Assembly (NCBI GenBank): GCA_045588655.1
Contig: JAZNEP010000007.1
Location: forward strand, 3,260 to 67,259
Direction of reading: 5' to 3'
Length of the DNA: 64,000 bases
Source: Lachnospiraceae bacterium
GTDB lineage: Bacteria; Bacillota; Clostridia; Lachnospirales; Lachnospiraceae
Shown here: positions 1 to 64,000 of the stretch, in pieces
Layout of the letters: each line of letters starts with the position of its first letter
Numbering within the stretch: the stretch's first letter is position 1
The notes under the pieces: model-generated
What the model was told of the DNA's origin: nothing
Database searches by the model: none
The model's input: the letters and a program-made list of their open reading frames with translations, nothing else
Program-made: the position numbers and the translations under genes

Positions 1-508
1 GTCGTCTCATTTGGTGATATCGTCCATCCCAATTATTAAAGTCTCCTACAACGCTGACGCGAAGTGCGTTTGGTGCCCACACAGCAAAATATACGCCGGT
101 AATACCATCAATTGTTTTGACATGTGCACCAAGAAGATCATAAATAGAATAATGAATTCCACTATTAAACTTTTCGGTATCCTTTTTGGTGATTTGAGGC
201 TCGAAATTATATGGATCACATATTTCTTTTGTCAATCCATCTTCCATTTCAACTTCTATCGTATATTTCGTTTTATCACTTTTAGGAACAAGGACAGCAA
301 AAAATCCTTCTTCGTCTGCAAGTTCCATTTTGTAGCAACCTTTTTCTGTGATAACAGTTGCATGCACAGCGCCCGGATAAAAACATTGGATTAGCGTACC
401 TGTGCTCACCGTATGCGCACCAAGAATGCGATGCGGATCATCTTCTTCAGAATACACAATTCCTTCAATATCGGCCCAATTCATTAATTTGTATAGTTTT
501 TTTGTCAT
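1..508 (-). CDS. glgB: 1,4-alpha-glucan branching enzyme, N-terminal part (runs off window start)
   Basis: Reverse-strand translation starting at ATG ~508 gives MTKKLYKLMNWADIEGIVYSEEDDPHRILGAHTV..., typical GlgB N-terminus. SD GAGGTGGGAAT sits upstream. This ORF is not in the supplied track because it is truncated by the window edge. Confidence 0.6.
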   Translation of the reverse strand, partial: MTKKLYKLMNWADIEGIVYSEEDDPHRILGAHTVSTGTLIQCFYPGAVHATVITEKGCYKMELADEEGFFAVLVPKSDKTKYTIEVEMEDGLTKEICDPYNFEPQITKKDTEKFNSGIHYSIYDLLGAHVKTIDGITGVYFAVWAPNALRVSVVGDFNNWDGRYHQMRR

Positions 509-520
509 ATATTCCCACCT

Positions 521-1798
521 CTATTTTTGTAGGCTATGTATAAAAAGCCCGCTTCTGAGTTTCGGTTCAAACCATGTAGATTTAGGAGGCATAAGTAAAT
601 TTGCATCTGAGACAGCAAATAATTCTCCGATAGATGTCGGATACATTAAAAAAGCTACTTTGCAATCGGTTGCAACACGTTTCTCGAGTTCTGCAAGTCC
701 GCGGATACCTCCTACGAAATCAATTCTTTTATCTGTTTTCGGATCCTTAATACCAAGAACTGTATCAAGTAGATTATCTTGTAGCAAAGAAACATCAAGT
801 CCTTTGACAGGATCTTCTAATCGAAATTCAGGCTTGATAGTCAATTTATACCAGATACCATCTAAATACATGGAAACTTCGCCTTTGCATGAAGGTTTCA
901 GTAATGCGTCTTTTTCTTCTGTTGTTTTTTGACTATATAAGTCAGTGGATACAGGTGCGCAATCAAAGATTGCTTTTACCTTTTCAAGAAATTCTTCCGG
1001 AGAATATCCATTTAAATCTTTGACTACACGATTATAATCCATAATCATAAGCTGGTCATCCGGGAATAATACGGAAAGGAAACGGTTAAATTCTTCCGAA
1101 CCAGTGTAATTCGGATTTTCTTCACGGCGTTTCAGGGATACTTTTACAGCGGATGCACATCTATGATGTCCGTCTGCAATGTAAATCTCCTTAATATCTG
1201 CAAACGCCTGTTTAATTGTATCTACCTGTTTAGGATCATCGATAATCCAAACTTTATGTGTGACTTTGTCTTCTTTGGTAAAGTCATATACCGGTGTTTC
1301 AGTTTTTTTTGCAGCTACAATCGCATTAATTTCCTCTTTTGAACGATAGGCCAAAAAAATAGGTCCTGTCTGTGCATTGCAAATATCAACATGATTGATA
1401 CGATCGATTTCTTTGTCTGCTCTCGTGTTTTCGTGTTTTTTAATGACATTATTCAGATAATCGTCTACATCGGAAACGGCTACAATACCACTCTGACTTC
1501 TACCGTTCATGGTCAACTCATAAATATAGTAACAATCGGTGTTGTCTTGAATAAATTGGCCCTTTTCAATCATATCCCAAAGTATATCGTGTGCTTTTTG
1601 GTATACACAAGGGTCATAAGTGTCTACATTATCATCAAATTGTGTCTCTGCTCTGTCGATCTTTAAGAAGGATAATTCTTCTTGTGCAACCACCTCTTTT
1701 GCTTCTGCTCTGTTGTACACGTCGTATGGAAGTGCTGCAATCTTGTCTTCTAGACCTTTTTTTGGTCGAATAGCTTTAAATGGATGTATTCCTGCCAT
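521..1798 (-). CDS. DUF1015 family protein
   Basis: 425 aa ORF; N-terminus MAGIHPFKAIRPKK and overall architecture match DUF1015. ATG start with AAGGAG SD 7 nt upstream. Confidence 0.8.
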   Translation of the reverse strand: MAGIHPFKAIRPKKGLEDKIAALPYDVYNRAEAKEVVAQEELSFLKIDRAETQFDDNVDTYDPCVYQKAHDILWDMIEKGQFIQDNTDCYYIYELTMNGRSQSGIVAVSDVDDYLNNVIKKHENTRADKEIDRINHVDICNAQTGPIFLAYRSKEEINAIVAAKKTETPVYDFTKEDKVTHKVWIIDDPKQVDTIKQAFADIKEIYIADGHHRCASAVKVSLKRREENPNYTGSEEFNRFLSVLFPDDQLMIMDYNRVVKDLNGYSPEEFLEKVKAIFDCAPVSTDLYSQKTTEEKDALLKPSCKGEVSMYLDGIWYKLTIKPEFRLEDPVKGLDVSLLQDNLLDTVLGIKDPKTDKRIDFVGGIRGLAELEKRVATDCKVAFLMYPTSIGELFAVSDANLLMPPKSTWFEPKLRSGLFIHSLQK

Positions 1799-1981
1799 GA
1801 TGTTTATCTCCTTTTTGGTTTTCTTGTATATTATTTTGTATACGTATCAATCATGTGTGAAAATTTCTGTTTGGATTCGTCAGAAATATTTTACATATAA
1901 TATACGCTTTATATTTGCAATGAAATATATTTCATCATACAAGAATTATTATAGCAAATATAAAGATTTTCGTAAACATTT

Positions 1982-2010
1982 TTGACAGTTCTGAATGAAA
2001 ATGCTATGAT
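1982..2010 (+). promoter_or_regulatory. sigma-A-like promoter (TTGACA-17-TATGAT) for the small ORF at 2061
   Basis: TTGACAgttctgaatgaaaatgcTATGAT read directly; correct spacing; about 50 nt upstream of the ATG. Confidence 0.4.
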
Positions 2011-2060
2011 GTTTTTGGTAATGAGTTTAGAGTAGAATTTTGACAGAAGGAAGTGTGTTT

Positions 2061-2321
2061 ATGACAAACGATGATAAGATTTTTTTAGACCGTATTACAG
2101 AATTTGCAAATGAAGTGATGGTTGACATTGATCCAGACCCTCAGAAAACTCCAATTTCAGAGCAGCTCGAATATCTTAAGCCGATTATGGAAACGATTTC
2201 AAAGGAAACAGGTGAACCGGTGGAGGATGTATTTATTCGATATATGGATTTGGCTTCAGAGGCCGCCGTACAAAAACAGCAAAAATTTAAAGCGGATTAT
2301 ATGGACTTTGATATAAAATAA
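2061..2321 (+). CDS. small acidic hypothetical protein (86 aa; alternative start 2040)
   Basis: ORF MTNDDKIFLDRITEF... with GAAGGAAG SD; followed by an intrinsic terminator. No family recognised. Confidence 0.45.
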   Translation: MTNDDKIFLDRITEFANEVMVDIDPDPQKTPISEQLEYLKPIMETISKETGEPVEDVFIRYMDLASEAAVQKQQKFKADYMDFDIK

Positions 2322-2331
2322 AAGAAAAAAT

Positions 2332-2386
2332 AAGCGATAACATGAGTGCAAAAACTACACTATGTTATCGCTTGTTTTTTCTTTTT
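2332..2386. terminator. bidirectional rho-independent terminator between the small ORF (+) and serA (-)
   Basis: AAGCGATAACAT ... ATGTTATCGCTT 12-bp inverted repeat flanked by A-run on the left and T-run on the right. Confidence 0.6.
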
Positions 2387-2423
2387 ATGTATGAAATAAA
2401 AATTCAAATCTATCTAATTTGTA

Positions 2424-3587
2424 TTATTTCACAACACGAATTCGAATTACACCGTCAATAGCGGATAATTTCGAAACCATTTCATCGGTTACCGGTGACT
2501 CTACATCGAGCATGGTGTATCCGTATTCACCTTTTGATTTATTTGCCATATCTGTGATATTGATTCCCTGATCACCAAATGTAGCTGTAAACTTTGTAAT
2601 CATGTTTGCAATATTTTTGTGGAAAATTGCTACACGACCAGCCTGATTACATACACCCATGTCAAGTCTCGGGAAGTTTACACTATTAATTATGTTACCA
2701 TTTTCAAGGTAGTTCATCATCTCTTTCACTGCCATTTTAGCACAGTTATCTTCAGATTCCTCTGTAGATGCTCCAAGATGAGGAATTACAATACAACCCT
2801 CTTTTCCAACTGTAGTCGGATTTGGAAAATCAGTAACATATTTGCGAATCTTACCATTTTCGATACCTTCTAAGATATCTGTTTCATTTGCAAGAAGATC
2901 TCTTGCGAAGTTGAGAATCACAACACCATCTTTCATCTTTTCGATGGCTTCTTTGTTAATCATACCCTTTGTACTGTCAAGAAGTGGAACATGAACAGTG
3001 ATAAAATCACATTTTTCATAAATCTCATCTACATTCAATACATGTTTGATATCACGACTTAAATTCCATGCTGCATCTACAGATACATATGGGTCATAAC
3101 CGTATACTTCCATACCAAAGTGTTTTGCAGTGTTCGCTACCTTTACACCGATGGCGCCAAGACCGATAACACCGAGCTTTTTGTCCTGTAATTCTGTACC
3201 GGCAAATTTTTTCTTTTCTTTTTCAGCATCTTTTGCTACATTCTCATTTTCTGTCTGTGCTTTTACCCACTCAATACCACCAACAACATCACGGGAAGCA
3301 AGTAGCATACCTGCAAAAACTAGTTCTTTTACTCCGTTTGCATTTGCACCAGGTGTATTGAATACTACAATACCTTTTTCAGCACATTTGTCGAGTGGAA
3401 TGTTGTTTACGCCCGCTCCGGCTCTTGCAACAGCAAGAAGATTGTCGGAAAGCTCCATCTCATGCATAGAAGCACTTCTTACCAGAATACCTTCCGCAGC
3501 ATTAACATCTTCTGTCTTTTTAAAATTGTCTTTGAATTTAGCAAGACCAACCTGTGCGATTGGATTTAAACAATAATATTTAAACAT
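2424..3587 (-). CDS. serA: D-3-phosphoglycerate dehydrogenase (2-hydroxyacid dehydrogenase fold plus C-terminal ACT domain)
   Basis: 387 aa; NAD-binding GLGAIGVKVA motif; C-terminal ACT-like region; directly downstream of serC. Confidence 0.85.
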   Translation of the reverse strand: MFKYYCLNPIAQVGLAKFKDNFKKTEDVNAAEGILVRSASMHEMELSDNLLAVARAGAGVNNIPLDKCAEKGIVVFNTPGANANGVKELVFAGMLLASRDVVGGIEWVKAQTENENVAKDAEKEKKKFAGTELQDKKLGVIGLGAIGVKVANTAKHFGMEVYGYDPYVSVDAAWNLSRDIKHVLNVDEIYEKCDFITVHVPLLDSTKGMINKEAIEKMKDGVVILNFARDLLANETDILEGIENGKIRKYVTDFPNPTTVGKEGCIVIPHLGASTEESEDNCAKMAVKEMMNYLENGNIINSVNFPRLDMGVCNQAGRVAIFHKNIANMITKFTATFGDQGINITDMANKSKGEYGYTMLDVESPVTDEMVSKLSAIDGVIRIRVVK

Positions 3588-3604
3588 GTCTCTTCCTCTT
3601 TTCC

Positions 3605-4687
3605 TTATGCGTTGTTTGCTTCAAACTCTTTCATAAATGCAACTAATTTTTCAACACCTTCGATTGGCATTGCATTGTAAATACTCGCTCTCATACCGCC
3701 AACAGATCTGTGACCTTTTAAGTTTTCAAAGCCAGCTTCCTTTGCTTCTTTGATAAACTTAGCATCAAGCTCATCACTTCCGGTAATAAACGGAACATTC
3801 ATAAGTGAACGGTCTTCTTTGCGCACAGTTCCTTTAAAAAGCTTTGACTCATCAAGGAAATCATAAAGTACAGCAGCTTTTTTCTCGTTGTATTCTTTCA
3901 TTGCCGCAAGACCGCCCTGTTTTTTAATCCATTTAAACACTTTACCACAGATATAAATACCATATGCAGGCGGTGTGTTATATAATGATTCATTGTCTGC
4001 ATGAATCTTGTATTTAAGCATGGTTGGTGTGCCAGGTAGCACATCATCTGTAATAAGGTCTTCACGAATAATTGCTATTACAACACCGGCAGGTCCAATG
4101 TTTTTCTGTACCCCACCATAAATCACGCCATATTTTTCAACATCCATAGGCTCTGATAAAAAGCAAGATGATACGTCTGAAATCAAAAGATGACCTTTGG
4201 TATTTGGTAATTCTTTGAATTTTGTACCATAAATGGTATTGTTTTCGCAAATATATACATAATCTACATCATCCGGAATATCCAGATCAGAACAATCAGG
4301 AATATAAGAGAATGTTTCATCTGCAGATGATGCAAGTTCAATCGCTTCTCCATAAATTTTTGCTTCCTGATACGCTTTTTTTGCCCACTGTCCTGTTACA
4401 ATATAGCCGGCTTTCTTATTTTTCATAAAATTCATTGGGATCATAGCAAACTGCTGGCTTGCTCCACCCTGTAAAAATAATACTTTATAATTATCAGGAA
4501 TGTTCAGAAGATCTCTTAAATCAGCTTCCGCTTCTTTGATAATGTTATCGTAAGTTTTGGAACGATGGCTCATTTCCATAACCGACATTCCGCTTCCTCT
4601 GTAATCTAACATTTCTTCTGCAGCTTCTTTTAATACTTCTTCAGGTAAAACTGCCGGACCTGCTGAAAAGTTATAAACTCTAGACAT
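3605..4687 (-). CDS. serC: phosphoserine aminotransferase
   Basis: MSRVYNFSAGPAVLPEEVL... class-V aminotransferase. Start moved to the internal ATG (M19 of track ORF), which has a GAGGAGACAAGAGGAA SD. Confidence 0.9.
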   Translation of the reverse strand: MSRVYNFSAGPAVLPEEVLKEAAEEMLDYRGSGMSVMEMSHRSKTYDNIIKEAEADLRDLLNIPDNYKVLFLQGGASQQFAMIPMNFMKNKKAGYIVTGQWAKKAYQEAKIYGEAIELASSADETFSYIPDCSDLDIPDDVDYVYICENNTIYGTKFKELPNTKGHLLISDVSSCFLSEPMDVEKYGVIYGGVQKNIGPAGVVIAIIREDLITDDVLPGTPTMLKYKIHADNESLYNTPPAYGIYICGKVFKWIKKQGGLAAMKEYNEKKAAVLYDFLDESKLFKGTVRKEDRSLMNVPFITGSDELDAKFIKEAKEAGFENLKGHRSVGGMRASIYNAMPIEGVEKLVAFMKEFEANNA

Positions 4688-4808
4688 TTCCTCTTGTCTC
4701 CTCTCTTTGATTCCGAAAACATACTTGTGTTTTCGACACATTTAAACTATATTTTACATTTTATACTTTAATACGTCAACGTGTTTTGATAAAAAATTCA
4801 CACGCATG

Positions 4809-6227
4809 CTAATAAAAGATAATAACCGGAGTACCGATTTCAACCATTTCATACAATTTGCTGACTACTTTAATCGGGGTATTGATACATCCGTGAGAAC
4901 CGTTCGTTTTATAAATAGTTCCACCAAACTTGCCACGCCAATTTGCATCATGTATTCCGACACCACCATATACAGGCATCCAATAACTAACCGGGGTCGC
5001 ATAATCTTCTCCGCGTAAAATACGGTTCCGCTGTTTTGCATAAACAAAACATACTTTCTGCGGTGTCCCCCTTCCAAGGGATGTGTTACCGGTAACAACA
5101 GGGGTTTCAATAATCTTATTCCCTTTTTTGTAGTAGTACATGGTCTGATTGGTCAGATCCACTTCTATATAGGTGTTGCCGATATCATCCGTGTTGTAGA
5201 TATTTGTAAAGGAGTTCTGTGATAATTCAGGTGTACGAGTCACTTGTGCTTTACGTCCAATTACATTCATCAAATATTCCAGTTCTGCCTTCTCATCCAA
5301 TTTCACGCCATATGTTCCGGTCTCTACAATGACCGTATCACCTCGTGTGGTATGAAACTTTCGTGGCTTATTTACAGTATTGTATTTTTCTGCTAACGAT
5401 GCCACATATTCTTTAACCTTCTTTTCGTCAAGATAAAAAGAGCCGCTTTCATCAAAGAGAAATTCACCGTTTTCATCGACAGCAATAAAATCACTGATAA
5501 CAGAACCGTCTATAAATTCTGTTCTATCGCCGAATTCATAGGTTACGGTAGATTCCACATATTGGGCCAGTGATTCCCACATTTTAACAGCCTCTTTCAT
5601 TTGACTGGTGTGGTCAACCTCAATATAACAACCTTGTTCATATAAATCAATTTCAAAGATGCCGTTATTTAAGTTTTCTTCAATCGCTGTAACCGCTTTT
5701 TCGTGACTTAGTAGATTTTTAGTTTCATCATACAAATAATATCCACTTTTATCTTTTCGAATTTCGACAATTTTATCTTTGGGATCTGAGTTATCCGCCA
5801 AATATTCTGCATGATCAAGATAGTCTCTAAGTGTCTTGGTGTCATACGAAGTCTCTGGCTGAAGATTTTGGTCTTCAAACGATACTTCTTCACCAAATAA
5901 CCATTGAAAAAATCGGATTACAGACTGCTCTTTATGAATCTGTTCTAATTGTTTTAAATAATCCTGTTCATACTGGATTTCTTCTAAAGAAAAGGAATAA
6001 ACATTTCCGTCTTTATCAGTTACGGTATACTCCGGACATATGGTGTCTTTTTTTAATTCTTCATTAACTTCAGCCGGCGTGTGATCGGAAATATAAAATC
6101 CATTAACAAAAAGACCGGGCATAAATGTGTCTCTGTATTGGTATTTCACTACGCCGTAACAACCACCGACCACCATTAAAGGAAAAAGCACAAAAATACT
6201 AAGTATTATCCAAATCGCTTTTTTCAT
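4809..6227 (-). CDS. L,D-transpeptidase family protein (YkuD catalytic domain) with signal anchor and large N-terminal domain
   Basis: C-terminal ...GTPQKVCFVY...GIHDANWRGKFGG...SHGCINTP... (SHGC active-site motif); N-terminal hydrophobic segment. Confidence 0.8.
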   Translation of the reverse strand: MKKAIWIILSIFVLFPLMVVGGCYGVVKYQYRDTFMPGLFVNGFYISDHTPAEVNEELKKDTICPEYTVTDKDGNVYSFSLEEIQYEQDYLKQLEQIHKEQSVIRFFQWLFGEEVSFEDQNLQPETSYDTKTLRDYLDHAEYLADNSDPKDKIVEIRKDKSGYYLYDETKNLLSHEKAVTAIEENLNNGIFEIDLYEQGCYIEVDHTSQMKEAVKMWESLAQYVESTVTYEFGDRTEFIDGSVISDFIAVDENGEFLFDESGSFYLDEKKVKEYVASLAEKYNTVNKPRKFHTTRGDTVIVETGTYGVKLDEKAELEYLMNVIGRKAQVTRTPELSQNSFTNIYNTDDIGNTYIEVDLTNQTMYYYKKGNKIIETPVVTGNTSLGRGTPQKVCFVYAKQRNRILRGEDYATPVSYWMPVYGGVGIHDANWRGKFGGTIYKTNGSHGCINTPIKVVSKLYEMVEIGTPVIIFY

Positions 6228-6272
6228 ATGCTATCCTATTTCACTTTTATCTAATACGTATTTCATAATATA

Positions 6273-7946
6273 TTATTTATTCAAATCTTTTTCATCAAAT
6301 ACCTGATCAATCGGTTGTCCGGCAGGAACCATTGGGAACACTTTATCATCCGGATCAATAACGCATTCAATGAGTGTAGGTTTGCGGTTTGCAATGGCTG
6401 TTTTTACTACATCAAGCACTTCTTCTTTTTTGGTAACTCGATATGCATCACAGCCGAGACCTTCTGCTACCTTACAGTAATCTACTTTGTCCTGTAACAC
6501 TGTCTGAGAATATCTGTGATCATAGAATAAAGTCTGCCACTGTCTTACCATACCAAGTACGGAGTTGTTAATAACAACCTGTACAATCGGAATATTATAA
6601 CGACTTGCAGTTGCAAGCTCATTCATATTCATACGAAAACAACCATCACCTGCAATGTTAATTACTGTTTTGTCAGGATTTCCAACTGCAGCACCAATAC
6701 ATGCGCCAAGACCATAACCCATGGTTCCGAGTCCACCGGAGCTTAAGAAGGTACGTGGCTTGGTATAGTGATAATACTGTGCGGCCCACATCTGATGTTG
6801 TCCTACATCGGTAGTAATTACTGCATTTCCTTCGGTTGCCTTATCAATCTGCTCAATAACATAAGGACAAGTCAGAACCTCCGTGTTATAACCAAGTGGG
6901 AAGGTTTCTTTTAATTCTAAAATCCGAGCTTTCCACTGTGGATGCGCTTTTTGTGACAGTTTTGAATTAATCGCATTCAGTGCATCTTTGAGATCTCCGA
7001 TAACCGATGCATCGGTGCGGATGTTTTTATTGATTTCCGCAGCATCTATATCGATATGTACGATTTTGGCTTTGGATGCAAAGGTATTAGGATTTCCGAT
7101 AACACGGTCTGAGAAGCGCGCACCGAGCGCAATCAGAAGATCACATTCGGAAACACCCAGATTGGAGGCTTTTGTACCATGCATACCAATCATACCGGTA
7201 TACATTTCATCATATCCGTTAAAGGCACCTTTTCCCATTAGTGTATCGCAAACCGGACAATCCAGTTTCTTTGCAAGCTCTGCAACCTGCTGAGATGCTC
7301 CGGAAAGAACCACTCCACCCCCGATATACATATACGGTTTTTCAGCCTGTTCCATTAGAGCAACGACTGCATCTATATCGGCTTCTGTAAAACAGTTTTC
7401 GTATTCCGGTTCCTGCGCAGGTTCGTAGGTATATTCACAAGTATTGGCTGTAACATCCTTTGTAATATCGACAAGTACAGGTCCCGGTCTTCCGCTTTTA
7501 GCAATTTTAAATGCTTTACGAATGGTCGGAGCAAGTTCATTGATATCTTTTACAATATAGCCATGCTTTGTGATTGGCATTGTGACACCTGCAATATCCA
7601 CTTCTTGGAAAGAGTCTTTTCCAAGTGCAGGAAGATTAACATTTGCTGTGATTGCTACAACAGGAATGCTGTCCATGTATGCTGTCGCAATACCTGTGAC
7701 AAGGTTGGTGGCACCGGGACCGCTGGTAGCCATACATACACCGACTTTCCCTGTCGATCTGGCATATCCATCCGCTGCATGTGCTGCACCTTGTTCGTGT
7801 GATGTTAAAACATGTTTGATTTCATCTGAATGTTTATAAAGAGCGTCATAAATATTTAAGATAGTTCCACCCGGATATCCAAACACGGTATCAACACCCT
7901 GTTCTTTAAGACATTCTATAACAATTTCTGATCCAGTCAGCTGCAT
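6273..7946 (-). CDS. ilvB: acetolactate synthase, large (catalytic) subunit
   Basis: ThDP enzyme motifs GYPGGTILNIYDAL and TSGPGATNLVTG. Start set at MQLTG (GGGAGG SD 9 nt upstream). No small-subunit gene follows it. Confidence 0.9.
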   Translation of the reverse strand: MQLTGSEIVIECLKEQGVDTVFGYPGGTILNIYDALYKHSDEIKHVLTSHEQGAAHAADGYARSTGKVGVCMATSGPGATNLVTGIATAYMDSIPVVAITANVNLPALGKDSFQEVDIAGVTMPITKHGYIVKDINELAPTIRKAFKIAKSGRPGPVLVDITKDVTANTCEYTYEPAQEPEYENCFTEADIDAVVALMEQAEKPYMYIGGGVVLSGASQQVAELAKKLDCPVCDTLMGKGAFNGYDEMYTGMIGMHGTKASNLGVSECDLLIALGARFSDRVIGNPNTFASKAKIVHIDIDAAEINKNIRTDASVIGDLKDALNAINSKLSQKAHPQWKARILELKETFPLGYNTEVLTCPYVIEQIDKATEGNAVITTDVGQHQMWAAQYYHYTKPRTFLSSGGLGTMGYGLGACIGAAVGNPDKTVINIAGDGCFRMNMNELATASRYNIPIVQVVINNSVLGMVRQWQTLFYDHRYSQTVLQDKVDYCKVAEGLGCDAYRVTKKEEVLDVVKTAIANRKPTLIECVIDPDDKVFPMVPAGQPIDQVFDEKDLNK

Positions 7947-7974
7947 AAAATCTTTACCTCCCAATTATGTATCC

Positions 7975-9648
7975 TTAGTTGTTCTTCGGTACTTCAAGGA
8001 TGGCTCCTCTGTTACCGCTTGTTACCATCTCACGGTATCTTGAAAGATAGCCGGATGTAACTTTTGGCTCTCTAGGTGTCCAAGAAGCTTTTCGGTTTGC
8101 CATTTCCTCTTCGGAAACATCAATGTCAAGTGTCATTGCAGGGATGTTAATCTTGATGATGTCACCTTCCTGAACAAGTGCGATAGGTCCACCCACCGCT
8201 GCTTCCGGTGAAACATGTCCAATAGAAGCACCTCTGGATGCACCGGAAAATCTTCCGTCTGTAATAAGTGCTACAGAAGAACCAAGTCCCATACCTGCGA
8301 TTGCTGAAGTTGGATTTAACATTTCACGCATACCAGGTCCGCCTTTTGGTCCTTCGTATCGGATTACAACGACATCTCCTGCTACGATTTTACCGCCTGT
8401 AATTGCTGCGATTGCATCTTCTTCACAATCAAATACTCTGGCCGGTCCTTCGTGTACCATCATTTCTTCTACAACTGCAGAACGTTTTACAACACTTCCG
8501 TCCGGAGCCAGATTTCCTTTTAATACAGCAAGACCACCAGTTTTGCTATATGGATTGGAATTTGGACGAATAACTTCTTCGTTTTTGTTTGTTACACCAC
8601 TGATACATTCACCGATTGTTTTACCTGATACGGTCATACAATCTGTATTTAAAAGTCCAAGCTCTGCCAGTTGGTTCATTACTGCGTATACACCACCAGC
8701 TTCGTTAAGATCTTCCATGTAAGTCGGACCAGCTGGTGCAAGGTGACAAAGATTTGGTGTTTTTTCACTAATATCATTTGCAAATGCAATATCAAAATCA
8801 AAACCGATTTCATGCGCAATTGCAGGAAGATGAAGCATACTGTTTGTGGAACATCCAAGTGCCATATCTACTGTAAGTGCATTTAAAATAGCCTCTTTTG
8901 TCATGATATCTCTTGGGCGGATATCTTTTCTGTACATTTCCATTACAGCCATGCCTGCATGTTTTGCAAGTTTAATACGTTCAGAATACACGGCTGGAAT
9001 CGTACCATTTCCTGCAAGCCCCATACCGAGTGCTTCTGTCAGACAGTTCATGGAGTTCGCTGTGTACATTCCTGAACAGGAACCACAGGTAGGACATACC
9101 TTTTCCTCAAATTCACGTACCTGTTCTTCTGTCATAGAACCGGCCGCATGAGCACCTACTGCTTCAAACATAGATGACAGGCTGCGTTTTTGTCCGTTGA
9201 CACGTCCTGCAAGCATTGGACCACCTGAAACAAATACAGTCGGAACATTTACTCTGGCTGCGGCCATCAAAAGTCCCGGTACGTTTTTATCACAGTTTGG
9301 AACCATAACAAGTGCATCAAACTGGTGAGCAAGCGCCATACACTCTGTAGAGTCTGCAATCAAATCTCTCGTCACCAGGGAATATTTCATTCCCACATGT
9401 CCCATTGCAATACCATCACATACCGCAATTGCCGGAAATACAACCGGAACACCACCGGCCTGTGCAACACCGAGCTTAACTGCTTCCACAATCTTATCTA
9501 GATTCATATGTCCCGGTACAATTTCATTATATGAGCTGACAATACCAACAAGTGGTTTGTCCATTTCTTCCTGTGTCATTCCTAGCGCATTCAATAAAGA
9601 TCTGTGTGGCGCCTGTTTCATACCTTTTTTGATGTTATCACTTTTCAT
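7975..9648 (-). CDS. ilvD: dihydroxy-acid dehydratase
   Basis: 557 aa ILVD/EDD family; CDGIAMGH and Fe-S cysteine motifs; AGGAGG SD. Confidence 0.95.
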
Positions 9649-9665
9649 CTTTTTTGCCTCCTACT

Positions 9666-10772
9666 TTATTTCGTGATTCTTTCACAAATCAGATCACCCA
9701 TTTTTACTGTTCCGACCTGAGTCACCTGTTTTTTACCTTCTTCATTCTGTGGCATAATATCAATGGTTCGATATCCTTCTGTGAGTACCTGTTTTACCGC
9801 ACTATCAATTGCATCAGCTTCTTTATCCAGATCAAAGGTATAGCGAAGCATCATAGATGCACTAAGAATGGTAGCAATTGGATTTGCAATTCCCTGTCCT
9901 GCAATATCCGGAGCAGATCCACCACTTGGTTCATACAGACCAAACTTGGTATCATTTAAGCTCGCAGAAGCCAGCATTCCGATGGAACCGGTTACCATAC
10001 TTGCTTCATCAGAAAGAATGTCACCAAACATATTTTCCGTTAGAATGACGTCAAACTGGGCAGGATCTTTCACAAGCTGCATCGCACAGTTATCAACTAA
10101 CATATGTTCAAGGGTTACATCCGGATAGTCTTTTGCCACTTCCTCAACGATTTTTCTCCAAAGTCTGGAAGAATCAAGTACATTTGCTTTATCAACGCTC
10201 GTCACTTTCTGACGACGTTTTCTTGCAATATCAAAACCTTTGATAGCGATTCTACGAATTTCATTCTCAGAATATGTAAGTGTATCAATGGCTTTTAGCT
10301 CTCCGTTTTCCTCAAAAGTCTTTCTTTCACCAAAGTACAAACCGCCTGTCAGTTCTCGCATAATCATCATGTCAAACCCTTTTTCACTGATTTCTGTTTT
10401 GAGCGGACAAGCTGCTGCGAGTTCTTCATAAAGAACGGCAGGTCTTAAATTTGCAAATAAATTTAATGCTTTGCGGATTTTTAATAAACCAGCTTCCGGA
10501 CGTTTTTCCGGTGGAAGCTTATACCATGGAGATGTTTGTGTGTTACCTCCAATAGATCCCATAAGCACTGCATCCGCAGATTTTGCAGTTGCAATCGCTT
10601 CTTCTGTAAGAGGAACTCCATGTACATCGATAGATGCTCCTCCCATTAAAATATCTTCAAAATTTATCTCATGTCCATAAACAGAAGCTACCTTTTCAAG
10701 TACTTTCTTTGCTTCTGTAACAACTTCCGGTCCGATACCGTCACCCGGAATACATACGACATTCATATTCAT
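9666..10772 (-). CDS. leuB: 3-isopropylmalate dehydrogenase
   Basis: [17 protein letters not shown]...; isocitrate/isopropylmalate DH family, about 368 aa. Start at internal ATG with GGAGG SD. Confidence 0.9.
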
Positions 10773-10895
10773 GCTAAAATTCCTCCTGACTCTGATTTTC
10801 AACTATCTACTAGTTTACATGAAAACACTTTTAATATCAATCAATTTTATACCAAAACGGTCTACTATAACTATTATGTATAACGGATATGCTCA

Positions 10896-12206
10896 CTAGT
10901 TATTTTGTCCTACCAGATGATTAATAAACTGTTGAGCAGTACGCCCTGATATGCCACCGTGAGCAAGTTCCCACGCATTTGCCTGCAGATTCAGCTCTTT
11001 TTCCGGAATATCGATTCCTTCACGACGTGCAAGTTCACCTACAATGTTGAAATATTCCTTCTGCGTTGGTTTGGAATAATTGATTGTTACACCAAAACGA
11101 TGTACAAGAGAAAGCTTTTCTTCCACTGTATCAGATCGATGAATATCATTCATGTGTTCCATGTCATTTCTGTCGTTCCAGTTTTCTTTAATCAGATGGC
11201 GTCGATTCGAAGTTGCATAGATTAGAATATTATCAGGTTTTGTCTCTACTCCGCCTTCAATTACTGCTTTCAAAAACTTATATTCAATCTCGAATTCTTC
11301 AAACGATAAATCGTCCATATAAATGATAAATTTATAATTTCGGTTTTTTATTTGTGCAATAACATTGGAAATATCTTTAAACTGATGCTTGTAAATTTCA
11401 ATCATCCGAAGTCCCTTGTCATAATATTCATTTACAATCGCTTTAATGCTTGTGGATTTACCGGTTCCGCTATCTCCAAATAAGAGGACATTGTTCGCTT
11501 TTTTTCCGTTAACAAAGGCTTCTGTATTATCAATCAGCTTTTTCTTCTGAATTTCATAACCAACCAGGTCAGACAGCATCACTTTATCCATATTGTTGAT
11601 TGGATGGAACGATACCGGACCGGAAATCTGCTTATCTTCAATACGAAATGCTTTATTCAAACCAAACATACCGACACCATAATCTTTGTAGAAGTCTGTT
11701 ATCGCATCAAAAAACGCATCTTCATCCTTCGTTTTTTCAAGTTTTTCACTGAGAACCTGTACTTTCTCACTTACATTTTTATTGTACATAAATTCTTTTT
11801 TACCGATTGCTTTATAATTTGATAAAGTACGGAAGCAATCAATTCCGAGTTTTGTTTCAATTTCTGAAAAATCAAACAGAAACAGATTGCGAAACACACG
11901 AAAATCATTCTTTGCAAAGGTATTTACAGTTCCATCATTTGCACCAACTTTTTCACAAGTCAAGCTAAATGGATTCTCGTTTGTAATCAGTAAAAAGGTA
12001 AGATAATTGTGCCAAAGATTTTTATCAAAACCATAATCTGTAGACACTTCTAATATACGTTTTAGCTGCGTATAGATATCTTTTATTAGCTGCGCTTTGT
12101 CAGAGGTGTTTTCGTCGAAGCGGCGAAATATTTCACCAAGCTGCATAAGAATTGTATCCTCGCTCATATTTCCATATAGAATCAATTTTGAAATTTCTTT
12201 ATACAT
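10896..12206 (-). CDS. DUF815-family AAA+ ATPase
   Basis: Walker A GDSGTGKST, ...ATSNRRHLI..., size about 436 aa; AAGGAG SD. Confidence 0.7.
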   Translation of the reverse strand: MYKEISKLILYGNMSEDTILMQLGEIFRRFDENTSDKAQLIKDIYTQLKRILEVSTDYGFDKNLWHNYLTFLLITNENPFSLTCEKVGANDGTVNTFAKNDFRVFRNLFLFDFSEIETKLGIDCFRTLSNYKAIGKKEFMYNKNVSEKVQVLSEKLEKTKDEDAFFDAITDFYKDYGVGMFGLNKAFRIEDKQISGPVSFHPINNMDKVMLSDLVGYEIQKKKLIDNTEAFVNGKKANNVLLFGDSGTGKSTSIKAIVNEYYDKGLRMIEIYKHQFKDISNVIAQIKNRNYKFIIYMDDLSFEEFEIEYKFLKAVIEGGVETKPDNILIYATSNRRHLIKENWNDRNDMEHMNDIHRSDTVEEKLSLVHRFGVTINYSKPTQKEYFNIVGELARREGIDIPEKELNLQANAWELAHGGISGRTAQQFINHLVGQNN

Positions 12207-12319
12207 GCGTGCTCCTTTAGTCTATAAACATTTATTCAAAAAATTTTACCTTATAAATTGATACCATGTCAAGAAAACGTACATACTAAACATTAGGAAA
12301 AATGAAAGGAAGGTTACGG

Positions 12320-13747
12320 ATGGAAAAGCTTTTTAACCTAAAAGAAAATGGGACAAGTGTAAAAACCGAAATTCTAGCAGGATTTACCACGTTTATGACC
12401 TTGGCTTATATTCTTGCACTGAATCCAAATTTGCTGACCGGATTTGGAGCGAACGGCGGTCAATCTCTTTGGAATGCAGTATTTTTATCTACTTGTATTG
12501 CGTCAGCTATTGCCATGTTTGCCATGGCTTTTTTGGCAAACAAACCATTTGCGCTGGCACCGGGTATGGGACTGAATAGTTTTTTTGCTATTGTTACATC
12601 CAATATAGCCTCTATTACTGGTCTGACTTATCTTGACGCATATCAGGCAGCTTTGACAATTATTTTAGTAGAAGGTCTTGTTTTTGTTGTATTGTCTTTG
12701 TCGAATGTGCGGGAAAAGATTGTGAATGCAATTCCACTAGGGATTCGTTTTGGAATTGCTCCGGGAATTGGTATGATGCTTTTAAATATAGGTCTTGGAT
12801 CTAATGCAGGAGTTTATAATGCAGAAGGTGATGTTTTTTATGTGTTACGCGATTTTTTAGGAAATCTGACCCCTTCTATTACTCAAAAAGCAATGCAAGA
12901 CTCCTATCCGAAGATGATACTGACAGTAATAACTATGTTTATCGGTTTTTTTGCGATGATCATTTTGTCTGTAAAAAAGGTACGTGCCTGTGTTTTTTAT
13001 GGTATGTTTATCTCATGTATCATATATTGGATAGGTGAAATTTGGTTTCTTGGTATAAATCCGTTTGCATCTCTTAACACAGCATCATTTATTCCACCTG
13101 TTCAAGATTTAGTCGAAACCACATTGTTTCAATTTGATATAAAAAGTTTTATTTCCATCGGATGGTTTACAGTTATTACTCTCATTCTTACATTTTGTGT
13201 GATTGATATGTTTGATTCTATCGGCGTATTTGTTGGAACTGCACAAAGAGCCGGATTGCTGGATGAAAATGGAAAAATGCCAAAAATGAAAGAAGCTCTT
13301 TTATCGGATGCGATTGGAACTTTGGCAGGTGCATGTACCGGAACTTCAACAGTCACCACATATGTAGAATCAGCCGCTGGTGTGGAAGTTGGCGGAAAAA
13401 CCGGTTTAACTGCACTTACAACCGCAGTATTGTTTCTTGCTTCCGCATTTCTGGCTCCAATCGCAGCAATCATTCCTGCTCCGGCAACATCTGCTGCATT
13501 AATCTATGTAGGAGTTCTGATGCTTGGCGTATTAAGTAAAATTGATTTTCAGGATATTACCCAGATGGTTCCTGTTACTTTGATGCTGATTGTGATCCCA
13601 ATTTCCGGATCAATCGGACATGGTATCGGTATTGCGCTCATCAGTTACTCTGTTTTATGTTTTTTTACAGGACATGCAAAGAAAGTTTCACTATTAACCT
13701 ATGTGATATCACTGATTTTCCTGATTAAATTTTTTCTTGTTGTGTAA
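12320..13747 (+). CDS. NCS2-family purine permease (AzgA/PbuG-like guanine-hypoxanthine permease)
   Basis: MEKLFNLKENGTSVKTEILAGFTTFMTLAYILALNP..., about 12 TM segments. Start at the ATG with AAGGAAGG SD. Confidence 0.85.
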   Translation: MEKLFNLKENGTSVKTEILAGFTTFMTLAYILALNPNLLTGFGANGGQSLWNAVFLSTCIASAIAMFAMAFLANKPFALAPGMGLNSFFAIVTSNIASITGLTYLDAYQAALTIILVEGLVFVVLSLSNVREKIVNAIPLGIRFGIAPGIGMMLLNIGLGSNAGVYNAEGDVFYVLRDFLGNLTPSITQKAMQDSYPKMILTVITMFIGFFAMIILSVKKVRACVFYGMFISCIIYWIGEIWFLGINPFASLNTASFIPPVQDLVETTLFQFDIKSFISIGWFTVITLILTFCVIDMFDSIGVFVGTAQRAGLLDENGKMPKMKEALLSDAIGTLAGACTGTSTVTTYVESAAGVEVGGKTGLTALTTAVLFLASAFLAPIAAIIPAPATSAALIYVGVLMLGVLSKIDFQDITQMVPVTLMLIVIPISGSIGHGIGIALISYSVLCFFTGHAKKVSLLTYVISLIFLIKFFLVV

Positions 13748-13777
13748 TTCAAGAACGAAAGGAGCTGTTGCTCCACA

Positions 13778-13803
13778 GATGAATGAGTCATCTATTTTGC
13801 AAC
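13778..13803 (+). terminator. putative hairpin terminator after the permease gene
   Basis: AGATGA atgag TCATCT followed by ATTTTG; additional GGAGC tgtt GCTCC hairpin just upstream. Confidence 0.3.
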
Positions 13804-13813
13804 AGCCCCTTTC

Positions 13814-15004
13814 TTATGAACATACGTCTCTTTTTCTATTCTTTTTTTGTTCTTTATCCTGATACATACGTAAATCTGCTTCGTTTAATAAGTCTTGTAA
13901 CTTATATCCCTTTTCTGCATATATCATACCGACTGCTATTTCACAACAGATGTTGTCATCAAGTGTATTTAGTCGGTCAAGTTCCTGCTCCCAAGACATT
14001 TTTAATTGATTTATTTGTAGTTGTGTAAAATTACAAGCCACCACTAAAAATTCATCTCCGCCAATACGATAACCATGGACATCCGGTCCTGTTATCTTGC
14101 GAATACTATCTGCAGCTTTGATGATCAACTTATCTCCGGCTTCATGTCCATAAGTATCATTCATTTTTTTTAGGTCATTAACATCAAAGTTAAAAATGGC
14201 AATGGAATCAAGATGGTTATATTCCGTTTCCAACATCAACATATATTTTCTTTTATTATACATTCCTGTTAATCTATCGTGTTCACTGTCATAGACCAGT
14301 TTTTCACGCATCATACCATTTTCGATGTATAATCGAATCACACTAAGAAGTGTTTCTTCAGAGATGGATTCTCGATCCATTTTTTCATTTTCTGTATAAT
14401 ATAGTGCATAGTCTTGATCCGATATTGTACCTTTACAAAGTAGACCAAGCAAAGTGTCCGTAATAGGTTCCTTGCTGTAGGCCTGTGTGGCTTTATTGTA
14501 AGTAACAATGCGTTCGCTATTTTCATATTTTATTTTAAGCATCACTTTGTCTATTTTAAATAGATCTGCAAGAATCGGAAGCAATTCATGATAGGAACCT
14601 TGTAGTTTCTCAAGAATTGCAGTCTGAAACTTAGATAGCTTTTTGAAAAAAGACATATATTTGCTGACGTCACGATTTAAAGTCATATACTCCGTAATAT
14701 CCGTCAGATGATGAATCTGATAAAGATGCCCGTCTTTTTCAAATAGTCCCGATACCACTTTGAAATATAATCTGTTTTCATGATCGATGGTTTCCCATTC
14801 AATTGGCATATCAAGACTGAGCGTTGGACATTCCTCCAACCATACAAGAATATCTTTTTTGGTTTCACCGGTCAGATCACGATGGTATATTTTTTGAAAA
14901 AAGAAATCTGCATATGCAATTTTATTATGCTCCATATCAATTATGACAATTCCACCGCCGATATCATTTGTCATAAATCCGGCAATATGCTTTTTAAAAG
15001 CCAT
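13814..15004 (-). CDS. GGDEF diguanylate cyclase with N-terminal PAS-like sensory region
   Basis: GGDEF domain with intact RIGGDEFLVV motif. Track ORF starts on a TTG at 15025; the in-frame ATG (MAFKK...) with an AAGAAGG SD is preferred. Confidence 0.85.
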   Translation of the reverse strand: MAFKKHIAGFMTNDIGGGIVIIDMEHNKIAYADFFFQKIYHRDLTGETKKDILVWLEECPTLSLDMPIEWETIDHENRLYFKVVSGLFEKDGHLYQIHHLTDITEYMTLNRDVSKYMSFFKKLSKFQTAILEKLQGSYHELLPILADLFKIDKVMLKIKYENSERIVTYNKATQAYSKEPITDTLLGLLCKGTISDQDYALYYTENEKMDRESISEETLLSVIRLYIENGMMREKLVYDSEHDRLTGMYNKRKYMLMLETEYNHLDSIAIFNFDVNDLKKMNDTYGHEAGDKLIIKAADSIRKITGPDVHGYRIGGDEFLVVACNFTQLQINQLKMSWEQELDRLNTLDDNICCEIAVGMIYAEKGYKLQDLLNEADLRMYQDKEQKKNRKRDVCS

Positions 15005-15017
15005 ATCCATCACCTTC

Positions 15018-15320
15018 TTATTCAATCGTTAGAATGTCGGAAAAACCAGTCATCTCAAACACTTCCATAACTGTTTCGTTGACATGTGTTACAACCATGG
15101 TTCCTTGCTTACGATTCATGGTTTTTTGTGCTAATAGAATAACACGAAGTCCTGAACTTGCAACATAATGACAATTTGCCATATCAATAATCAGTTCTTT
15201 GATATCCTCGGAAAGCTCTCCTTCAAGTATGCCTGAGAGCTCATTCGCAGCCATAGTATCAAGACGTCCGTTTAAAAGAATCCATTTTTTATTTGCTTCA
15301 TTTTTTATATCAATATTCAC
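15018..15320 (-). CDS. STAS-domain anti-sigma-factor antagonist (SpoIIAA/RsbV-like)
   Basis: 100 aa; ...MANCHYVASSGLRVIL... with the conserved phosphorylatable serine context. GTG start preceded by GGAGG SD. Confidence 0.85.
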   Translation of the reverse strand: MNIDIKNEANKKWILLNGRLDTMAANELSGILEGELSEDIKELIIDMANCHYVASSGLRVILLAQKTMNRKQGTMVVTHVNETVMEVFEMTGFSDILTIE

Positions 15321-15336
15321 AATGATTCCTCCAACT

Positions 15337-15768
15337 TTACCATGTTTTGGAAAGTGTTAATCTGTTTTTTTTATCCGTATAATCATACTCTACAGTATCC
15401 ATATTATTTTTTACCATAAAAATACCAAGTCCACCAATTTCTCTATCTTCTGCAGAAAGTGAGATATCCGGATTTTCATTGGATAAAGGATTAAAAGGGG
15501 CTCCATAATCCGATATACACACCGTCGCCTTGCCACCTTTCGAATGGGTAGCTGTCTCTGTGACGAGATGAACTGTGCATTCACCGGACTTCAAGGGATA
15601 TGCATAATTTGCAATATTAATAAAAATTTCTTCTACGGACACACAAATTTGTGCAACTGTTTTTTTCGGGCAAGCACACTCGCTTAGTTTTTCTTCAATA
15701 AACTCAAGTAGTTTATGCAGTTGTGAGACATCTGCTCTAAGTACAAGCTGACTGTTATTTTGTTTCAT
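15337..15768 (-). CDS. RsbW/SpoIIAB-like anti-sigma serine kinase (HATPase_c)
   Basis: 143 aa; GHKL ATPase motifs (...EIGGLGIFMV...); classic size for partner-switching kinases. Confidence 0.8.
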   Translation of the reverse strand: MKQNNSQLVLRADVSQLHKLLEFIEEKLSECACPKKTVAQICVSVEEIFINIANYAYPLKSGECTVHLVTETATHSKGGKATVCISDYGAPFNPLSNENPDISLSAEDREIGGLGIFMVKNNMDTVEYDYTDKKNRLTLSKTW

Positions 15769-15777
15769 AAAAACCCC

Positions 15778-16557
15778 TTATAAATCACTTAAAAACTGTA
15801 AAGAACGTTTTAACTCTTCAAGTCCTCTTACTTCTACCAGAACACTTGTATCTGAAAAATGTGTGTTATAAATCTTTTTGAAATAGTTCCAATCAATTTT
15901 TCCCTCCCCAATAGGCAGGTGAAGATCCTGTAAAAAATCATTATCATTAATATGGATATGCTTTACATACGGAGCAAATGCGCTAATCCAATCATCAATC
16001 CTCGCCGGATCTCCAAATGCATGTGCATGTCCATAATCGAAACAAATGCCAAAATTAGAATAAACAGAAAGATTTTTAGCCAGTTGTTCCAATAATTCAT
16101 AGGACATATCAAACATATTCTCAATATAGATATTTAACTCATTATATTTAGAAAGTTTTTCTTTCCAATATACAGTATTTCGTTCCAACCATGATTGACA
16201 ATAACTTTCCGAATGAAAATTTGCAATAAAATTTGTATGAAAAACAATAGCGGATGCTCCGAGTTGTTTTGCAATCAACAGACTTTGTTCGACTCGTTTA
16301 TCTGAAACCATATAAATTTGCGGATCATCCGATGCTACATTTATATCAAAAAAGGCGCCGTGCATCATTCGATAGGCCGGTAAATCATTATGTATCATAT
16401 AAGACTGCACAATCTCCTGACATGCCTTATCATCTTCCAAAAGCGTAGGAACATAAAAATCATTGTATTCAAATCCACAATGATATGTTTGCGCCAGCAA
16501 AATACTTTGCTCTATTTGATTGTGTTCCGGAATCATCAGCAATTTCTCTATTTTCAT
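15778..16557 (-). CDS. sugar phosphate isomerase/epimerase (xylose-isomerase-like TIM barrel)
   Basis: 259 aa; ...AIVFHTNF...ICFDYGHAHAF... metal-binding pattern of AP-endonuclease-2/TIM barrel family. ATGA overlap with the upstream phosphatase gene. Confidence 0.7.
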   Translation of the reverse strand: MKIEKLLMIPEHNQIEQSILLAQTYHCGFEYNDFYVPTLLEDDKACQEIVQSYMIHNDLPAYRMMHGAFFDINVASDDPQIYMVSDKRVEQSLLIAKQLGASAIVFHTNFIANFHSESYCQSWLERNTVYWKEKLSKYNELNIYIENMFDMSYELLEQLAKNLSVYSNFGICFDYGHAHAFGDPARIDDWISAFAPYVKHIHINDNDFLQDLHLPIGEGKIDWNYFKKIYNTHFSDTSVLVEVRGLEELKRSLQFLSDL

Positions 16558-17669
16558 TTCTCTTTCCGACTCAGGCAGAGCATGGTGATATCGTCTACCT
16601 GACTTACCCCTTCTGCAAATTGATCGACACTATCATAAATCTTTTTAAGAAACAAATCAGATTTGTCAATATGACTTATGTTTTCATTGAGTGCTTTCAT
16701 CAATCGCTGTTCACTAAACAGTTCTTCCCTTTTGTTGATAGCTTCTGTTACACCATCCGTGTATAAATACAGAACATCTCCGGAGTCCAACCGGATGCTC
16801 TGCTGTTGATACGTAATATCTTCCATCATTCCGAACACAAGGTTTGCTTTCATCTGCATACGTTCAAAGAGCCCGTCTTTCTTCATTAAGTACGGCGGCG
16901 TGTGACCTGCATTCACGTAGGTAAGTACACTGGTATTTAAATCAAGAACACATAGAAATGCAGTAACAAACATTCCTTCGTCATTTTTGTAGCACAACTG
17001 ATTATTTACCCGATACGCCACTTCATCTAAAGCCAAACCTAAGGAGGCATAATTTTTTATATGTATTTTGGCCATGCTCATAAAAAGCGCAGCCGGAATA
17101 CCTTTGCCGGATACATCTGCAACAAGAAAACACAGATGTGACTCATCGATCAAAAAAATATCATAAAAGTCTCCGCCAACCTCTTTAGCTGGTCTTACAT
17201 TGGCCATTACATAAATATCTTTTAGTGCATGAAATGGTGAGAAATCTTTTTCCAGACAGCCAACCTGAATTTTGGTGGCAACAGCCAGTTCTGATTTTAT
17301 ACGTTCCTGTTCCCTTATCAGTGTGGCTGTTTTTTGGTACAGCATATTCATAAATGTACCGTAGACGCTCCTGTTTTTTTCTGCAATGGAAAAAAACTCT
17401 TCTTTGGAAATGTTGGAACAGATCACAGAACATAGGGCTCGCACTGTTGCACCACGTTTATCATCATTAATTAAACCAAGCTCACCGATAATGTCACCTT
17501 CACCCAGAAGATTTACTCGCTCATTTCTGTCATTTAATACTTCTGCCTGTCCTTGTTGAATGATGTACATTCCATCTTCGGAATCGGCTCCCAGTGTCAC
17601 AATATTTTCCCCTTTAGTAAAACGTACCTCACGCACCGTTGAAAATTCTTTAAAATGTTCTATATTCAT
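16554..17669 (-). CDS. PP2C-type serine phosphatase (SpoIIE/RsbU family) with N-terminal cyclic-nucleotide-binding domain
   Basis: N-terminal cNMP-binding-like fold (GDIIGELGLI...RGATVRA); C-terminal PP2C motifs GGDFYD, DVSGKG, YTDGVTEA. Confidence 0.85.
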   Translation of the reverse strand: MNIEHFKEFSTVREVRFTKGENIVTLGADSEDGMYIIQQGQAEVLNDRNERVNLLGEGDIIGELGLINDDKRGATVRALCSVICSNISKEEFFSIAEKNRSVYGTFMNMLYQKTATLIREQERIKSELAVATKIQVGCLEKDFSPFHALKDIYVMANVRPAKEVGGDFYDIFLIDESHLCFLVADVSGKGIPAALFMSMAKIHIKNYASLGLALDEVAYRVNNQLCYKNDEGMFVTAFLCVLDLNTSVLTYVNAGHTPPYLMKKDGLFERMQMKANLVFGMMEDITYQQQSIRLDSGDVLYLYTDGVTEAINKREELFSEQRLMKALNENISHIDKSDLFLKKIYDSVDQFAEGVSQVDDITMLCLSRKEK

Positions 17670-17786
17670 CCGATATCCTCACCATATATGTGTGACATTT
17701 TATTACTATATTTTACCTTACGCAGGAATATACTGTCAACTTATCGAACATAGTAAAACACGTAGAAAATATGTATAGAAAAAACG

Positions 17787-17822
17787 CATAAAAAAACGTC
17801 AGTGAAATATAATCACTGACGT
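17787..17822 (-). terminator. rho-independent terminator downstream of yajC
   Basis: ACGTCAGTGA aatataa TCACTGACGT perfect 10-bp stem, followed on the minus strand by a T-run. Confidence 0.65.
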
Positions 17823-17842
17823 TATAATTTACCGATATTACA

Positions 17843-18160
17843 TTATTCAGCGTCCGGCTTTTCTACCTGAGCAATTGCTGTTTTATTCATTGGAATACGG
17901 CAATTTTTGTTATTACCGAATTCAACAATTACTGTATTCTGTTCATCATCAATATCAATGACAATTCCATAGAAACCACTTGTGGTTAGAACACTGTCAC
18001 CAACTGACATCGAAGATAACATAGCGTTAATGCGTTTCTGTTCTTTTTTCTGTGGACGTGAAAAACAAAAATAAAAGAATACAACAAAAACAACAACATA
18101 TGATACAAGGATAAGACCTGACCCGGTTGCTGTCGGTTCAGCTGCTAATAAAATTCCCAT
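17843..18160 (-). CDS. yajC: preprotein translocase subunit YajC
   Basis: 105 aa, single TM plus conserved YajC C-terminal domain; GGAGG SD. Confidence 0.85.
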   Translation of the reverse strand: MGILLAAEPTATGSGLILVSYVVVFVVFFYFCFSRPQKKEQKRINAMLSSMSVGDSVLTTSGFYGIVIDIDDEQNTVIVEFGNNKNCRIPMNKTAIAQVEKPDAE

Positions 18161-18259
18161 GTAAAAACCTCCGTTTATGTTTTAAATTTTCGTACTAGAA
18201 GATATCATACACAAATTATGGAAGATGTGCAAGTAAAACATTGATTTTGGAGCTATCTT

Positions 18260-19390
18260 CTATTCACCTGCTGACATACTGTCGAGCAGATCTTTTTTGT
18301 AGGAAGAAAATCTGCCTTCGTCAAGCGCAGTCCTTATATCTTCCATCATATGATTATAAAAATACAGATTATGCAATACACAAAGACGCATCCCCAGCAT
18401 TTCTTTTGCTTTTAAAAGATGTCGGATGTATGCTCGTGAATAACGTTTGCATGCTGGACATTGACACTCTTCTTCAATCGGCCTATCATCCAGTTCATAT
18501 TTCGCATTAAACAGATTAATTTTTCCGTACTTTGTATATAGATGTCCATGTCGACCGTTTCTGGAAGGATATACGCAGTCGAAAAAATCAATACCACGTT
18601 CTACTGCTTCTAAAATATTGGCCGGTGTACCAACTCCCATCAGATAGCGAGGTTTTTCTATTGGAAGGTATGGCGTGGTCTCCTCAATGACATAATACAT
18701 TTCATCATGTGATTCGCCTACAGCTAATCCACCGAGTGCATATCCCTGTAAATCAAACTCAGCAATTCGCTTTGCATGTTCCACACGAATATCCTTATAA
18801 ATCGCCCCTTGATTAATACCAAACAACCATTGTTGTTTATTGATCGTATCTTCTAACGTATTTAAACGATTCATTTCTCTTTGACATCGTTCCAACCATC
18901 TTGTGGTTCGATCTACGGAATTTTTTACATAAGTATAGTCAGCTTTGCTTGGTGGACATTCATCAAATGCCATTGCAATTGTAGAAGCCAAATGTGACTG
19001 AATCTGCATACTTTCTTCCGGTCCCATAAAAATTTTACGTCCATCAATATGGGAACTAAAATAAACACCCTCTTCTTTGATTTTTCGAAGTCCTGCAAGT
19101 GAAAACACTTGAAAACCACCGGAATCTGTAAGAATCGGCTTGTCCCATACCATAAATTTTTGTAAGCCGCCTAATTTGTGAACCACTTCATCTCCCGGTC
19201 TTACATGGAGATGGTAAGTGTTGGATAATTGAATTTGTGTACCAATTGCTTCAAGATCTTCGGTTCCGACTGCACCTTTAATTGCTGCAATTGTTCCCAC
19301 ATTCATAAAAACCGGAGTCTGAACCACACCGTGCGGCGTTGTAACAACTCCGCGCCGGGCATTTCCTTCCTGTTTTATCACTTTAAACAT
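18260..19390 (-). CDS. tgt: queuine tRNA-ribosyltransferase (tRNA-guanine transglycosylase)
   Basis: 376 aa; ...TPVFMNVGT..., zinc motif CxCxxC...H; classic tgt-yajC arrangement. Confidence 0.95.
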   Translation of the reverse strand: MFKVIKQEGNARRGVVTTPHGVVQTPVFMNVGTIAAIKGAVGTEDLEAIGTQIQLSNTYHLHVRPGDEVVHKLGGLQKFMVWDKPILTDSGGFQVFSLAGLRKIKEEGVYFSSHIDGRKIFMGPEESMQIQSHLASTIAMAFDECPPSKADYTYVKNSVDRTTRWLERCQREMNRLNTLEDTINKQQWLFGINQGAIYKDIRVEHAKRIAEFDLQGYALGGLAVGESHDEMYYVIEETTPYLPIEKPRYLMGVGTPANILEAVERGIDFFDCVYPSRNGRHGHLYTKYGKINLFNAKYELDDRPIEEECQCPACKRYSRAYIRHLLKAKEMLGMRLCVLHNLYFYNHMMEDIRTALDEGRFSSYKKDLLDSMSAGE

Positions 19391-19417
19391 GATTATTTCT
19401 CCATTTCTTCATCATAA

Positions 19418-20242
19418 TTATTGTTGTTCTAACAACTCTGCTGTAAATTCTTCAAGTGTTATATCATGATCATACATGTATTTGGCTGCTGATTTACCTA
19501 CATAACGAAAATGCCACGGTTCAAATGCAATTCCGGTAATATCTTCTTTACCACTAGGATAGCGTAGAATAAAACCATATTCATAACTATGCATAGCAAG
19601 CCATTTTCCAGCCTGTGTATCCGCAAAACCTTCCGTCAGAGTTGTATACGTATCTGATGTAATGTCAAGTGCCAATCCAATCTGGTGTTCTGACGATCCC
19701 GGCACAGTAACTACTTGTGCTGTCTTGCGATAAGATTCCAAATAAGATAACTTATTTTTCATATACGATTTAATTTTTCGACTAAATAGATAAATCTGTC
19801 GTTCATAATCTCTGTAAGGAGAACGTATCTCGAGTGTTACGCCATCCGCTTTGGCTGCCTGCATCATTTGCTGAAGCTCAGGAATAATACGTTCATCACA
19901 TTTCATACTACCTTTGCTTGTTTTTAGCACACCAAGTGTCAGTTCATAATCCTCCGGAATAGAGTGTTGTTTATTTACGAGCACAAGGTTCCAATCATCT
20001 TTATCGAACGAACGGATATCTATTTCATCAACTACATCCGTTTCTGAATCATCTACCGCGGTATATTCTGAGTTCATTACATCATCTAATGTAAAGGCGA
20101 TTTCTTCTGTTGCAATCGCATCCGCTCCTTCTTTCTCAGAGGTGGTCGGCTCAGTTTTATAGATGAAACTATTATTTATTGTAAATATAAAAATAACGCA
20201 AAATATACATAGTATCTTTCGTATATTTATCCTTTTTTTCAT
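19418..20242 (-). CDS. D-alanyl-D-alanine carboxypeptidase family protein (peptidase M15B, VanY-like), secreted
   Basis: SEHQIGLALDI and ...EPWHFRY... motifs of VanY/M15; signal peptide MKKRINIRKILCIFCVIFIF. Start moved to the third in-frame ATG. Confidence 0.75.
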   Translation of the reverse strand: MKKRINIRKILCIFCVIFIFTINNSFIYKTEPTTSEKEGADAIATEEIAFTLDDVMNSEYTAVDDSETDVVDEIDIRSFDKDDWNLVLVNKQHSIPEDYELTLGVLKTSKGSMKCDERIIPELQQMMQAAKADGVTLEIRSPYRDYERQIYLFSRKIKSYMKNKLSYLESYRKTAQVVTVPGSSEHQIGLALDITSDTYTTLTEGFADTQAGKWLAMHSYEYGFILRYPSGKEDITGIAFEPWHFRYVGKSAAKYMYDHDITLEEFTAELLEQQ

Positions 20243-20433
20243 CGTTAATCCATCCCACATTTTACATTCAACATACATTTTAAATCATATCATATCAAAA
20301 TACGCTTTGCAAACATTACTACCTTAGCGTATAATTATTGTGTTTGTTTCTTTATGAGATATAATTAATACAATGAGAGATTGATTTAGAAATAGAATAT
20401 AAATAGATTTTTATAAAATTGGAGGTATTTTAC

Positions 20434-21531
20434 ATGGCAGGTTCTATGTTAGGAAAACATTTTACTATACAGACATTCGGTGAGTCGCATGGGGAAGGAA
20501 TTGGTGTGGTTGTGGACGGATGTCCGGCCGGACTTTCTCTTTCAGCAGAAGATATTCAAATATATTTAAATCGTCGAAAACCGGGACAAAATAAATTTGC
20601 GACGCCACGAAAAGAGGCCGATGAAGTAGAAATATTGTCCGGTGTTTTTGAAGGAAAGACTACCGGTACTCCGATTGCACTTCTTGTACGCAACACGTCG
20701 CAGCGTTCCGGGGATTATTCTGAGATTGCATCCTACTATAGGCCTGGACATGCAGATTATACATTTGATCAGAAATTCGGTTTCCGTGATTATAGAGGTG
20801 GTGGTCGCTCTTCCGGTCGTGAAACAATTGGTCGTGTGGCGGCCGGTGCAATCGCACTTAAACTTTTGAAGGAACTTGGTATTCGAGTTTGCGCGTATAC
20901 ACGTTCCATTGGTCCAGTTTCAATTGATGATACCAAGTTCAATGAAAACGCCATCTATAACACACCAACTTCTATGCCAGATGAGAACGCATCTAAGCTG
21001 GCAGAAGCATATTTAGAAGAATGTATGCACAACCATGATTCATCCGGTGGTGTCATAGAATGTATTGTAAAGGGTGCTGTAGCAGGTATCGGAGAACCTG
21101 TCTTTGACAAACTGGATGCAAATCTCGGAAAGGCAATCATGTCAATCGGTAGTGTGAAGGCCTTTGAAATTGGCGATGGTATCTCGGTAGCTACAAATCG
21201 CGGGTCTGAGAATAATGATGCTTTTGTCCTGCAAGATGGGCAAATCATAAAGGAAACCAATCACAGTGGTGGTATTTTGGGTGGAATCAGTGATGGAAGT
21301 GACATCATACTCCGCGCTTACATTAAACCTACTCCTTCCATTTTCAAAGAGCAGCATACCGTAAATAAATCCGGTGAAAATATTTCGATTGAAATAAAGG
21401 GGCGCCATGATCCGGTCATTGTTCCTAGAGCTGTCGTTGTGGTTGAAGCTATGACTGCGCTTACATTGATTGACCTGATGATGGAAAATGCTACATCAAA
21501 GCTGGAACACTTAAAAAAAATATATCTGTAA
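20434..21531 (+). CDS. aroC: chorismate synthase
   Basis: MAGSMLGKHFTIQTFGESHGEGIGVVVDGCPAGL...; start at ATG with GGAGG SD. Confidence 0.95.
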   Translation: MAGSMLGKHFTIQTFGESHGEGIGVVVDGCPAGLSLSAEDIQIYLNRRKPGQNKFATPRKEADEVEILSGVFEGKTTGTPIALLVRNTSQRSGDYSEIASYYRPGHADYTFDQKFGFRDYRGGGRSSGRETIGRVAAGAIALKLLKELGIRVCAYTRSIGPVSIDDTKFNENAIYNTPTSMPDENASKLAEAYLEECMHNHDSSGGVIECIVKGAVAGIGEPVFDKLDANLGKAIMSIGSVKAFEIGDGISVATNRGSENNDAFVLQDGQIIKETNHSGGILGGISDGSDIILRAYIKPTPSIFKEQHTVNKSGENISIEIKGRHDPVIVPRAVVVVEAMTALTLIDLMMENATSKLEHLKKIYL

Positions 21532-21540
21532 AAGATAGTT

Positions 21541-24039
21541 CTATAGCATTTGAGTGACTTCATCAATCGTACATTGATAAAGTTTCATAAGCTCATCATG
21601 CTGTGCTTTCACAAAAGCTAATTTTTCACTATTATTGTCGGCAAAATATTCTTTGCCGACTTTCTCTATCTTAGCTGCAAAATCTGAAAGTTTAACGGCT
21701 CCTATATTTAAGGATGCAGACTTTAAGGAATGTACATGAGTGATATAGTTTTTCCAGTTCTCCCCATCATAATTTTCGTTTAATTGCTGAACTTTATTTT
21801 TATATCCGTCACAATATATCTCCAGAAATTCATGATACATTTCTTCGTTGTGTCCACAATATACATAACCAACTTTTCTATCTAAGAATACTCCGATATC
21901 TTCACAGGTTTGGTCTTTCAACACCATGGAATTTTCTACACCTTTTGTAACATTTGCAACAGAAATTTTGTGTGACGGAAGATATTGCACAAGCATCTGT
22001 TCTAACTGTGTTATCTCGATCGGTTTACTGAGGTAATCATCAAATCCATTATTTAAATAGAGTTCTTTTGCTCCCGAAATGGCATTGGCAGTCAAAGCAA
22101 TTACTATCGTCTTTTTCTTCAAATCCATTTCAATCATTTTCTTTAGAGTCTCAATTCCATCCATCTCCGGCATCATATGATCAAGCAAAACAATGTCATA
22201 GTTATTTTGAGACATATATTTCAGACAATCTTCTCCGCTTACACAAGTTGTAACCTTCGCCTTGGTAGACTTCAAGAGACTTGACATAACAAAAAGGTTC
22301 ATATCATAGTCATCCACAACTAAAATTTCAGCGTTTGGAGCTATAAAGCTTTCAACATATGATTCTGTTAAATAAGCTGATTGAGTTGCTTTGAAATCAC
22401 CGATTTCTTGCGCATTAATAACCTGTTGTGGTATATAAACCGTAAATGTTGAACCTTCACCATATGTACTTTCTACCTCAATGCGACCATTCATACACTC
22501 AATTAATCGGTGTGTAATGGCAAGACCCAATCCGCTTCCTTCAATGCTTCGATTTTTTTTAATATCCAGTCTTTGAAAATTTATAAATAGCTTCTTTAAG
22601 TCTTCTTCTTTGATTCCTACTCCCGTATCAGTTACCTTAATGATCAAGGTTGTCATTTTATCAGAACGCTGCTCCTGTGTGACAGAGAATGAAATCTTTC
22701 CTTTTTCTGTATACTTTACTGCATTGTTAAGAATGTTAATCATAATCTGACGAATGCGAACGCTATCTCCGGATAACACACTTGGTAAGTTCTTATCGAT
22801 GTCTGTGTGAAAGGATAAACTTTTTTCTTTTACAGAATACAGAATCATATTAACAATATCATTCAGCAATCGGTCTAATTGATAATGCTCACTCACTACT
22901 TCAATTTTTCCTGCTTCAATCTTAGAAAAATCAAGAATATCATTAATTAAAGCTAATAAACTGGAGCTTGCATTTTTTATATTTTGAGAATAAGATTTAA
23001 TTTCACTATCCGTGCACTCACGCAATACCATTTCATTCATACCAATAATTGCATGAAGAGGGGTACGTATTTCGTGGGACATATTTGCCAAAAACGCACT
23101 CTTGGCGTGATTTGCATGTTCTGCTTCCTCTTTTGCAATACGTAATTCTTCGCTTTCCTGTGCCTTTTCTGCTGTAATAAAGAGATAAACACCTACAATA
23201 ATAAAAAGAATTAAAAGCAAACCAAATACCCATAAAACAAGTGTTGTAATATACATAACCCCTTCGGAAACCGCATCTTCCGGTACAATTCCTACCACGT
23301 ACATTCCATATTGTGATAACTCTGAAACCATCAGAAAATAATTGTTCTCTTTGCATTCTATGTAAGTACTGGCTGCTGTTGCTATAGTCATTTTGTTTCG
23401 AATAATAGCAAAAGAATCCTGAAGCTCTGTTTTCTGCCAAAATTCCTCACTATAGATATCTTCTATAAATGGTACGATGATTTCATGGTCTGCACTAGCC
23501 CAAAGAATCTGTCCTTGTCCATTATAACAGTCTAATCCAAATGTATTTTTTATAACCGCTTCATCATATAGCTTGTAGAGAACATACTTTACATTATCCC
23601 CATTGTATATCGGTACAGAAAACATCATACCCATATCTTTTCGATATGAAACCGCCTCATTTCCACGAAAAGAATCACGAATACCTTCAAATTCATTTAA
23701 TACAATAGGATTACCTGATATAATCTCTCCATCCAGTGCCACTATACCCCCGGAAATACCCTCTTGCTCCTGCATCACCGTTTGTAGTACCTGGTCCATC
23801 ATCTCACTGTTATTCTGAACTGCATTTGCGATATTTTTTAATTGTATAAATTGTATCATGATACTTTGCTCCACATGTTCTGCTAACATGTTTGCTTGTT
23901 CCGTCAACTGATTTTCAATATTATCGGTTAACATTTGGTTCATTTTATAACCAAGCATGGAACCAACAACCAGCATGATAACTAGCAGAAGGGTTATACC
24001 AAGTATCGTATGAGTACTTAATATTTTTCTATTTTTCAT
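21541..24039 (-). CDS. hybrid sensor histidine kinase / response regulator with C-terminal Hpt domain and periplasmic Cache-like sensor
   Basis: Two TM segments flanking an extracytoplasmic domain; HisKA H-box ANMSHEIRTPLHAIIGM; HATPase; REC (VVDDYDMN...LLDHMMPEMDG); Hpt (HSLKSAS). Confidence 0.9.
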   Translation of the reverse strand: MKNRKILSTHTILGITLLLVIMLVVGSMLGYKMNQMLTDNIENQLTEQANMLAEHVEQSIMIQFIQLKNIANAVQNNSEMMDQVLQTVMQEQEGISGGIVALDGEIISGNPIVLNEFEGIRDSFRGNEAVSYRKDMGMMFSVPIYNGDNVKYVLYKLYDEAVIKNTFGLDCYNGQGQILWASADHEIIVPFIEDIYSEEFWQKTELQDSFAIIRNKMTIATAASTYIECKENNYFLMVSELSQYGMYVVGIVPEDAVSEGVMYITTLVLWVFGLLLILFIIVGVYLFITAEKAQESEELRIAKEEAEHANHAKSAFLANMSHEIRTPLHAIIGMNEMVLRECTDSEIKSYSQNIKNASSSLLALINDILDFSKIEAGKIEVVSEHYQLDRLLNDIVNMILYSVKEKSLSFHTDIDKNLPSVLSGDSVRIRQIMINILNNAVKYTEKGKISFSVTQEQRSDKMTTLIIKVTDTGVGIKEEDLKKLFINFQRLDIKKNRSIEGSGLGLAITHRLIECMNGRIEVESTYGEGSTFTVYIPQQVINAQEIGDFKATQSAYLTESYVESFIAPNAEILVVDDYDMNLFVMSSLLKSTKAKVTTCVSGEDCLKYMSQNNYDIVLLDHMMPEMDGIETLKKMIEMDLKKKTIVIALTANAISGAKELYLNNGFDDYLSKPIEITQLEQMLVQYLPSHKISVANVTKGVENSMVLKDQTCEDIGVFLDRKVGYVYCGHNEEMYHEFLEIYCDGYKNKVQQLNENYDGENWKNYITHVHSLKSASLNIGAVKLSDFAAKIEKVGKEYFADNNSEKLAFVKAQHDELMKLYQCTIDEVTQML

Positions 24040-25126
24040 AAAGCTTTACACCTTCAACATACCAATCAAACGCATTTAAAAGCATTTCATCCGGCATATT
24101 TTCCCCTATATTGATTCTTAAATTGCCATCCATATCCATAACAGGACCGTAAAACACATCATAGGTTCCGTCCCAAAGTTCTTCCATTTTTTCTATTAAA
24201 ATTTCTTCCGTTCCTGCTTTTACATTTGTTGTAAGCGGCGCTAAATCAACAAGTCCTGTTTCTGCACCTTCCCAATATTGCTTAGATTGGAACTTTCCTT
24301 GCAGACATTTTAATAACTGCGGAGTGTAAAATTCCTCCCAGTGCCAAATAGCTGCTGTTAGGTAACTGTCCGGGTAGTCCTTGCTATTGTCCATGTTATA
24401 TCCAATTGACCATATTCCGCGACTTTCTGCCACATCAAGTGGTGCAACCGTATCACAATGCATAGCAAGAACATCTACATTATATTCATCAATCAGTGTA
24501 TTAGCCGCAATCGCATTTGCCTTGTCATCTGTCCAAGACTCACTCCAGTATACATTTACTACCGCATCCGGATTCACTGAACGCACACCAAGTGTAAATG
24601 CATTGATACCACGATTAACCTCATCAATAGGAAATGCAGCAACATATCCAATCGAATTGGATTCTGTTTGCAAACCGGCCACAATTCCACACAAATAGCG
24701 CATCTGATAGATTCTCCCGAAATAGGTAGAAATATTTTGTTCAGTTTTCACCCCTGTTGCATGGAAAAACATAATTTTTGGGTTTTTCTTTGCCACCTGC
24801 GAAATATAATCTCCATAATCAAAAGAATTGCATAGAATAATTTCGCAACCCTGATCAATCATCTCTTGCATGGTAGTAACACAAGTATCATCAAACGGAA
24901 CATTTTCTTTATAAATTATTTTTAAATTCAGCTCATCGGCCGTCTTACAGATACCTTCGAAATGAGACTGTCCCCATCCTTTATCATTAATAGTTCCGTT
25001 TAATATAAATCCAACTTTCGTTATTTTCTTCGTAACTTCAGTATCCTGTTCGTTACCATGCATCATAAGCATTCCAATGATAATAATTATCAAAACCGCA
25101 ATTGAAATTATGGTAATTTTTTTCAT
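24029..25126 (-). CDS. BMP-family (PnrA/Med-like) ABC-type substrate-binding protein
   Basis: ...KVGFILNGTINDKGWGQSHFEGI... typical of basic membrane protein family; N-terminal signal anchor. Track ORF begins on TTG; the internal ATG with a GAGGGTAGG SD is used instead. Confidence 0.8.
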   Translation of the reverse strand: MKKITIISIAVLIIIIIGMLMMHGNEQDTEVTKKITKVGFILNGTINDKGWGQSHFEGICKTADELNLKIIYKENVPFDDTCVTTMQEMIDQGCEIILCNSFDYGDYISQVAKKNPKIMFFHATGVKTEQNISTYFGRIYQMRYLCGIVAGLQTESNSIGYVAAFPIDEVNRGINAFTLGVRSVNPDAVVNVYWSESWTDDKANAIAANTLIDEYNVDVLAMHCDTVAPLDVAESRGIWSIGYNMDNSKDYPDSYLTAAIWHWEEFYTPQLLKCLQGKFQSKQYWEGAETGLVDLAPLTTNVKAGTEEILIEKMEELWDGTYDVFYGPVMDMDGNLRINIGENMPDEMLLNAFDWYVEGVKLYEK

Positions 25127-25153
25127 TGCCCTACCCTCATAATTCGTATACAA

Positions 25154-27055
25154 TTAGTTCGCTATACTGTGCATAATCTCTTTCAAAGCCAATGGTAAAA
25201 ACGGCTTTGTAATATAATCATCAACGCCATACTTTGCTGCTTTTTCCAGCGTTTTAAAATTCTTATCGCCTGTCATAAATACTACCGGAATATTATATTT
25301 TTTCTTAATATGAGACAATGTCTCAAATCCGTCCATATCCGGCATAACCAGATCCAATAATATCAGATTAATCTCCTGCTCTTCCAAAACTTTTAAAGCT
25401 TCTTTACCACTAAGAACACTTATAATTTCATACATCGGTTCATCTTTCATGATACGTTCTATCATTTTAATATTCATTAGTTCATCATCTATGACAAGCA
25501 CTCGTTTCTGAATAGATTCCGATTCTTTCAAAGCATAAGCTTTATCTTCGTCTATCATCTGAAGCATAATATCAGCTATCTCAGGATCAAACTGTATCGC
25601 TTTTCCCTTTTCGATTTCAGAACGCACAATCTGCTGTGGTAGAGATTTACGATAGCTTCGGTTACTGGTCATAGCATCATAGGAATCTGCCACTCCGATA
25701 ATACGCGCAATTTCCGGAATATTGTTACCCGTCAAACCATTTGGATACCCTTCTCCGTCAAAGCGTTCATGGTGAAACTTGGCTCCGTTGGCAATAGAAA
25801 GATCTTCATAAATATCCTTCAAAATATGATAACTGGTAATCGGATGTACTTTAATCTGCTCATATTCATCATCCGTCAGCTTGCCCGGCTTGTTAATAAT
25901 ACTACCCGGAACACGAATCTTTCCTACATCATGCAATAGCCCTGCATAATAGATGAGCTTCTGTTCATTTTCGCTTTTATTCATGCGCATTGCAATTTCT
26001 TTGGAATATTCAGCCACACGTAAAGAGTGACCATTGGTATAGTGATCTTTTGCATCAATCGTACGGACCAGTGCACGGATAATTTTCCGATTCATTTCTT
26101 CGATTTTTCGAGTACTATCGATTTCTTGATTTAATGATTGATTCATTCGAAGAAAAGTTATAATAAAGAACGCTATTATGAGAATAGAAATAACGCTACA
26201 TATAAAAATGTTCTGGTGCAATGTTGATCGTGCATCTGCAAATAATGCGTCATTACTGACAATCAACACAACACTCCAGTCATCCATAACCGTATCGAAA
26301 AATACGGTCATTGTTTCGCCCTGATAGTCAATCTCGAAACGTCCAATTTTTTGTGAATATACTTTATTCACCAACTCTTTTAACGTTGAATCCGCTTCTA
26401 AATAATTTTTTCCTTTTTCATTGATATCACTATGAGCAACAACTAAACCATTCTTATCAATTACAAATCCGTATCCGATATTATTCAGAGCAATTTTTTC
26501 AGTAATTTCCTGAATACGATCCATTTTGATATCTAAAGAAAGTACACTCTCTCCATCCTGAAGCATCTGACTGACAGATATCATAATTGTGTTTGTTTGT
26601 GCATCCAGATAGGGGGAAACAATAATAGGCGCACCTTTTGCCTGAGAGGCTACTATGTACCAATCTCTGGATTTTGGATTATAATCTGCATCCGGAACCC
26701 ATCCGATTCCATCGATATAGATTCCGTCAAACACACCGTAGATACCGGTGAAATTCTCATCTATTTCTTCTGTATATCGCTTAGATTCATAGACAAGAAA
26801 ATCTCGGATTTCCTCCGCTGTCGCGCCAGCATCCATCATATACTCCACAGATACGGCAGTAGTTTGTACAACGCTCTTACCTGTCTCAAGATACGCATGC
26901 AATTCTTCTTTTGCCTGTGCTAAATTACTAGAACCGATATCTCCAATATTTTTAACCGCATTTGAATTAAAGACAGAATAGTTAAATATTACCATAACAA
27001 ACAATGCAAATATAATACTTATTAAAGCAAATACATACCATTTTTTCTTTATCAT
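25154..27055 (-). CDS. membrane HD-GYP phosphodiesterase with extracytoplasmic dCache sensor and C-terminal REC domain
   Basis: TM, dCache-like (DWYIVA...), TM, then HD-GYP (LLHDVGK ... HHERFDGEGYPNG), then REC (VLVIDDE...LLDLVMPDMDG...KPF). Start at MIKKKW with GAGAGGA SD. Confidence 0.85.
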   Translation of the reverse strand: MIKKKWYVFALISIIFALFVMVIFNYSVFNSNAVKNIGDIGSSNLAQAKEELHAYLETGKSVVQTTAVSVEYMMDAGATAEEIRDFLVYESKRYTEEIDENFTGIYGVFDGIYIDGIGWVPDADYNPKSRDWYIVASQAKGAPIIVSPYLDAQTNTIMISVSQMLQDGESVLSLDIKMDRIQEITEKIALNNIGYGFVIDKNGLVVAHSDINEKGKNYLEADSTLKELVNKVYSQKIGRFEIDYQGETMTVFFDTVMDDWSVVLIVSNDALFADARSTLHQNIFICSVISILIIAFFIITFLRMNQSLNQEIDSTRKIEEMNRKIIRALVRTIDAKDHYTNGHSLRVAEYSKEIAMRMNKSENEQKLIYYAGLLHDVGKIRVPGSIINKPGKLTDDEYEQIKVHPITSYHILKDIYEDLSIANGAKFHHERFDGEGYPNGLTGNNIPEIARIIGVADSYDAMTSNRSYRKSLPQQIVRSEIEKGKAIQFDPEIADIMLQMIDEDKAYALKESESIQKRVLVIDDELMNIKMIERIMKDEPMYEIISVLSGKEALKVLEEQEINLILLDLVMPDMDGFETLSHIKKKYNIPVVFMTGDKNFKTLEKAAKYGVDDYITKPFLPLALKEIMHSIAN

Positions 27056-27086
27056 GCGCATTCCTCTCTTCTGTATATAAAATGTG

Positions 27087-28529
27087 TTACTCAACTCGGA
27101 TTGTGTTAGCTCCTTTGTTCGTGTCAAATGCCACAAACTCTACAATTTCTTCTAAAAGCGTATCATAAATAAAGAGGTTGATTCCGTCATGTTCCATGGA
27201 GTAGTTCGAACCATCCATAAAGAGTCCTGCGACGTTCTCTCCGTTTTCGTTTTTTGCATAGGACAATTTGTATTCGTGACCATCATCAAGAATAAATGTT
27301 TCTTCATACATATCCGTCACTTGCACTCCCTCTGCTACAGGAACACCATTTTGAAGAAGAACAAGATAGCACCACTCGCCTTGCATATCATAGTTCGGTG
27401 CAATACCAAGTAAAGCAAGTGCAGCACGTTCATCATCAGTATACGTCATCGCATCGGTACATTTCATCGCAAACATCGTCACCCATTCTTTGCCTGCAAG
27501 TGCCTGAAAATACGTCTGCATATCAGAGATGCTAATCTGTTCACATTTATCTTTTTTGTGGTAAAAATATTTGCCATCTTCATGCCACTGTGCAAACGCC
27601 GGATTTTCACGTTTATCTTCAATCTCGTAATTTTGAGATAAGTATTCACCCATGTATTTGGTGACTTTTTCCGCCTGAAGGATATTGATATGTGCTTCTC
27701 CGTCAAATACTACATTCATATTTATAAAAGGAATATCATTCTCATCTGCAAATTCCGCAACCGAAAGATATAATTTTTGTCGTTCCGCATTTCCATTTGG
27801 TGTTTTTATGAGAATCAAATCCACACCTTCTGCTTTGGTTAACTCCACAATGTTACCAAGCCATTCTCTGGCTTTTTCCGGAAGAGCCTCTTTTTGTGTT
27901 TGAAGCATAACTTCCTCCGAAGGCATATCTGCATAGTTATGAGGTACAACAAATGGGGAGTATCCTTTATATACATTTCGTTTTTGATAGAACGAATTCA
28001 TTATCTTCTTTTCATCAAGCGTATTCCATGTATCATGATATTTTACAAGTTCAAAATAAAATGCGCCACGTTCATCTTTTGGAACCGCATCGCGAATCGC
28101 CAAGACCTTGTTCATACTCCATGGCAAATCATCCAAATTAATGTGGTTTACTCCCTCATCCTCATATGTATTACCATAAACTGTAAATACATCCAGTATA
28201 ATTGCCTTCGGATTTTGGTGCTTTAATGCCTCTTTTATATAATAATATGAAATCCAAAGTGGTTGCTCATTGGCACAAAAATCATAGGAAGTAATACCAA
28301 ACTCTTCAAAAAGTACATTAGGCGCAATGTCTGCATAAAGCTGGCTGGAACCTACAAAGACAAAATCCAGTGAGTTTTTCGGCTCCTGATAAAAACCTTT
28401 CACCTTGGAAGTAACATCATATTCAAGCTCAACACGTTTATCCTTAAGAACCTCTGTGGCTGTGACAAATAAGATAGCAAAAATCAGGACAAAGCATGTA
28501 AAGTGAAAGAAAATTTTTGTTTTTTTCAT
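27087..28529 (-). CDS. extracytoplasmic MBOAT-partner protein (DltD/AlgJ/DHHW-like)
   Basis: N-terminal signal anchor; about 480 aa; located immediately downstream of the MBOAT gene as is typical for O-acylation partner proteins. Exact family not recognisable by eye. Confidence 0.5.
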   Translation of the reverse strand: MKKTKIFFHFTCFVLIFAILFVTATEVLKDKRVELEYDVTSKVKGFYQEPKNSLDFVFVGSSQLYADIAPNVLFEEFGITSYDFCANEQPLWISYYYIKEALKHQNPKAIILDVFTVYGNTYEDEGVNHINLDDLPWSMNKVLAIRDAVPKDERGAFYFELVKYHDTWNTLDEKKIMNSFYQKRNVYKGYSPFVVPHNYADMPSEEVMLQTQKEALPEKAREWLGNIVELTKAEGVDLILIKTPNGNAERQKLYLSVAEFADENDIPFINMNVVFDGEAHINILQAEKVTKYMGEYLSQNYEIEDKRENPAFAQWHEDGKYFYHKKDKCEQISISDMQTYFQALAGKEWVTMFAMKCTDAMTYTDDERAALALLGIAPNYDMQGEWCYLVLLQNGVPVAEGVQVTDMYEETFILDDGHEYKLSYAKNENGENVAGLFMDGSNYSMEHDGINLFIYDTLLEEIVEFVAFDTNKGANTIRVE

Positions 28530-28540
28530 CGACACTCCTC

Positions 28541-29968
28541 CTAAAATCCGCCATAAATAAACTGCGCCGCATCATATCCCGGACCATAAATTCCAAAGAT
28601 TAATACCGCAAAGATTGCGATATATATAATTAAATAACGAAATATGATTCCTTGTTTTGTCAATTCTGCTCTCAATGACATTTTCGTCTGCAAATAGCTG
28701 ACAAAGAACATGGTGAGAATACCAATCATAAGAATCCATACATTTTTTGCATCTAGACCAAGTAAATAAATGGAATGATCCCACAAAATCCATGGATTAA
28801 AGGTAGTTACCATGCTTTTTATCATTGCAATTGCCTGCGATACGGATGACGCTCTAAAAAACATCCAAGCAATCATAACCAAAACAAAGGTGGTTACTTG
28901 TTTCCAAAGTCTATGTGAAAACGTGTTTCTATTGATATGAAATAGAGAAACAAATCGATTTCTTAATGGAGTAAGAATCTCTCCCATCATTTGATAAAAT
29001 GCATGCAAAAGTCCCCAAATAATAAAAGTGCTTCCAATCCCATGCCAGATTCCGCTTACAAAAAACGTAATAAAAAGATTTATATATTTTCTTACTCTTC
29101 CATTGCGATTTCCACCGAGAGGAATATAAATATAGTCTCTTAACCAGCTGCTAAGAGAAATATGCCATCGGCGCCAAAATTCTTTAATAGAATCCGAAAA
29201 ATACGGATGTGTAAAATTGTCTGCGAGGCGGATTCCTAACATTTCAGAGACACCTTTTGCAATACAAACACAACCATTAAAATCTGCATAAAGCTGTATA
29301 CTATACAGTACCCCAGCCAATATCATATACATACCGTGATAACTCTGATATTCTCCAAACAGTCGATTCACCATAATATTTGCTCGATCTGCAACCACAA
29401 GCTTTTGAAAATATCCCCAAAGCATAAGCTCAAATCCACCCACAAACATAGATACATCAAGACGATGGCGCACAGTCAGTTGACCGGAAAGCTGCGAATA
29501 TCGCGGAATCGGCCCTTGTAAAATTTGTGGGAAATAGGTAATAAACAGAAGATACTTAAAAAAATTATTCTCTGCATCTATCTTTTCTTTTTTTACATCC
29601 GTCATATATGCGATGATCTGTAGGGTATAAAATGATATTCCAAGCGGAAGAAGCCACGCAAAGCGGTCAATTCTTAAGTACGATGCAAGTATCGACCCGC
29701 TGGAAGCTGTTTTTAAGCCAAAAAGCAATCCTGTATTCAGAAGTATTACGCACCAATACAAGAGGCTTGATTGTTTGCAATACTTAGCCCATACATAGGA
29801 GGATAAGCTGCTAAATAGTATAAAAACAGAAAGTTTTGGCGATGCATATAAATAAAAAAACATACCCGCAAGGAGCAGCCAAATCCACTGCCCCTTGCCT
29901 GGTATGCTATAATACACAAAAATTGTAATAATGAAAAAGAGTAAAAAACTACCAGAAATAAAATCCAT
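28541..29968 (-). CDS. MBOAT-family membrane O-acyltransferase (AlgI/DltB-like)
   Basis: Polytopic membrane protein; conserved ...WRRWHISLSSWLRDYIYIPLGGNR... histidine motif of MBOAT. Confidence 0.85.
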   Translation of the reverse strand: MDFISGSFLLFFIITIFVYYSIPGKGQWIWLLLAGMFFYLYASPKLSVFILFSSLSSYVWAKYCKQSSLLYWCVILLNTGLLFGLKTASSGSILASYLRIDRFAWLLPLGISFYTLQIIAYMTDVKKEKIDAENNFFKYLLFITYFPQILQGPIPRYSQLSGQLTVRHRLDVSMFVGGFELMLWGYFQKLVVADRANIMVNRLFGEYQSYHGMYMILAGVLYSIQLYADFNGCVCIAKGVSEMLGIRLADNFTHPYFSDSIKEFWRRWHISLSSWLRDYIYIPLGGNRNGRVRKYINLFITFFVSGIWHGIGSTFIIWGLLHAFYQMMGEILTPLRNRFVSLFHINRNTFSHRLWKQVTTFVLVMIAWMFFRASSVSQAIAMIKSMVTTFNPWILWDHSIYLLGLDAKNVWILMIGILTMFFVSYLQTKMSLRAELTKQGIIFRYLIIYIAIFAVLIFGIYGPGYDAAQFIYGGF

Positions 29969-29986
29969 GTAACGTTAACCCTGACC

Positions 29987-31192
29987 TTATAATGTTTCGT
30001 ATGTTTTACGAATTTCTTTGATAAACTCCTGACTATTACATACTATAACATCTTTTAACGAAGTAATCAATGCAAGGTCTTTTGTCATTCTTCCGCTTTC
30101 GATGGTTTCAACTGTTGCTTTTTCCAATTTATCTGCAAATTCCATAAGTTCTTTATTTCCATCCAGTTCTCCACGTTTGCGGAGTGCACCGGTCCATGCA
30201 AAAATAGTTGCTACGGAATTGGTAGAGGTTTCTTCACCTTTTAAATGTTTATAATAATGTCTCTGTACCGTTCCGTGTGCAGCTTCATATTCGTATACAC
30301 CTGTCGGTGAAACTAAAACAGAAGTCATCATAGCAAGTGAACCGAAAGCACTTGAAACCATATCTGACATGACATCACCATCATAGTTTTTACAAGCCCA
30401 AATGAATCCACCTTTCGCTTTCATTACACGTGCAACAGCATCATCAATCAAAGTATAGAAATATTCAATGCCTGCTGCTTCAAATTTATCCTTGTATTCT
30501 GCATCATAAATCTCTTGGAAAATATCTTTGAAATTATGATCATACTTCTTTGAAATTGTATCCTTTGTTGCAAACCAAAGATCCTGTTTGGTATCCAGAG
30601 CATAATTAAAACATGCTTTTGCAAAGCTCGAAATCGATGCATCCGTATTATGAATACCTTGAAGAATACCGCCATCTTTAAATGTATGAATCAGTTCACG
30701 AATTTCTGTTCCATCTTCAGCGGTATACACAAGTTCTGCTTTTCCTGGTCCCGGAACTTTGATTTCTGTGTTTTTATATACATCACCATATGCATGTCTT
30801 GCAAGTGTAATTGGTTTTTCCCAGTTGCGTACACAAGGCTCGATACCTTTCACAATAATTGGAGCACGAAATACCGTTCCGTCAAGTGTCGCACGAATCG
30901 TTCCATTTGGACTCTTCCACATTTCTTTTAAATTATACTCCGTCATTCTTGCTGCATTTGGAGTAATCGTTGCACATTTTACAGCAACACCATATTTTTG
31001 CGTTGCAAGAGCCGAATCCATCGTCACTTTGTCATCCGTCTCATTTCTGTATTCCAATCCGAGATCATAATACTCTGTTTTAAGATCTACATAAGGACAA
31101 ATCAGCTCATCCTTAATCATTTTCCAGAGGATTCTGGTCATTTCATCTCCATCCATCTCAACGAGAGGTGTGGTCATCTGAATTTTTGCCAT
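29987..31192 (-). CDS. icd: NADP-dependent isocitrate dehydrogenase (eukaryotic-type homodimeric IDH, about 400 aa)
   Basis: [23 protein letters not shown]...[17 protein letters not shown]... closely resembles IDH1/IDH2-type enzymes. Confidence 0.9.
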
Positions 31193-31220
31193 ATATTTTT
31201 CTCCTGTTCATCTTTGTATT

Positions 31221-32780
31221 TTATGCCTGTGTTGATTCTGACTCAACAAGAGCTGCTGCAACTGCATCCTTTACTGTCTCAGAAATTACTTTTGAAGAAT
31301 TATCATTATTGACTGATTCTACTCCGGTAAGATTGATGTTGTGATTTACTTTTGCATCATATGTTTCAGAACGCATCACATCTACAAGATCCAAACCGGT
31401 AATTTCCTTTACAGACTCCAATGTTTTTGCCAGTACACTAGGTACATAATTTCCCATAGTAGATACTCCGCTTTCACCGGAACCGCTGTCAATGATAGTT
31501 ACTTTATCAATGGTTGAAAGAGGCTCTGCAATTGCTTTTGCCATTTCAGGTAATGCTGTTACAATCATTTCAAGCATAGCCGCTTTACCATACTTGGTCA
31601 TAGCTTCTGCTTTTTTCTCTAATGCTTCTGCCTCAGCAATACCTCTTGCTTCAATGGCCTTCGCTTCCGCTTCACCGACAGCCTGAATACCTTTCGCTTC
31701 CTGTTCTTTTGCAAATAAATCTGCCTCAGCCTGAATTTTTCTTGCTTCCGCATCTTTTTCACGTTCAAACATTACAGCTTCTGCTTTACGTTTTCTCTCA
31801 AAAAGCTCTGCTTCCGCTTCCTGTTCTCTTTTGAACTTTTCAGCTTCGGCTTTCTTTTTAACTTCAGCATCTAATTTTTGGGTTTCAAGTTCTACTTTCC
31901 GTTGCTGTACAATAACTTCTTTTTCTTGTTTTACAACATCTGCATCACCGGTCGTAGCCTCAATTGTTTTTCTGCGTTCCTGCTCCTGAATCTTGTATGC
32001 AGCATCCGCATCCGCTTTCTTTTCATCAGATATAATCTTCAGCTCTGCTTTTTTGATTTCTAACTCATTATTACGTTCTGCAATTGCAGTTTCTGCTTCT
32101 ACTTTTGCATCATTTGATTCTTTTTCCGCCATAGCCTGTGCAACAGCAATTTCCTTTTCACTTTCTGCTCTTGCAATAGCAGCAGATTTCTGAATCTTAA
32201 CAATGTTGTCCACACCAAGATTCTCGATGACGCCGGAATCATCCACAAAATTCTGTACGTTAAAACTAATGATATCAAGACCCATTTCACCAAGGTCCGG
32301 ATCCGCATTTTGTTTTACAAGATCCGCAAATTTCTGTCGGTCGGAAACCATTTCTTCCAGCTTCATTTTACCAACAATTTCACGCATGTTACCTTCGAGA
32401 ACTTCCCTCGCTACCTGCGCGATATAATCCGGTCTCTTATTTAAGAAGTTTTGCGCCGCAAGTGCAAGCTTATCCGGCTTATCACTGATTTTAATGTTGA
32501 CTGCAGCATCTACATTAATATTGATATAATCTGCGGTTGGAACAGAACTAGCAGTTTTAACATCAATCGGAATCAACTGCAAGCTTAATTCGTCTTTACG
32601 TTCTAAGAAAGGTACTTTTACACCGGCCTTACCAATTAAAATTTTTGGTGTCTTTCGAAGACCCGAGATAATATAAGCTTTATCCGGTGACGCTTTTACA
32701 TAACCGCTGATTAACAGCACAAATACTAAAATGACACAAATAATTCCAATAATTAACGGTACAGTTATAAATGTTGGCAT
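31221..32780 (-). CDS. flotillin-like SPFH/band-7 protein (FloT/YuaG-type)
   Basis: N-terminal TM, SPFH domain, long Ala/Glu/Lys-rich coiled-coil (EAEA repeats), C-terminal flotillin tail. Confidence 0.8.
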   Translation of the reverse strand: MPTFITVPLIIGIICVILVFVLLISGYVKASPDKAYIISGLRKTPKILIGKAGVKVPFLERKDELSLQLIPIDVKTASSVPTADYININVDAAVNIKISDKPDKLALAAQNFLNKRPDYIAQVAREVLEGNMREIVGKMKLEEMVSDRQKFADLVKQNADPDLGEMGLDIISFNVQNFVDDSGVIENLGVDNIVKIQKSAAIARAESEKEIAVAQAMAEKESNDAKVEAETAIAERNNELEIKKAELKIISDEKKADADAAYKIQEQERRKTIEATTGDADVVKQEKEVIVQQRKVELETQKLDAEVKKKAEAEKFKREQEAEAELFERKRKAEAVMFEREKDAEARKIQAEADLFAKEQEAKGIQAVGEAEAKAIEARGIAEAEALEKKAEAMTKYGKAAMLEMIVTALPEMAKAIAEPLSTIDKVTIIDSGSGESGVSTMGNYVPSVLAKTLESVKEITGLDLVDVMRSETYDAKVNHNINLTGVESVNNDNSSKVISETVKDAVAAALVESESTQA

Positions 32781-32813
32781 AGTTTTCTCTCCTTTTGTAT
32801 TTTATTCTTTTTT

Positions 32814-33521
32814 CTAAGGGTGTTTTTGAGTTTCTTCCTGTTCAAACATTTCAATCAAACCATTTTCAAGCATATTGTCGTATGCATTAATCATATGAAG
32901 ATTTGCAAGCTTTTCTGCTTTTTCTGCATCTCTTTCTTTGATTGCTTCCATAATCTCACGATGCTCCAAATTGGATGCTCTACCGCGTTTTTCACTGGAT
33001 AATGTCATCTTGCGCACACGATAAACATACTGGTGAAAATCTCTGAGCAGATGCTCGAGCATTTTACTGTTACAGGATTCATACAAAATTTCATGGAATC
33101 GATTGTCCATCTGCGCCATCTGATCAAAGTGTCCTTTGGTCTCATGAAATTCGGAGAGATATACATTCTCTTCCATTTCATTCATCTGCTCCGGTGTGAT
33201 ATGTTCTGTGGCCCATCTGGCACATAGCCCTTCCAGCAATGAACGCACCATGTAGATGTCCTTTACATCCTTTTGGGTAATTCCTGTAACATAGGTTCCT
33301 TTATTTGGAACCATCCGAAGAAGCCCCTCTAACTCAAGCTGGCGAAACGCTTCACGCACCGGTGTTCTGGAAACACCAAGTTCTTCACCAATGGTCGCCT
33401 CACGTAATTCTTCACCCTGTTTGTACTTGCCGCTCAAAATATCCTCTCTGATTTTGTGAAATACTCTTCCACGGAGAGAATATTTATCTGATACCTGATC
33501 CTTAAGATTATAATCTGCCAT
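32814..33521 (-). CDS. GntR-family transcriptional regulator (FadR/FCD subfamily)
   Basis: wHTH ...ELGVSRTPVREAFRQLELEGLL... plus C-terminal FCD-like all-helical domain. Confidence 0.85.
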   Translation of the reverse strand: MADYNLKDQVSDKYSLRGRVFHKIREDILSGKYKQGEELREATIGEELGVSRTPVREAFRQLELEGLLRMVPNKGTYVTGITQKDVKDIYMVRSLLEGLCARWATEHITPEQMNEMEENVYLSEFHETKGHFDQMAQMDNRFHEILYESCNSKMLEHLLRDFHQYVYRVRKMTLSSEKRGRASNLEHREIMEAIKERDAEKAEKLANLHMINAYDNMLENGLIEMFEQEETQKHP

Positions 33522-33535
33522 AGAAAGCTGCCTCC

Positions 33536-34957
33536 CTACTGTATGATTTCGTCAAAGACCAATTCCAGTCTTGCACAAGCATTCTTAAACTCAGAAACAA
33601 GCTCTTCCTCTGTAAGAACAGTGACTCGTCCGCTTTCGTATTCCGCATCCACCCATTTTTTCATCTCTGCAATCACAGGATCATTTTTGGATAATTGTTT
33701 CTCCTTTGCGAGTTTAAAGTAGGTATTTAACCAATGGGCAATTCCAGCCAGACCGGATGTATTTGATACAGCACAAAGAACCGGACGATTCAAAAACTTC
33801 TCTGTATCAAATATATTATAAATCTCTTCATTTTTCAATAAGCCATCTGCATGGATTCCTGCTCTTGTCACATTAAAATTTTTACCAACAAACGGTGTTC
33901 TCGGCGGAATCTTATATCCGATTTCTTTTTCAAAATATTCTGCAAGCTCTGTAATAACGGTAGTATCCATCCCATTTAGGTGGCCTTTTAACTGCGCGTA
34001 CTCAAATACCATTGCTTCAAGCGGTGTATTTCCGGTTCTTTCACCAATACCAAATAAAGACGTATTAATTCCGGAACAACCATATAACCATGCGGTAGTA
34101 GAGTTTACAACCGCTTTATAAAAGTCATTATGTCCATGCCACTCAATGAGTGAATGAGGAACACCGGCGTGTGTATGAATCGCATAGATAATACCCTGTA
34201 CACTTCGCGGAATCACTGCCCCCGGATAATTAACACCATATCCCATGGTATCACAGGCACGAACTTTAATCGGAATTTTGTATTCTTCCATAAGCTTCAT
34301 CAATTCTAAACAAAACGGAACCACATATCCATAGATATCTGCTCTCGTAATATCTTCCAAATGACATCGAACACTGATACCTTCTTCCAAACAATCACGA
34401 ACTACACTTAAATAATGCTCCATCGCTTGTTTACGTGTCATTTTTAATTTCAAGAAAATATGATAATCAGAACAGCTCACAAGAATACCGGTCTCTTTCA
34501 TTCCAATCTCTTTTACGAGCTTAAAATCTTCTTTGCTGGCGCGAATCCAGCTCGTTACCTCCGGAAACTCATAACCACGTTCCATACATTTATAAACAGC
34601 ATCGCGATCTTTTTTACTATATAAGAAAAATTCACTTGCGCGAATCATTCCGTTCGGACCACCAAGTTTATGCAGATAGTCATAGATTGTCACAATTTGT
34701 TCTGTGGTATATGGTGCACGCGATTGCTGACCATCACGGAATGTAGTATCTGTAATCCAAATATCTCTTGGCATGTCATGAGGAACGGTCCTATCATTAA
34801 ACGGGACTTTTGGTACCTCGGAATAGGGAAACATATTTCGAAATACATTTGGTTTTTCTACATCGTCCAAAATGTACATATGTTCCTCTATTTCTAAAAG
34901 ATTTTTTTGTGAATTCATCGTCACGGGTCTATCCTCGAATGGATTTACAATATTCAT
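33536..34957 (-). CDS. homocitrate/2-isopropylmalate-synthase-family enzyme, putative Re-citrate synthase
   Basis: HMGL-like DRE-TIM barrel (WITDTTFRDGQQS...). Its size and its context with NADP-IDH resemble clostridial Re-face citrate synthases. Start at MNIVNPF with AAGGAGGA SD. Confidence 0.6.
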   Translation of the reverse strand: MNIVNPFEDRPVTMNSQKNLLEIEEHMYILDDVEKPNVFRNMFPYSEVPKVPFNDRTVPHDMPRDIWITDTTFRDGQQSRAPYTTEQIVTIYDYLHKLGGPNGMIRASEFFLYSKKDRDAVYKCMERGYEFPEVTSWIRASKEDFKLVKEIGMKETGILVSCSDYHIFLKLKMTRKQAMEHYLSVVRDCLEEGISVRCHLEDITRADIYGYVVPFCLELMKLMEEYKIPIKVRACDTMGYGVNYPGAVIPRSVQGIIYAIHTHAGVPHSLIEWHGHNDFYKAVVNSTTAWLYGCSGINTSLFGIGERTGNTPLEAMVFEYAQLKGHLNGMDTTVITELAEYFEKEIGYKIPPRTPFVGKNFNVTRAGIHADGLLKNEEIYNIFDTEKFLNRPVLCAVSNTSGLAGIAHWLNTYFKLAKEKQLSKNDPVIAEMKKWVDAEYESGRVTVLTEEELVSEFKNACARLELVFDEIIQ

Positions 34958-34994
34958 CTTTGGTCCTCCTTTTTTCTCTCTTAATATGCATGTA

Positions 34995-35027
34995 TAATTG
35001 TATACAATATTTATATATATGTCAACC
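34995..35027 (-). promoter_or_regulatory. sigma-A-type promoter (TTGACA-17-TACAAT) overlapped by a perfect 12-bp palindrome ATTGTATACAAT (candidate GntR operator)
   Basis: Read directly on the minus strand: TTGACAtatatataaatattgtaTACAAT. The palindrome covers the -10 and matches the GT-n-AC core of FadR-type GntR sites. Confidence 0.5.
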
Positions 35028-35047
35028 CTTACCATTTTTACCAGTTT

Positions 35048-35938
35048 TTATTTTAACAATTTTTGTACATTGACCATCCCAAATCCTTGTAACAAATAGC
35101 TTTCGCCAAGATCATCGGTTGCGTGCATTAATCGTCTTTTCATTTCTTCTGCAGATAAGTAAGGATATTTTTCATATGCAAGCGCAAGCACCCCACTTAT
35201 AATAGGTGTCGCCATACTCGTTCCACTTTTTGATATATAATTTTCAAACATATTACCACAGGATACAATTTCTGTTCCGGGCGCTACAATATCCGGTTTT
35301 TTATATACATAACTCCCCGGACCTCTACCGGAGCAATCCTGACATTTTTTTTTAAATAATTTACTTTCTTTTCCTTCATGACATCCGACACAAATAACAT
35401 AAGGACTATCTCCCAGTTTTGAAAGGGTTCTATTCGAAGGGCCTGAATTTCCAGCAGCTGTTACAAGCAAAATATTCTTGTTATATGCCTCCTCAAACAA
35501 TTGATACAATTTTTTCTTTTCTTTTGCATCTTGAATCGTCAAAGAACTGACCGAAATATTAATAACCTTGATATTTTTTTCTTTAGCAATACACAATAGC
35601 CATTCTATACCTTGAATAAGTGTAATGATATCCCCTTCTCCTCTTCGATTTAGTATTTTTCCTACACACAAGTGACATCCTGGAGCGATTCCACGATATT
35701 TTCCATTTTTACCATTTCCTTCTGCAGCTATAATCCCGCATACATGTGTTCCGTGTCCGGTTTCATCGTTTGGTCTGCGAACGTTTCTATCCACAAAGTT
35801 TTTATATGCAACCACTTTTCCTACCAGCTCTTTATGTGGATTCACACCGGAATCCAGCACTCCTACACCAATATTTTTACCGGTCAATCCTTGCGCAATT
35901 GCTGCATCTATCTGAATACATCGACGTACTCTTTCCAT
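35048..35938 (-). CDS. S8-family subtilisin-like serine peptidase, apparently intracellular (no signal peptide)
   Basis: Catalytic triad contexts VLDSGV (Asp), HGTHVCGIIAA (His), GTSMATPIISG (Ser). Confidence 0.85.
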   Translation of the reverse strand: MERVRRCIQIDAAIAQGLTGKNIGVGVLDSGVNPHKELVGKVVAYKNFVDRNVRRPNDETGHGTHVCGIIAAEGNGKNGKYRGIAPGCHLCVGKILNRRGEGDIITLIQGIEWLLCIAKEKNIKVINISVSSLTIQDAKEKKKLYQLFEEAYNKNILLVTAAGNSGPSNRTLSKLGDSPYVICVGCHEGKESKLFKKKCQDCSGRGPGSYVYKKPDIVAPGTEIVSCGNMFENYISKSGTSMATPIISGVLALAYEKYPYLSAEEMKRRLMHATDDLGESYLLQGFGMVNVQKLLK

Positions 35939-35940
35939 AA

Positions 35941-35988
35941 AAAAACTCCCGACTTTTTTACTAGTTTATGTCGGAAGTTTTTTTTCGT
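35941..35988. terminator. imperfect hairpin terminator downstream of the surface-protein operon
   Basis: AAAAACTCCCGAC ... GTCGGAAGTTTTTTTT (one mismatch in stem), A-run and T-run on either side. Confidence 0.45.
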
Positions 35989-36003
35989 TATTTTGCTTGT
36001 CTG

Positions 36004-39000
36004 TTACAATTTTCTTTTAAAGGGTAGATTTATCATTAGCCCTAATCCCAATAGGGCGCAGCCAATAACTAAAAGCCATTTCGGATCAAAGAGCTCTCCT
36101 GTTTCAGGGGACTCATCTTTTTGAAGAAGTCGCAGGCTCTCTGCTTTTATAGCCTCTCCGACCTCTCCGATTCCTGCATAAATACCATAGGCTGAAAAAT
36201 GGTTTGTTCGAAACACAAAATAATTTTGATCCTCTTTTTCAATCTTTTTACCATAAATGAATTGTAGTTGATTACGATCTGTTAAAGTAACAGCGCATAT
36301 ATTTTGGTCCATCATGGTATCGGAAATTGGTATACTTACCTCTACTTTTCCATCACCAAAATTCGTAATCGGAATATTGCTCTTTCGTTCTACTATCTGG
36401 AGATCAAACATCGTTAGCTGCCCCTCTACCGGTTGCCCATATTCCTTTATTACCGCTAAACGCAAATCGTTTTCCTTTTTTAAATCATTCTTTACATAAA
36501 GCAAATATGGTTGATCATCATCAAGTACATCCGCAGTAATACGCTCTGCTCCAACGTAATTTGTACCAAGATCAATTGTAGTAACATATTCGATTGGCTG
36601 CTGAGATTCTACTTCGTTTTCCTCAGACGTCCCAATTGAGTCTGCTTCCTCTGTTGGTTCGGTTCCTTCTGTTTCAGCAGCTTCTTCAGAATTTTCATCT
36701 ACAGTCGGAATCGAAGTTGAAAACGTAAATTGCGTATCATAATCATCCAGTTTACCTAACGCCGGTGGTAATAATATTCCTGATATCTCATTTTCTCCCC
36801 AATATTCATAGGTTTCATAAGCATCAAAAGCATCCGGTAAAGCTGTTGTTAACGTATATACTTTATCATTCACACGAACATCCGCAGGAATCTCAATCAA
36901 TCCGGTTCTTTCATCCGGATACTGCGTACAATAAACCAATTGCGCATATCCTGAATCTTCTTCAGGAATCGTAATGACTAGCCCTCTAAATCCCAAGTAT
37001 CTTTCATCTAAAATCGTATTTGATTTTTCGATAGTGGCACTCGGTATTACAACTGTTTTGATATCTGGAAAAACGAGGTTACGATATCCGTAATTCTCAA
37101 TTCGTGTTGCTGTTTTTTCATAAGAAACAGCCGGAAGTGTTTTTTTATTTTGAAAGATTATGGTATCAGTAGCTGCCAATTTAAATGCACCTAAACCAAT
37201 CTCTGATACACTATCGGGTATAGTAATCTGAATTAGCGGACACATCGAAAATGCTCTGTCACATATCTTGGTTAGATTTTTTCCACCTGAAATCTTAGAC
37301 AAAGAGATACAACCACTAAATGCATCCTCTCCTATTTCAGTCAACTGATCATTTAACGTCACTTCAAGAATTTCAGGATGATTTTGAAAAACGCCACCTG
37401 CAATTTTTTTAACATTTTCCGGAAGATATATTCTTGCAGCATCTCCTTTATACGCCAAAAGAATACCATCTCCGACGATTAAAAAATCACTTCCATTTTT
37501 ATTAGCTTTCCATGTATCAAGATACTTGGTTCCTGAAAATGCTTCCGGCTCAATTGACTCAATCGTGGATGGAATTTCTACCTTGGACAAATTGTCACAA
37601 TGATAAAATGCACCATATCCTATATGTGTGACACCTTCCGGGATTACCACATGATGTGCACTACTCCTTGCAAACGCAAAATCGTCAATCGTATCTATCG
37701 TATCATCCATCGTAACGTTTTTAAATCCGGTTGCCTGATAATATTCTTTCTTTTGAATGATGTGATTACCTAAGTCCGGTGCAATAAAATCCGGTGTAAA
37801 CTCATCCAGTGCAGATACCTGCGTTTGCTGCGAATTCTCCCCGATATTTTCATCATATAAAATAACCGCATTTCCTGCTACTACCCTTGTCTTTCCGATG
37901 ACGTCAGCAGAATCCGGTCCATAATAGTCTGACACGTTTAATTTAGAAACATCCGCAGGATTAGAGGGATCATATAAATCTGCTTTTTCTTTCTGCGTAT
38001 CGGAACCCTCATTCTCGTCCTTTCTTTGTTCTTCTTGCGAATGATTATCTTTCTGTCCCGGCATAGAATCTTTATACATTTCACCAATCACATTTCCACT
38101 GACTGTTACATTTTCCTGTTCAAGCAAAAGAGACTGATTGGTCTCAAAGGCTTTTGCAAATTCATACGCCGGTGTTCCTTCCTGCGCAATAATGTTCAAA
38201 TCATAACAACCGTCAAATGCAGTACCGTGAATATCCATAACTGACGCCGGTAATGTAATATATTCCAATGATACACAATCCTCAAAAGCCTTAGCAGCAA
38301 TCTTTCGAACGGAATACGGAATTGCAATATCGCTTAAATTTTTACAATTTGAAAAGGAATATTCCGGAATGTAAGATAGATGCGGAGATAATTCCACTTG
38401 TTCAAGATTATCACATCCCCAGAATGCATAGCGCTCGATATCAGTAACGGAATCCGGCATATCAAAAAATTCAAATTCCCGCCCTGCAAATACCTGTATC
38501 AATTTTGTTTTATCCCGATTATATAACGCGCCATCAGAAAGCACAAAATAATCGTTTTCACCTAGTGTAACTGACTTTAGTTCACGATCACCTGAAAAAA
38601 CACCGGCTCCAAGTTCAACAATTGTCTTTGAAAATCTCACGGTATCAAGCTCAGGGCACATGGCAAAAGCCCCACTTTCAATTGTCTGTAGCCCTTCAGA
38701 AAAAATCACGGTATCAAGCAACGGGCAATCTCGAAAAGCACCGTTTTCAATTATTTCCACACTAGATGGTATGCGGACGGTTTCGATGTACGGATTACTT
38801 GCAAAAGCGTCCGTACTAATAATTCGAATCCCATTAGGAACAGACACGACCGAAGCCGTGCCTGTATAAGAAATCAATGTATTTCCATCTCTTTTAAATT
38901 CTACTTCCGGACTTAACGCGTTAGCAAATGACGCCGGAACCTGCGAGAAAGCAATTGCTAATGCCATAAATATGGCTCCCGCTATTTTTCTGATTTTTCT

Positions 39001-39006
39001 TTTCAT
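36004..39006 (-). CDS. cell-surface leucine-rich-repeat (BspA-type LRR_5) protein, 1000 aa, sortase-B-type substrate
   Basis: Signal peptide MKRKIRKIAGAIFMALAIAFSQVPASFA; multiple BspA-like LRR units (..AF..C..L..V.IP..V..IG..AF..); acidic linker; C-terminal SPETG-ELFDPKW-TM-KRKL sorting signal. ATGA overlap with upstream gene. Confidence 0.8.
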   Translation of the reverse strand: MKRKIRKIAGAIFMALAIAFSQVPASFANALSPEVEFKRDGNTLISYTGTASVVSVPNGIRIISTDAFASNPYIETVRIPSSVEIIENGAFRDCPLLDTVIFSEGLQTIESGAFAMCPELDTVRFSKTIVELGAGVFSGDRELKSVTLGENDYFVLSDGALYNRDKTKLIQVFAGREFEFFDMPDSVTDIERYAFWGCDNLEQVELSPHLSYIPEYSFSNCKNLSDIAIPYSVRKIAAKAFEDCVSLEYITLPASVMDIHGTAFDGCYDLNIIAQEGTPAYEFAKAFETNQSLLLEQENVTVSGNVIGEMYKDSMPGQKDNHSQEEQRKDENEGSDTQKEKADLYDPSNPADVSKLNVSDYYGPDSADVIGKTRVVAGNAVILYDENIGENSQQTQVSALDEFTPDFIAPDLGNHIIQKKEYYQATGFKNVTMDDTIDTIDDFAFARSSAHHVVIPEGVTHIGYGAFYHCDNLSKVEIPSTIESIEPEAFSGTKYLDTWKANKNGSDFLIVGDGILLAYKGDAARIYLPENVKKIAGGVFQNHPEILEVTLNDQLTEIGEDAFSGCISLSKISGGKNLTKICDRAFSMCPLIQITIPDSVSEIGLGAFKLAATDTIIFQNKKTLPAVSYEKTATRIENYGYRNLVFPDIKTVVIPSATIEKSNTILDERYLGFRGLVITIPEEDSGYAQLVYCTQYPDERTGLIEIPADVRVNDKVYTLTTALPDAFDAYETYEYWGENEISGILLPPALGKLDDYDTQFTFSTSIPTVDENSEEAAETEGTEPTEEADSIGTSEENEVESQQPIEYVTTIDLGTNYVGAERITADVLDDDQPYLLYVKNDLKKENDLRLAVIKEYGQPVEGQLTMFDLQIVERKSNIPITNFGDGKVEVSIPISDTMMDQNICAVTLTDRNQLQFIYGKKIEKEDQNYFVFRTNHFSAYGIYAGIGEVGEAIKAESLRLLQKDESPETGELFDPKWLLVIGCALLGLGLMINLPFKRKL

Positions 39007-42000
39007 TCGATCACTTTCACAATCTTATTTTTGGAACCTTTACTAAAGAACAAAATCACAGATAAAAGTGCAAGTCCAAGGGAAAGGAACCATTTAGGAT
39101 GAATTGGATCACCAGTGGTTGGTGTTGCATCAATCACACCACTTGTAAGATGATCAGTTTCCACATAAATCGCATATGGAGAAAAATGTGTTGCATCAAA
39201 TGTAATGCAGGCAACTCCATCAATCGAAGTTAATCTGGAATCCAGCTTTTCAAAGATGCCATTCTTTACCGCACCGGCTTTGTTATTACCTGCATAAGCA
39301 GCCAGTACATCCGGTAGCGGAAGTGTGATTGTCACTGTAATCCCGGTCGTATTTTCTATTTTTGTTGTACCGGTAGAATCATATAAGCTGATATCCATTG
39401 CAAAATACTTCAAATTCTCAAGTGTACCATATTCTTTTAGCAGAGCAGCTTCAACTGCTTCTCTAGCTTCTGCGCTATCAGAAACCTTCACAACAAAATT
39501 ATCGTTTGCACCCGATATTTTGGCTGAAACAAGATCCCTATTTGAAATTCCTGTTTTGGTCACTACTACTCTGGTGCCTGTATCCGGTCTTCCAGGTCTG
39601 GTAACAATCGTAGTATGATTTCCGCTTATCGTACCGGATGGACGAATAATAGTTGTTGTCCCATTTGAAACATTTGAACCACCAGGTTTAGTCTGTGTCT
39701 GATTTTGATTCGGATTGTTTCCATTGTTTCCATTACCAGAATTTGAGGAATTATTACTGCTTCCGCCGGAATTAGAAGATGGTTCCTTGGATGCATCGGA
39801 AGAAGTACTTCCGCTGTTGTCCTGCATATTCTGGTTGGATGTATCCTTTTTATAAAGGGCTTTAACCTGCATATCTGCAGACACCGGAACCGTTGCATAA
39901 TTGGATGGTGACCACGTGCTGAACACATACCCTTTTCTCGTCGGTACAACTGTCGTTTCCGTCGGACAGCTTCCGGCCGCAACCATCTGCGTATCTAAAA
40001 TCTGGCCATCATGATCTACAAACTCCACTTTATAACGCTTTGTAGTATCCGTCGTCCCACCGGTATTTCCACCGTTGCCATCACCCTCTACATAATTTGG
40101 ATCTTCCACGTAATACGCTTTTATAATCAGATTTCCTGTTACTGCTATGGACGTATAGTTTGACGGTGACCAGTAACTAAACACATATCCTTTTCGTGTC
40201 GGTGTTACATTTGGTCTTGATGGACACTCTCCTTCTTTTAAATACTGCGTATCCCATTGATATAAACCATCAAAATCCTCAAACACAACGGAATAGAATC
40301 CTTCAATTTCCGGAGCATTGCTCTCTTCATAAATCGCTTTGGTTATAATATCTTCTTTGACATTATCGAATTTTTCCGTCCATCCAACAAGGGCATAACC
40401 TTCTCTGGCTGTACGAGGTGCTACTGCACTTGCACCCCTATTGACAGTTTGTACATCTAATACATAATCGTCCCAATCTAAGAATGTTACCGTAAATGTT
40501 TGGACATAGGTTTGGGCGGTGATTCCCTCTTTATCCTCACAGTACCAGTATGCTGTACTGTCCTCTTCACATTCGACGGTCAGTCCCTGAATATATTTCT
40601 GATTGCCATATTCATCTTCCGTTATGAAAGCAGTATCATCGATACTTTGAACACTTCCAGGGATTGCTATGGTTGAAAGCTGCGTATTTCTAAATGCATG
40701 TTTACCGATTTTCTTTGTTGTATCCGAAAGACTACAGTAATACAGCGACTGTGCACCATCAAAACAGTAATCCGGGATAAGCGTTACTTCTGAATCATCA
40801 AGATACGCCTCTCTGATACCGGTACAATACTGGAAAGCACCTTCATCAATTGATTTAATTCCGGCAAAATCTGCAGATCCTAAACGCGCTGCTCCTTTTA
40901 GAATACCTCTTGTCTCTAAACATTCCACAATGCGAATCGGCGTCCCGTCTTCACCTTTTCCTTTGATGATGGCATCTTCACAAACAAAATAAGGTGAATC
41001 ACCAAAATCAACATCTGTTAGCAGCGTACATCCGGCAAATGGCATACCATCTATCTCCGTCAAGGTATTCGGGAAAGATACATTTTCAAGTGCTGTACAA
41101 TCTTTAAATGCATTTTTACCAAGAGATTCGCCGTTTTCTGCTGTGCTATTTTTCATAATAAAAGTATGCAAAGATTTACATCCCGCAAACTCATTTGCAG
41201 GAACAGATTCTACTGTTTCCAAAATCACACTCTGAACCGCATTATTTCCGGCAAAGAGATCTTTATCCAATCCTCGAATGCCCTCCGGAATATAAACATG
41301 ATATACGGCATCAATAACCGCCTGCTCTTCTTCTGTGAGAATCATAGGATTGATTGGATTGCTCAGATTATTCTGGTATTTGTTGTTCGCAGAAGCAACG
41401 ATTGCATTTTCCTGATCCTTGGTACGTACATAATCGCTTGTACCATCATAGGTACTTATACTATAGGAGCTGTTTCCTTTTAGCTGATCTTCCGTTGGGA
41501 TCTTTACTACAACCGGATAAGCCGAATCAATGGCATTGGTGTCTGCATTTTTAGAAACCACCATCTGAATCTGTAAATTCTGCGGGAATCCACTCGTATA
41601 TGTAATATACTGTGTTGGTGCAGCCGGTGAGTTATAATTATTTTCTACATTCATCGCATAATCAAACGGTACACAACCAAATGCAATATCACCAACAAAA
41701 CAAAGATTTTCATCCGGAACATTGTCCCCATCTGAATCAATATCTTCTAATGTAACACCTGTCTTAAATGCTTCCGGTCCGATCTCACGAACAGCAAGTG
41801 CATTGTCAAAATTAACCGTACGAAGCGAAGTACATCCTTTAAAGGCTCCGGCTTCAATGTATGCTACGGATTCCGGAATATATAAATATGCGATTTCTTC
41901 ATTGTTTGTAAAGGTACCTGCTGCAATAGAACCAACATTATATTTCGCAATGTTGTCCGGAATAATTACATTTCGTCCATCATTGGTTTCATCTACTTTT

Positions 42001-43610
42001 TCGAAATTTACAAGAGTGTTGGTTTCATCCACACGGAACGCATATCCATCAACCTGTTTTTCATACCATCCTTCATATCCCGCATCAAGATAACCAAATG
42101 CCTCTCCGTGCTTTTGTGTATATGTATGGGCATAAGATTGCGAATAAGCCATGATACAAAACTGATCGCTTACTTTATAAGATTCCTGGAATGCTGAATT
42201 CTCTCCAAGATTTTTATCCCCAAAAATATCTCTGTCGGCTCCCGTCCAAAGATTATCATATCCAGAACCGGTAAAATCCGTATCGTCACAATCCAGTCTT
42301 AAATCTCTTGCCGGAACTTTGACCGTATCAAGACTACTACATCCTGTCACATTATTGTATTTATACACATGATCTCCGGAACCAGCATTGTTTGGCAATC
42401 CAAGATACGTTAAAGAAGCACAACCATACATGGTATACTGTACCTCATCAATATTACTTACACGGTCCGGAAATACAATCTGAGTCAAAGAGTAACAATT
42501 ATAAAAGAGTCCGCTTCCGATAATGTTTAATGAGGTATTTCCATCGGAATTAACACCATTTAAACCAACTGCTGAAAGATTGGTACAATCCTTAAACGCA
42601 CAGTTGCCAAGCTTGTTTACCTGATCCGGAATCTTAACTGCTGTCAAATATGTACATCCGGCAAATGCATAATCACCAATTTCTTTCAGGTTCGTCGGCT
42701 CTGTAAAATCAATGGTCGTCATCTGATTACAATCACGGAATGCATTGTTACCGATACAGTTGACACCATTTTCTACCTTTACAGATGTCATCTGACAACC
42801 TTTGAACGCATTGTTACCGATAGCAAGAATCTTTTCCGGAACAATCAAAGTGGCAAAATTGGTTGCTCCTTCAAAAACTCCTAAACCTGTTGTATCATAT
42901 CGGCCATCTGCAGAACCTGTATTTAATAGATTTAAATCTACTTCATAACGCGTGCTACCCACATATTGAACCGGAATAATCAGCTGTTCAGATACTTTGT
43001 AATCGATACTGTTTCCGGATACCAATTCAATATCTGTCATCCCATCTCCGCCTGCCACAACATAGAGCGGCTGTCCGGTCCAGCTTTCCTCTGCCGATGC
43101 AACACATGGCGACAAAATATCGTTCAATGCAGGTGTATTTATCGTTCCATCCTCATTAAAGGTCGGATCCGCTTTTTCCTGCGAAATATAATACAAATAT
43201 TCTCTATTATTATTAACAGCCACATACTCTGCTTTATCCTTATGATATAAAAATGCATTGATTTCATCTGGAATTTGTAATGCAGCATTTGTAATTACAT
43301 TATTAATGTTGTAATAGTTAATGACACCTGTCATGGTTCCGCCATTACTACCATATGCTACACGGAAATTACCATCTCCACTTGCAAAAATCGGATAATT
43401 GTTGCCTATATAATCCGGAATATATCTCTCCGGATCGGCGGCTGCTTCTGCAATTAAAGATCCTTCAAGCTGTGTTACAGACGCGCTTGATTTTGGTACC
43501 GGAATCAGTGCTACAATCAAGGCAGAAAGCATTAAAACTGCTGAAAGCGTTCCCATCACACTTCTTTTTAATCTTCTGTTTATCCGACGTTTTTTCTTTT
43601 TGTTTGCCAT
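39003..43610 (-). CDS. giant cell-surface protein (1535 aa): BspA-type LRRs plus three Listeria-Bacteroides (Flg_new) repeats plus Ser/Asn-rich linker, sortase-B-type substrate
   Basis: Signal peptide MANKKKKRRINRRLKRSVMGTLSAVLMLSALIVALIP. LRR_5 units. Three repeats of about 80 aa of type Y.V.F.D..G......V..G....P..P.R.GY.F.GW. C-terminal TPTTG-DPIHPKW-TM-KGSKNK. Confidence 0.8.
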   Translation of the reverse strand: MANKKKKRRINRRLKRSVMGTLSAVLMLSALIVALIPVPKSSASVTQLEGSLIAEAAADPERYIPDYIGNNYPIFASGDGNFRVAYGSNGGTMTGVINYYNINNVITNAALQIPDEINAFLYHKDKAEYVAVNNNREYLYYISQEKADPTFNEDGTINTPALNDILSPCVASAEESWTGQPLYVVAGGDGMTDIELVSGNSIDYKVSEQLIIPVQYVGSTRYEVDLNLLNTGSADGRYDTTGLGVFEGATNFATLIVPEKILAIGNNAFKGCQMTSVKVENGVNCIGNNAFRDCNQMTTIDFTEPTNLKEIGDYAFAGCTYLTAVKIPDQVNKLGNCAFKDCTNLSAVGLNGVNSDGNTSLNIIGSGLFYNCYSLTQIVFPDRVSNIDEVQYTMYGCASLTYLGLPNNAGSGDHVYKYNNVTGCSSLDTVKVPARDLRLDCDDTDFTGSGYDNLWTGADRDIFGDKNLGENSAFQESYKVSDQFCIMAYSQSYAHTYTQKHGEAFGYLDAGYEGWYEKQVDGYAFRVDETNTLVNFEKVDETNDGRNVIIPDNIAKYNVGSIAAGTFTNNEEIAYLYIPESVAYIEAGAFKGCTSLRTVNFDNALAVREIGPEAFKTGVTLEDIDSDGDNVPDENLCFVGDIAFGCVPFDYAMNVENNYNSPAAPTQYITYTSGFPQNLQIQMVVSKNADTNAIDSAYPVVVKIPTEDQLKGNSSYSISTYDGTSDYVRTKDQENAIVASANNKYQNNLSNPINPMILTEEEQAVIDAVYHVYIPEGIRGLDKDLFAGNNAVQSVILETVESVPANEFAGCKSLHTFIMKNSTAENGESLGKNAFKDCTALENVSFPNTLTEIDGMPFAGCTLLTDVDFGDSPYFVCEDAIIKGKGEDGTPIRIVECLETRGILKGAARLGSADFAGIKSIDEGAFQYCTGIREAYLDDSEVTLIPDYCFDGAQSLYYCSLSDTTKKIGKHAFRNTQLSTIAIPGSVQSIDDTAFITEDEYGNQKYIQGLTVECEEDSTAYWYCEDKEGITAQTYVQTFTVTFLDWDDYVLDVQTVNRGASAVAPRTAREGYALVGWTEKFDNVKEDIITKAIYEESNAPEIEGFYSVVFEDFDGLYQWDTQYLKEGECPSRPNVTPTRKGYVFSYWSPSNYTSIAVTGNLIIKAYYVEDPNYVEGDGNGGNTGGTTDTTKRYKVEFVDHDGQILDTQMVAAGSCPTETTVVPTRKGYVFSTWSPSNYATVPVSADMQVKALYKKDTSNQNMQDNSGSTSSDASKEPSSNSGGSSNNSSNSGNGNNGNNPNQNQTQTKPGGSNVSNGTTTIIRPSGTISGNHTTIVTRPGRPDTGTRVVVTKTGISNRDLVSAKISGANDNFVVKVSDSAEAREAVEAALLKEYGTLENLKYFAMDISLYDSTGTTKIENTTGITVTITLPLPDVLAAYAGNNKAGAVKNGIFEKLDSRLTSIDGVACITFDATHFSPYAIYVETDHLTSGVIDATPTTGDPIHPKWFLSLGLALLSVILFFSKGSKNKIVKVIE
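39890..40300 (-). repeat. intragenic tandem repeat (period about 250 nt) encoding Listeria-Bacteroides repeat domains
   Basis: Nucleotide-level similarity visible, e.g. ggtgaccacgtgctgaacacatacccttttctcgtcgg versus ggtgaccagtaactaaacacatatccttttcgtgtcgg. Confidence 0.6.
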
Positions 43611-43635
43611 CGCTGCTCTCCTCTGTCAAGAACTA

Positions 43636-44706
43636 TTATTGTATGCGTTTTGCCACTACAACAAAACGTCCGTCTTCTTCTTCATAATCACAGGTCGATA
43701 ATGTCAGGAGCTGGTCTCCGTAAGATGCTTCAACTCCGGTCTGATATAATGACATTTCCTGCATATTTTTCATATTCGAATCAAATTCTTTTTCTGAATC
43801 AATATCAATCATCTGATAATACTTAAATGTAATCTCATCCTCCGTATATATGTGCGAATTAAATACATACATGATTTCATACGTTGCTTTTTCATATATC
43901 GTATCAAAGCTGATGATCGGATGTTTTTTGTAATATTCCACTGATTTATATTTATCCAGATTACCAAACATATTTCCGGAACGCATATTATGACCATAAA
44001 TAATCAGATTTGAACTCGGTTTGAGAACATCACACTGATAGTCCATAAATAGTGTTCCATTTTTATCCTGTTTATGATTAATATCATGATCTAAATAGAA
44101 CTCATTATCATCTGTCTGCATAACAGGGTAATCAATATTAGTATCGGCAATTTTTAGCCATCCAATTAGGTTTTTATTCTGATTATATAAACTTTTATAC
44201 TCGTCAAGAACAGTATATACTTTTTCCTGTCCGGTTTCATCGTCCGTATGTACTAAGGTTGGTGTCTCATAAATAGAATTTAGCATTTCGTTCTCTTTTC
44301 GAGATGCTAATCTTTGATTTTCCTGCTCTGTTTGATAAGACTCAAAACAGTATAATCCAAAATACACAAGACATCCCAAGGCTGCTATAAACAACAACGT
44401 TTGAATCAATCGCTTTATCCGAAGTTCACCCTTGGTAAGAACAATTACTTTTTTAGAATTTCGTTTCTGTTTTGGAGTACCAACCGCTTTTTTCTTAGAA
44501 GCTGATGAATGCGTAGAGTGTTTCACTTTTTTTTGCTTCTCTTTTATCTGCATAGCACGTTCAAAAATCTCATCATCAAACCTTCGTTCCTCAGGCGTTA
44601 CCAACTGATATTTCCCTGACTGAAGGTCTGCATACAAGGCCAAAACATCACAATCTTTCGACAAATCATATGTTTTCTTTATTTGATCAATTACAGACTT
44701 ACCCAT
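43636..44706 (-). CDS. srtB: class B sortase with about 100-aa cytoplasmic N-terminal extension
   Basis: Catalytic motifs ...LIIYGHNM... (His) and ...LLTLSTCDY... (TLxTC Cys); single TM LIQTLLFIAALGCLVYFGLYCF preceded by a long basic N-terminal region. No obvious SD at the annotated ATG. Confidence 0.75.
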   Translation of the reverse strand: MGKSVIDQIKKTYDLSKDCDVLALYADLQSGKYQLVTPEERRFDDEIFERAMQIKEKQKKVKHSTHSSASKKKAVGTPKQKRNSKKVIVLTKGELRIKRLIQTLLFIAALGCLVYFGLYCFESYQTEQENQRLASRKENEMLNSIYETPTLVHTDDETGQEKVYTVLDEYKSLYNQNKNLIGWLKIADTNIDYPVMQTDDNEFYLDHDINHKQDKNGTLFMDYQCDVLKPSSNLIIYGHNMRSGNMFGNLDKYKSVEYYKKHPIISFDTIYEKATYEIMYVFNSHIYTEDEITFKYYQMIDIDSEKEFDSNMKNMQEMSLYQTGVEASYGDQLLTLSTCDYEEEDGRFVVVAKRIQ

Positions 44707-44843
44707 GGTTATATTTTAACTATATATTGCATGAAATTCAAGCCTTATCCAATATATTGTGGCTGTTTTTTTCTGCCATATCATGCACAATTATTTAATC
44801 TCATCATATGATACAACATAACATAAATTTTGGAGGCTCTAAC

Positions 44844-45089
44844 ATGAGTGAATTATCAGCTAGTCAATGCGGATGTCGTCAAGAAACAAGATGCGGAAAC
44901 AATTACAGTAACGGTTTCGGAAGTTGGATTTGGATTATCCTCTTATTATGTATCTGCGGAAACAACAACGATGACAATTGTGGTTGTGGTTTCGGATTCA
45001 TGCGTAGCGGTTCAAACAATTGCTGTGAATGGATCATCCTTCTCTTAATCCTCAGCTGTTGCTGTGGTGGAAATGGTTCTTGTTTCTAA
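44844..45089 (+). CDS. Cys/Gly/Asn-rich tiny-TM protein with internal duplication (YjcZ/tiny_TM_bacill-like sporulation protein?)
   Basis: MSELSASQCGCRQETRCGNNYSNGFGSWIWIILLLCICGNNNDDNCGCGFGFMRSGSNNCCEWIILLLILSCCCGGNGSCF: two copies of a G/C-rich segment, hydrophobic helix, CC(C)G. GGAGG SD 8 nt upstream of ATG. Family assignment by composition only. Confidence 0.45.
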   Translation: MSELSASQCGCRQETRCGNNYSNGFGSWIWIILLLCICGNNNDDNCGCGFGFMRSGSNNCCEWIILLLILSCCCGGNGSCF

Positions 45090-45185
45090 TGCCATTTTAT
45101 TGTAATAAAGGGGGGCTAAAATGCCTCCTTTATTACAATTCATAGTTATCGCTTTATATGCATAGGATAAAACAAGGAGGCTGTC

Positions 45186-45683
45186 ATGGAACATAATGAT
45201 ACAATTCTTACTTTTGATACACTCTATACCACAAATGAAATCCAAATCTTAAAACTTGCTCTTCCATTACTTTCTGCATCTTTGCGTCCTTATGTCGCTT
45301 TGCTGATTAAAGGAAAAGAGCTAAAGTATTGTTTGGAACAACTACCAAAATCAAAGATACAGGATACCGCAATTGAACTCTCATATTTTGATGTATTCCT
45401 AGACAATGCACTACCTTACTGCAACGAAAAACAAAAAGAACTTTTTATGCAAATGAAACAACTAAAACACAGTATTGATATGTTCGAAAAAATGAAGAGC
45501 ATGATGTCGATGTTTGGAGAAGACGGAGTCGCGGACATCGGAAATCTGTTTCAAACATTCGGAGCAGCTGAATCCACATCCAAAGGAAGCTCTCCGGAGG
45601 ATTTTCTACGCTCCTCTATGTCCGGCGAACAGGCCGAACTGTTTGAACAATTTAAAAAGAAATTTGAGGAAGATTTATTCTGA
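45186..45683 (+). CDS. hypothetical protein (165 aa), helical, Met-rich acidic C-terminus
   Basis: Good SD (AAGGAGG) and ATG; no recognisable family. Confidence 0.5.
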   Translation: MEHNDTILTFDTLYTTNEIQILKLALPLLSASLRPYVALLIKGKELKYCLEQLPKSKIQDTAIELSYFDVFLDNALPYCNEKQKELFMQMKQLKHSIDMFEKMKSMMSMFGEDGVADIGNLFQTFGAAESTSKGSSPEDFLRSSMSGEQAELFEQFKKKFEEDLF

Positions 45684-45695
45684 AAGGAGCTCATT

Positions 45696-45968
45696 ATGGC
45701 AAATCAAGATTGGATGAATGATGAACGAATTCAGCATATAGAAAAAAACAAACTTCATTTTTTACAAAAACTGGTATTCGAAATGCAGCAATTATCTGAC
45801 AAAGAAAAACTCCCCTTTCTCATGGCTCTTGCTACCAGTACTAAAAAAAATAATATTTCTTTTTCTGAACAGGAAATAACATCCATCATACAGGTAATAA
45901 AGGAATATAGCACACCAGAAGAACTCTCTAAAATGAATCGAATACTTTCTATGTTCTCTCATACATAA
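45696..45968 (+). CDS. hypothetical protein (90 aa)
   Basis: SD GAAAGGAG; translationally close (12 nt) to the preceding ORF; no recognisable family. Confidence 0.45.
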   Translation: MANQDWMNDERIQHIEKNKLHFLQKLVFEMQQLSDKEKLPFLMALATSTKKNNISFSEQEITSIIQVIKEYSTPEELSKMNRILSMFSHT

Positions 45969-45980
45969 TTCTATTTATAA

Positions 45981-46026
45981 AAAAAGTCAGAAATTTGTTA
46001 TAAAACAAATTTCTGACTTTTTTTTA
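45981..46026. terminator. bidirectional rho-independent terminator (small-gene islet on + strand, leuS on - strand)
   Basis: AAAAA AGTCAGAAATTTGT tataaa ACAAATTTCTGACT TTTTTTT, perfect 14-bp stem. Confidence 0.8.
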
Positions 46027-48459
46027 ATTCGGTTTTACTACAATATTAACAATCTTACCAGGTACATAAATTTCTTTCACAATTGTGCCCGACAGCTTCG
46101 AACCAAGCGAATCCTTTGCAGCAGCAATTACCTCATCTTTTGCTGCATCTACACTAATTGTCAATACAGCTTTTGTTTTACCATTTATCTGAACAGCGAT
46201 TTCAATTTCATCATCTTTCATTGCTGAAGCATCCGCTGACGGCCATACGGTATGGAATACTGAACCTGTCTCACCCAGTTCGTGCCACAACTCTTCACCA
46301 AGATGTGGTGCAAACGGAGCCAAAAGAACAACTGCAGTCTTTAATGTCTCCTTGTCAACGCCGTCTTTCTTGGCCATCTCAATCATCTTATTGTTGTACT
46401 CCATAAATCCGGATACAACTGTATTTAAGCTAAAGCTTTCAAGACGCTGCGAAATATCATATACCATCTTATTGCGAAGTTTCACAGACTCTTTTGTCTC
46501 AGCAACATTCTTATCTTTGTTATCCATTACAAGATTCCAGAACTTCGTGATGAAACGGTAAATACCGTCCATACCTCTGTCATCCCAGATGGAATCAAGC
46601 TCAGGCGGACCGATAAAAAGCTCATAGAGACGGAGTGAGTCACATCCGTAATCTCTTACAATATCATCCGGCGAAACGATGTTTCCGAGTGATTTACTCA
46701 TCTTTGTCGCGGCACCTGTCTCTTTATCTCTACCACACACCATTCCCTGATTGAACAGTTTCTTGAACGGTTCATCAAAGCTAACTGCACCGATATCATA
46801 TAAGAATTTTGTATAGAATCTGGAATAGAGCAGGTGGAGTACTGCATGTTCTACGCCTCCGATATACATATCAACCGGAAGATATTTCTCTGCCATTTCT
46901 TTGCTTACTAACTCATTGTCATTTTTACTGTCCACATAGCGAAGGAAGTACCAAGAGGAACCTGCCCACTGTGGCATTGTATTTGTCTCACGCTTAGACG
47001 GTGCACCACAGCACGGACATGTTGTATTTACCCATTCTGCAATATCCGCAAGCGGTGATTCGCCTGTTCCTGTCGGCTGATAAGACTCCACATCCGGAAG
47101 CAATAATGGAAGCTGATCTTCCGGAACCGGTACAGGTCCACACTTCGGACAATGTACAATCGGAATCGGCTCACCCCAGTAACGCTGACGAGAGAACACC
47201 CAATCACGAAGCTTATAATTCGTTGTTTTGCGTCCGTATCCCATCTTTTCAATCATCATCGGTGCTTCCTGCTTCAGTACAGAGGATTCCATACCGTTCC
47301 ATTCACCGGAATTGATCATGAGACCGGAAGCTTCTGTATAAGCTTCTGTCATATCTTCAATTTCTTTTCCGTCTTTGGCAATAACCTGTATAATCGGAAT
47401 ATCAAATTTCTTAGCAAACTCAAAGTCTCTATCATCATGTGCAGGTACACACATAATCGCACCTGTACCATAATCTGCAAGAACGTAGTCTGATAACCAA
47501 ATCGGAACCAGTGCATTATTCAATGGATTTACAGCATAAGAACCAGTGAATACACCTGTCTTTTCCTTGCTCTGCATACGGTCAACATTTGATTTGTTCG
47601 CCGCCTCAGCAATGTATTTTTCAACTGCATCTTTGTTTTCTTCTGTTGCAAGACTCTGCGCCAGCGCATGCTCCGGTGAAAGTACCATAAAGGTGGCTCC
47701 GTGAAGCGTATCCGGTCTAGTTGTATATACGGTAATGGCCTCTTCTCTTCCGTCAACTTTAAAGTCAACCTCAGCACCGTAAGAACGTCCAATCCACTCA
47801 GACTGCATTTTCTTTACTTTTTCCGGCCAGTCAAGCTTGTCAAGATCCTCCAATAAACGATCCGCGTATTTTGTAATACGGAGCATCCACTGATTTAAGT
47901 TTTTCTTTGTTACATCAGAATGACAACGCTCACACTTTCCGTTGACAACCTCTTCATTCGCAAGACCTGTCTTACAAGACGGACACCAGTTAATCGGCAT
48001 TTCTTTTTGATACGCAAGACCATGTTTAAACATCTGAACAAAAATCCACTGTGTCCATTTATAGAAATTAGGATCTGTTGTATTTACTTCTCTATCCCAG
48101 TCATAAAGTGCAGCAATCTGATTAATCTGCTTTTTGATATTCGCCACATTTTGTGCTGTAGAAACTGCTGGGTGCACACCATGCTGAATCGCATAATTCT
48201 CTGCCGGAAGTCCGAACGCATCCCATCCCATTGGGTGAATGATGTAATGACCGCCATTTAACATTTTATATCGGCTCCATACATCGGAGATAACGTACCC
48301 TCTCCAATGACCAACATGTAAGCCGTTTCCGGAAGGATATGGGAACATGTCAAGACAGTAGTATTTTGGTTTTTTACCATCGTCCACGTTAACAGGATTT
48401 GCTTCCCATTCTTTCCGCCATTTTTCTTCAATTTCCCTGTGATTATACGGTATAGCCAT
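46024..48459 (-). CDS. leuS: leucine--tRNA ligase
   Basis: [18 protein letters not shown]..., HIGH (..GNGLHVGHW..) and KMSKS (KMSKSLGN) motifs; start at internal ATG with AAGAGGT SD. Confidence 0.95.
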
Positions 48460-48560
48460 TTTTTTTACCTCTTTACCTATCATTGTATTTCAATTGCTCT
48501 TGCAATTAATTCCATGCTTATTAATAGTAAACTTAGTGCTTTAAAAAGTCAAGATACAGG

Positions 48561-49448
48561 TTAACGTATCAAATCAATTTCCGTTTTCCCGTCCACACAT
48601 TTGTATTTATATGTGATCTTATGTTTTTTCAGGTTTTTGATAAATACTTTATCAAGTTTTGGTACGCCCGGCGGACACTCTAAATGTAAATGCCACAAAT
48701 CATACTGCGAAGCGGTTTTAAATCGAATTGCACCCTCATCGCCACGAAATCCTTCTGCCTGCATAAGTGCAAAGCTAAGCAATGAATCATACATATGATA
48801 TACATCTGATACCGGCATATCAAATGTATCCGGCATATCCACCTTACACTTGAAATCAATTCCTTTTTCATCACAAGATACAAACATATCCGACACAAGC
48901 GCAGCCAATACCGGATTTTCAACTCCGACCTGATTTTTGAATGAGTCCAGAACCGCAAGCATATGCTCACATTCTCTTTCATCCGGGTCAAGACTGTAGC
49001 TTAATTTTTCTTTCATCTCCGACAATATCACATACATTCTCGGAATCTCATTTTCCAACGTCTCATAATATTTTTTCTTTGGAAACCAACTTTTCCACCT
49101 TTTAGACAAAATAAGATCCATCTTTTCATAATCATGAAAAGACGGACATTTGTCATAATTGACCTGCTTTAATGTATTTGTTTCCATTTCTTTATATATC
49201 TCATCCAGAAGCGTTTCTATTTGAGCAAGAATCTGCGCTTTCATTTTTTTGCCTTCCTGCGCAGCTTCCTCATCCATCCAAAAAAACTGTATAGACTGGA
49301 CATAGTTTGCAAAATCATGTCGTATTGTTCCTAATTTCTGAAAAAAAACTCGGTATGGCGCATACTTTTCTTCTGCCTGCTTCATATCTTCTATCAGATA
49401 CGTAAGCCATGTATCTTTTTTAAAATGACCATGAAACAGAAAAAACAT
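48561..49448 (-). CDS. cytoplasmic (TM-less) sensor-kinase-like protein, HPK10/SpoOB-alpha type H-box, putative partner of the LytTR regulator
   Basis: ...TIRHDFANYVQSI... resembles the RHDFxNH phospho-acceptor box of AgrC/ComD-type kinases. No TM segments. Immediately downstream (25 nt) of the LytTR regulator gene. Confidence 0.45.
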   Translation of the reverse strand: MFFLFHGHFKKDTWLTYLIEDMKQAEEKYAPYRVFFQKLGTIRHDFANYVQSIQFFWMDEEAAQEGKKMKAQILAQIETLLDEIYKEMETNTLKQVNYDKCPSFHDYEKMDLILSKRWKSWFPKKKYYETLENEIPRMYVILSEMKEKLSYSLDPDERECEHMLAVLDSFKNQVGVENPVLAALVSDMFVSCDEKGIDFKCKVDMPDTFDMPVSDVYHMYDSLLSFALMQAEGFRGDEGAIRFKTASQYDLWHLHLECPPGVPKLDKVFIKNLKKHKITYKYKCVDGKTEIDLIR

Positions 49449-49466
49449 AACAAACTCCCTTAAAGA

Positions 49467-50174
49467 TTAAATATGTAATGCAATTATTTCTTTTACATTT
49501 TTATAATGTCTGCGACTGACCGGAATACGACTACCATCCGAAACAGTAATCCCATCCTCTTTTGAAAAAGATCTGACTTTAAATACATTACATGCAAAAC
49601 TCTGATGCGTCGTGAGAATATAATCCGGTAACATAGCGGTAAGTTCTGACAACTTGGATGTCACTTCAATGGATTCACCTTTTTCAAGATAAATCATACA
49701 ATTTCGATTAAAAATCTCAATGTAAAGAATCTCATCAACTTTCACACGATGGAGTTTACCACCGGTACCGGGTACCGTGATGGTTTTTACTTCTTGATTC
49801 TCTACAATTTCCATCGCTCTTTCTACAGAAGAATAAAGCTTTGTATCATCAATCGGTTTGGAAAGAAAATAAACCGGGTCTGCATCAAACACGCTACTTG
49901 CAAGCTGTGCGTATCCCGATAATAAAATCACCTTTATCTGTGGATAATCATCACGTATCTGTTTGGCTATTACTATACCGTCTGCCTCCCCAAGCGCTAT
50001 ATCAAGAATAAGAATATTCGTTTTGCCATTTTGCTGGTTATAAATCCAGTCATGTAAATCTTCTGCATTATATAAACATGTACATTCTATTTTATTTTGA
50101 AATCTTCGATCTAACAAATCTTTTACATGATCAGTGATTCTCTTATCATCATCACATATAACAACATGAAACAT
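49467..50174 (-). CDS. LytTR-family response regulator (REC plus LytTR DNA-binding domain)
   Basis: REC with phospho-Asp context NILILDIALGEADG; C-terminal LytTR (...KLHRVKVDEILYIE...). Confidence 0.9.
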   Translation of the reverse strand: MFHVVICDDDKRITDHVKDLLDRRFQNKIECTCLYNAEDLHDWIYNQQNGKTNILILDIALGEADGIVIAKQIRDDYPQIKVILLSGYAQLASSVFDADPVYFLSKPIDDTKLYSSVERAMEIVENQEVKTITVPGTGGKLHRVKVDEILYIEIFNRNCMIYLEKGESIEVTSKLSELTAMLPDYILTTHQSFACNVFKVRSFSKEDGITVSDGSRIPVSRRHYKNVKEIIALHI

Positions 50175-50261
50175 CTACTCACCTCGCTGTTTGTATCCAT
50201 ATAACATGTATACATACTATTATTATTTTATGTTTTTTTCGAACATTAGTCAACTCCATTC

Positions 50262-50299
50262 AAAAAAAAGCAGACATTCAGTGTCTGTCTGCTTTTTTC
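50262..50299. terminator. rho-independent terminator between membrane-protein gene and LytTR gene
   Basis: AAAAAAAAGCAGACA ttcag TGTCTGTCTGC TTTTTTC. Confidence 0.7.
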
Positions 50300-50302
50300 T
50301 CT

Positions 50303-51940
50303 TTATTCCTTTATTTCCATTACTTGCGTCAGTGGATCTCCTTCAGAATATGTCACTGTAATCTTTTGTCCTTCTTTATAAGTGACAATGGAAAGAGTCT
50401 CCTCGTTCGAGAGATCAATATCAAAAATTTCTTCATAGCCATCTAATGTAAAATAAATATGTGAAGTACCGTCAATTACCACCGATGCATACGTCTGAAT
50501 AGTTCCGGAAGCAGTCTTTATATCTTCCATTGCTGTATTTTTAAGGCCGTTCATCGACAACAACTGATTATATGCTTTTCTACACTCTTTTACGGTATCA
50601 CCGATTGCCACCCATTGATACTTCTGAATATTTACCATCGCATATTTCTTGACTAGTCCTGCATCGTCTTTTAATGCCATAAAATAAGTCGGCTCATTTG
50701 ATATATTGAGAAGAAGCGGGAAAGTTGCATGATAACCAAGATTTTGAACCTGTCCTTCGGCTGATGACATCGCAGAATCTTCAATTGCACCTTCAATCTC
50801 ATATAATCTTGTTTCCATCGTTCTCTGATTCATCAAAACAAAACCTACATTTGACTGATCACCACTCACACTTGTCACTCCCGAATATACCCACACATCA
50901 TCATCCATTGCAATGTAGTTATATCCGTTAGTTGTCTGCAGACAATCTTTCTGACCGAGCACACTGTTGAAATAACCGTGCTTTAATGTACCGCTATAAT
51001 CGTATAAATCAATCAATAACTCTGCTTGATATACTTTGTCTACCCATTGTGGTACATCTTCTACTTTATAATCCACACATTCACCCGTAATCGCATTGCA
51101 AATCACAACATTACCAACCGTTTGACCACCAAATAATCCAATATTAAATTTTTTGACCGGACATATCCAATAAGGCGTTCCCTCTTCATCAATTTCAAAG
51201 AAAATCTGATCCGCAAATATATAAGTTGGATACTGAAATCTCAGATGTCGAAAAATATAACGGTTAAAATATTCGGACTGAGAGTATTTAATGCCTTCTT
51301 CTAATTTAACGCACTCCGTATTCTGCGTAGTCATATCAATTCGAATATATGCCGGGATTCCGTTTTTCTGATTCGTTAACCATTTAATTACACTTGCATA
51401 TCTAAGCGGGGTCACTCGAACCGGTTTGTCCTGATAATTAATTTGTGTATAATCATCCGCTACTTCAAACTGTGAAACCATATCTACCATACTTCCCATC
51501 TTTCGATTTCCAAGTATGGATGCTGATGCACGATCAAGAAGTGGAATCATATTAAAATCTATTTCCTTAATATCCTGCGTAAACTCTCTCTCCTGTACCG
51601 TCATCAGCTGCTGATATTTCTTTGCATTGATTACCGGTGATGATAATAAAGAGCCTATTATAAAAATCACTCCAAGAACACCGCATAAATAAAAAATATA
51701 TTTCGCAACTTGCATATCGCCTGCTGATACTCTAAGTCCACCACTTGTAAATCTAATATAGCCTGTCTTTTTGGTTGAATAAATCGCTACAGCACATGCA
51801 ATCATAGCAACCAATCCAATCATGAAAGCCCACATTCCGGTTGAATGAATATTAATCGCCGGAATTGTAACATAGTAGTAAACTGCGATTGCAATCAAAA
51901 GTAATACAATAAATAATATCTTATGTGTAATTTTTTTCAT
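50303..51940 (-). CDS. membrane protein with three N-terminal TM helices and a large extracytoplasmic domain (family not recognised)
   Basis: 545 aa; TM helices at about 8-30, 36-56, 82-102; GGAGG SD. Confidence 0.55.
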   Translation of the reverse strand: MKKITHKILFIVLLLIAIAVYYYVTIPAINIHSTGMWAFMIGLVAMIACAVAIYSTKKTGYIRFTSGGLRVSAGDMQVAKYIFYLCGVLGVIFIIGSLLSSPVINAKKYQQLMTVQEREFTQDIKEIDFNMIPLLDRASASILGNRKMGSMVDMVSQFEVADDYTQINYQDKPVRVTPLRYASVIKWLTNQKNGIPAYIRIDMTTQNTECVKLEEGIKYSQSEYFNRYIFRHLRFQYPTYIFADQIFFEIDEEGTPYWICPVKKFNIGLFGGQTVGNVVICNAITGECVDYKVEDVPQWVDKVYQAELLIDLYDYSGTLKHGYFNSVLGQKDCLQTTNGYNYIAMDDDVWVYSGVTSVSGDQSNVGFVLMNQRTMETRLYEIEGAIEDSAMSSAEGQVQNLGYHATFPLLLNISNEPTYFMALKDDAGLVKKYAMVNIQKYQWVAIGDTVKECRKAYNQLLSMNGLKNTAMEDIKTASGTIQTYASVVIDGTSHIYFTLDGYEEIFDIDLSNEETLSIVTYKEGQKITVTYSEGDPLTQVMEIKE

Positions 51941-52013
51941 CTTTTCCTCCGGTCTTATATCACTTTTTTGTATGGTTTAAATCGTACACGCATGCAAATT
52001 ACACCTATAATAA

Positions 52014-52046
52014 ATCCCGATATCCTGGCTGTCAAGATATCGGGAT
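52014..52046. terminator. hairpin terminator downstream of the EF-G-like gene
   Basis: ATCCCGATATC ctggctgtcaa GATATCGGGAT perfect 11-bp stem. Confidence 0.55.
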
Positions 52047-52115
52047 TATTGTTAATGATTATTTCATAATTTAAATAGTTACATTTGAATAACTACAGAT
52101 TTAAGTACCTACCAA

Positions 52116-54206
52116 TTAATCGGTCTCTTCATCTGTCAGTTTGCTCTGTCTTGCTTCTACTTCTTTTTCCTGTACATCAGATGGTGCCTGTTCATAACGT
52201 GAAAATTCGTAAGAATATGTGCCCTGACCACCAGTCATAGATCGAAGTACCGTACAATATCCAAAGAGAGAGCTTACCGGAATATCGGCTTCAATAATCT
52301 GCTTTCCACCCGGCACAGGATTCATTCCAAGCACTCTTCCTCTACGTTTATTCAAATCACCCATGATATCTCCAGTATACGAATCCGGAACACATACTTT
52401 CAATGAGGCGATTGGTTCAAGCAATACCGGCGAACCATCCATAAATCCTTTTTTAAATGCCTGAATTGTCGCTTTTTTGAATGCCATTTCAGAAGAATCA
52501 ACCGGATGATAAGATCCATCGTAAAGAATACCCTTTACTCCAACTACCGGATATGCAGCTAAAGGACCTTTCAATACAGATTCCTGCATTCCTTTTTCAA
52601 CTGCAGGGAAGTAATTCTTAGGAACTGCTCCACCCACAACTTCCTGTTCAAATTCATAAACTTTTTCCAAATCACCCAACGGCTCAAAACGCATCTTTAC
52701 ATGACCATACTGACCGTGTCCACCAGATTGTTTCTTGTATTTTGCTTCTACATCGACTTTCTTTTTGATAGTCTCTCTATAAGCCACCTTCGGTTTAGAT
52801 AATTCAATTTCCACTTTGTACTCATTCAAAAGTCTGCTCACAACAATCTCAAGCTGCTGGTCACCCATACCATAAATCAGCATCTGACCGTTTTCTGTAT
52901 CATTTACTACTTTTAATGTCTGATCTTCATGCGTCATCTTCTGCAAAGATTGCGCTGCTTTATCAATTTCAGATTTGTTTTTCACTTTATAGCGCATATA
53001 GGTATACGGTACCGAAATATCTGCTTTGGCATACTGAATCGGTGTTGCTTTGGTCGATAATGAATTACCTGTTCTTGCTGCTGTAAGTTTGGCTAAAGCA
53101 CCAATATCTCCGGCATGAAGCTCTGATACTTCTACCGGTTTAGAACCTTGCAGTACATATAATTTGCCGATTTTCTCTTCAATATCTTTGTCTTTGTTGT
53201 ATAAAAGATCATCTGTCTTTATTACACCGGAACATACTTTAATTAATGAGTACTTACCAATGTACGGATCCACAATCGTTTTGAATATGTATGCAGATTT
53301 TGCCTTTGAAAAATCGTAATTTGCCTCATATATTTCATTTGTTTTTAAATTAATACCAGCAATTTCTCTGTTTTCCGGACTCGGCATATACTTCACGATA
53401 TCATCAAGAAGCGTGTACACACCCTGACATAAAATGCTTGATCCCATTGAAATAGGTACAAGACTTCCATCCACTACATTATTTCGAAGCGCTGCACGAA
53501 TTTCATCCGGTGAGAAGGTTTCTCCTGAGAAATAACGATCCATCATTTCTTCTGAGGTCTCTGCCACCGCTTCCATCAATGTCTCTCTGTATGTTTCCAA
53601 GTAAGGCACACTATACTCTGGAATAGTGTCTTCAAGCGCATCCTTACCCTGCCAACGATAGCCTGTTTCACTGACAACATTTACATATCCTACAAATTTT
53701 TCATTTTCACGGATTGGAAAATGGAATGGTGCAATTTTCTTACCATAAGCTTCTGTCAAATCTTCCACTACCTGTTTAAAGGATGCATTATCCACATCCA
53801 TATCTGATACGTACACCATACGTGGGAGTTTATATTTATCACAAAGTTCCCATGCTTTTAAAGATCCGACTTCCACTCCCGCTTTTCCGGAGATTACGAT
53901 AATCGCTGCATCTGCTGCAGAAACCGCTTCCTCCACTTCACCTACAAAATCAAAATATCCAGGAGTATCCAAGATGTTAATTTTGGTATCTTCCCATTCG
54001 ATCGGAATCATACTTGTTGAAATGGAAAAATGACGTTTCTGTTCTTCCTTTCCATAATCACTGACCGTATTTCCATCAGTTACTTTTCCGATTCTGGAAG
54101 TGATACCACTAAGGTATGCCATTGCTTCTGCCAAAGATGTCTTACCACATCCACCATGTCCAAGCAATACGATGTTTCGAATTTTATCCGTTGTGTAGAC
54201 CTTCAT
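52116..54206 (-). CDS. EF-G-family translational GTPase paralog with degenerate G motifs
   Basis: Full five-domain EF-G length (696 aa). G1 GHGGCGKTS; G3 DTPGY (catalytic His replaced by Tyr); G4 SDMD instead of NKxD. Not Tet(M)/Tet(O)-like at the N-terminus. Confidence 0.75.
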   Translation of the reverse strand: MKVYTTDKIRNIVLLGHGGCGKTSLAEAMAYLSGITSRIGKVTDGNTVSDYGKEEQKRHFSISTSMIPIEWEDTKINILDTPGYFDFVGEVEEAVSAADAAIIVISGKAGVEVGSLKAWELCDKYKLPRMVYVSDMDVDNASFKQVVEDLTEAYGKKIAPFHFPIRENEKFVGYVNVVSETGYRWQGKDALEDTIPEYSVPYLETYRETLMEAVAETSEEMMDRYFSGETFSPDEIRAALRNNVVDGSLVPISMGSSILCQGVYTLLDDIVKYMPSPENREIAGINLKTNEIYEANYDFSKAKSAYIFKTIVDPYIGKYSLIKVCSGVIKTDDLLYNKDKDIEEKIGKLYVLQGSKPVEVSELHAGDIGALAKLTAARTGNSLSTKATPIQYAKADISVPYTYMRYKVKNKSEIDKAAQSLQKMTHEDQTLKVVNDTENGQMLIYGMGDQQLEIVVSRLLNEYKVEIELSKPKVAYRETIKKKVDVEAKYKKQSGGHGQYGHVKMRFEPLGDLEKVYEFEQEVVGGAVPKNYFPAVEKGMQESVLKGPLAAYPVVGVKGILYDGSYHPVDSSEMAFKKATIQAFKKGFMDGSPVLLEPIASLKVCVPDSYTGDIMGDLNKRRGRVLGMNPVPGGKQIIEADIPVSSLFGYCTVLRSMTGGQGTYSYEFSRYEQAPSDVQEKEVEARQSKLTDEETD

Positions 54207-54365
54207 TATTTGCTACCTCCAAGTTTTTAATTTTGTAACGATTCTACCTTCGACCCGGAATTGGCTGACAACTCCTCGCTACATAGGTACATTTTACTAA
54301 ATTGTATCGTTTTTTACAATCATTTTTTGTAAATATACCCAAAAAAATTTAAATATTCTATCCGA

Positions 54366-54394
54366 TTGACATTCGCGCTTTAAAGGACTAAAAT
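54366..54394 (+). promoter_or_regulatory. sigma-A-type promoter (TTGACA-17-TAAAAT) for tyrA-aroA
   Basis: TTGACAttcgcgctttaaaggacTAAAAT, 38 nt upstream of tyrA ATG. Confidence 0.45.
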
Positions 54395-54432
54395 ACAAAA
54401 AGATAGATTATATACCAGAAGAGGATAACATT

Positions 54433-55548
54433 ATGTCTCATACAATATATGATTTTAACAAGATTACATGCAGTTTCATTGGTCTTGGACTGATTGGCGG
54501 TTCCATTGCCAAGGCATTGCGTCAAGCCTATCCTAATATCCGATTGATTGCATACGATCTTGATAAAGCATCTTTAAAACTGGCTTTAGAACAAAACGTC
54601 ATTTCACAATATGAAACTTCACTCTGCTCTGACTTATTTCAGTGTGATTTTCTTTTTTTATGTGCTCCGGTCAATCGTAATGATACCATGCTCAAAGAGA
54701 TTGGAAATAAAATAAAAGCCGGAACAATAATTACCGATGTGGGCAGCGTCAAACAGACTACCCATCAGGCAATTATGGAAGCCGGATTATCTCATATGTT
54801 TATCGGTGGCCATCCAATGGCCGGAAGTGAAAAAACCGGTTTTTCCAATTCCAATCCTCTTCTTTTAGAAAATGCATATTATATCCTGACCCCAACTAAA
54901 GAGGTACCGACATCAAAAGTAGATGAACTAAAAGCACTCATACAAGCACTTGGGGCACTTCCACTTGTTCTTGACAGTAACAAGCACGATTATATTACTG
55001 CTGCAGTCAGCCACATTCCACATATCATCTCTGCCTGCCTTGTTAATCTGGTACAAAAGTCAGATGATGCAGACGGACTTATGAAAATGATTGCGGCCGG
55101 AGGTTTTAAAGATATCACACGAATCTCATCCTCATCCCCTGTCATGTGGCAATCTATATGTTTAACCAACACAGAAAATATTCGTAAACTACTTTCTTCT
55201 TATATTCAGGATTTACAGGCGGTAGAAAAAGATTTGGAATCACGTTCCAAACAAGAACTATTTGATTTGTTTTCCACTGCAAAGGAATATAGAGATGGTT
55301 TTGCTTCCGGAGGATATGGTCCGATTAAGAAAGAATATGATATTTATGTGGATATTCCGGACATTCCGGGTTCTTTGGCACAAACAGCCAATATACTTGC
55401 ACTTCATGGACTTAGTATAAAAAATATCGGAATCATGCATTCAAGAGAATTTCAAGAAGGAGCACTTCGCATTGAGTTTTATGACGAAGCAACAGAAAAA
55501 ACTGCAATAGACGTATTACGAAAAAATCATTATACGATATATGAATAA
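54433..55548 (+). CDS. tyrA: prephenate dehydrogenase with C-terminal ACT domain
   Basis: Rossmann GLGLIGGSIA; PDH domain (...HMFIGGHPMAGSE...); ACT-like tail. Confidence 0.9.
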   Translation: MSHTIYDFNKITCSFIGLGLIGGSIAKALRQAYPNIRLIAYDLDKASLKLALEQNVISQYETSLCSDLFQCDFLFLCAPVNRNDTMLKEIGNKIKAGTIITDVGSVKQTTHQAIMEAGLSHMFIGGHPMAGSEKTGFSNSNPLLLENAYYILTPTKEVPTSKVDELKALIQALGALPLVLDSNKHDYITAAVSHIPHIISACLVNLVQKSDDADGLMKMIAAGGFKDITRISSSSPVMWQSICLTNTENIRKLLSSYIQDLQAVEKDLESRSKQELFDLFSTAKEYRDGFASGGYGPIKKEYDIYVDIPDIPGSLAQTANILALHGLSIKNIGIMHSREFQEGALRIEFYDEATEKTAIDVLRKNHYTIYE

Positions 55549-55600
55549 AATTATATTTCTCATGATTTGGTTATAAAATTGATATAAAGGAGTCTTATAT

Positions 55601-56878
55601 ATGTTACTAAAGCACGCAAAAAAAATGACTGGTACCGTCAGCGTACCCGGCGACAAATCGATTTCACATCGTGCAGTTATGTTTGGTTCATTAGCCAAAG
55701 GTACTACACGAGTTACGCATTTTTTACAAGGAGCAGACTGTCTTTCAACCATTGCCTGCTTCAAAAAGCTAGGAATAGAGATTGAAAACAATCCAGACGA
55801 GATTTTGATTCACGGAAAAGGCCTTCACGGACTAACGGCTCCATCCGAAATTCTTGACGCCGGCAACAGCGGAACCACCACCAGACTCATCGCAGGCATT
55901 TTAGCTGCACAGAATTTTAACGTTACACTGACCGGGGATGCTTCTATTTGTAAGCGCCCTATGAAGCGGATTATTACGCCACTTTCTATGATGGGAGCTC
56001 ATATAACAAGTAAAGCCGGAAATGATTGTGCACCACTCTATATCGAAGGTACACAATTACACGGAATTCATTACAATTCACCGGTTGCTTCCGCTCAGGT
56101 AAAATCATCCATCCTTCTGGCCGGACTATACGCAGATAGTAAGACCAGTGTTACAGAACCGTTTTTAAGCCGCAATCATACAGAACTTATGCTTCGCGCA
56201 TTTGGTGCCACAGTTACCAGTCAGGAAACAACAGCGGTGATTGAACCAGCCCCTGCTCTTCATGCCATGGAAATTGATGTTCCGGGAGATATCTCATCCG
56301 CTGCTTATTTTATTGCAGCCGGACTCATTGTTCCAAATTCTGAGATATTAATCAAAAATGTCGGAATCAACAAAACCAGAGATGGAATTTTAAAAGTAGC
56401 ATTAGAAATGGGGGGCGATATCACCATAATGAATGAACGTAGCAACGGTGGTGAACCAACTGCAGACCTTCTTGTACGTTCCTCAAATTTAAATGGAATC
56501 ACAATCGAAGGTGAACTGATTCCTACATTAATTGATGAAATACCTGTCATTGCTGTGATGGCGGCCGTCGCCAGCGGAACTACCATAATAAAAGATGCCG
56601 CCGAATTAAAGGTAAAAGAATCCGACCGCATCGCTATTGTTACCGAAAATCTCAAAAAAATGGGATGTGACATTACTCCGACAGATGACGGAATGATTAT
56701 AAATGGAGGAAAACCGCTCCATGGCTCTTCTCTTGATTCCTATCTGGATCATCGAATTGCCATGAGTTTTGCAATCGCTGCACTGATTGCAGATGGGGAT
56801 ACGGAAATGAAAGATGCCGAATGTGTCAACATCTCATATCCGACCTTTTATTCTGATCTAAACGGACTCATTTCCTAA
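55601..56878 (+). CDS. aroA: 3-phosphoshikimate 1-carboxyvinyltransferase (EPSP synthase)
   Basis: ...VPGDKSISHRAVMFGSLA..., about 425 aa; AAAGGAG SD. Confidence 0.95.
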   Translation: MLLKHAKKMTGTVSVPGDKSISHRAVMFGSLAKGTTRVTHFLQGADCLSTIACFKKLGIEIENNPDEILIHGKGLHGLTAPSEILDAGNSGTTTRLIAGILAAQNFNVTLTGDASICKRPMKRIITPLSMMGAHITSKAGNDCAPLYIEGTQLHGIHYNSPVASAQVKSSILLAGLYADSKTSVTEPFLSRNHTELMLRAFGATVTSQETTAVIEPAPALHAMEIDVPGDISSAAYFIAAGLIVPNSEILIKNVGINKTRDGILKVALEMGGDITIMNERSNGGEPTADLLVRSSNLNGITIEGELIPTLIDEIPVIAVMAAVASGTTIIKDAAELKVKESDRIAIVTENLKKMGCDITPTDDGMIINGGKPLHGSSLDSYLDHRIAMSFAIAALIADGDTEMKDAECVNISYPTFYSDLNGLIS

Positions 56879-57821
56879 TCAACCACAAAATACATTCGAT
56901 TACAGGCATTTGAAATAAATAAATCGGATAGGTCCAAGAAGAAAGTCTTGCAAACAGGACTTTCTTTTTTTCGTCCATCGGTATTCGTGATACAAAAAGC
57001 ATCAATACAGCCACAGCATATAGCGCAATTACCACAAAATCAATCCCACTTCTGCGCCCAAAATTAGTATAAATAAATACACATGAAAGAATCAGATTTG
57101 CAAAAATATACAAAACAAGCATGCTCTTATGCTTTTTACCCTTTTCCTCTCCCTCAATCTGACTATTCCACTTATGATATATATAGTTGGACAGAAAACC
57201 AACAAATATCCCCAGAGAAAGTCCTGCTATAGCACGCAAAACCGCATGATAGGAAAAAATCACATCAATCTTTCGAATCAACTCAAAATAATATTGGTAA
57301 ATCAAAAACGAAATCATCGGACACAGAATATATCCGCCGACTTTTCCGGTGAGCATTAATAATCCAAGCAACAGTACGCTCCCCCAAAACAGAGAAGCGA
57401 CATACCAATTTGCACTAATCAGTACCTCATTCCCTAGAGGTCCGCATTGCAACATAAGAAACTCCGCCCAACCGGATTTGACATAGTGCACCACATCCCA
57501 CACCGACCAGTGATTTTGTATTATTTTAACTAAAAGCATACAAAAAAGGCTGATCAGATATAACGGGTATAACCGAATTAGTCTGGCTCCAATATAGTAG
57601 CCAAACTGAGCTAATCGCTCCGCAAATCTTCCGCCTTTCATTTTTTGCGTATAAAATGAATATATGCCATAACCAGAGAGAACAAAAAAGAACTCCACGC
57701 CCAAATATCCTGCTCTGAAAATTTTAGAATCAATTTTTGAAAAAAAATGAAAACCGAGCACGGCAATACAGAAGAAAAATCTCCATAATTCAACTGTATG
57801 CTCTCTGCCCGGTTTTCTCAT
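56868..57821 (-). CDS. acyltransferase-3 family membrane protein (OatA-like membrane domain only)
   Basis: 317 aa polytopic; conserved N-terminal ...FFFCIAVLGFHFF...; 3' end overlaps aroA convergently by about 11 nt. Confidence 0.75.
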   Translation of the reverse strand: MRKPGREHTVELWRFFFCIAVLGFHFFSKIDSKIFRAGYLGVEFFFVLSGYGIYSFYTQKMKGGRFAERLAQFGYYIGARLIRLYPLYLISLFCMLLVKIIQNHWSVWDVVHYVKSGWAEFLMLQCGPLGNEVLISANWYVASLFWGSVLLLGLLMLTGKVGGYILCPMISFLIYQYYFELIRKIDVIFSYHAVLRAIAGLSLGIFVGFLSNYIYHKWNSQIEGEEKGKKHKSMLVLYIFANLILSCVFIYTNFGRRSGIDFVVIALYAVAVLMLFVSRIPMDEKKKVLFARLSSWTYPIYLFQMPVIECILWLIRK

Positions 57822-57844
57822 ATTTCATATTTCCATTTCAGTTA

Positions 57845-58372
57845 TTAAAATCCAAGTTTTGCTTTTTCCTTCTGGTACTCTTCTTCACTTAAGATACCAT
57901 TTGATTTTAATAGATTTAATTTATTTAATTTTTCCTGTGCATCTCCGGATGGACCTCCATCTGCTCCGCCACCGGCTCCTAACACCTTACTCTTAGCATC
58001 TGCTAAGGCAGATTTTAAACCTGCTTCATCACCTAACTGTGGTAAGATAACATAACGCTCTAAACCTGCATCAGTCTTTACATGAATCATCGGCGCAGGT
58101 TTTCCATTGTATGAGCCTTGTCCAACTTCCTGTGCAAAATTTATGTAATGGTTAAAGTTATCCACACGACCATTGGTACCACTAGACGAAGTACTGATAA
58201 CACCAATACCATTAATTCTTGCATTTGAAATCTTAATCTGGAAATCTTCTACTTTTTTTACAAGTAATCCTTCTTTGTAGGTCCATTCTTTCGAATATAC
58301 AACCTGCTCTGAACGAATACAACTGTTGCAAACTTCCCCAACAGAGTCCTTTTTACAAATACAACACTGCAT
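57845..58372 (-). CDS. zinc-ribbon plus SHOCT-domain protein
   Basis: N-terminal C4 motif CCICKKDSVGEVCNSC; Gly-rich linker; C-terminal SHOCT-type tail ...NGILSEEEYQKEKAKLGF. Confidence 0.55.
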   Translation of the reverse strand: MQCCICKKDSVGEVCNSCIRSEQVVYSKEWTYKEGLLVKKVEDFQIKISNARINGIGVISTSSSGTNGRVDNFNHYINFAQEVGQGSYNGKPAPMIHVKTDAGLERYVILPQLGDEAGLKSALADAKSKVLGAGGGADGGPSGDAQEKLNKLNLLKSNGILSEEEYQKEKAKLGF

Positions 58373-58400
58373 ATACTCTTCTCCTTTTCATCTAGTCTTT

Positions 58401-58742
58401 TTATTCTTCTGTTACAGTATTCACTGTATCATAGACCTCAATACGAGCCGCATCCATCTCCGGCATACCGATAAAAATACCACCATAGACAAACGTATCT
58501 GCTTCTTTCTCAATACGAACGATTTCTATAAAAGCATGTAACACTTCTTTCGTCCATATCGTAAGATAAGCCTCATATACTGCTCCAATCTCAAGTGGTT
58601 TCTTACAAGAAAATCCGACACCAGTCTTTGAAACATCAATGATTTCAATATGAACATCTTGCATTTCATCAGGACTACCCAGTCTTTTAATTATTATTCT
58701 GGATTCCAGTTCGATTCTCTTGTTTTTCCTTCTATCTTCCAC
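58401..58742 (-). CDS. stand-alone PilZ-domain c-di-GMP receptor (GTG start)
   Basis: RRKNKR (RxxxR) and DVSKTGVGF (D/NxSxxG) c-di-GMP-binding motifs, 113 aa. Confidence 0.8.
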   Translation of the reverse strand: MEDRRKNKRIELESRIIIKRLGSPDEMQDVHIEIIDVSKTGVGFSCKKPLEIGAVYEAYLTIWTKEVLHAFIEIVRIEKEADTFVYGGIFIGMPEMDAARIEVYDTVNTVTEE

Positions 58743-58851
58743 AAGCGACCCCTTTCCTTATCAGAAGAATGTACCCCATAAATTTATAATGTTATTTTAT
58801 CAAATTATGTCTACTTTGGCAACCAATTTTTATAAGATTCACCTAGTGTTT

Positions 58852-59886
58852 TCAAAGGATAAGCATAGCGTCACCAAACGAAAAAAATCTATATTTTTCC
58901 TTTACTGCAGTTTCATATGCCCCCAGTACCTGTTCTCTTCCAGCCAGAGCCGATACCAGCATAATCAGTGTTGATTCCGGTAGATGAAAGTTGGTAATCA
59001 GACCGTCCAAAATTTTAAATTGATATCCCGGATAGATGAATATTTCGGTATGATCACATCCCGGTTGCAATATACCATCCGCATCCGCCGCGCTCTCTAT
59101 AGTACGACAACTAGTGGTCCCGACACAGATGACACGCTTTCCTGCACGTTTTGTTTCATTAATCATATCAGCCGCCTCTTTTGACACCTGATAATATTCA
59201 GAATGCATATGGTGATTGAGCACGTTCTCTTCTTTTACCGGTCGAAATGTTCCAAGACCAACATGCAGAGTAACATATGCTATTTTTACACCCTTTTCTT
59301 CAATCTCTTTGAGCAAAGCAGGCGTAAAGTGAAGTCCTGCCGTCGGAGCCGCCGCACTGCCTTCATATTTGGCATATACGGTTTGATAACGCGTTTTATC
59401 TTCCAGTTTATGTGTAATATAAGGCGGAAGCGGCATTTCACCAAGCTGATCCAGAATTTCTTCAAAAATTCCTTCATACTCAAACTGTATCAGACGGTTT
59501 CCCTCTTCGAGCACTTCCTTCACTTCTGCTCTTAAAAGTCCGTCACCAAACACCAGCCTTGCGCCCGGCCTTGCTTTTTTTCCCGGTTTTACCAACGTCT
59601 CCCACATATCATTTTCTTTTCTTTTAAGCAAAAGAACTTCTATGGCCGCACCGGTATCTTCCTTTGTCGCAAAGAGTCTGGCCGGGATGACTTTCGTGTC
59701 GTTTAAGACAAGACAGTCACCCTCCTTAAGATAATCAATCACATCTTTAAAAATATGATGCTCTATCTCACCTGTTATTTTATTTAGTTTTAAAAGTTTT
59801 GAACTGCTTCTTTCACTGAGCGGATCTTGTGCAATCAGTTCCTGTGGCAGATCAAAATAAAAATCTGATTTTTTTAATTCTGTCAT
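58852..59886 (-). CDS. queA: S-adenosylmethionine:tRNA ribosyltransferase-isomerase
   Basis: [23 protein letters not shown]... canonical QueA N-terminus; begins 1-2 nt after pheT stop. Confidence 0.95.
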
Positions 59887-59887
59887 C

Positions 59888-62308
59888 TTAACTTCTCAAT
59901 TCTACACCACAATTTTTATTGAGCTGTTTCAAAATCTTCTTCACATAGCCATCTACTGATTCTGCTGTAAACGCTTCATTCTTTGGTGTAAATACAACGG
60001 TAAACGCCATACTCTTTTTATCTGCAGCAATCTGCTCTCCTTCATAAATATCAAAGAGAGAAATCTTTGTAATATATTTACAAGCCTCTTTCATTACCTT
60101 TTCTATTTCTCCACAGGTAATGCTTCGATCCGCCACCAGGGCAAGATCACGCTGCTCTTGTGGGAATTTTGGCAATGGTTCAAACACTGCTTTTTTATCA
60201 TACCACTGTGATAATACTTTTAAATCAAGCTCCATGATATAAGCCGGTGTACGCAAATCCTTGGACTCTGCAATATCATAAGCCAGTTTACCGAAATAAC
60301 CGATTTCCATACCTTCACACATTACCCGTGCTGTCTGATACGGATGCAGGAAAGTATTACTCATTGTTTCATATGTGAACTCTACATGTAATGTATCTGC
60401 GATTTTCTCAGCAATTCCTTTCATTGTATAGAAGGATTCTTTTTCTCCGAAAATACCCACACAAAGTCTTGCTTTTTCATCCGGATACTGTGTCAAAGGA
60501 AGCTCATATGGCATATACACATTACCAATTTCAAACAGTCTTCCTTCCAGATTTCCTTTCTTCTGGTTTCTTGCTACTGCATTGATCATGGATGCAGCCA
60601 AAGTGGTTCTCATCAGCGAAATTTCTTCACTGATCGGATTCATGATACGGATTGCTTTACGTTCAATCGCATCTTCGGAAAGACGAAGCAAATCCAAATC
60701 GGATGGTGAAAAGAATGAATAGTGAATACATTCATATGCACCTACGCTGCAAAGTGCCTTTTTCAGACGAAGTTCTGATTTCTGAACCTGATTTAATCCA
60801 CCAATCGTAACCTGTGCGGATGGCATAAATGCAGGTTCTACATGTTCATAACCATACATACGGATAACTTCTTCCGCAATATCCTGATATGTTTCCACAT
60901 CTTCACGATACGCCGGTACCTTTAACATCAGATTATCGCCATCGATGCTTGGTTCAAATGATAAATTGGTCATAATCTTAATGATTTCTTCATTTGGAAC
61001 TACAATACCCAGACATTTATTTACCTTGTCAATGCTCACTGTCAAATCCTTCGATTCTACACTATTACCAGTATTTACGTCCACATGTGTGTGTCCTACT
61101 TTACCGCAGCCAAGCTCTTCGATTAAATGAAGCGCTCTCTTCATAGCCATAACGGTTGCATATTCATCCACACCTTTTTCATAACGAGCACTTGAATCCG
61201 AACGTTTTCCTACCGCTCTGGATGTTCTTCTGATATTGTCACGGGCAAACTTTGCAGACTCAAAAAGTACTGCACTTGTCGTCTCTCTGATTTCCGAATT
61301 TAATCCGCCCATAACACCTGCAAGTGCTACCGGTTTCACACCATCACAAATCACCATATTTGCATCAGTAAGAGTCAACTCCTGACCATCCAAAGTCGTA
61401 ATTGGCTCACCGTCTTTTGCGCGTCTTACACAAATGGCATTTCCTTCAAGGGTTGACATATCAAACGCATGCATCGGCTGACCAAGCTCTTTCAGTATAT
61501 AGTTTGTGATATCAACCACATTGGAAATTGCTTCAATTCCCACCAGTGCAAGTCTACGTTTCATCCATGCAGGTGATTCACCAATTTTTACATCTGTCAC
61601 ATAATGTGCGCTGTATCTTGGACATAAATCTGGACAGTCCACCTTCACTTCAAATCCGGTAAGTTCTGCATCCGATTCTGTATAATCGAGTGCAGGCACT
61701 TTTAATTCTTTTTCCAACACTGCAGCCACTTCTCTTGCAATACCGAAAATACTCTGACAATCCGGGCGGTTTGCTGTAATGGCAATGTCAAAAATCCAGT
61801 CATCCAGTCCAAGCATCGGTTTCACATCTGCTCCTACCTGAGCATCACTTGGCAATACAAGCAATCCATTGTATCCTGCGCCCGGATACATATTTTCGCT
61901 CACGCCAAGCTCCACACCGGAACAAAGCATACCAAAGGATTCATAACCACGCAGTTTCCCTTTTCCAATGGTCATAACGCCTTCAATCGTCTTATGGTCT
62001 TTCGCTGTAGCATACACTGTCGCTCCAACTAAAGCAAGCGGGAATTTTCCGCCCGCACAGACATTATCTGCTCCACAACAAATCTGAAACGTCCCATGTT
62101 CTCCGCAATTTACTTGACAAACATGCAAATGCGTATCCGGAATCGCTTCACAGGTAAGTACCTCACCTACAACTACCTTACTGATATCCTTACCTACTTC
62201 ATATAATTCTTCTACTTCAAATCCACAGGAGAACAATTTATCTTGCAACTCCTGTGGAGTTACATCTATATCTACATACTCTTTTAACCAACTAAGCGGT
62301 GTAATCAT
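59888..62308 (-). CDS. pheT: phenylalanine--tRNA ligase beta subunit
   Basis: 806 aa; N-terminal tRNA-binding, B3/4, B5, FDX-ACB domains typical of PheT. Confidence 0.95.
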
Positions 62309-62338
62309 ATCTCTTTACCTCACCTTCCTATTTTCTCA

Positions 62339-63364
62339 CTAATCATTTAACTGCGAAAGTACACGTAAATCAGACTCAAATAAAAGTTTAATGTTATTAA
62401 TACCATATTTGAGCATCGCCGTACGCTCAATACCAATACCGAACGCAAGTCCACTGTACTCATTTGGATCAATTCCGCAATTTTCAAGAACTTTGTTATT
62501 TACAATACCTGCACCAAGAATCTCTATCCAGCCGGTACCTTTACAAAGCTTACAGCCGCTTCCGCCACACTCAAAACAGCTACAATCGACTTCCACGGAA
62601 GGCTCCGTAAACGGGAAGTAAGAAGGACGAAGTCTTGTTTTGGTTCCTTCTCCGTAAATTTTCTTTACAAATACATCCAGCATACCCTGCAAGTCACAAA
62701 GGGTAATTCCTTTATCTACCACAAGACCTTCCATCTGTGTAAACATCGGTGAATGTGTCGCATCATCATCCGAACGGAACACTTTACCCGGAGATAAGAT
62801 TTTAATCGGAGGCTTAGAATTTTCCATTACATGAATCTGTCCTGCTGAAGTCTGTGTACGTAATAAGAATTCCGGTGACAGATAAAATGTATCCTGCATA
62901 TCTCTTGCCGGATGATCCTGCGGCGTATTTAAGGCCGTAAAGTTGTAATAATCTGTCTCAATTTCTCTGCCTTCATATATTTCAAATCCCATACCGGAAA
63001 ATATATCAATGAGCTGATTACGCACCAATGTAATCGGATGCAGATTTCCCTCTTTGGATTCTACCGCCGGAAGTGAAATATCTATCTTTTCCGCCTCGTA
63101 TCTATCCTGTAACTCTTTTTCTTTCATTTTTACGTCAAGCTCACCTAAAAATTCGAGGGCCCACTCTTTGAGTTCATTTACTCCTTTTCCGTAGGCTGCT
63201 CTTTCTTCCGGCGCAATATTTTTCATTTCTTTCATTAACATACCGATTTTACCGGTTTTTCCATCAAGAAATTTTTTCTTGAATTCGTATACCTCTTTCG
63301 AAGAAGCAAGTTCCTGCGCTCCTGCAATAATATCCTGCTTGATCTGCTCTAAATTTGCATTCAT
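62339..63364 (-). CDS. pheS: phenylalanine--tRNA ligase alpha subunit
   Basis: Class II aaRS motifs (...[18 protein letters not shown]..., ...[12 protein letters not shown]...). Two adjacent ATGs; the second (MNANLEQ) has optimal spacing from the AAAGGAAG SD; alternative start at 63370. Confidence 0.9.
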
Positions 63365-63411
63365 GTTCATCTTCCTTTCTTTTCTTTCTTGTGCGCATCT
63401 TAACCAGGGCA

Positions 63412-63660
63412 CAAAAAAACGTCCCTGTCTAAATCAGGGACGAATCAATATCCGCGGTACCACCCGTATTCCTTAAAGTTATACACTTCAAGACACTCAA
63501 CGCGCGTAACGTGCGCATACGGCTCTGCCTACTGCTCTTTCAACAAAGCTGCTCCGGTGGGAAATTCAATCCACATCTGAACGTAAGGCGGCTTTCAGCC
63601 GGTGACCACCTCTCTCTGAACGAAAATGTATCTCTACTGACACCTTCATAGCATTTACAA
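63412..63660 (-). ncRNA. T-box riboswitch leader (probable Phe specifier UUC) with terminator/antiterminator
   Basis: Minus strand carries the T-box consensus AGGAATACGGGTGGTACCGCGG, immediately followed by the terminator GTCCCTGATTTAGACAGGGAC TTTTTTTG. Stem-I region has a loop containing CGUUCAG. Confidence 0.7.
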
Positions 63661-63694
63661 TATATCGATATCATAATCAATCAACCTGCAAATG

Positions 63695-64000
63695 TCAAGA
63701 AGGAATCTGTTTCTTCCTTTGTTTCTGTTTATTCTTCCATAAATGCTGCAAATATTCATTGGCCGGTAGTAAAAACTGATTTAACAATGCCCCTGCAAGC
63801 ACAATATAAAAACACAAATACAACCACAACATAATAATGGTCACCGTTGCAAGACTTCCATAAATATTATACGAGAAAAAATGATTAATATAAATTGAAA
63901 ACATCCACGACGACAGATACCATACGATGCTGGCAAACAACGCTCCCGGGATTTCGTACCGAAACACCTTGTTTATGTTGGGTAACCAAGTATATACTGC
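63695..64000 (-). CDS. YihY/BrkB-family membrane protein, C-terminal part (gene continues past window end)
   Basis: ...GALFASIVWYLSSWMFSIYINHFFSYNIYGSLATVTIIMLWLYLCFYIVLAGALLN... matches the conserved C-terminal helices of YihY/virulence factor BrkB proteins. Confidence 0.55.
   Translation of the reverse strand, partial: AVYTWLPNINKVFRYEIPGALFASIVWYLSSWMFSIYINHFFSYNIYGSLATVTIIMLWLYLCFYIVLAGALLNQFLLPANEYLQHLWKNKQKQRKKQIPS

Follow-up and report, generated by a model that had tools for sequence, protein, structure and literature searches.

A compact operon of five minus-strand genes (positions 13814-17669) lies in the window, by which we mean the whole 64,000-nucleotide stretch of the Lachnospiraceae bacterium contig JAZNEP010000007.1 that was analysed. 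In the order of transcription, the genes and the elements associated with them are:

17795-17823, minus strand: intrinsic-terminator-like hairpin (11-bp stem, 5 G-C pairs, T-run)
17710-17739, minus strand: sigma-70-type promoter-like site, TTGACA-18 nt-TAAAAT (11 of 12 consensus matches)
16554-17669, minus strand: cNMP-binding SpoIIE-type PP2C phosphatase, 371 aa (Pfam, alignments, deletion scar)
16554-16565, minus strand: deletion junction (comparison of the ends of relatives' PP2C and cyclase genes)
15778-16557, minus strand: endonuclease-IV-like metallo TIM barrel (AP_endonuc_2), 259 aa (Pfam, NCBIfam, structures, alignments)
15337-15768, minus strand: RsbW/SpoIIAB-type serine kinase, 143 aa (Pfam HATPase_c_2, 2e-23; weak RsbW matches)
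15018-15320, minus strand: single-domain STAS protein, 100 aa, GTG start (Pfam STAS, 3e-14; NCBIfam TIGR00377)
13814-15004, minus strand: diguanylate cyclase with PAS-like, second PAS/GAF-like and GGDEF domains, 396 aa (Pfam GGDEF, 2e-26)
13761-13805, minus strand: terminator-like hairpin past the GGDEF gene (scan: inner stem 13774-13761)

As originally predicted, the genes are tightly packed: the PP2C and TIM-barrel genes share an ATGA overlap, and gaps of 9, 16 and 13 nt separate TIM barrel from kinase, kinase from STAS, and STAS from GGDEF. The last figure takes the ATG at 15004 as the start of the GGDEF gene; its open reading frame extends to 15025 (13814-15025), and the inner start is likelier because a GAAGGTG ribosome-binding site precedes it and it matches a 396-aa public form (P0121). 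The upstream hairpin closes the yajC gene and separates the operon from it, and the promoter-like site, about 40 nt before the PP2C start, is a consensus match only, the count of such sites in the region being not above chance. At the other end a longer GGGGCTGTTGC/GCAACAGCTCC stem can be read from the sequence of the hairpin, on which a plus-strand permease gene (12302-13747) converges. Bracketed in this way, the five genes form a real operon, with no sigma factor gene in it or in its immediate flanks (yajC, tgt, the permease and DUF815).

The expected domains were recovered as well, with matches to Pfam cNMP_binding, SpoIIE, AP_endonuc_2, HATPase_c_2, STAS and GGDEF that all exceed the curated cut-offs. 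In the phosphatase, cNMP_binding covers residues 15-99 (7e-16) and SpoIIE residues 176-368 (1e-50). The kinase motifs (the N-box EE..N...YAY, D.G..F and IGGLGI) are conserved in 38 orthologues. The STAS protein, whose GTG start follows a GGAGG site, passes the anti-sigma factor antagonist model TIGR00377 (65.8 bits; cut-off 53.45), has an invariant YVASSGLR motif and carries a serine (Ser55) aligned with the residue that is phosphorylated in SpoIIAA and RsbV. The GGDEF protein retains its motif (YRIGGDEF) and lacks an RxxD I-site. It had been described as a PAS-GGDEF protein; Pfam finds no PAS domain in it, and support for that part of the description comes from the AlphaFold model of a 432-aa orthologue, in which a PAS-like domain, a second PAS/GAF-like domain and a long helix precede the GGDEF domain, and which in the PDB best matches DosP and further PAS/GAF-GGDEF proteins.

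Comparison with relatives indicates that the operon is a reduced derivative of a larger system in gut Clostridia that includes an adenylate cyclase. The module occurs in the same gene order in about 35 Lachnospiraceae species, and in 38 loci when those reached via the GGDEF protein rather than the TIM barrel are included. The full system has two extra genes between the PP2C and TIM-barrel genes, encoding a FecR-domain protein and a CHASE2 class III cyclase; most relatives have this cyclase inside the operon, and the window lacks both genes. The catalytic domain of the relatives' cyclase contains FVDIRGFT, the Lys of KFVGDA and the Thr of DYTAIGDTVN, residues that we take to match the adenylate-cyclase-type specificity of class III enzymes. 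Relatives' PP2C genes end in LSRK-stop, and their cyclase genes end in VKRE(D/N)(K/V)-stop, overlapping the ATG of the TIM barrel; in the window the PP2C 3' end (LSRK) is fused to the last cyclase codons, EK-stop. The ATGA overlap is thus the trace of a precise deletion of the cyclase gene, from which the last two PP2C codons (EK) derive. Synteny with another locus (L001) is further evidence for the reduced-copy reading. The translational coupling of phosphatase and TIM barrel, originally read as a link built into the module, is instead inherited from the cyclase/TIM pair.

Co-occurrence was counted in the 43 species-level loci whose flanks extend for 6 kb or more on either side. Within 6 kb, 42 of them have a cyclase (40 directly upstream), 41 have FecR, 36 GGDEF and 21 the partner switch; the TIM barrel travels with the cyclase, not with the partner switch. 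In a second architecture the cyclase/TIM/FecR core is joined directly to a GAF-GGDEF protein without a partner switch, the GAF-GGDEF gene being divergent from cyclase-TIM-FecR in 26 loci of Oscillospiraceae and Ruminococcus.

We consider it fairly probable (roughly 60%) that the operon is a reduced copy of a cassette, widespread in gut Clostridia, that passes a cyclic-AMP signal on to c-di-GMP synthesis. In the full Lachnospiraceae form, the FecR-domain protein and the membrane CHASE2 adenylate cyclase would make a cyclic nucleotide, which we infer to be cAMP, and this would bind the N-terminal cNMP-binding domain of the SpoIIE-type PP2C. The RsbW-like kinase would phosphorylate the conserved STAS serine and the PP2C would remove that phosphate; the phospho-state of the STAS protein would decide its binding to the PAS/GAF-GGDEF protein encoded directly downstream and so set c-di-GMP synthesis, the direction of this control being, like the binding, presumed. 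The TIM barrel, a predicted three-metal enzyme of the endonuclease IV type belonging to the cyclase, would most likely hydrolyze a signalling nucleotide, with cAMP the first candidate.

Gating by a cyclic nucleotide, proposed for the phosphatase from the start, is least secure at this locus, given the loss of cyclase and FecR and a gap in the cNMP-binding domain itself. The domain is present, and its phosphate-binding cassette GELGLINDDKRGATVRA retains the Glu and Arg; an in-frame deletion unique to the window has removed a 23-aa segment, the helix before the beta-barrel, that is present in all 37 relatives aligned. A second in-frame deletion, likewise unique to the window, has cost the GGDEF protein 37 aa present in all listed relatives (411-443 aa), corresponding to two helices of the second sensor domain. 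With two genes lost and both sensors shortened in frame, the switch would have to respond to a cyclase whose gene lies elsewhere or work without any cyclic nucleotide.

The locus may therefore be rewired or decaying. That it is a decaying remnant, its five genes under relaxed selection after the loss of FecR and cyclase and the pathway no longer working, is unlikely, though of the alternatives it is the one to be taken most seriously. Besides these three lineage-specific lesions, it draws on the module proteins, whose divergence from sister lineages is 2-3 times that among the sisters: the PP2C is 68-72% identical to sisters (78-88% among themselves) and the GGDEF protein 56-59% (75-87%), whereas the flanking DUF815 and LeuB have no such excess. 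Against decay, none of the five reading frames is broken, the two deletions preserve the frame, ribosome-binding sites and close spacing persist, and all catalytic or phospho-acceptor motifs checked are undamaged, the nine metal ligands of the TIM barrel among them. In at least four other lineages the cyclase has likewise gone, in independent events, with the remaining five genes retained, which argues that the five-gene form is viable.

The output of the switch is most likely the c-di-GMP synthase, as originally predicted, since the gene order recurs in about 35 species without a conserved sigma factor nearby, and the second architecture, which links the core to GAF-GGDEF, points to a diguanylate cyclase as the recurrent output. 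It is improbable that the target is encoded elsewhere (for example, a sigma factor held by the RsbW-like kinase) with the GGDEF gene merely co-transcribed. The kinase does match RsbW weakly, the STAS protein passes an anti-sigma-factor-antagonist superfamily model, the sigma search was confined to gene neighbourhoods, and one relative (L087) encodes a 640-aa Sigma70_r2/r4 protein 3.4 kb downstream. Yet the 25 commonest Pfam families among 102 ORFs flanking 34 loci include no sigma family, so that any such family occurs in three or fewer of these; the RsbW scores (17-22 bits) fall far under the cut-offs of 145-155; STAS and GGDEF genes adjoin in every complete locus; and a GAF-GGDEF protein is tied to the cyclase/TIM core where the partner switch is absent and is elsewhere fused to the TIM barrel itself.

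The TIM barrel (Pfam AP_endonuc_2, 9e-25) has nine invariant residues (H66, H107, E146, D174, H177, H202, D211, H213 and E242) that align with the metal ligands of endonuclease IV. Among 120 full-length representatives of the family, 90 have exactly this pattern. All nine ligands are also found in natural fusions (TIM-GAF-GGDEF, TIM-GAF and TIM-GAF-HD/HD_5), one of which shares an operon with another class III cyclase. This ligand set, the proximity to cyclases and the fusions to GAF-GGDEF and GAF-HD-GYP proteins mark the barrel as a signalling enzyme. It may be a phosphodiesterase of a new kind, acting on cyclic nucleotides; its most likely role would be hydrolysis of a signalling nucleotide, cAMP being the first candidate. 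In at least five lineages the barrel has outlasted an independent loss of the adjacent cyclase, which is unexpected for an enzyme serving only that cyclase. Hydrolysis of the output messenger, c-di-GMP or pGpG, instead of the cyclase product is a doubtful alternative: it would suit the retention of the barrel where the cyclase is lost and a GGDEF gene remains, its fusions to GAF-GGDEF proteins, and the absence of EAL and HD-GYP genes from the Pfam listings that were obtained and from the 25 commonest flank families, but in seven of the 43 fully flanked loci cyclase and TIM barrel stand without a GGDEF gene within 6 kb (the reverse, GGDEF with no cyclase, is seen in a single one), the HD/HD_5 fusions would duplicate a c-di-GMP-degrading activity, and the overlap coupling is with the cyclase gene. 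Least probable is the original assignment to a sugar or sugar-phosphate isomerase/epimerase; such an enzyme could link the switch to carbohydrate metabolism or exopolysaccharide precursor supply, or serve as a metabolite sensor. In its favour are the AP_endonuc_2 membership, public annotation of homologues as 'sugar phosphate isomerase/epimerase' (a generic superfamily name) and structural matches to UlaE, ketose 3-epimerases and MJ1311 (deposited as 'D-tagatose 3-epimerase-like'). Against it, the five ligands beyond the four-ligand isomerase site are all present and invariant, the NCBIfam matches listed include no isomerase model, the best being to the phosphodiesterases CbiR and Nfo, and it is nucleotide-signalling proteins rather than sugar genes that constantly neighbour the barrel or are fused to it.

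Control of GGDEF enzymes by partner switches is already known, with three experimental precedents, SiaABCD, HsbA-HsbD and BgrV-BgrR (PMC8457831). HsbA-HsbD, the precedent named in the original prediction, is among them, but SiaABCD of Pseudomonas aeruginosa is closer in gene organisation: it has no sigma factor, and its four genes are separate and ordered as here, encoding the PP2C phosphatase SiaA, the kinase SiaB, the small, STAS-like phospho-acceptor SiaC and the GGDEF diguanylate cyclase SiaD. The phospho-state of SiaC controls SiaD, to which SiaC binds directly at a helical stalk that precedes the GGDEF domain (PMC8457831, PMC7647112); in the orthologue model here, too, a long helix precedes that domain. 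The proteins are not orthologues of SiaA and SiaD (NCBIfam 32.7 and 69.8 bits; cut-offs 700 and 290). SiaC is a DUF1987 protein, whereas the window has a canonical Pfam STAS; SiaA has a membrane/HAMP input in place of a cNMP-binding domain; and, unlike SiaD, the GGDEF protein has two PAS/GAF-like sensor domains. The host here is a Firmicute, and the TIM barrel is an additional enzyme, joined in relatives by cyclase and FecR.

HsbR-HsbA-HsbD (P. aeruginosa) and BgrSTUWV-BgrR (Sinorhizobium meliloti) resemble the window in pairing a canonical STAS antagonist with a GGDEF enzyme. HsbR unites response regulator, PP2C and kinase in one protein and takes its input from the HptB phosphorelay; HsbA has a further target, the anti-sigma factor FlgM. 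In the window, by contrast with HsbR, phosphatase and kinase are separate proteins, the input is cNMP-binding and the operon has no phosphorelay gene. In both known systems the STAS antagonist, through its phospho-state, modulates the diguanylate cyclase (PMC8457831).

Campylobacterota clusters combine a CHASE2 adenylate cyclase with FecR-domain and TPR proteins and an enzyme called a phosphodiesterase able to hydrolyze cAMP (PMC9239204), an arrangement similar to the cyclase/TIM/FecR core of 41-42 of the 43 loci. The place of that phosphodiesterase is held here by the endonuclease-IV-like TIM barrel, a putative enzyme, and a cNMP sensor and a GGDEF output are additional parts of the Clostridial clusters; the window has neither cyclase nor FecR. 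The structures nearest the TIM barrel are TTHB071, MJ1311 and endonuclease IV (Nfo), which share its fold and the full H-H-E-D-H-H-D-H-E ligand set; TTHB071 and MJ1311, the closest solved relatives, are without established function. From CbiR it is known that some members of the AP_endonuc_2 superfamily are phosphodiesterases acting on small molecules (PMC7733943). Sequence identity is no more than 17-24%. The TIM barrel scores about 44 bits against the Nfo and CbiR models (cut-offs 105-376) and is shorter than Nfo (259 vs 285 aa), and its context is nucleotide signalling, in contrast to DNA repair for Nfo and cobamide metabolism for CbiR.

Five tightly packed genes on the minus strand at 13814-17669 were delineated in the original prediction, and their open reading frames, Pfam domains, junctions and flanking hairpins, together with a promoter-like site, confirm them; HMM searches (Pfam) matched every domain sought (SpoIIE, cNMP_binding, STAS, HATPase_c_2, AP_endonuc_2 and GGDEF). 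The gene junctions are, in order, an ATGA overlap and gaps of 9, 16 and 13 nt, and a hairpin lies 3′ of the GGDEF stop codon.

Features of the operon and its 5′ flank, in transcription order (domains from Pfam)
17823-17795, minus strand: terminator hairpin at the end of the upstream yajC
17739-17710, minus strand: TTGACA-18-TAAAAT site, downstream of the yajC terminator and 5′ of the operon
Gene 1, minus strand: PP2C phosphatase, 371 aa (cNMP_binding and SpoIIE)
Gene 2, 15778-16557, minus strand: TIM barrel, 259 aa (AP_endonuc_2)
Gene 3, minus strand: kinase, 143 aa (HATPase_c_2)
Gene 4, minus strand: STAS protein, 100 aa (STAS)
Gene 5, minus strand: GGDEF protein, 403 aa from a TTG start, or 396 aa (GGDEF)

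For the GGDEF protein, the ATG start at 15004 (396 aa) is more likely than the TTG start (403 aa), since a GAAGGTG site precedes it and the 396-aa product is the public protein P0121. Convergent with this gene is a 481-aa permease-like gene (12302-13747, plus strand), absent from the otherwise syntenic L001 (the closest syntenic relative, with a complete system), where DUF815 directly follows the GGDEF gene; it represents an insertion or rearrangement at the 3′ end of the operon. An 832-aa ORF 4 kb from the operon (21541-24039, minus strand), with a histidine-kinase H-box (SHEIRTPL) and apparent C-terminal receiver and Hpt-like regions read from its translation, is probably a hybrid sensor kinase. 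Rfam gave no c-di-GMP riboswitch in the whole window; the sole family above its gathering score is a T-box leader (63433-63658, minus strand; RF00230, 106 bits, full-length match).

Homologues of the TIM barrel number at least 955, nearly all of 258-260 aa, and a one-genome-per-species scan yielded at least 534 matching stretches, mostly from human and animal gut Clostridia. Labelling by phmmer of 80 loci from this collection, together with the neighbourhoods of the homologues, revealed two architectures. The first (A) encodes a FecR-domain protein, the cNMP-binding PP2C, a class III cyclase with CHASE2, the TIM barrel, the kinase, the STAS protein and the GGDEF protein; the module is conserved as a gene neighbourhood in about 35 species of Lachnospiraceae, with the same result for loci whose entry point was the GGDEF protein and not the TIM barrel. 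The second (B; Oscillospiraceae, Ruminococcus and Ruminiclostridium) has a GAF-GGDEF gene, with an orthologue in 26 loci, divergent from genes for the cyclase, the TIM barrel and a large FecR-domain surface protein; phosphatase, kinase and STAS protein are missing. Co-occurrence was counted in the 43 loci whose flanks extend for 6 kb or more to either side.

Genes accompanying the TIM barrel
Cyclase within 6 kb: 42/43 loci
Cyclase directly upstream, often with a 4-8 nt overlap: 40/43 loci
FecR-domain gene: 41/43 loci
GGDEF gene: 36/43 loci
Partner switch: 21/43 loci

The catalytic domain of the cyclase carries a metal-binding FVDIRGFT motif, the Lys of KFVGDA and the Thr of DYTAIGDTVN, which we take to be the adenylate cyclase signature among class III cyclases. 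Directly upstream of FecR in many architecture A loci (L003 121-1878, L088 652-2448 and equivalents) is a gene for 580-735 aa, with a Flg_new match (Listeria-Bacteroides repeat) in L088 and no Pfam match in L003; it may encode a surface component of the sensor, and it is absent from the window. The literature searched, which was incomplete, contains no description of the cassette or of a cNMP-binding PP2C feeding a GGDEF enzyme, and a search for links between cAMP and c-di-GMP in Lachnospiraceae gave nothing relevant. A Leptospira paper matched on cyclic nucleotide-binding, PP2C and antagonist was discarded; it gives nothing beyond domain abbreviations.

Although FecR and the cyclase are missing from the window, its gene order is syntenic with that of L001 (tgt, yajC, the module, DUF815, leuB and ilvD). 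In relatives the PP2C ends in …LSRK-stop and the cyclase in …VKRE(D/N)(K/V)-stop, overlapping the TIM start; the window PP2C ends in …LSRK-EK-stop and has an ATGA overlap with the TIM-barrel gene, like the cyclase of relatives. Because the EK-stop tail and the ATGA match the cyclase end, the cyclase gene must have been removed almost exactly. The overlap behind the predicted translational coupling of phosphatase and TIM barrel does exist, but it was inherited from the cyclase/TIM pair through this deletion, with LSRK-EK as the scar. Loss of the cyclase has occurred at least five times independently; every cyclase-less lineage has a cyclase-bearing nearest relative. Between the window and L001, dS was saturated or undefined in module and flank genes alike, and a relative-rate comparison of protein identities was used in place of dN/dS.

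Protein identities, window versus sister lineages and sisters versus each other
PP2C: 68-72%; 78-88%
GGDEF: 56-59%; 75-87%
STAS: 68-72%; 76-91%
DUF815 (flank): 82-92%; 82-94%
LeuB (flank): 92-95%; 92-98%

By its flanks the window belongs inside the clade (its DUF815 shares 92% identity with the L001 protein); the excess is thus confined to the module, whose proteins have diverged faster.

Nine residues of the TIM barrel (H66, H107, E146, D174, H177, H202, D211, H213 and E242) are invariant in 18 homologues (49-62% identity) and align with the endonuclease IV ligands H69, H109, E145, D179, H182, H216, D229, H231 and E261; for eight the alignment is direct, with E. coli Nfo (reference sequence identical to 1qtw), and for H66 it runs via M. 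tuberculosis endonuclease IV and MJ1311. An exhaustive profile search gave 205 family clusters at E ≤ 1e-30, and the exact pattern is kept in 90 of 120 full-length representatives. The AlphaFold model (pLDDT 92.7) has TTHB071, MJ1311 and endonuclease IV as its nearest structural matches, with epimerases ranking lower; in NCBIfam the top matches, which fall far short of cut-off, are two phosphodiesterases, CbiR and deoxyribonuclease IV.

In the AP_endonuc_2 superfamily, sugar isomerases and epimerases typically use only the E-D-H-E subset of such ligands, four residues forming a single or binuclear site. Comparison of ligands is consistent with this subset in isomerases and epimerases (PMC7733943). 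The earlier assignment as a sugar isomerase stands at the level of the superfamily, but the five extra conserved His and Asp ligands of the endonuclease IV type make isomerase activity less likely. A role as a DNA-repair endonuclease IV was rejected on low model scores (18-44 bits, short of the curated NCBIfam cut-offs for Nfo of 130-376) and on the signalling genes found around the TIM barrel in 42/43 loci. An anti-phage defence system was set aside, defence-type architecture being absent.

Natural fusions, all with the nine ligands, join the barrel to other domains: TIM-GAF-GGDEF (605 and 592 aa), TIM-GAF (449 aa) and TIM-GAF-HD/HD_5 (763-774 aa). At one locus (L089 1147-6408) the TIM-GAF-GGDEF gene is followed by genes for a 310-aa TIR protein and for a class III cyclase of 825 aa that has no CHASE2 match, a third architecture joining the same three functions. 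In Clostridium sp. CAG:510 (Lachnospiraceae; L036 10001-11203) the TIM barrel and RsbW-like kinase are fused in frame in a 400-aa ORF; the fusion may be genuine, which would hint that the two associate physically, or may stem from a stop codon misread in sequencing. The ligands, the fusions and the shared operon with a class III cyclase indicate that the TIM barrel, which looks like an active enzyme, is integrated into signalling by cyclic nucleotides and c-di-GMP and is no metabolic passenger; the supposed isomerase appears to be the cyclase's endonuclease-IV-like partner, left behind by the deletion.

No Metallophos, EAL or HD-GYP gene was found in the Pfam listings of these loci or among the 25 commonest flank families. 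The best inference is that the TIM barrel is a candidate phosphodiesterase, with cAMP as first candidate substrate; its retention after cyclase loss argues mildly against exclusive service to that cyclase. On the function of TTHB071, or on an endonuclease-IV-like cyclic-nucleotide phosphodiesterase, the incomplete literature searched offered nothing relevant. Tentatively, with a probability of about 0.3, the family may constitute an unrecognised class of cNMP phosphodiesterase (an endonuclease-IV-like TIM barrel with three metals) that ends the cAMP signal of the CHASE2 cyclase and, with the switch or a GAF domain, forms a dedicated cAMP-to-c-di-GMP relay in hundreds of species of Lachnospiraceae and Oscillospiraceae. 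The TIM barrel could be the element of the cassette that is new in kind.

The PP2C matches SpoIIE at 1e-50 (Pfam; profile positions 2-191 of 192) and keeps the motifs GGDFYD, ADVSGKG, TDGVTEA and DDIT in alignment with relatives. The kinase (HATPase_c_2, 2e-23, Pfam) has the N-box and G-boxes and no HisKA domain, the features by which an RsbW/SpoIIAB-type kinase is recognised, and its motifs EE..N...YAY, D.G..F and IGGLGI are at least 90% conserved across 38 orthologues. The STAS protein scores 65.8 bits against TIGR00377 (NCBIfam cut-off 53.45), with YVASSGLR invariant among orthologues; its Ser55 presumably corresponds to SpoIIAA Ser58 (via the DSSGL motif). By sequence, the set is predicted to be a partner-switching system, not a sigma-controlling one.

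The predicted absence of a cognate sigma factor gene was borne out in the operon and its flanks in the window. In relatives, 102 of 147 flank ORFs (those of at most 480 aa) from 34 loci were scanned with Pfam, and the 25 commonest families include no sigma family (any sigma at most 3/102). At L087, another relative, a 640-aa Sigma70_r2/r4 protein is encoded 3.4 kb downstream of the GGDEF gene, and the genes at the PP2C and cyclase positions (3383-6230) encode 365 and 541 aa without a Pfam match, versus 392 and about 600 aa elsewhere; they may be truncated or degenerating copies.

The proposed cyclic-nucleotide input to the phosphatase appears sound for the family: the binding domain matches Pfam cNMP_binding at 7e-16 (profile positions 2-89 of 89), and the phosphate-binding cassette GELGLINDDKRGATVRA, whose Glu and Arg presumably correspond to those in the cassettes of PKA and CRP, is intact in the window and conserved in 38/38 sequences. 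In this locus the input is compromised; the window PP2C lacks 23 residues (QEFF…EGTRLLLEAM) found in 37/37 relatives, which form the helix immediately before the beta-barrel. The N-terminal helical segment before a CAP/PKA-type barrel is part of the allosteric relay. Some Oscillospiraceae-type loci (L052 14940-16067, L069 3627-4778 and L085 9902-11029) encode proteins of 375-383 aa beside the cyclase/TIM/FecR core, those of L052 and L069 with cNMP_binding and DUF2225 (Pfam) and that of L085 matched to the cNMP part by phmmer alone; these may be an alternative cAMP receptor.

At the output end, the GGDEF motif is intact as predicted (YRIGGDEF; Pfam 2e-26, profile positions 2-161), and the putative metal- and GTP-binding residues are kept, FNFDVN.LK.MND..GHEAGD being invariant or nearly so in 22-31 homologues. 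The RxxD I-site five residues before GGDEF is absent (GPDV in the window, S/N-x-x-V in the family), so canonical product inhibition is not expected. Pfam found no PAS domain in the window protein up to E 0.01. The AlphaFold model of an orthologue (P0122, pLDDT 81.7) has a beta2-helices-beta3 PAS-like domain (residues 1-102) and then a second PAS/GAF-like domain; in fold the model most resembles DosP, a phytochrome-linked cyclase and a GAF-GGDEF protein, with TM-scores low because of the domain arrangement. The window protein lacks 37 residues present in all 120 homologues listed (mostly 427-434 aa, range 411-443); in the second sensor domain of this model, the gap takes out precisely the pair of helices separating strand 3 from strand 4. 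Despite the deletions, every ORF is intact, as are all the catalytic and acceptor motifs: GGDEF, the N- and G-boxes of the kinase, ASSGL in the STAS protein, the aspartates of the PP2C and the nine ligands of the TIM barrel.

T2SSE (PilT/PilB-like) ATPases of about 348 aa account for 15 of the 102 flank ORFs scanned in the 34 architecture A loci (Pfam), and in many of the loci L012-L037 the gene immediately after GGDEF is an ORF of about that length (e.g., L018 12931-13980); this neighbour, absent from the window, hints at a type IV pilus-related output. In gut Clostridia, c-di-GMP governs pili, motility and attachment.

The central idea, that the partner switch acts on the GGDEF protein, gains support from comparison: the STAS and GGDEF genes are always adjacent, no conserved sigma factor gene lies nearby, and switch-less loci (architecture B) wire the same core to a GAF-GGDEF protein. 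In the proposed mechanism, cAMP would bind the cNMP-binding domain of the PP2C, and the signal would pass via a long linking helix to the SpoIIE domain, altering phosphatase activity; the STAS protein would alternate between two states, phosphorylated on Ser55 by the kinase or dephosphorylated, and in one of them would bind the GGDEF protein and alter its activity in either direction. If true, this would be a Firmicute partner switch with a second-messenger input, a two-step cascade running from cAMP through the phosphatase and STAS protein to c-di-GMP. Comparison also defines a compact cassette (FecR-domain protein, CHASE2 adenylate cyclase, TIM barrel, cNMP sensor and GGDEF protein) and offers in the TIM barrel an easily purified candidate for a new class of nucleotide-hydrolysing enzyme; the natural cyclase-less variants, the window among them, are ready-made genetic comparisons.

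To our knowledge, only three systems, all proteobacterial, are known to place diguanylate cyclases under the control of a partner switch, and very little cAMP signalling has been described in Firmicutes, essentially none in gut Clostridia. Unphosphorylated SiaC binds the stalk helix of SiaD, and HsbA-HsbD and BgrV-BgrR likewise exert partner-switch control over GGDEF proteins (PMC8457831); the proposed STAS-GGDEF step mirrors all three. The window proteins nevertheless fall below the NCBIfam cut-offs of SiaABCD (SiaA 32.7 bits vs 700, SiaD 69.8 vs 290), and SiaC is a DUF1987 protein, whereas the window antagonist is a canonical STAS protein (Pfam STAS/STAS_2); the system would work like SiaABCD without being a member. 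The CHASE2 cyclases of Campylobacterota occur in gene clusters with a cAMP phosphodiesterase and a FecR-domain protein (PMC9239204); here the place of the phosphodiesterase is filled by the TIM barrel.

Follow-up and report, generated by a model that had tools for sequence, protein, structure and literature searches.

A Bmp-family binding protein, a hybrid histidine kinase and a membrane HD-GYP phosphodiesterase in one gene cassette of a gut Lachnospiraceae bacterium

Three linked genes and their products

In the window (the whole stretch of DNA that was analysed, 64 kb in length) of a Lachnospiraceae bacterium, a member of the gut Clostridia, positions 21541-27055 of the minus strand are occupied by a cassette of three genes, which encode, in the order of their transcription, a membrane c-di-GMP phosphodiesterase (PDE), a Bmp-family binding protein and a hybrid sensor histidine kinase. 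The features discussed below are the following.

25154..27055, minus strand: gene 1, PDE, 633 aa (ORF, RBS, Pfam)
26210..26983, minus strand: extracytoplasmic dCache_1 domain of the PDE, residues 25-282 (Pfam, PDB relatives, motif)
25577..26071, minus strand: HD-GYP catalytic domain of the PDE, residues 329-493 (HD_5 match, residues)
25178..25501, minus strand: C-terminal receiver of the PDE, residues 519-626 (Response_reg match)
24029..25126, minus strand: gene 2, Bmp-family binding protein, 365 aa (ORF, RBS, Pfam Bmp)
21541..24039, minus strand: gene 3, hybrid sensor histidine kinase, 832 aa (ORF, Pfam)
23251..23949, minus strand: putative extracytoplasmic sensor of the kinase, residues 31-263 (AF2 model, Foldseek)
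22423..23106, minus strand: kinase core, HisKA and HATPase_c, residues 312-539 (H322, N-box, G1 and G2 boxes)
21991..22326, minus strand: receiver of the kinase, residues 572-683 (predicted phospho-acceptor D620)
21616..21831, minus strand: Hpt domain of the kinase, residues 737-808 (predicted phospho-histidine H770 in HSLKSAS)
27100..27127, minus strand: candidate sigma-70-like promoter (TTGACA, 16 nt, CACAAT), a weak consensus match and no more

A gap of 27 nt separates the stop codon of the PDE gene from the Bmp gene, the ATG of which is preceded by the ribosome-binding site GAGGGTAGGG, while the stop codon of the Bmp gene and the ATG of the kinase gene overlap by 11 nt (ATGAAAAATAG), an arrangement through which these two genes are translationally coupled. 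The PDE starts with the ATG at 27055, 7 nt after an AGAGAGG ribosome-binding site; its mechanical open reading frame begins farther upstream, with a TTG at 27136. The tight linkage that a previous sequence-only reading of this DNA had claimed is thus borne out, and Pfam profiles recover every domain that it had named in the three proteins. The genes found upstream of the cassette differ among its relatives, so that it could plausibly be transcribed from its own promoter. The candidate listed above sits within the 3' end of the gene upstream of the cassette, and promoter-like sites in the region are not more numerous than expected from shuffled sequence.

The PDE begins with a transmembrane helix (residues 6-24), followed by dCache_1 (61 bits), a second helix (residues 283-301), the HD-GYP domain (119 and 78 bits for HD_5 and HD) and the receiver (89 bits). 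Its predicted catalytic and phospho-acceptor residues are all intact: H343, H375/D376/K379, H404, H428/H429, G436-Y437-P438 and D457 are present in the HD-GYP domain, with the HD motif and the HHERFDGEGYP motif preserved and the key residues conserved among orthologs, and D523/D524, the phospho-acceptor D568, T595 and K617 are present in the receiver. The dCache_1 domain contains the complete amino-acid-binding motif, as defined in PMC8915833 (Y125, R130, W132, Y149 and D175), which is kept in 13 of 13 orthologs, and its PDB relatives, Mlp24, PctA and Mlp37, are amino-acid chemoreceptors. This lends comparative backing, at the level of motifs, to the earlier suggestion that two extracellular inputs could bear on c-di-GMP hydrolysis.

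The kinase displays a first transmembrane helix (residues 12-30), an extracytoplasmic sensor, a second helix (residues 264-282), HisKA (72 bits), HATPase_c (94 bits), a receiver (81 bits) and an Hpt domain (35.5 bits, for a Pfam cut-off of 24.6 bits). The predicted histidine of its H-box, the aspartate of its receiver and the histidine of its Hpt domain are all intact. The sensor matched no Pfam model and retrieved nothing in a sequence search of the PDB; its AF2 model (pLDDT 81.7) finds Mlp24, Tlp3 and PctB as best Foldseek matches (E about 3e-9), and the domain models as a divergent double-PDC/dCache fold, as in LuxQ. It belongs to a small family (221 clusters at 50% identity), in the invariant columns of which the residues of the amino-acid motif are absent, and no purine motif was found in this dCache-like domain.

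Conservation of the module and its neighbours

The association of Bmp proteins with this kinase family is widespread in gut and rumen anaerobes; its carriers come from Lachnospiraceae, Oscillospiraceae, Ruminiclostridium, Selenomonas, Phascolarctobacterium, Treponema and Fibrobacter. One or more Bmp genes lie directly upstream of the gene for the sensor-domain protein in 65 of 80 GTDB species-level loci, a recurrence that places the arrangement far beyond chance. Bmp genes are also found upstream when the search starts from distant homologs of the sensor (21-23% identity). The usual form of the module comprises two Bmp paralogs, against a single one in the window; the identical three-gene, single-Bmp cassette recurs in the closest relatives (80-84% identity), amid unrelated flanking genes. 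Stoichiometry and mechanism may therefore differ between the single-Bmp cassette and most of its relatives.

The kinase-linked Bmp proteins retain a transmembrane anchor and are devoid of a lipobox cysteine. In the protein of the window a single N-terminal helix spans residues 4-22, and there is no cysteine in the first 40 residues. No BMP-type permease is encoded near the kinase-linked Bmp genes in 70 loci, nor anywhere in the 64-kb window. Eleven relatives found without the kinase, by contrast, all have a lipobox, are followed by genes for an ABC ATPase and two permeases, and form a separate clade. The kinase-linked protein is no longer linked to a transporter, and these sequence comparisons back the earlier proposal that it might act as a co-sensor.

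On the output side, 43 loci have complete flanks: 22 of them encode an HD-GYP response regulator, and 7 a GGDEF enzyme, at a distance of at most 3.5 kb. In 17 of the 43 no c-di-GMP enzyme is adjacent, its place being taken by different receiver proteins or a second hybrid kinase, so that the kinase family is not exclusively tied to HD-GYP outputs. Fusions of the same parts exist in nature: one protein, P0136, preceded by two Bmp genes, joins sensor, HisKA, HATPase, REC, Hpt, REC and HD-GYP in a single chain, and the sensor is fused directly to HD-GYP (P0227, P0235; L065, L066) or to GGDEF-EAL domains. Together with the 22 neighbouring HD-GYP regulators, the P0136 fusion supports the relay from Hpt to the receiver of the PDE that had been proposed from the window by itself.

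A proposed circuit and its alternatives

We consider it probable, with appreciable room for doubt, that the cassette forms an autonomous module of three components, in which the Bmp protein is the co-sensor, the hybrid kinase the relay and the HD-GYP enzyme the output. The Bmp protein would be the former binding protein of an ABC transporter turned into a dedicated co-receptor, anchored at the extracytoplasmic side of the membrane by its uncleaved helix, with a purine base as its ligand, adenine or something like it being the likeliest. It would dock, in a ligand-dependent way, on residues 31-263 of the kinase, its dCache-like ectodomain, in the manner of LuxP on LuxQ, and alter autophosphorylation; phosphate would then pass from H322 to D620, to H770 of the Hpt domain and to D568 of the PDE, altering c-di-GMP hydrolysis as in the step from RpfC to RpfG. 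We infer here the contact between Bmp protein and kinase, the identity of the ligand, the transfer from Hpt to receiver and the direction, positive or negative, in which every step acts. The PDE would itself be a transmembrane receptor and, its dCache_1 domain having the complete amino-acid motif, the breakdown of c-di-GMP would join an amino-acid signal, perceived directly, to a purine signal arriving through the relay.

The ligand is where this scheme leaves most latitude. The protein had been read as a PnrA/Med-like binder of nucleosides; it does belong to the Bmp family (186 bits) and matches Med (PDB 2hqb, 8e-24), but its pocket, formed by W51, S101, F102, E169, W198, H223 and D225, fits purine-base binders instead. 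Its best PDB relatives, over the full length and at 35-36% identity, are 3s99 of Brucella (6e-59) and AtzT (3e-58), whereas PnrA is matched weakly and over residues 39-216 only (6e-9); the PnrA-like nucleoside reading gives way on these grounds to that of a 3s99/AtzT-like binder of purine bases. All seven pocket residues (WSFEWHD) are identical in 3s99, a structural-genomics model with adenine modelled, so that the likeness rests on a modelled ligand (PMC6834077). Four of the seven are identical in AtzT, where Tyr45 is conservatively replaced by Trp in the present protein; AtzT has affinities of 110 nM for guanine and 2.5 µM for adenine, nucleosides not being among the ligands tried on it. It remains a serious minority option that the architecture is as proposed while the ligand is a nucleoside, some other flat heterocycle (a pterin, a flavin, a B6 vitamer or a triazine-like compound, for instance) or some host or microbial signal. 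The Bmp family includes the nucleoside binders PnrA, BmpD and BmpA, AtzT also accepts 2-hydroxyatrazine and ammeline, there is a weak match to a putative B6-binder NCBIfam (60 bits for a cut-off of 400 bits), and the F/Y and D/N differences between the pockets of the paralogs BMP1 and BMP2 imply some diversification of ligands. Against this stand the identity with 3s99, the contrast between the matches to PnrA and to base binders, and the same pocket signature in the ABC-linked lipoprotein relatives.

The other alternatives concern the partners rather than the ligand. The main target of the kinase may be encoded elsewhere, the receiver of the PDE being an orphan or served by another kinase and adjacency reflecting co-regulation only. 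One Hpt domain can serve several regulators, and the 17 loci without a neighbouring c-di-GMP enzyme go in this direction; we nevertheless hold it unlikely, as the cassette is kept as a unit in differing flanks, the same parts occur fused, and besides those of the cassette the window contains just one receiver domain, that of a LytTR regulator 25 kb away. We would give slightly less credit still to a Bmp protein that is a scaffold, required independently of any ligand for the folding or activity of the kinase while the dCache-like domain of the latter senses the signal. Med, a Bmp-family lipoprotein, is said (in work attributed to Banse and colleagues, 2011) to be needed by the sensor kinase KinD of Bacillus subtilis for its activity, no ligand of Med having come up in the literature consulted, and dCache folds usually bind small ligands, so that the kinase domain could bind one directly, without the Bmp protein. 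However, the pocket pattern W/Y-S-x-E-W-H-D/N is kept in nearly all of some 130 kinase-linked sequences, which is unexpected for a pure scaffold, and the residues of the amino-acid motif are missing from the kinase sensor. Least probable of all, to our mind, is an ordinary binding protein serving an ABC importer encoded elsewhere, with the kinase adjacent by accident or with a dual role in transport and signalling. Pfam annotates the family as substrate-binding proteins of ABC transporters, some binding proteins do serve transporters and receptors alike (PMC8050422), and the view taken here is that of 64 kb of the genome. The anchor retained in place of a lipobox, the 70 loci without a BMP-type permease, the separate clade of the ABC-linked relatives and the coupling to the kinase gene speak against it, as does the observation that the genes for binding proteins with a kinase as target lie next to signalling genes (PMC8050422).

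Known systems compared

A co-sensor of the Bmp family joined to a hybrid kinase and an HD-GYP enzyme had been held to be an architecture not described before; our literature search found no description of the combination, and a 2021 review of binding-protein signalling names neither Bmp nor HD-GYP (PMC8050422). Each of the parts has precedents, in LuxPQ, RpfC/RpfG, NspS-MbaA and Med-KinD. In LuxP-LuxQ, TorT-TorS, XylFII-LytS and HptA-HptS, a type-I binding protein encoded beside a sensor kinase docks on its ectodomain, which is dCache-like in LuxQ and HptS, and LuxQ and TorS are hybrid kinases feeding a phosphorelay (PMC8050422). The cassette shares with them the binding protein encoded beside a kinase instead of a transporter, the dCache-like ectodomain and the hybrid kinase. 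It differs in that its binding protein is a member of the Bmp family (PF02608), is anchored by a transmembrane helix rather than soluble or lipidated, and usually comes as two paralogs in the family at large, in that the Hpt domain is part of the kinase chain, unlike the free-standing LuxU, and in its proposed ligand, a purine base, and output, c-di-GMP hydrolysis rather than transcription.

The output is closer to that of the DSF system of Xanthomonas, where the hybrid kinase RpfC, which likewise has REC and Hpt domains, governs the HD-GYP response regulator RpfG (PMC5391125). RpfG is however a soluble REC-HD-GYP protein, while the PDE is transmembrane, with the order dCache, HD-GYP, REC, hence with the position of the receiver reversed; and RpfC perceives DSF itself, by means of a short N-terminal sensor, where we propose a separate binding protein. 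Control of a membrane c-di-GMP enzyme by a periplasmic binding protein, via a dCache-like domain, is met in NspS-MbaA of Vibrio cholerae and in ScrB-ScrC, the closest analogues of which here are the sensor-HD-GYP and sensor-GGDEF-EAL relatives; those systems have no kinase or phosphorelay in between, their enzymes are of the GGDEF-EAL and not the HD-GYP type, and their binding proteins belong to SBP_bac_8 and SBP_bac_3, not to Bmp. Med-KinD offers part of a precedent, in that a Bmp-family protein serves a sensor kinase, but Med is a lipoprotein, more distant from the Bmp protein than the purine-base binders are, and KinD feeds the Spo0A phosphorelay, not c-di-GMP turnover. The med and kinD genes are not known to be adjacent.

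With AtzT and 3s99 the Bmp protein shares, besides homology along its full length, the same aromatic sandwich and the hydrogen-bonding Ser and Glu residues; these two proteins belong to ABC transporters, while that of the cassette is membrane-anchored and kinase-linked. It is established that purines and amino acids outside the cell can serve as signals for chemoreceptors, kinases and c-di-GMP enzymes (PMC11245519, PMC8915833). The dCache domain of the PDE fits the amino-acid motif of the dCache_1AA sensors, the dCache-like domain of the kinase shows neither this motif nor that of the dCache_1PU sensors, and, in contrast to the latter (McpH and others), recognition of a purine by the cassette would be indirect, through the Bmp protein and not through a dCache pocket.

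The cassette as a unit

Three linked head-to-tail genes at 21541-27055, with which the sequence-only reading began, are borne out by their ORFs and by the 27-nt gap and 11-nt overlap that separate and join them, and Pfam HMMs returned exactly the domains that it had called in all three. The genes are:

27055..25154, minus strand: phosphodiesterase (PDE) gene, 633 aa, ATG start behind an AGAGAGG ribosome-binding site
25126..24029, minus strand: Bmp gene, 365 aa, beginning 27 nt past the PDE stop codon
24039..21541, minus strand: hybrid kinase gene, 832 aa, its ATG overlapping the Bmp stop by 11 nt

The PDE combines dCache_1, HD_5/HD and Response_reg domains, and the kinase HisKA, HATPase_c, Response_reg and Hpt, while the Bmp protein matches PF02608 with 185.6 bits (cut-off 24.1) over residues 44-322 of a 374-aa ORF. 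Transmembrane helices are found at residues 6-24 and 283-301 of the PDE, at residues 4-22 of the Bmp protein, where there is a single one, and at residues 12-30 and 264-282 of the kinase. The mechanical ORF of the PDE gene reaches further upstream, to a TTG at 27136; we prefer the ATG at 27055 as the likely start because it is preceded by a ribosome-binding site.

The cassette is followed by a chorismate synthase gene in convergent orientation. On the upstream side, separated from the PDE gene by 31 nt that hold no terminator-like site, come two genes of the same strand:

27087-28535, minus strand: 482-aa protein, hydrophobic over one stretch near the N-terminus, directly downstream of the MBOAT gene
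28541-29968, minus strand: MBOAT O-acyltransferase, upstream neighbour of the 482-aa gene

The 482-aa protein has no family match in Pfam or NCBIfam and possibly assists the acyltransferase as a DltD/AlgX-like partner. Both genes were considered as partners of the cassette and rejected, as they are not kept beside it in relatives. In the closest relatives (Bmp protein 80-84% identical), the same PDE-Bmp-kinase cassette sits amid unrelated genes, and this difference of the flanks argues that the cassette is an autonomous unit. A candidate promoter, TTGACA-16-CACAAT at 27127..27100, came from a promoter and terminator scan of the region whose sites were not above the number expected in shuffled sequence, and an Rfam scan placed no riboswitch near the cassette.

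The Bmp protein: anchor, pocket and tail

It had been proposed that the Bmp protein works as a co-sensor, and the obvious competitor is that it serves an ABC transporter. Among the best 80 of at least 597 relatives, the 11 that have no kinase all carry an L-x-G/A-C lipobox (11/11), and at all 11 loci a gene for an ABC ATPase of about 510 aa and two permease genes follow immediately downstream. The signature of this BMP-type ATPase is LSGGN. The window protein has no cysteine within its first 40 residues, hence no lipobox, and all the kinase-linked homologs examined have an N-terminal hydrophobic helix, none of them with a lipobox cysteine. When the ATPase and permeases of one transporter locus, L079, were used as tblastn queries, 70 kinase-linked loci gave no BMP-type permease, and neither did the 64 kb of the window. 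A midpoint-rooted neighbour-joining tree separates two kinase-linked paralogs, BMP1 and BMP2, and the ABC-linked sequences into nearly pure clades; it does not tell a single from a multiple origin of the kinase-linked proteins. The absence of permeases, the absence of a lipobox and the linkage to a kinase together argue that the window protein is not a transporter component, in keeping with the role first assigned to it.

The ligand requires a correction. A purine nucleoside had been suggested; the purine stands, but a base is now more likely than a nucleoside. The best relatives of known structure, both over the full length, are 3s99 of Brucella (6e-59) and AtzT, 6pi5, a purine-base-binding protein of an ABC transporter (3e-58); Med (2hqb) follows at 8e-24. 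The nucleoside binders score weakly, PnrA (2fqw) at 6e-9 over residues 39-216 only, about half the length, and BmpD (6shu) at 6e-6, so that the protein, judged by homology scores alone, is no close homolog of the PnrA/BmpD-type purine nucleoside receptors. AtzT co-purified with guanine, which it binds with a Kd of 110 nM (2.5 uM for adenine), while it does not bind GTP, and adenine was modelled in the 3s99 structure (PMC6834077). The pocket of AtzT is an aromatic sandwich of Tyr45 and Trp194, completed by Ser97, the backbone of Phe98, Glu165, Asn218 and Asn220 (PMC6834077). Tyr45, Ser97, Phe98, Glu165, Trp194, Asn218 and Asn220 correspond in the window protein to W51, S101, F102, E169, W198, H223 and D225. 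This signature, WSFEWHD, is identical to that of 3s99 at 7/7 positions, that of AtzT being YSFEWNN. WSFEWHD dominates among BMP1 proteins, and BMP2 proteins carry WSYEWHN. The match of the pocket to 3s99 and AtzT, taken with the poor PnrA score, argues for replacing 'purine nucleoside' with 'purine base': the candidate ligand is better described as an adenine-like base.

The window holds a single Bmp gene. Its 3' end (24029-24070, minus strand), including the 11-nt overlap onto the kinase ATG, agrees at 36/39 nt with the BMP2 tail of L001, a locus with both paralogs, but at 28/39 nt only with the BMP1 tail of that locus (regions 9060-9098 and 10150-10188 of L001 were compared). This hints at a loss of BMP2 via recombination of tandem paralogs; the same tail is also shared by other BMP1 proteins.

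A kinase, a phosphodiesterase and their proposed inputs

The kinase has its phospho-sites in order, with the histidine H322, the N, G1 and G2 boxes, the receiver aspartate D620 and the Hpt histidine H770 all intact; HisKA, HATPase, REC and Hpt with a His/Asp/His series is the composition of an RpfC/RpfG-type kinase. Its extracytoplasmic domain had no Pfam match, and a phmmer search against PDB sequences gave nothing meaningful. An AF2 model (pLDDT 81.7) predicts two alpha/beta modules behind a long helix, and Foldseek placed nothing but dCache ligand-binding domains among its best matches (Mlp24, Tlp3, PctA/B and dCache domains of histidine kinases), with E about 3e-9 and a TM-score of about 0.6, normalised to the target; one homolog of this sensor, P0271, gives a weak dCache_1 match of its own. 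The domain is thus modelled as bimodular alpha/beta and dCache-like, the class that offers the docking site for LuxP in LuxQ and for HptA in HptS (PMC8050422).

On the PDE side, the HD-GYP domain (HD_5, 119 bits) contains H343, H375/D376/K379, H404, H428/H429, G436-Y437-P438 and D457, and the receiver D523/D524, D568, T595 and K617. With the full residue set present and conserved in 13 orthologs of 52-83% identity, which keep the receiver residues too, the HD-GYP domain is predicted to be competent, as the sequence-only reading had assumed. The extracytoplasmic dCache_1 domain is closest to those of amino-acid chemoreceptors. The published amino-acid motif consists of Y121, R126, W128, Y144 and D173 in PctA numbering (PMC8915833); the PDE holds it complete, as Y125, R130, W132, Y149 and D175, spaced as published, D175 aligning with the aspartate of Mlp24 that lies 29 residues past the motif tyrosine. 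YRWYD is found in 13/13 orthologs, and the spacing of the dCache purine motif does not fit this domain, which we regard as a putative amino-acid sensor.

From these elements a route can be drawn. A membrane-tethered Bmp protein loaded with a purine would dock on the dCache-like domain of the kinase and alter its autokinase activity; phosphate would then move from H322 by way of D620 and H770 to the PDE residue D568, and the phosphorylated receiver, together with a dCache domain occupied by an amino acid, would set the HD-GYP activity. What speaks for phosphotransfer from the Hpt domain to the PDE receiver, with an effect on PDE activity, is indirect, namely co-conservation and the fusion of all these domains in a single chain, P0136 (sensor-HisKA-HATPase-REC-Hpt-REC-HD-GYP).

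That co-conservation is extensive. A pattern scan with one genome per GTDB species yielded at least 597 Bmp relatives, and among the best 80, which were retrieved, Bmp genes stand directly upstream of a sensor-bearing protein in 65 loci, 58 of them with a BMP1/BMP2 pair (the two about 40% identical) and seven with a single Bmp gene, as in the window. The hosts are mostly Lachnospiraceae, with Oscillospiraceae, Ruminiclostridium, Acetatifactor, Selenomonas, Phascolarctobacterium, Treponema and Fibrobacter besides, and nearly all the carrier genomes come from gut or rumen metagenomes: the module is common, not rare, in gut anaerobes. Where at least 3 kb could be seen on each side (43 loci), a c-di-GMP enzyme lies within 3.5 kb in 26 (HD-GYP in 22, GGDEF in 7), in the forms dCache-HD-GYP-REC, REC-HD-GYP, REC-REC-HD-GYP and REC-GGDEF; at the remaining 17, different receiver proteins or second hybrid kinases occur instead. 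Four loci devoid of c-di-GMP enzymes (L027, L030, L037 and L043) have, downstream of the kinase, a protein of about 265 aa with an unannotated N-terminal region of about 135 residues and a C-terminal receiver, a possible alternative output.

The linkage expected by the sequence-only reading is also recovered from the sensor side. A word-indexed search gave 13 matches, mostly truncated; an exhaustive search of 1.84 billion representatives gave a family of small size, 221 clusters at a 50% identity level, made up mostly of hybrid kinases, 75/148 of those examined having the sensor-kinase-REC-Hpt layout. Bmp genes precede P0136 and two distant sensor members (21-23% identity), a fourth contig being too short to tell. 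Kinase-free fusions exist as well, sensor-HD-GYP (P0227, P0235) and sensor-GGDEF-EAL (P0261, P0271). In Negativicutes (L065 and L066 of Phascolarctobacterium, L070 of Selenomonadaceae), the sensor is fused straight to HD-GYP or GGDEF-EAL with Bmp genes flanking, and these fusions are one-step versions of the pathway.

Precedents, meaning and neighbours

Each element of the cassette has a precedent. LuxPQ, TorTS, XylFII-LytS and HptAS are binding-protein-dependent kinases, and the window Bmp gene is linked, in the manner of LuxPQ, to a kinase gene and not to a transporter; LuxP with AI-2 bound turns LuxQ away from kinase activity. In RpfC/RpfG, the regulator that a hybrid kinase feeds is of the HD-GYP type. 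Phosphorylation activates RpfG, which the window PDE resembles as a response regulator made of REC and HD-GYP, although its domain order is reversed and it has an extra transmembrane dCache sensor. NspS-MbaA is the precedent for a c-di-GMP enzyme under binding-protein control. Med, a Bmp-family protein, is reportedly needed by the kinase KinD (Banse et al. 2011). In the literature searched, no description was found of the Bmp family in the role of kinase co-sensor, of the conversion of a lipoprotein into a transmembrane-anchored co-receptor, typically duplicated, of the private dCache-like sensor family, or of the connection to HD-GYP with a transmembrane dCache/HD-GYP/REC enzyme as its terminal regulator. 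The 2021 review of binding-protein signalling names neither Bmp nor HD-GYP (PMC8050422), and the statement that this combination is not a described architecture holds for what was searched.

We may then propose, as a tentative reading that is quite possible though short of probable, a receptor class new to the literature in gut and rumen anaerobes of at least four phyla: non-transporting, tethered Bmp paralogs, often BMP1 and BMP2 with differing pockets, would serve a private dCache-like sensor as its dedicated co-receptors for purine bases, the sensor being wired by phosphorelay or fusion to c-di-GMP turnover, and in the clade of the window the HD-GYP enzyme would be a coincidence detector of amino acids and purines. 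If true, nucleobase availability would be a major lifestyle cue, between motility and attachment, for commensal Clostridia. To our knowledge, gut Clostridia have many c-di-GMP enzymes and hybrid kinases but very few for which a signal is known, and the module would offer a testable one (a purine base and amino acids) with a complete route linking cell surface and second messenger. The Bmp family would become one more family of binding proteins with a known action on receptors, by a clean evolutionary route from transporter lipoprotein to transmembrane-anchored co-receptor, and the dCache/HD-GYP/REC enzyme would be a rare response regulator doubling as a transmembrane receptor. A practical rule would also follow for telling signalling from transport Bmp proteins (lipobox absent, kinase downstream, permeases absent), all of which are, as far as we know, currently annotated 'BMP family ABC transporter substrate-binding protein'.

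The idea that the window has no other c-di-GMP or REC genes had to be rejected, as Pfam and a custom REC HMM detected a GGDEF protein and a LytTR regulator, both missed by a tblastn screen. The other features seen outside the cassette region are listed with them:

12302-13747, plus strand: Xan_ur_permease-family nucleobase permease, 481 aa, adjoining the GGDEF cyclase
13814-15025, minus strand: GGDEF diguanylate cyclase, 403 aa, N-terminal 247 residues unannotated, no receiver domain
16554-17669, minus strand: protein with cyclic-nucleotide-binding and SpoIIE/PP2C phosphatase domains (Pfam)
36004-44706, minus strand: two very large surface proteins with BspA-type leucine-rich repeats (1000 and 1535 aa), just downstream of a sortase gene in the direction of transcription
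49467-50174, minus strand: LytTR-type response regulator, flanked by two proteins without family match
63433-63658, minus strand: T-box leader (106 bits), near the 3' end of the window

The LytTR regulator, 25 kb from the cassette, has the sole other receiver within the window. The permease-cyclase pair is 7-9 kb from the cassette, and it may not be by chance alone that a purine or nucleobase permease and the c-di-GMP synthase beside it lie so near to a PDE module with a putative purine input.
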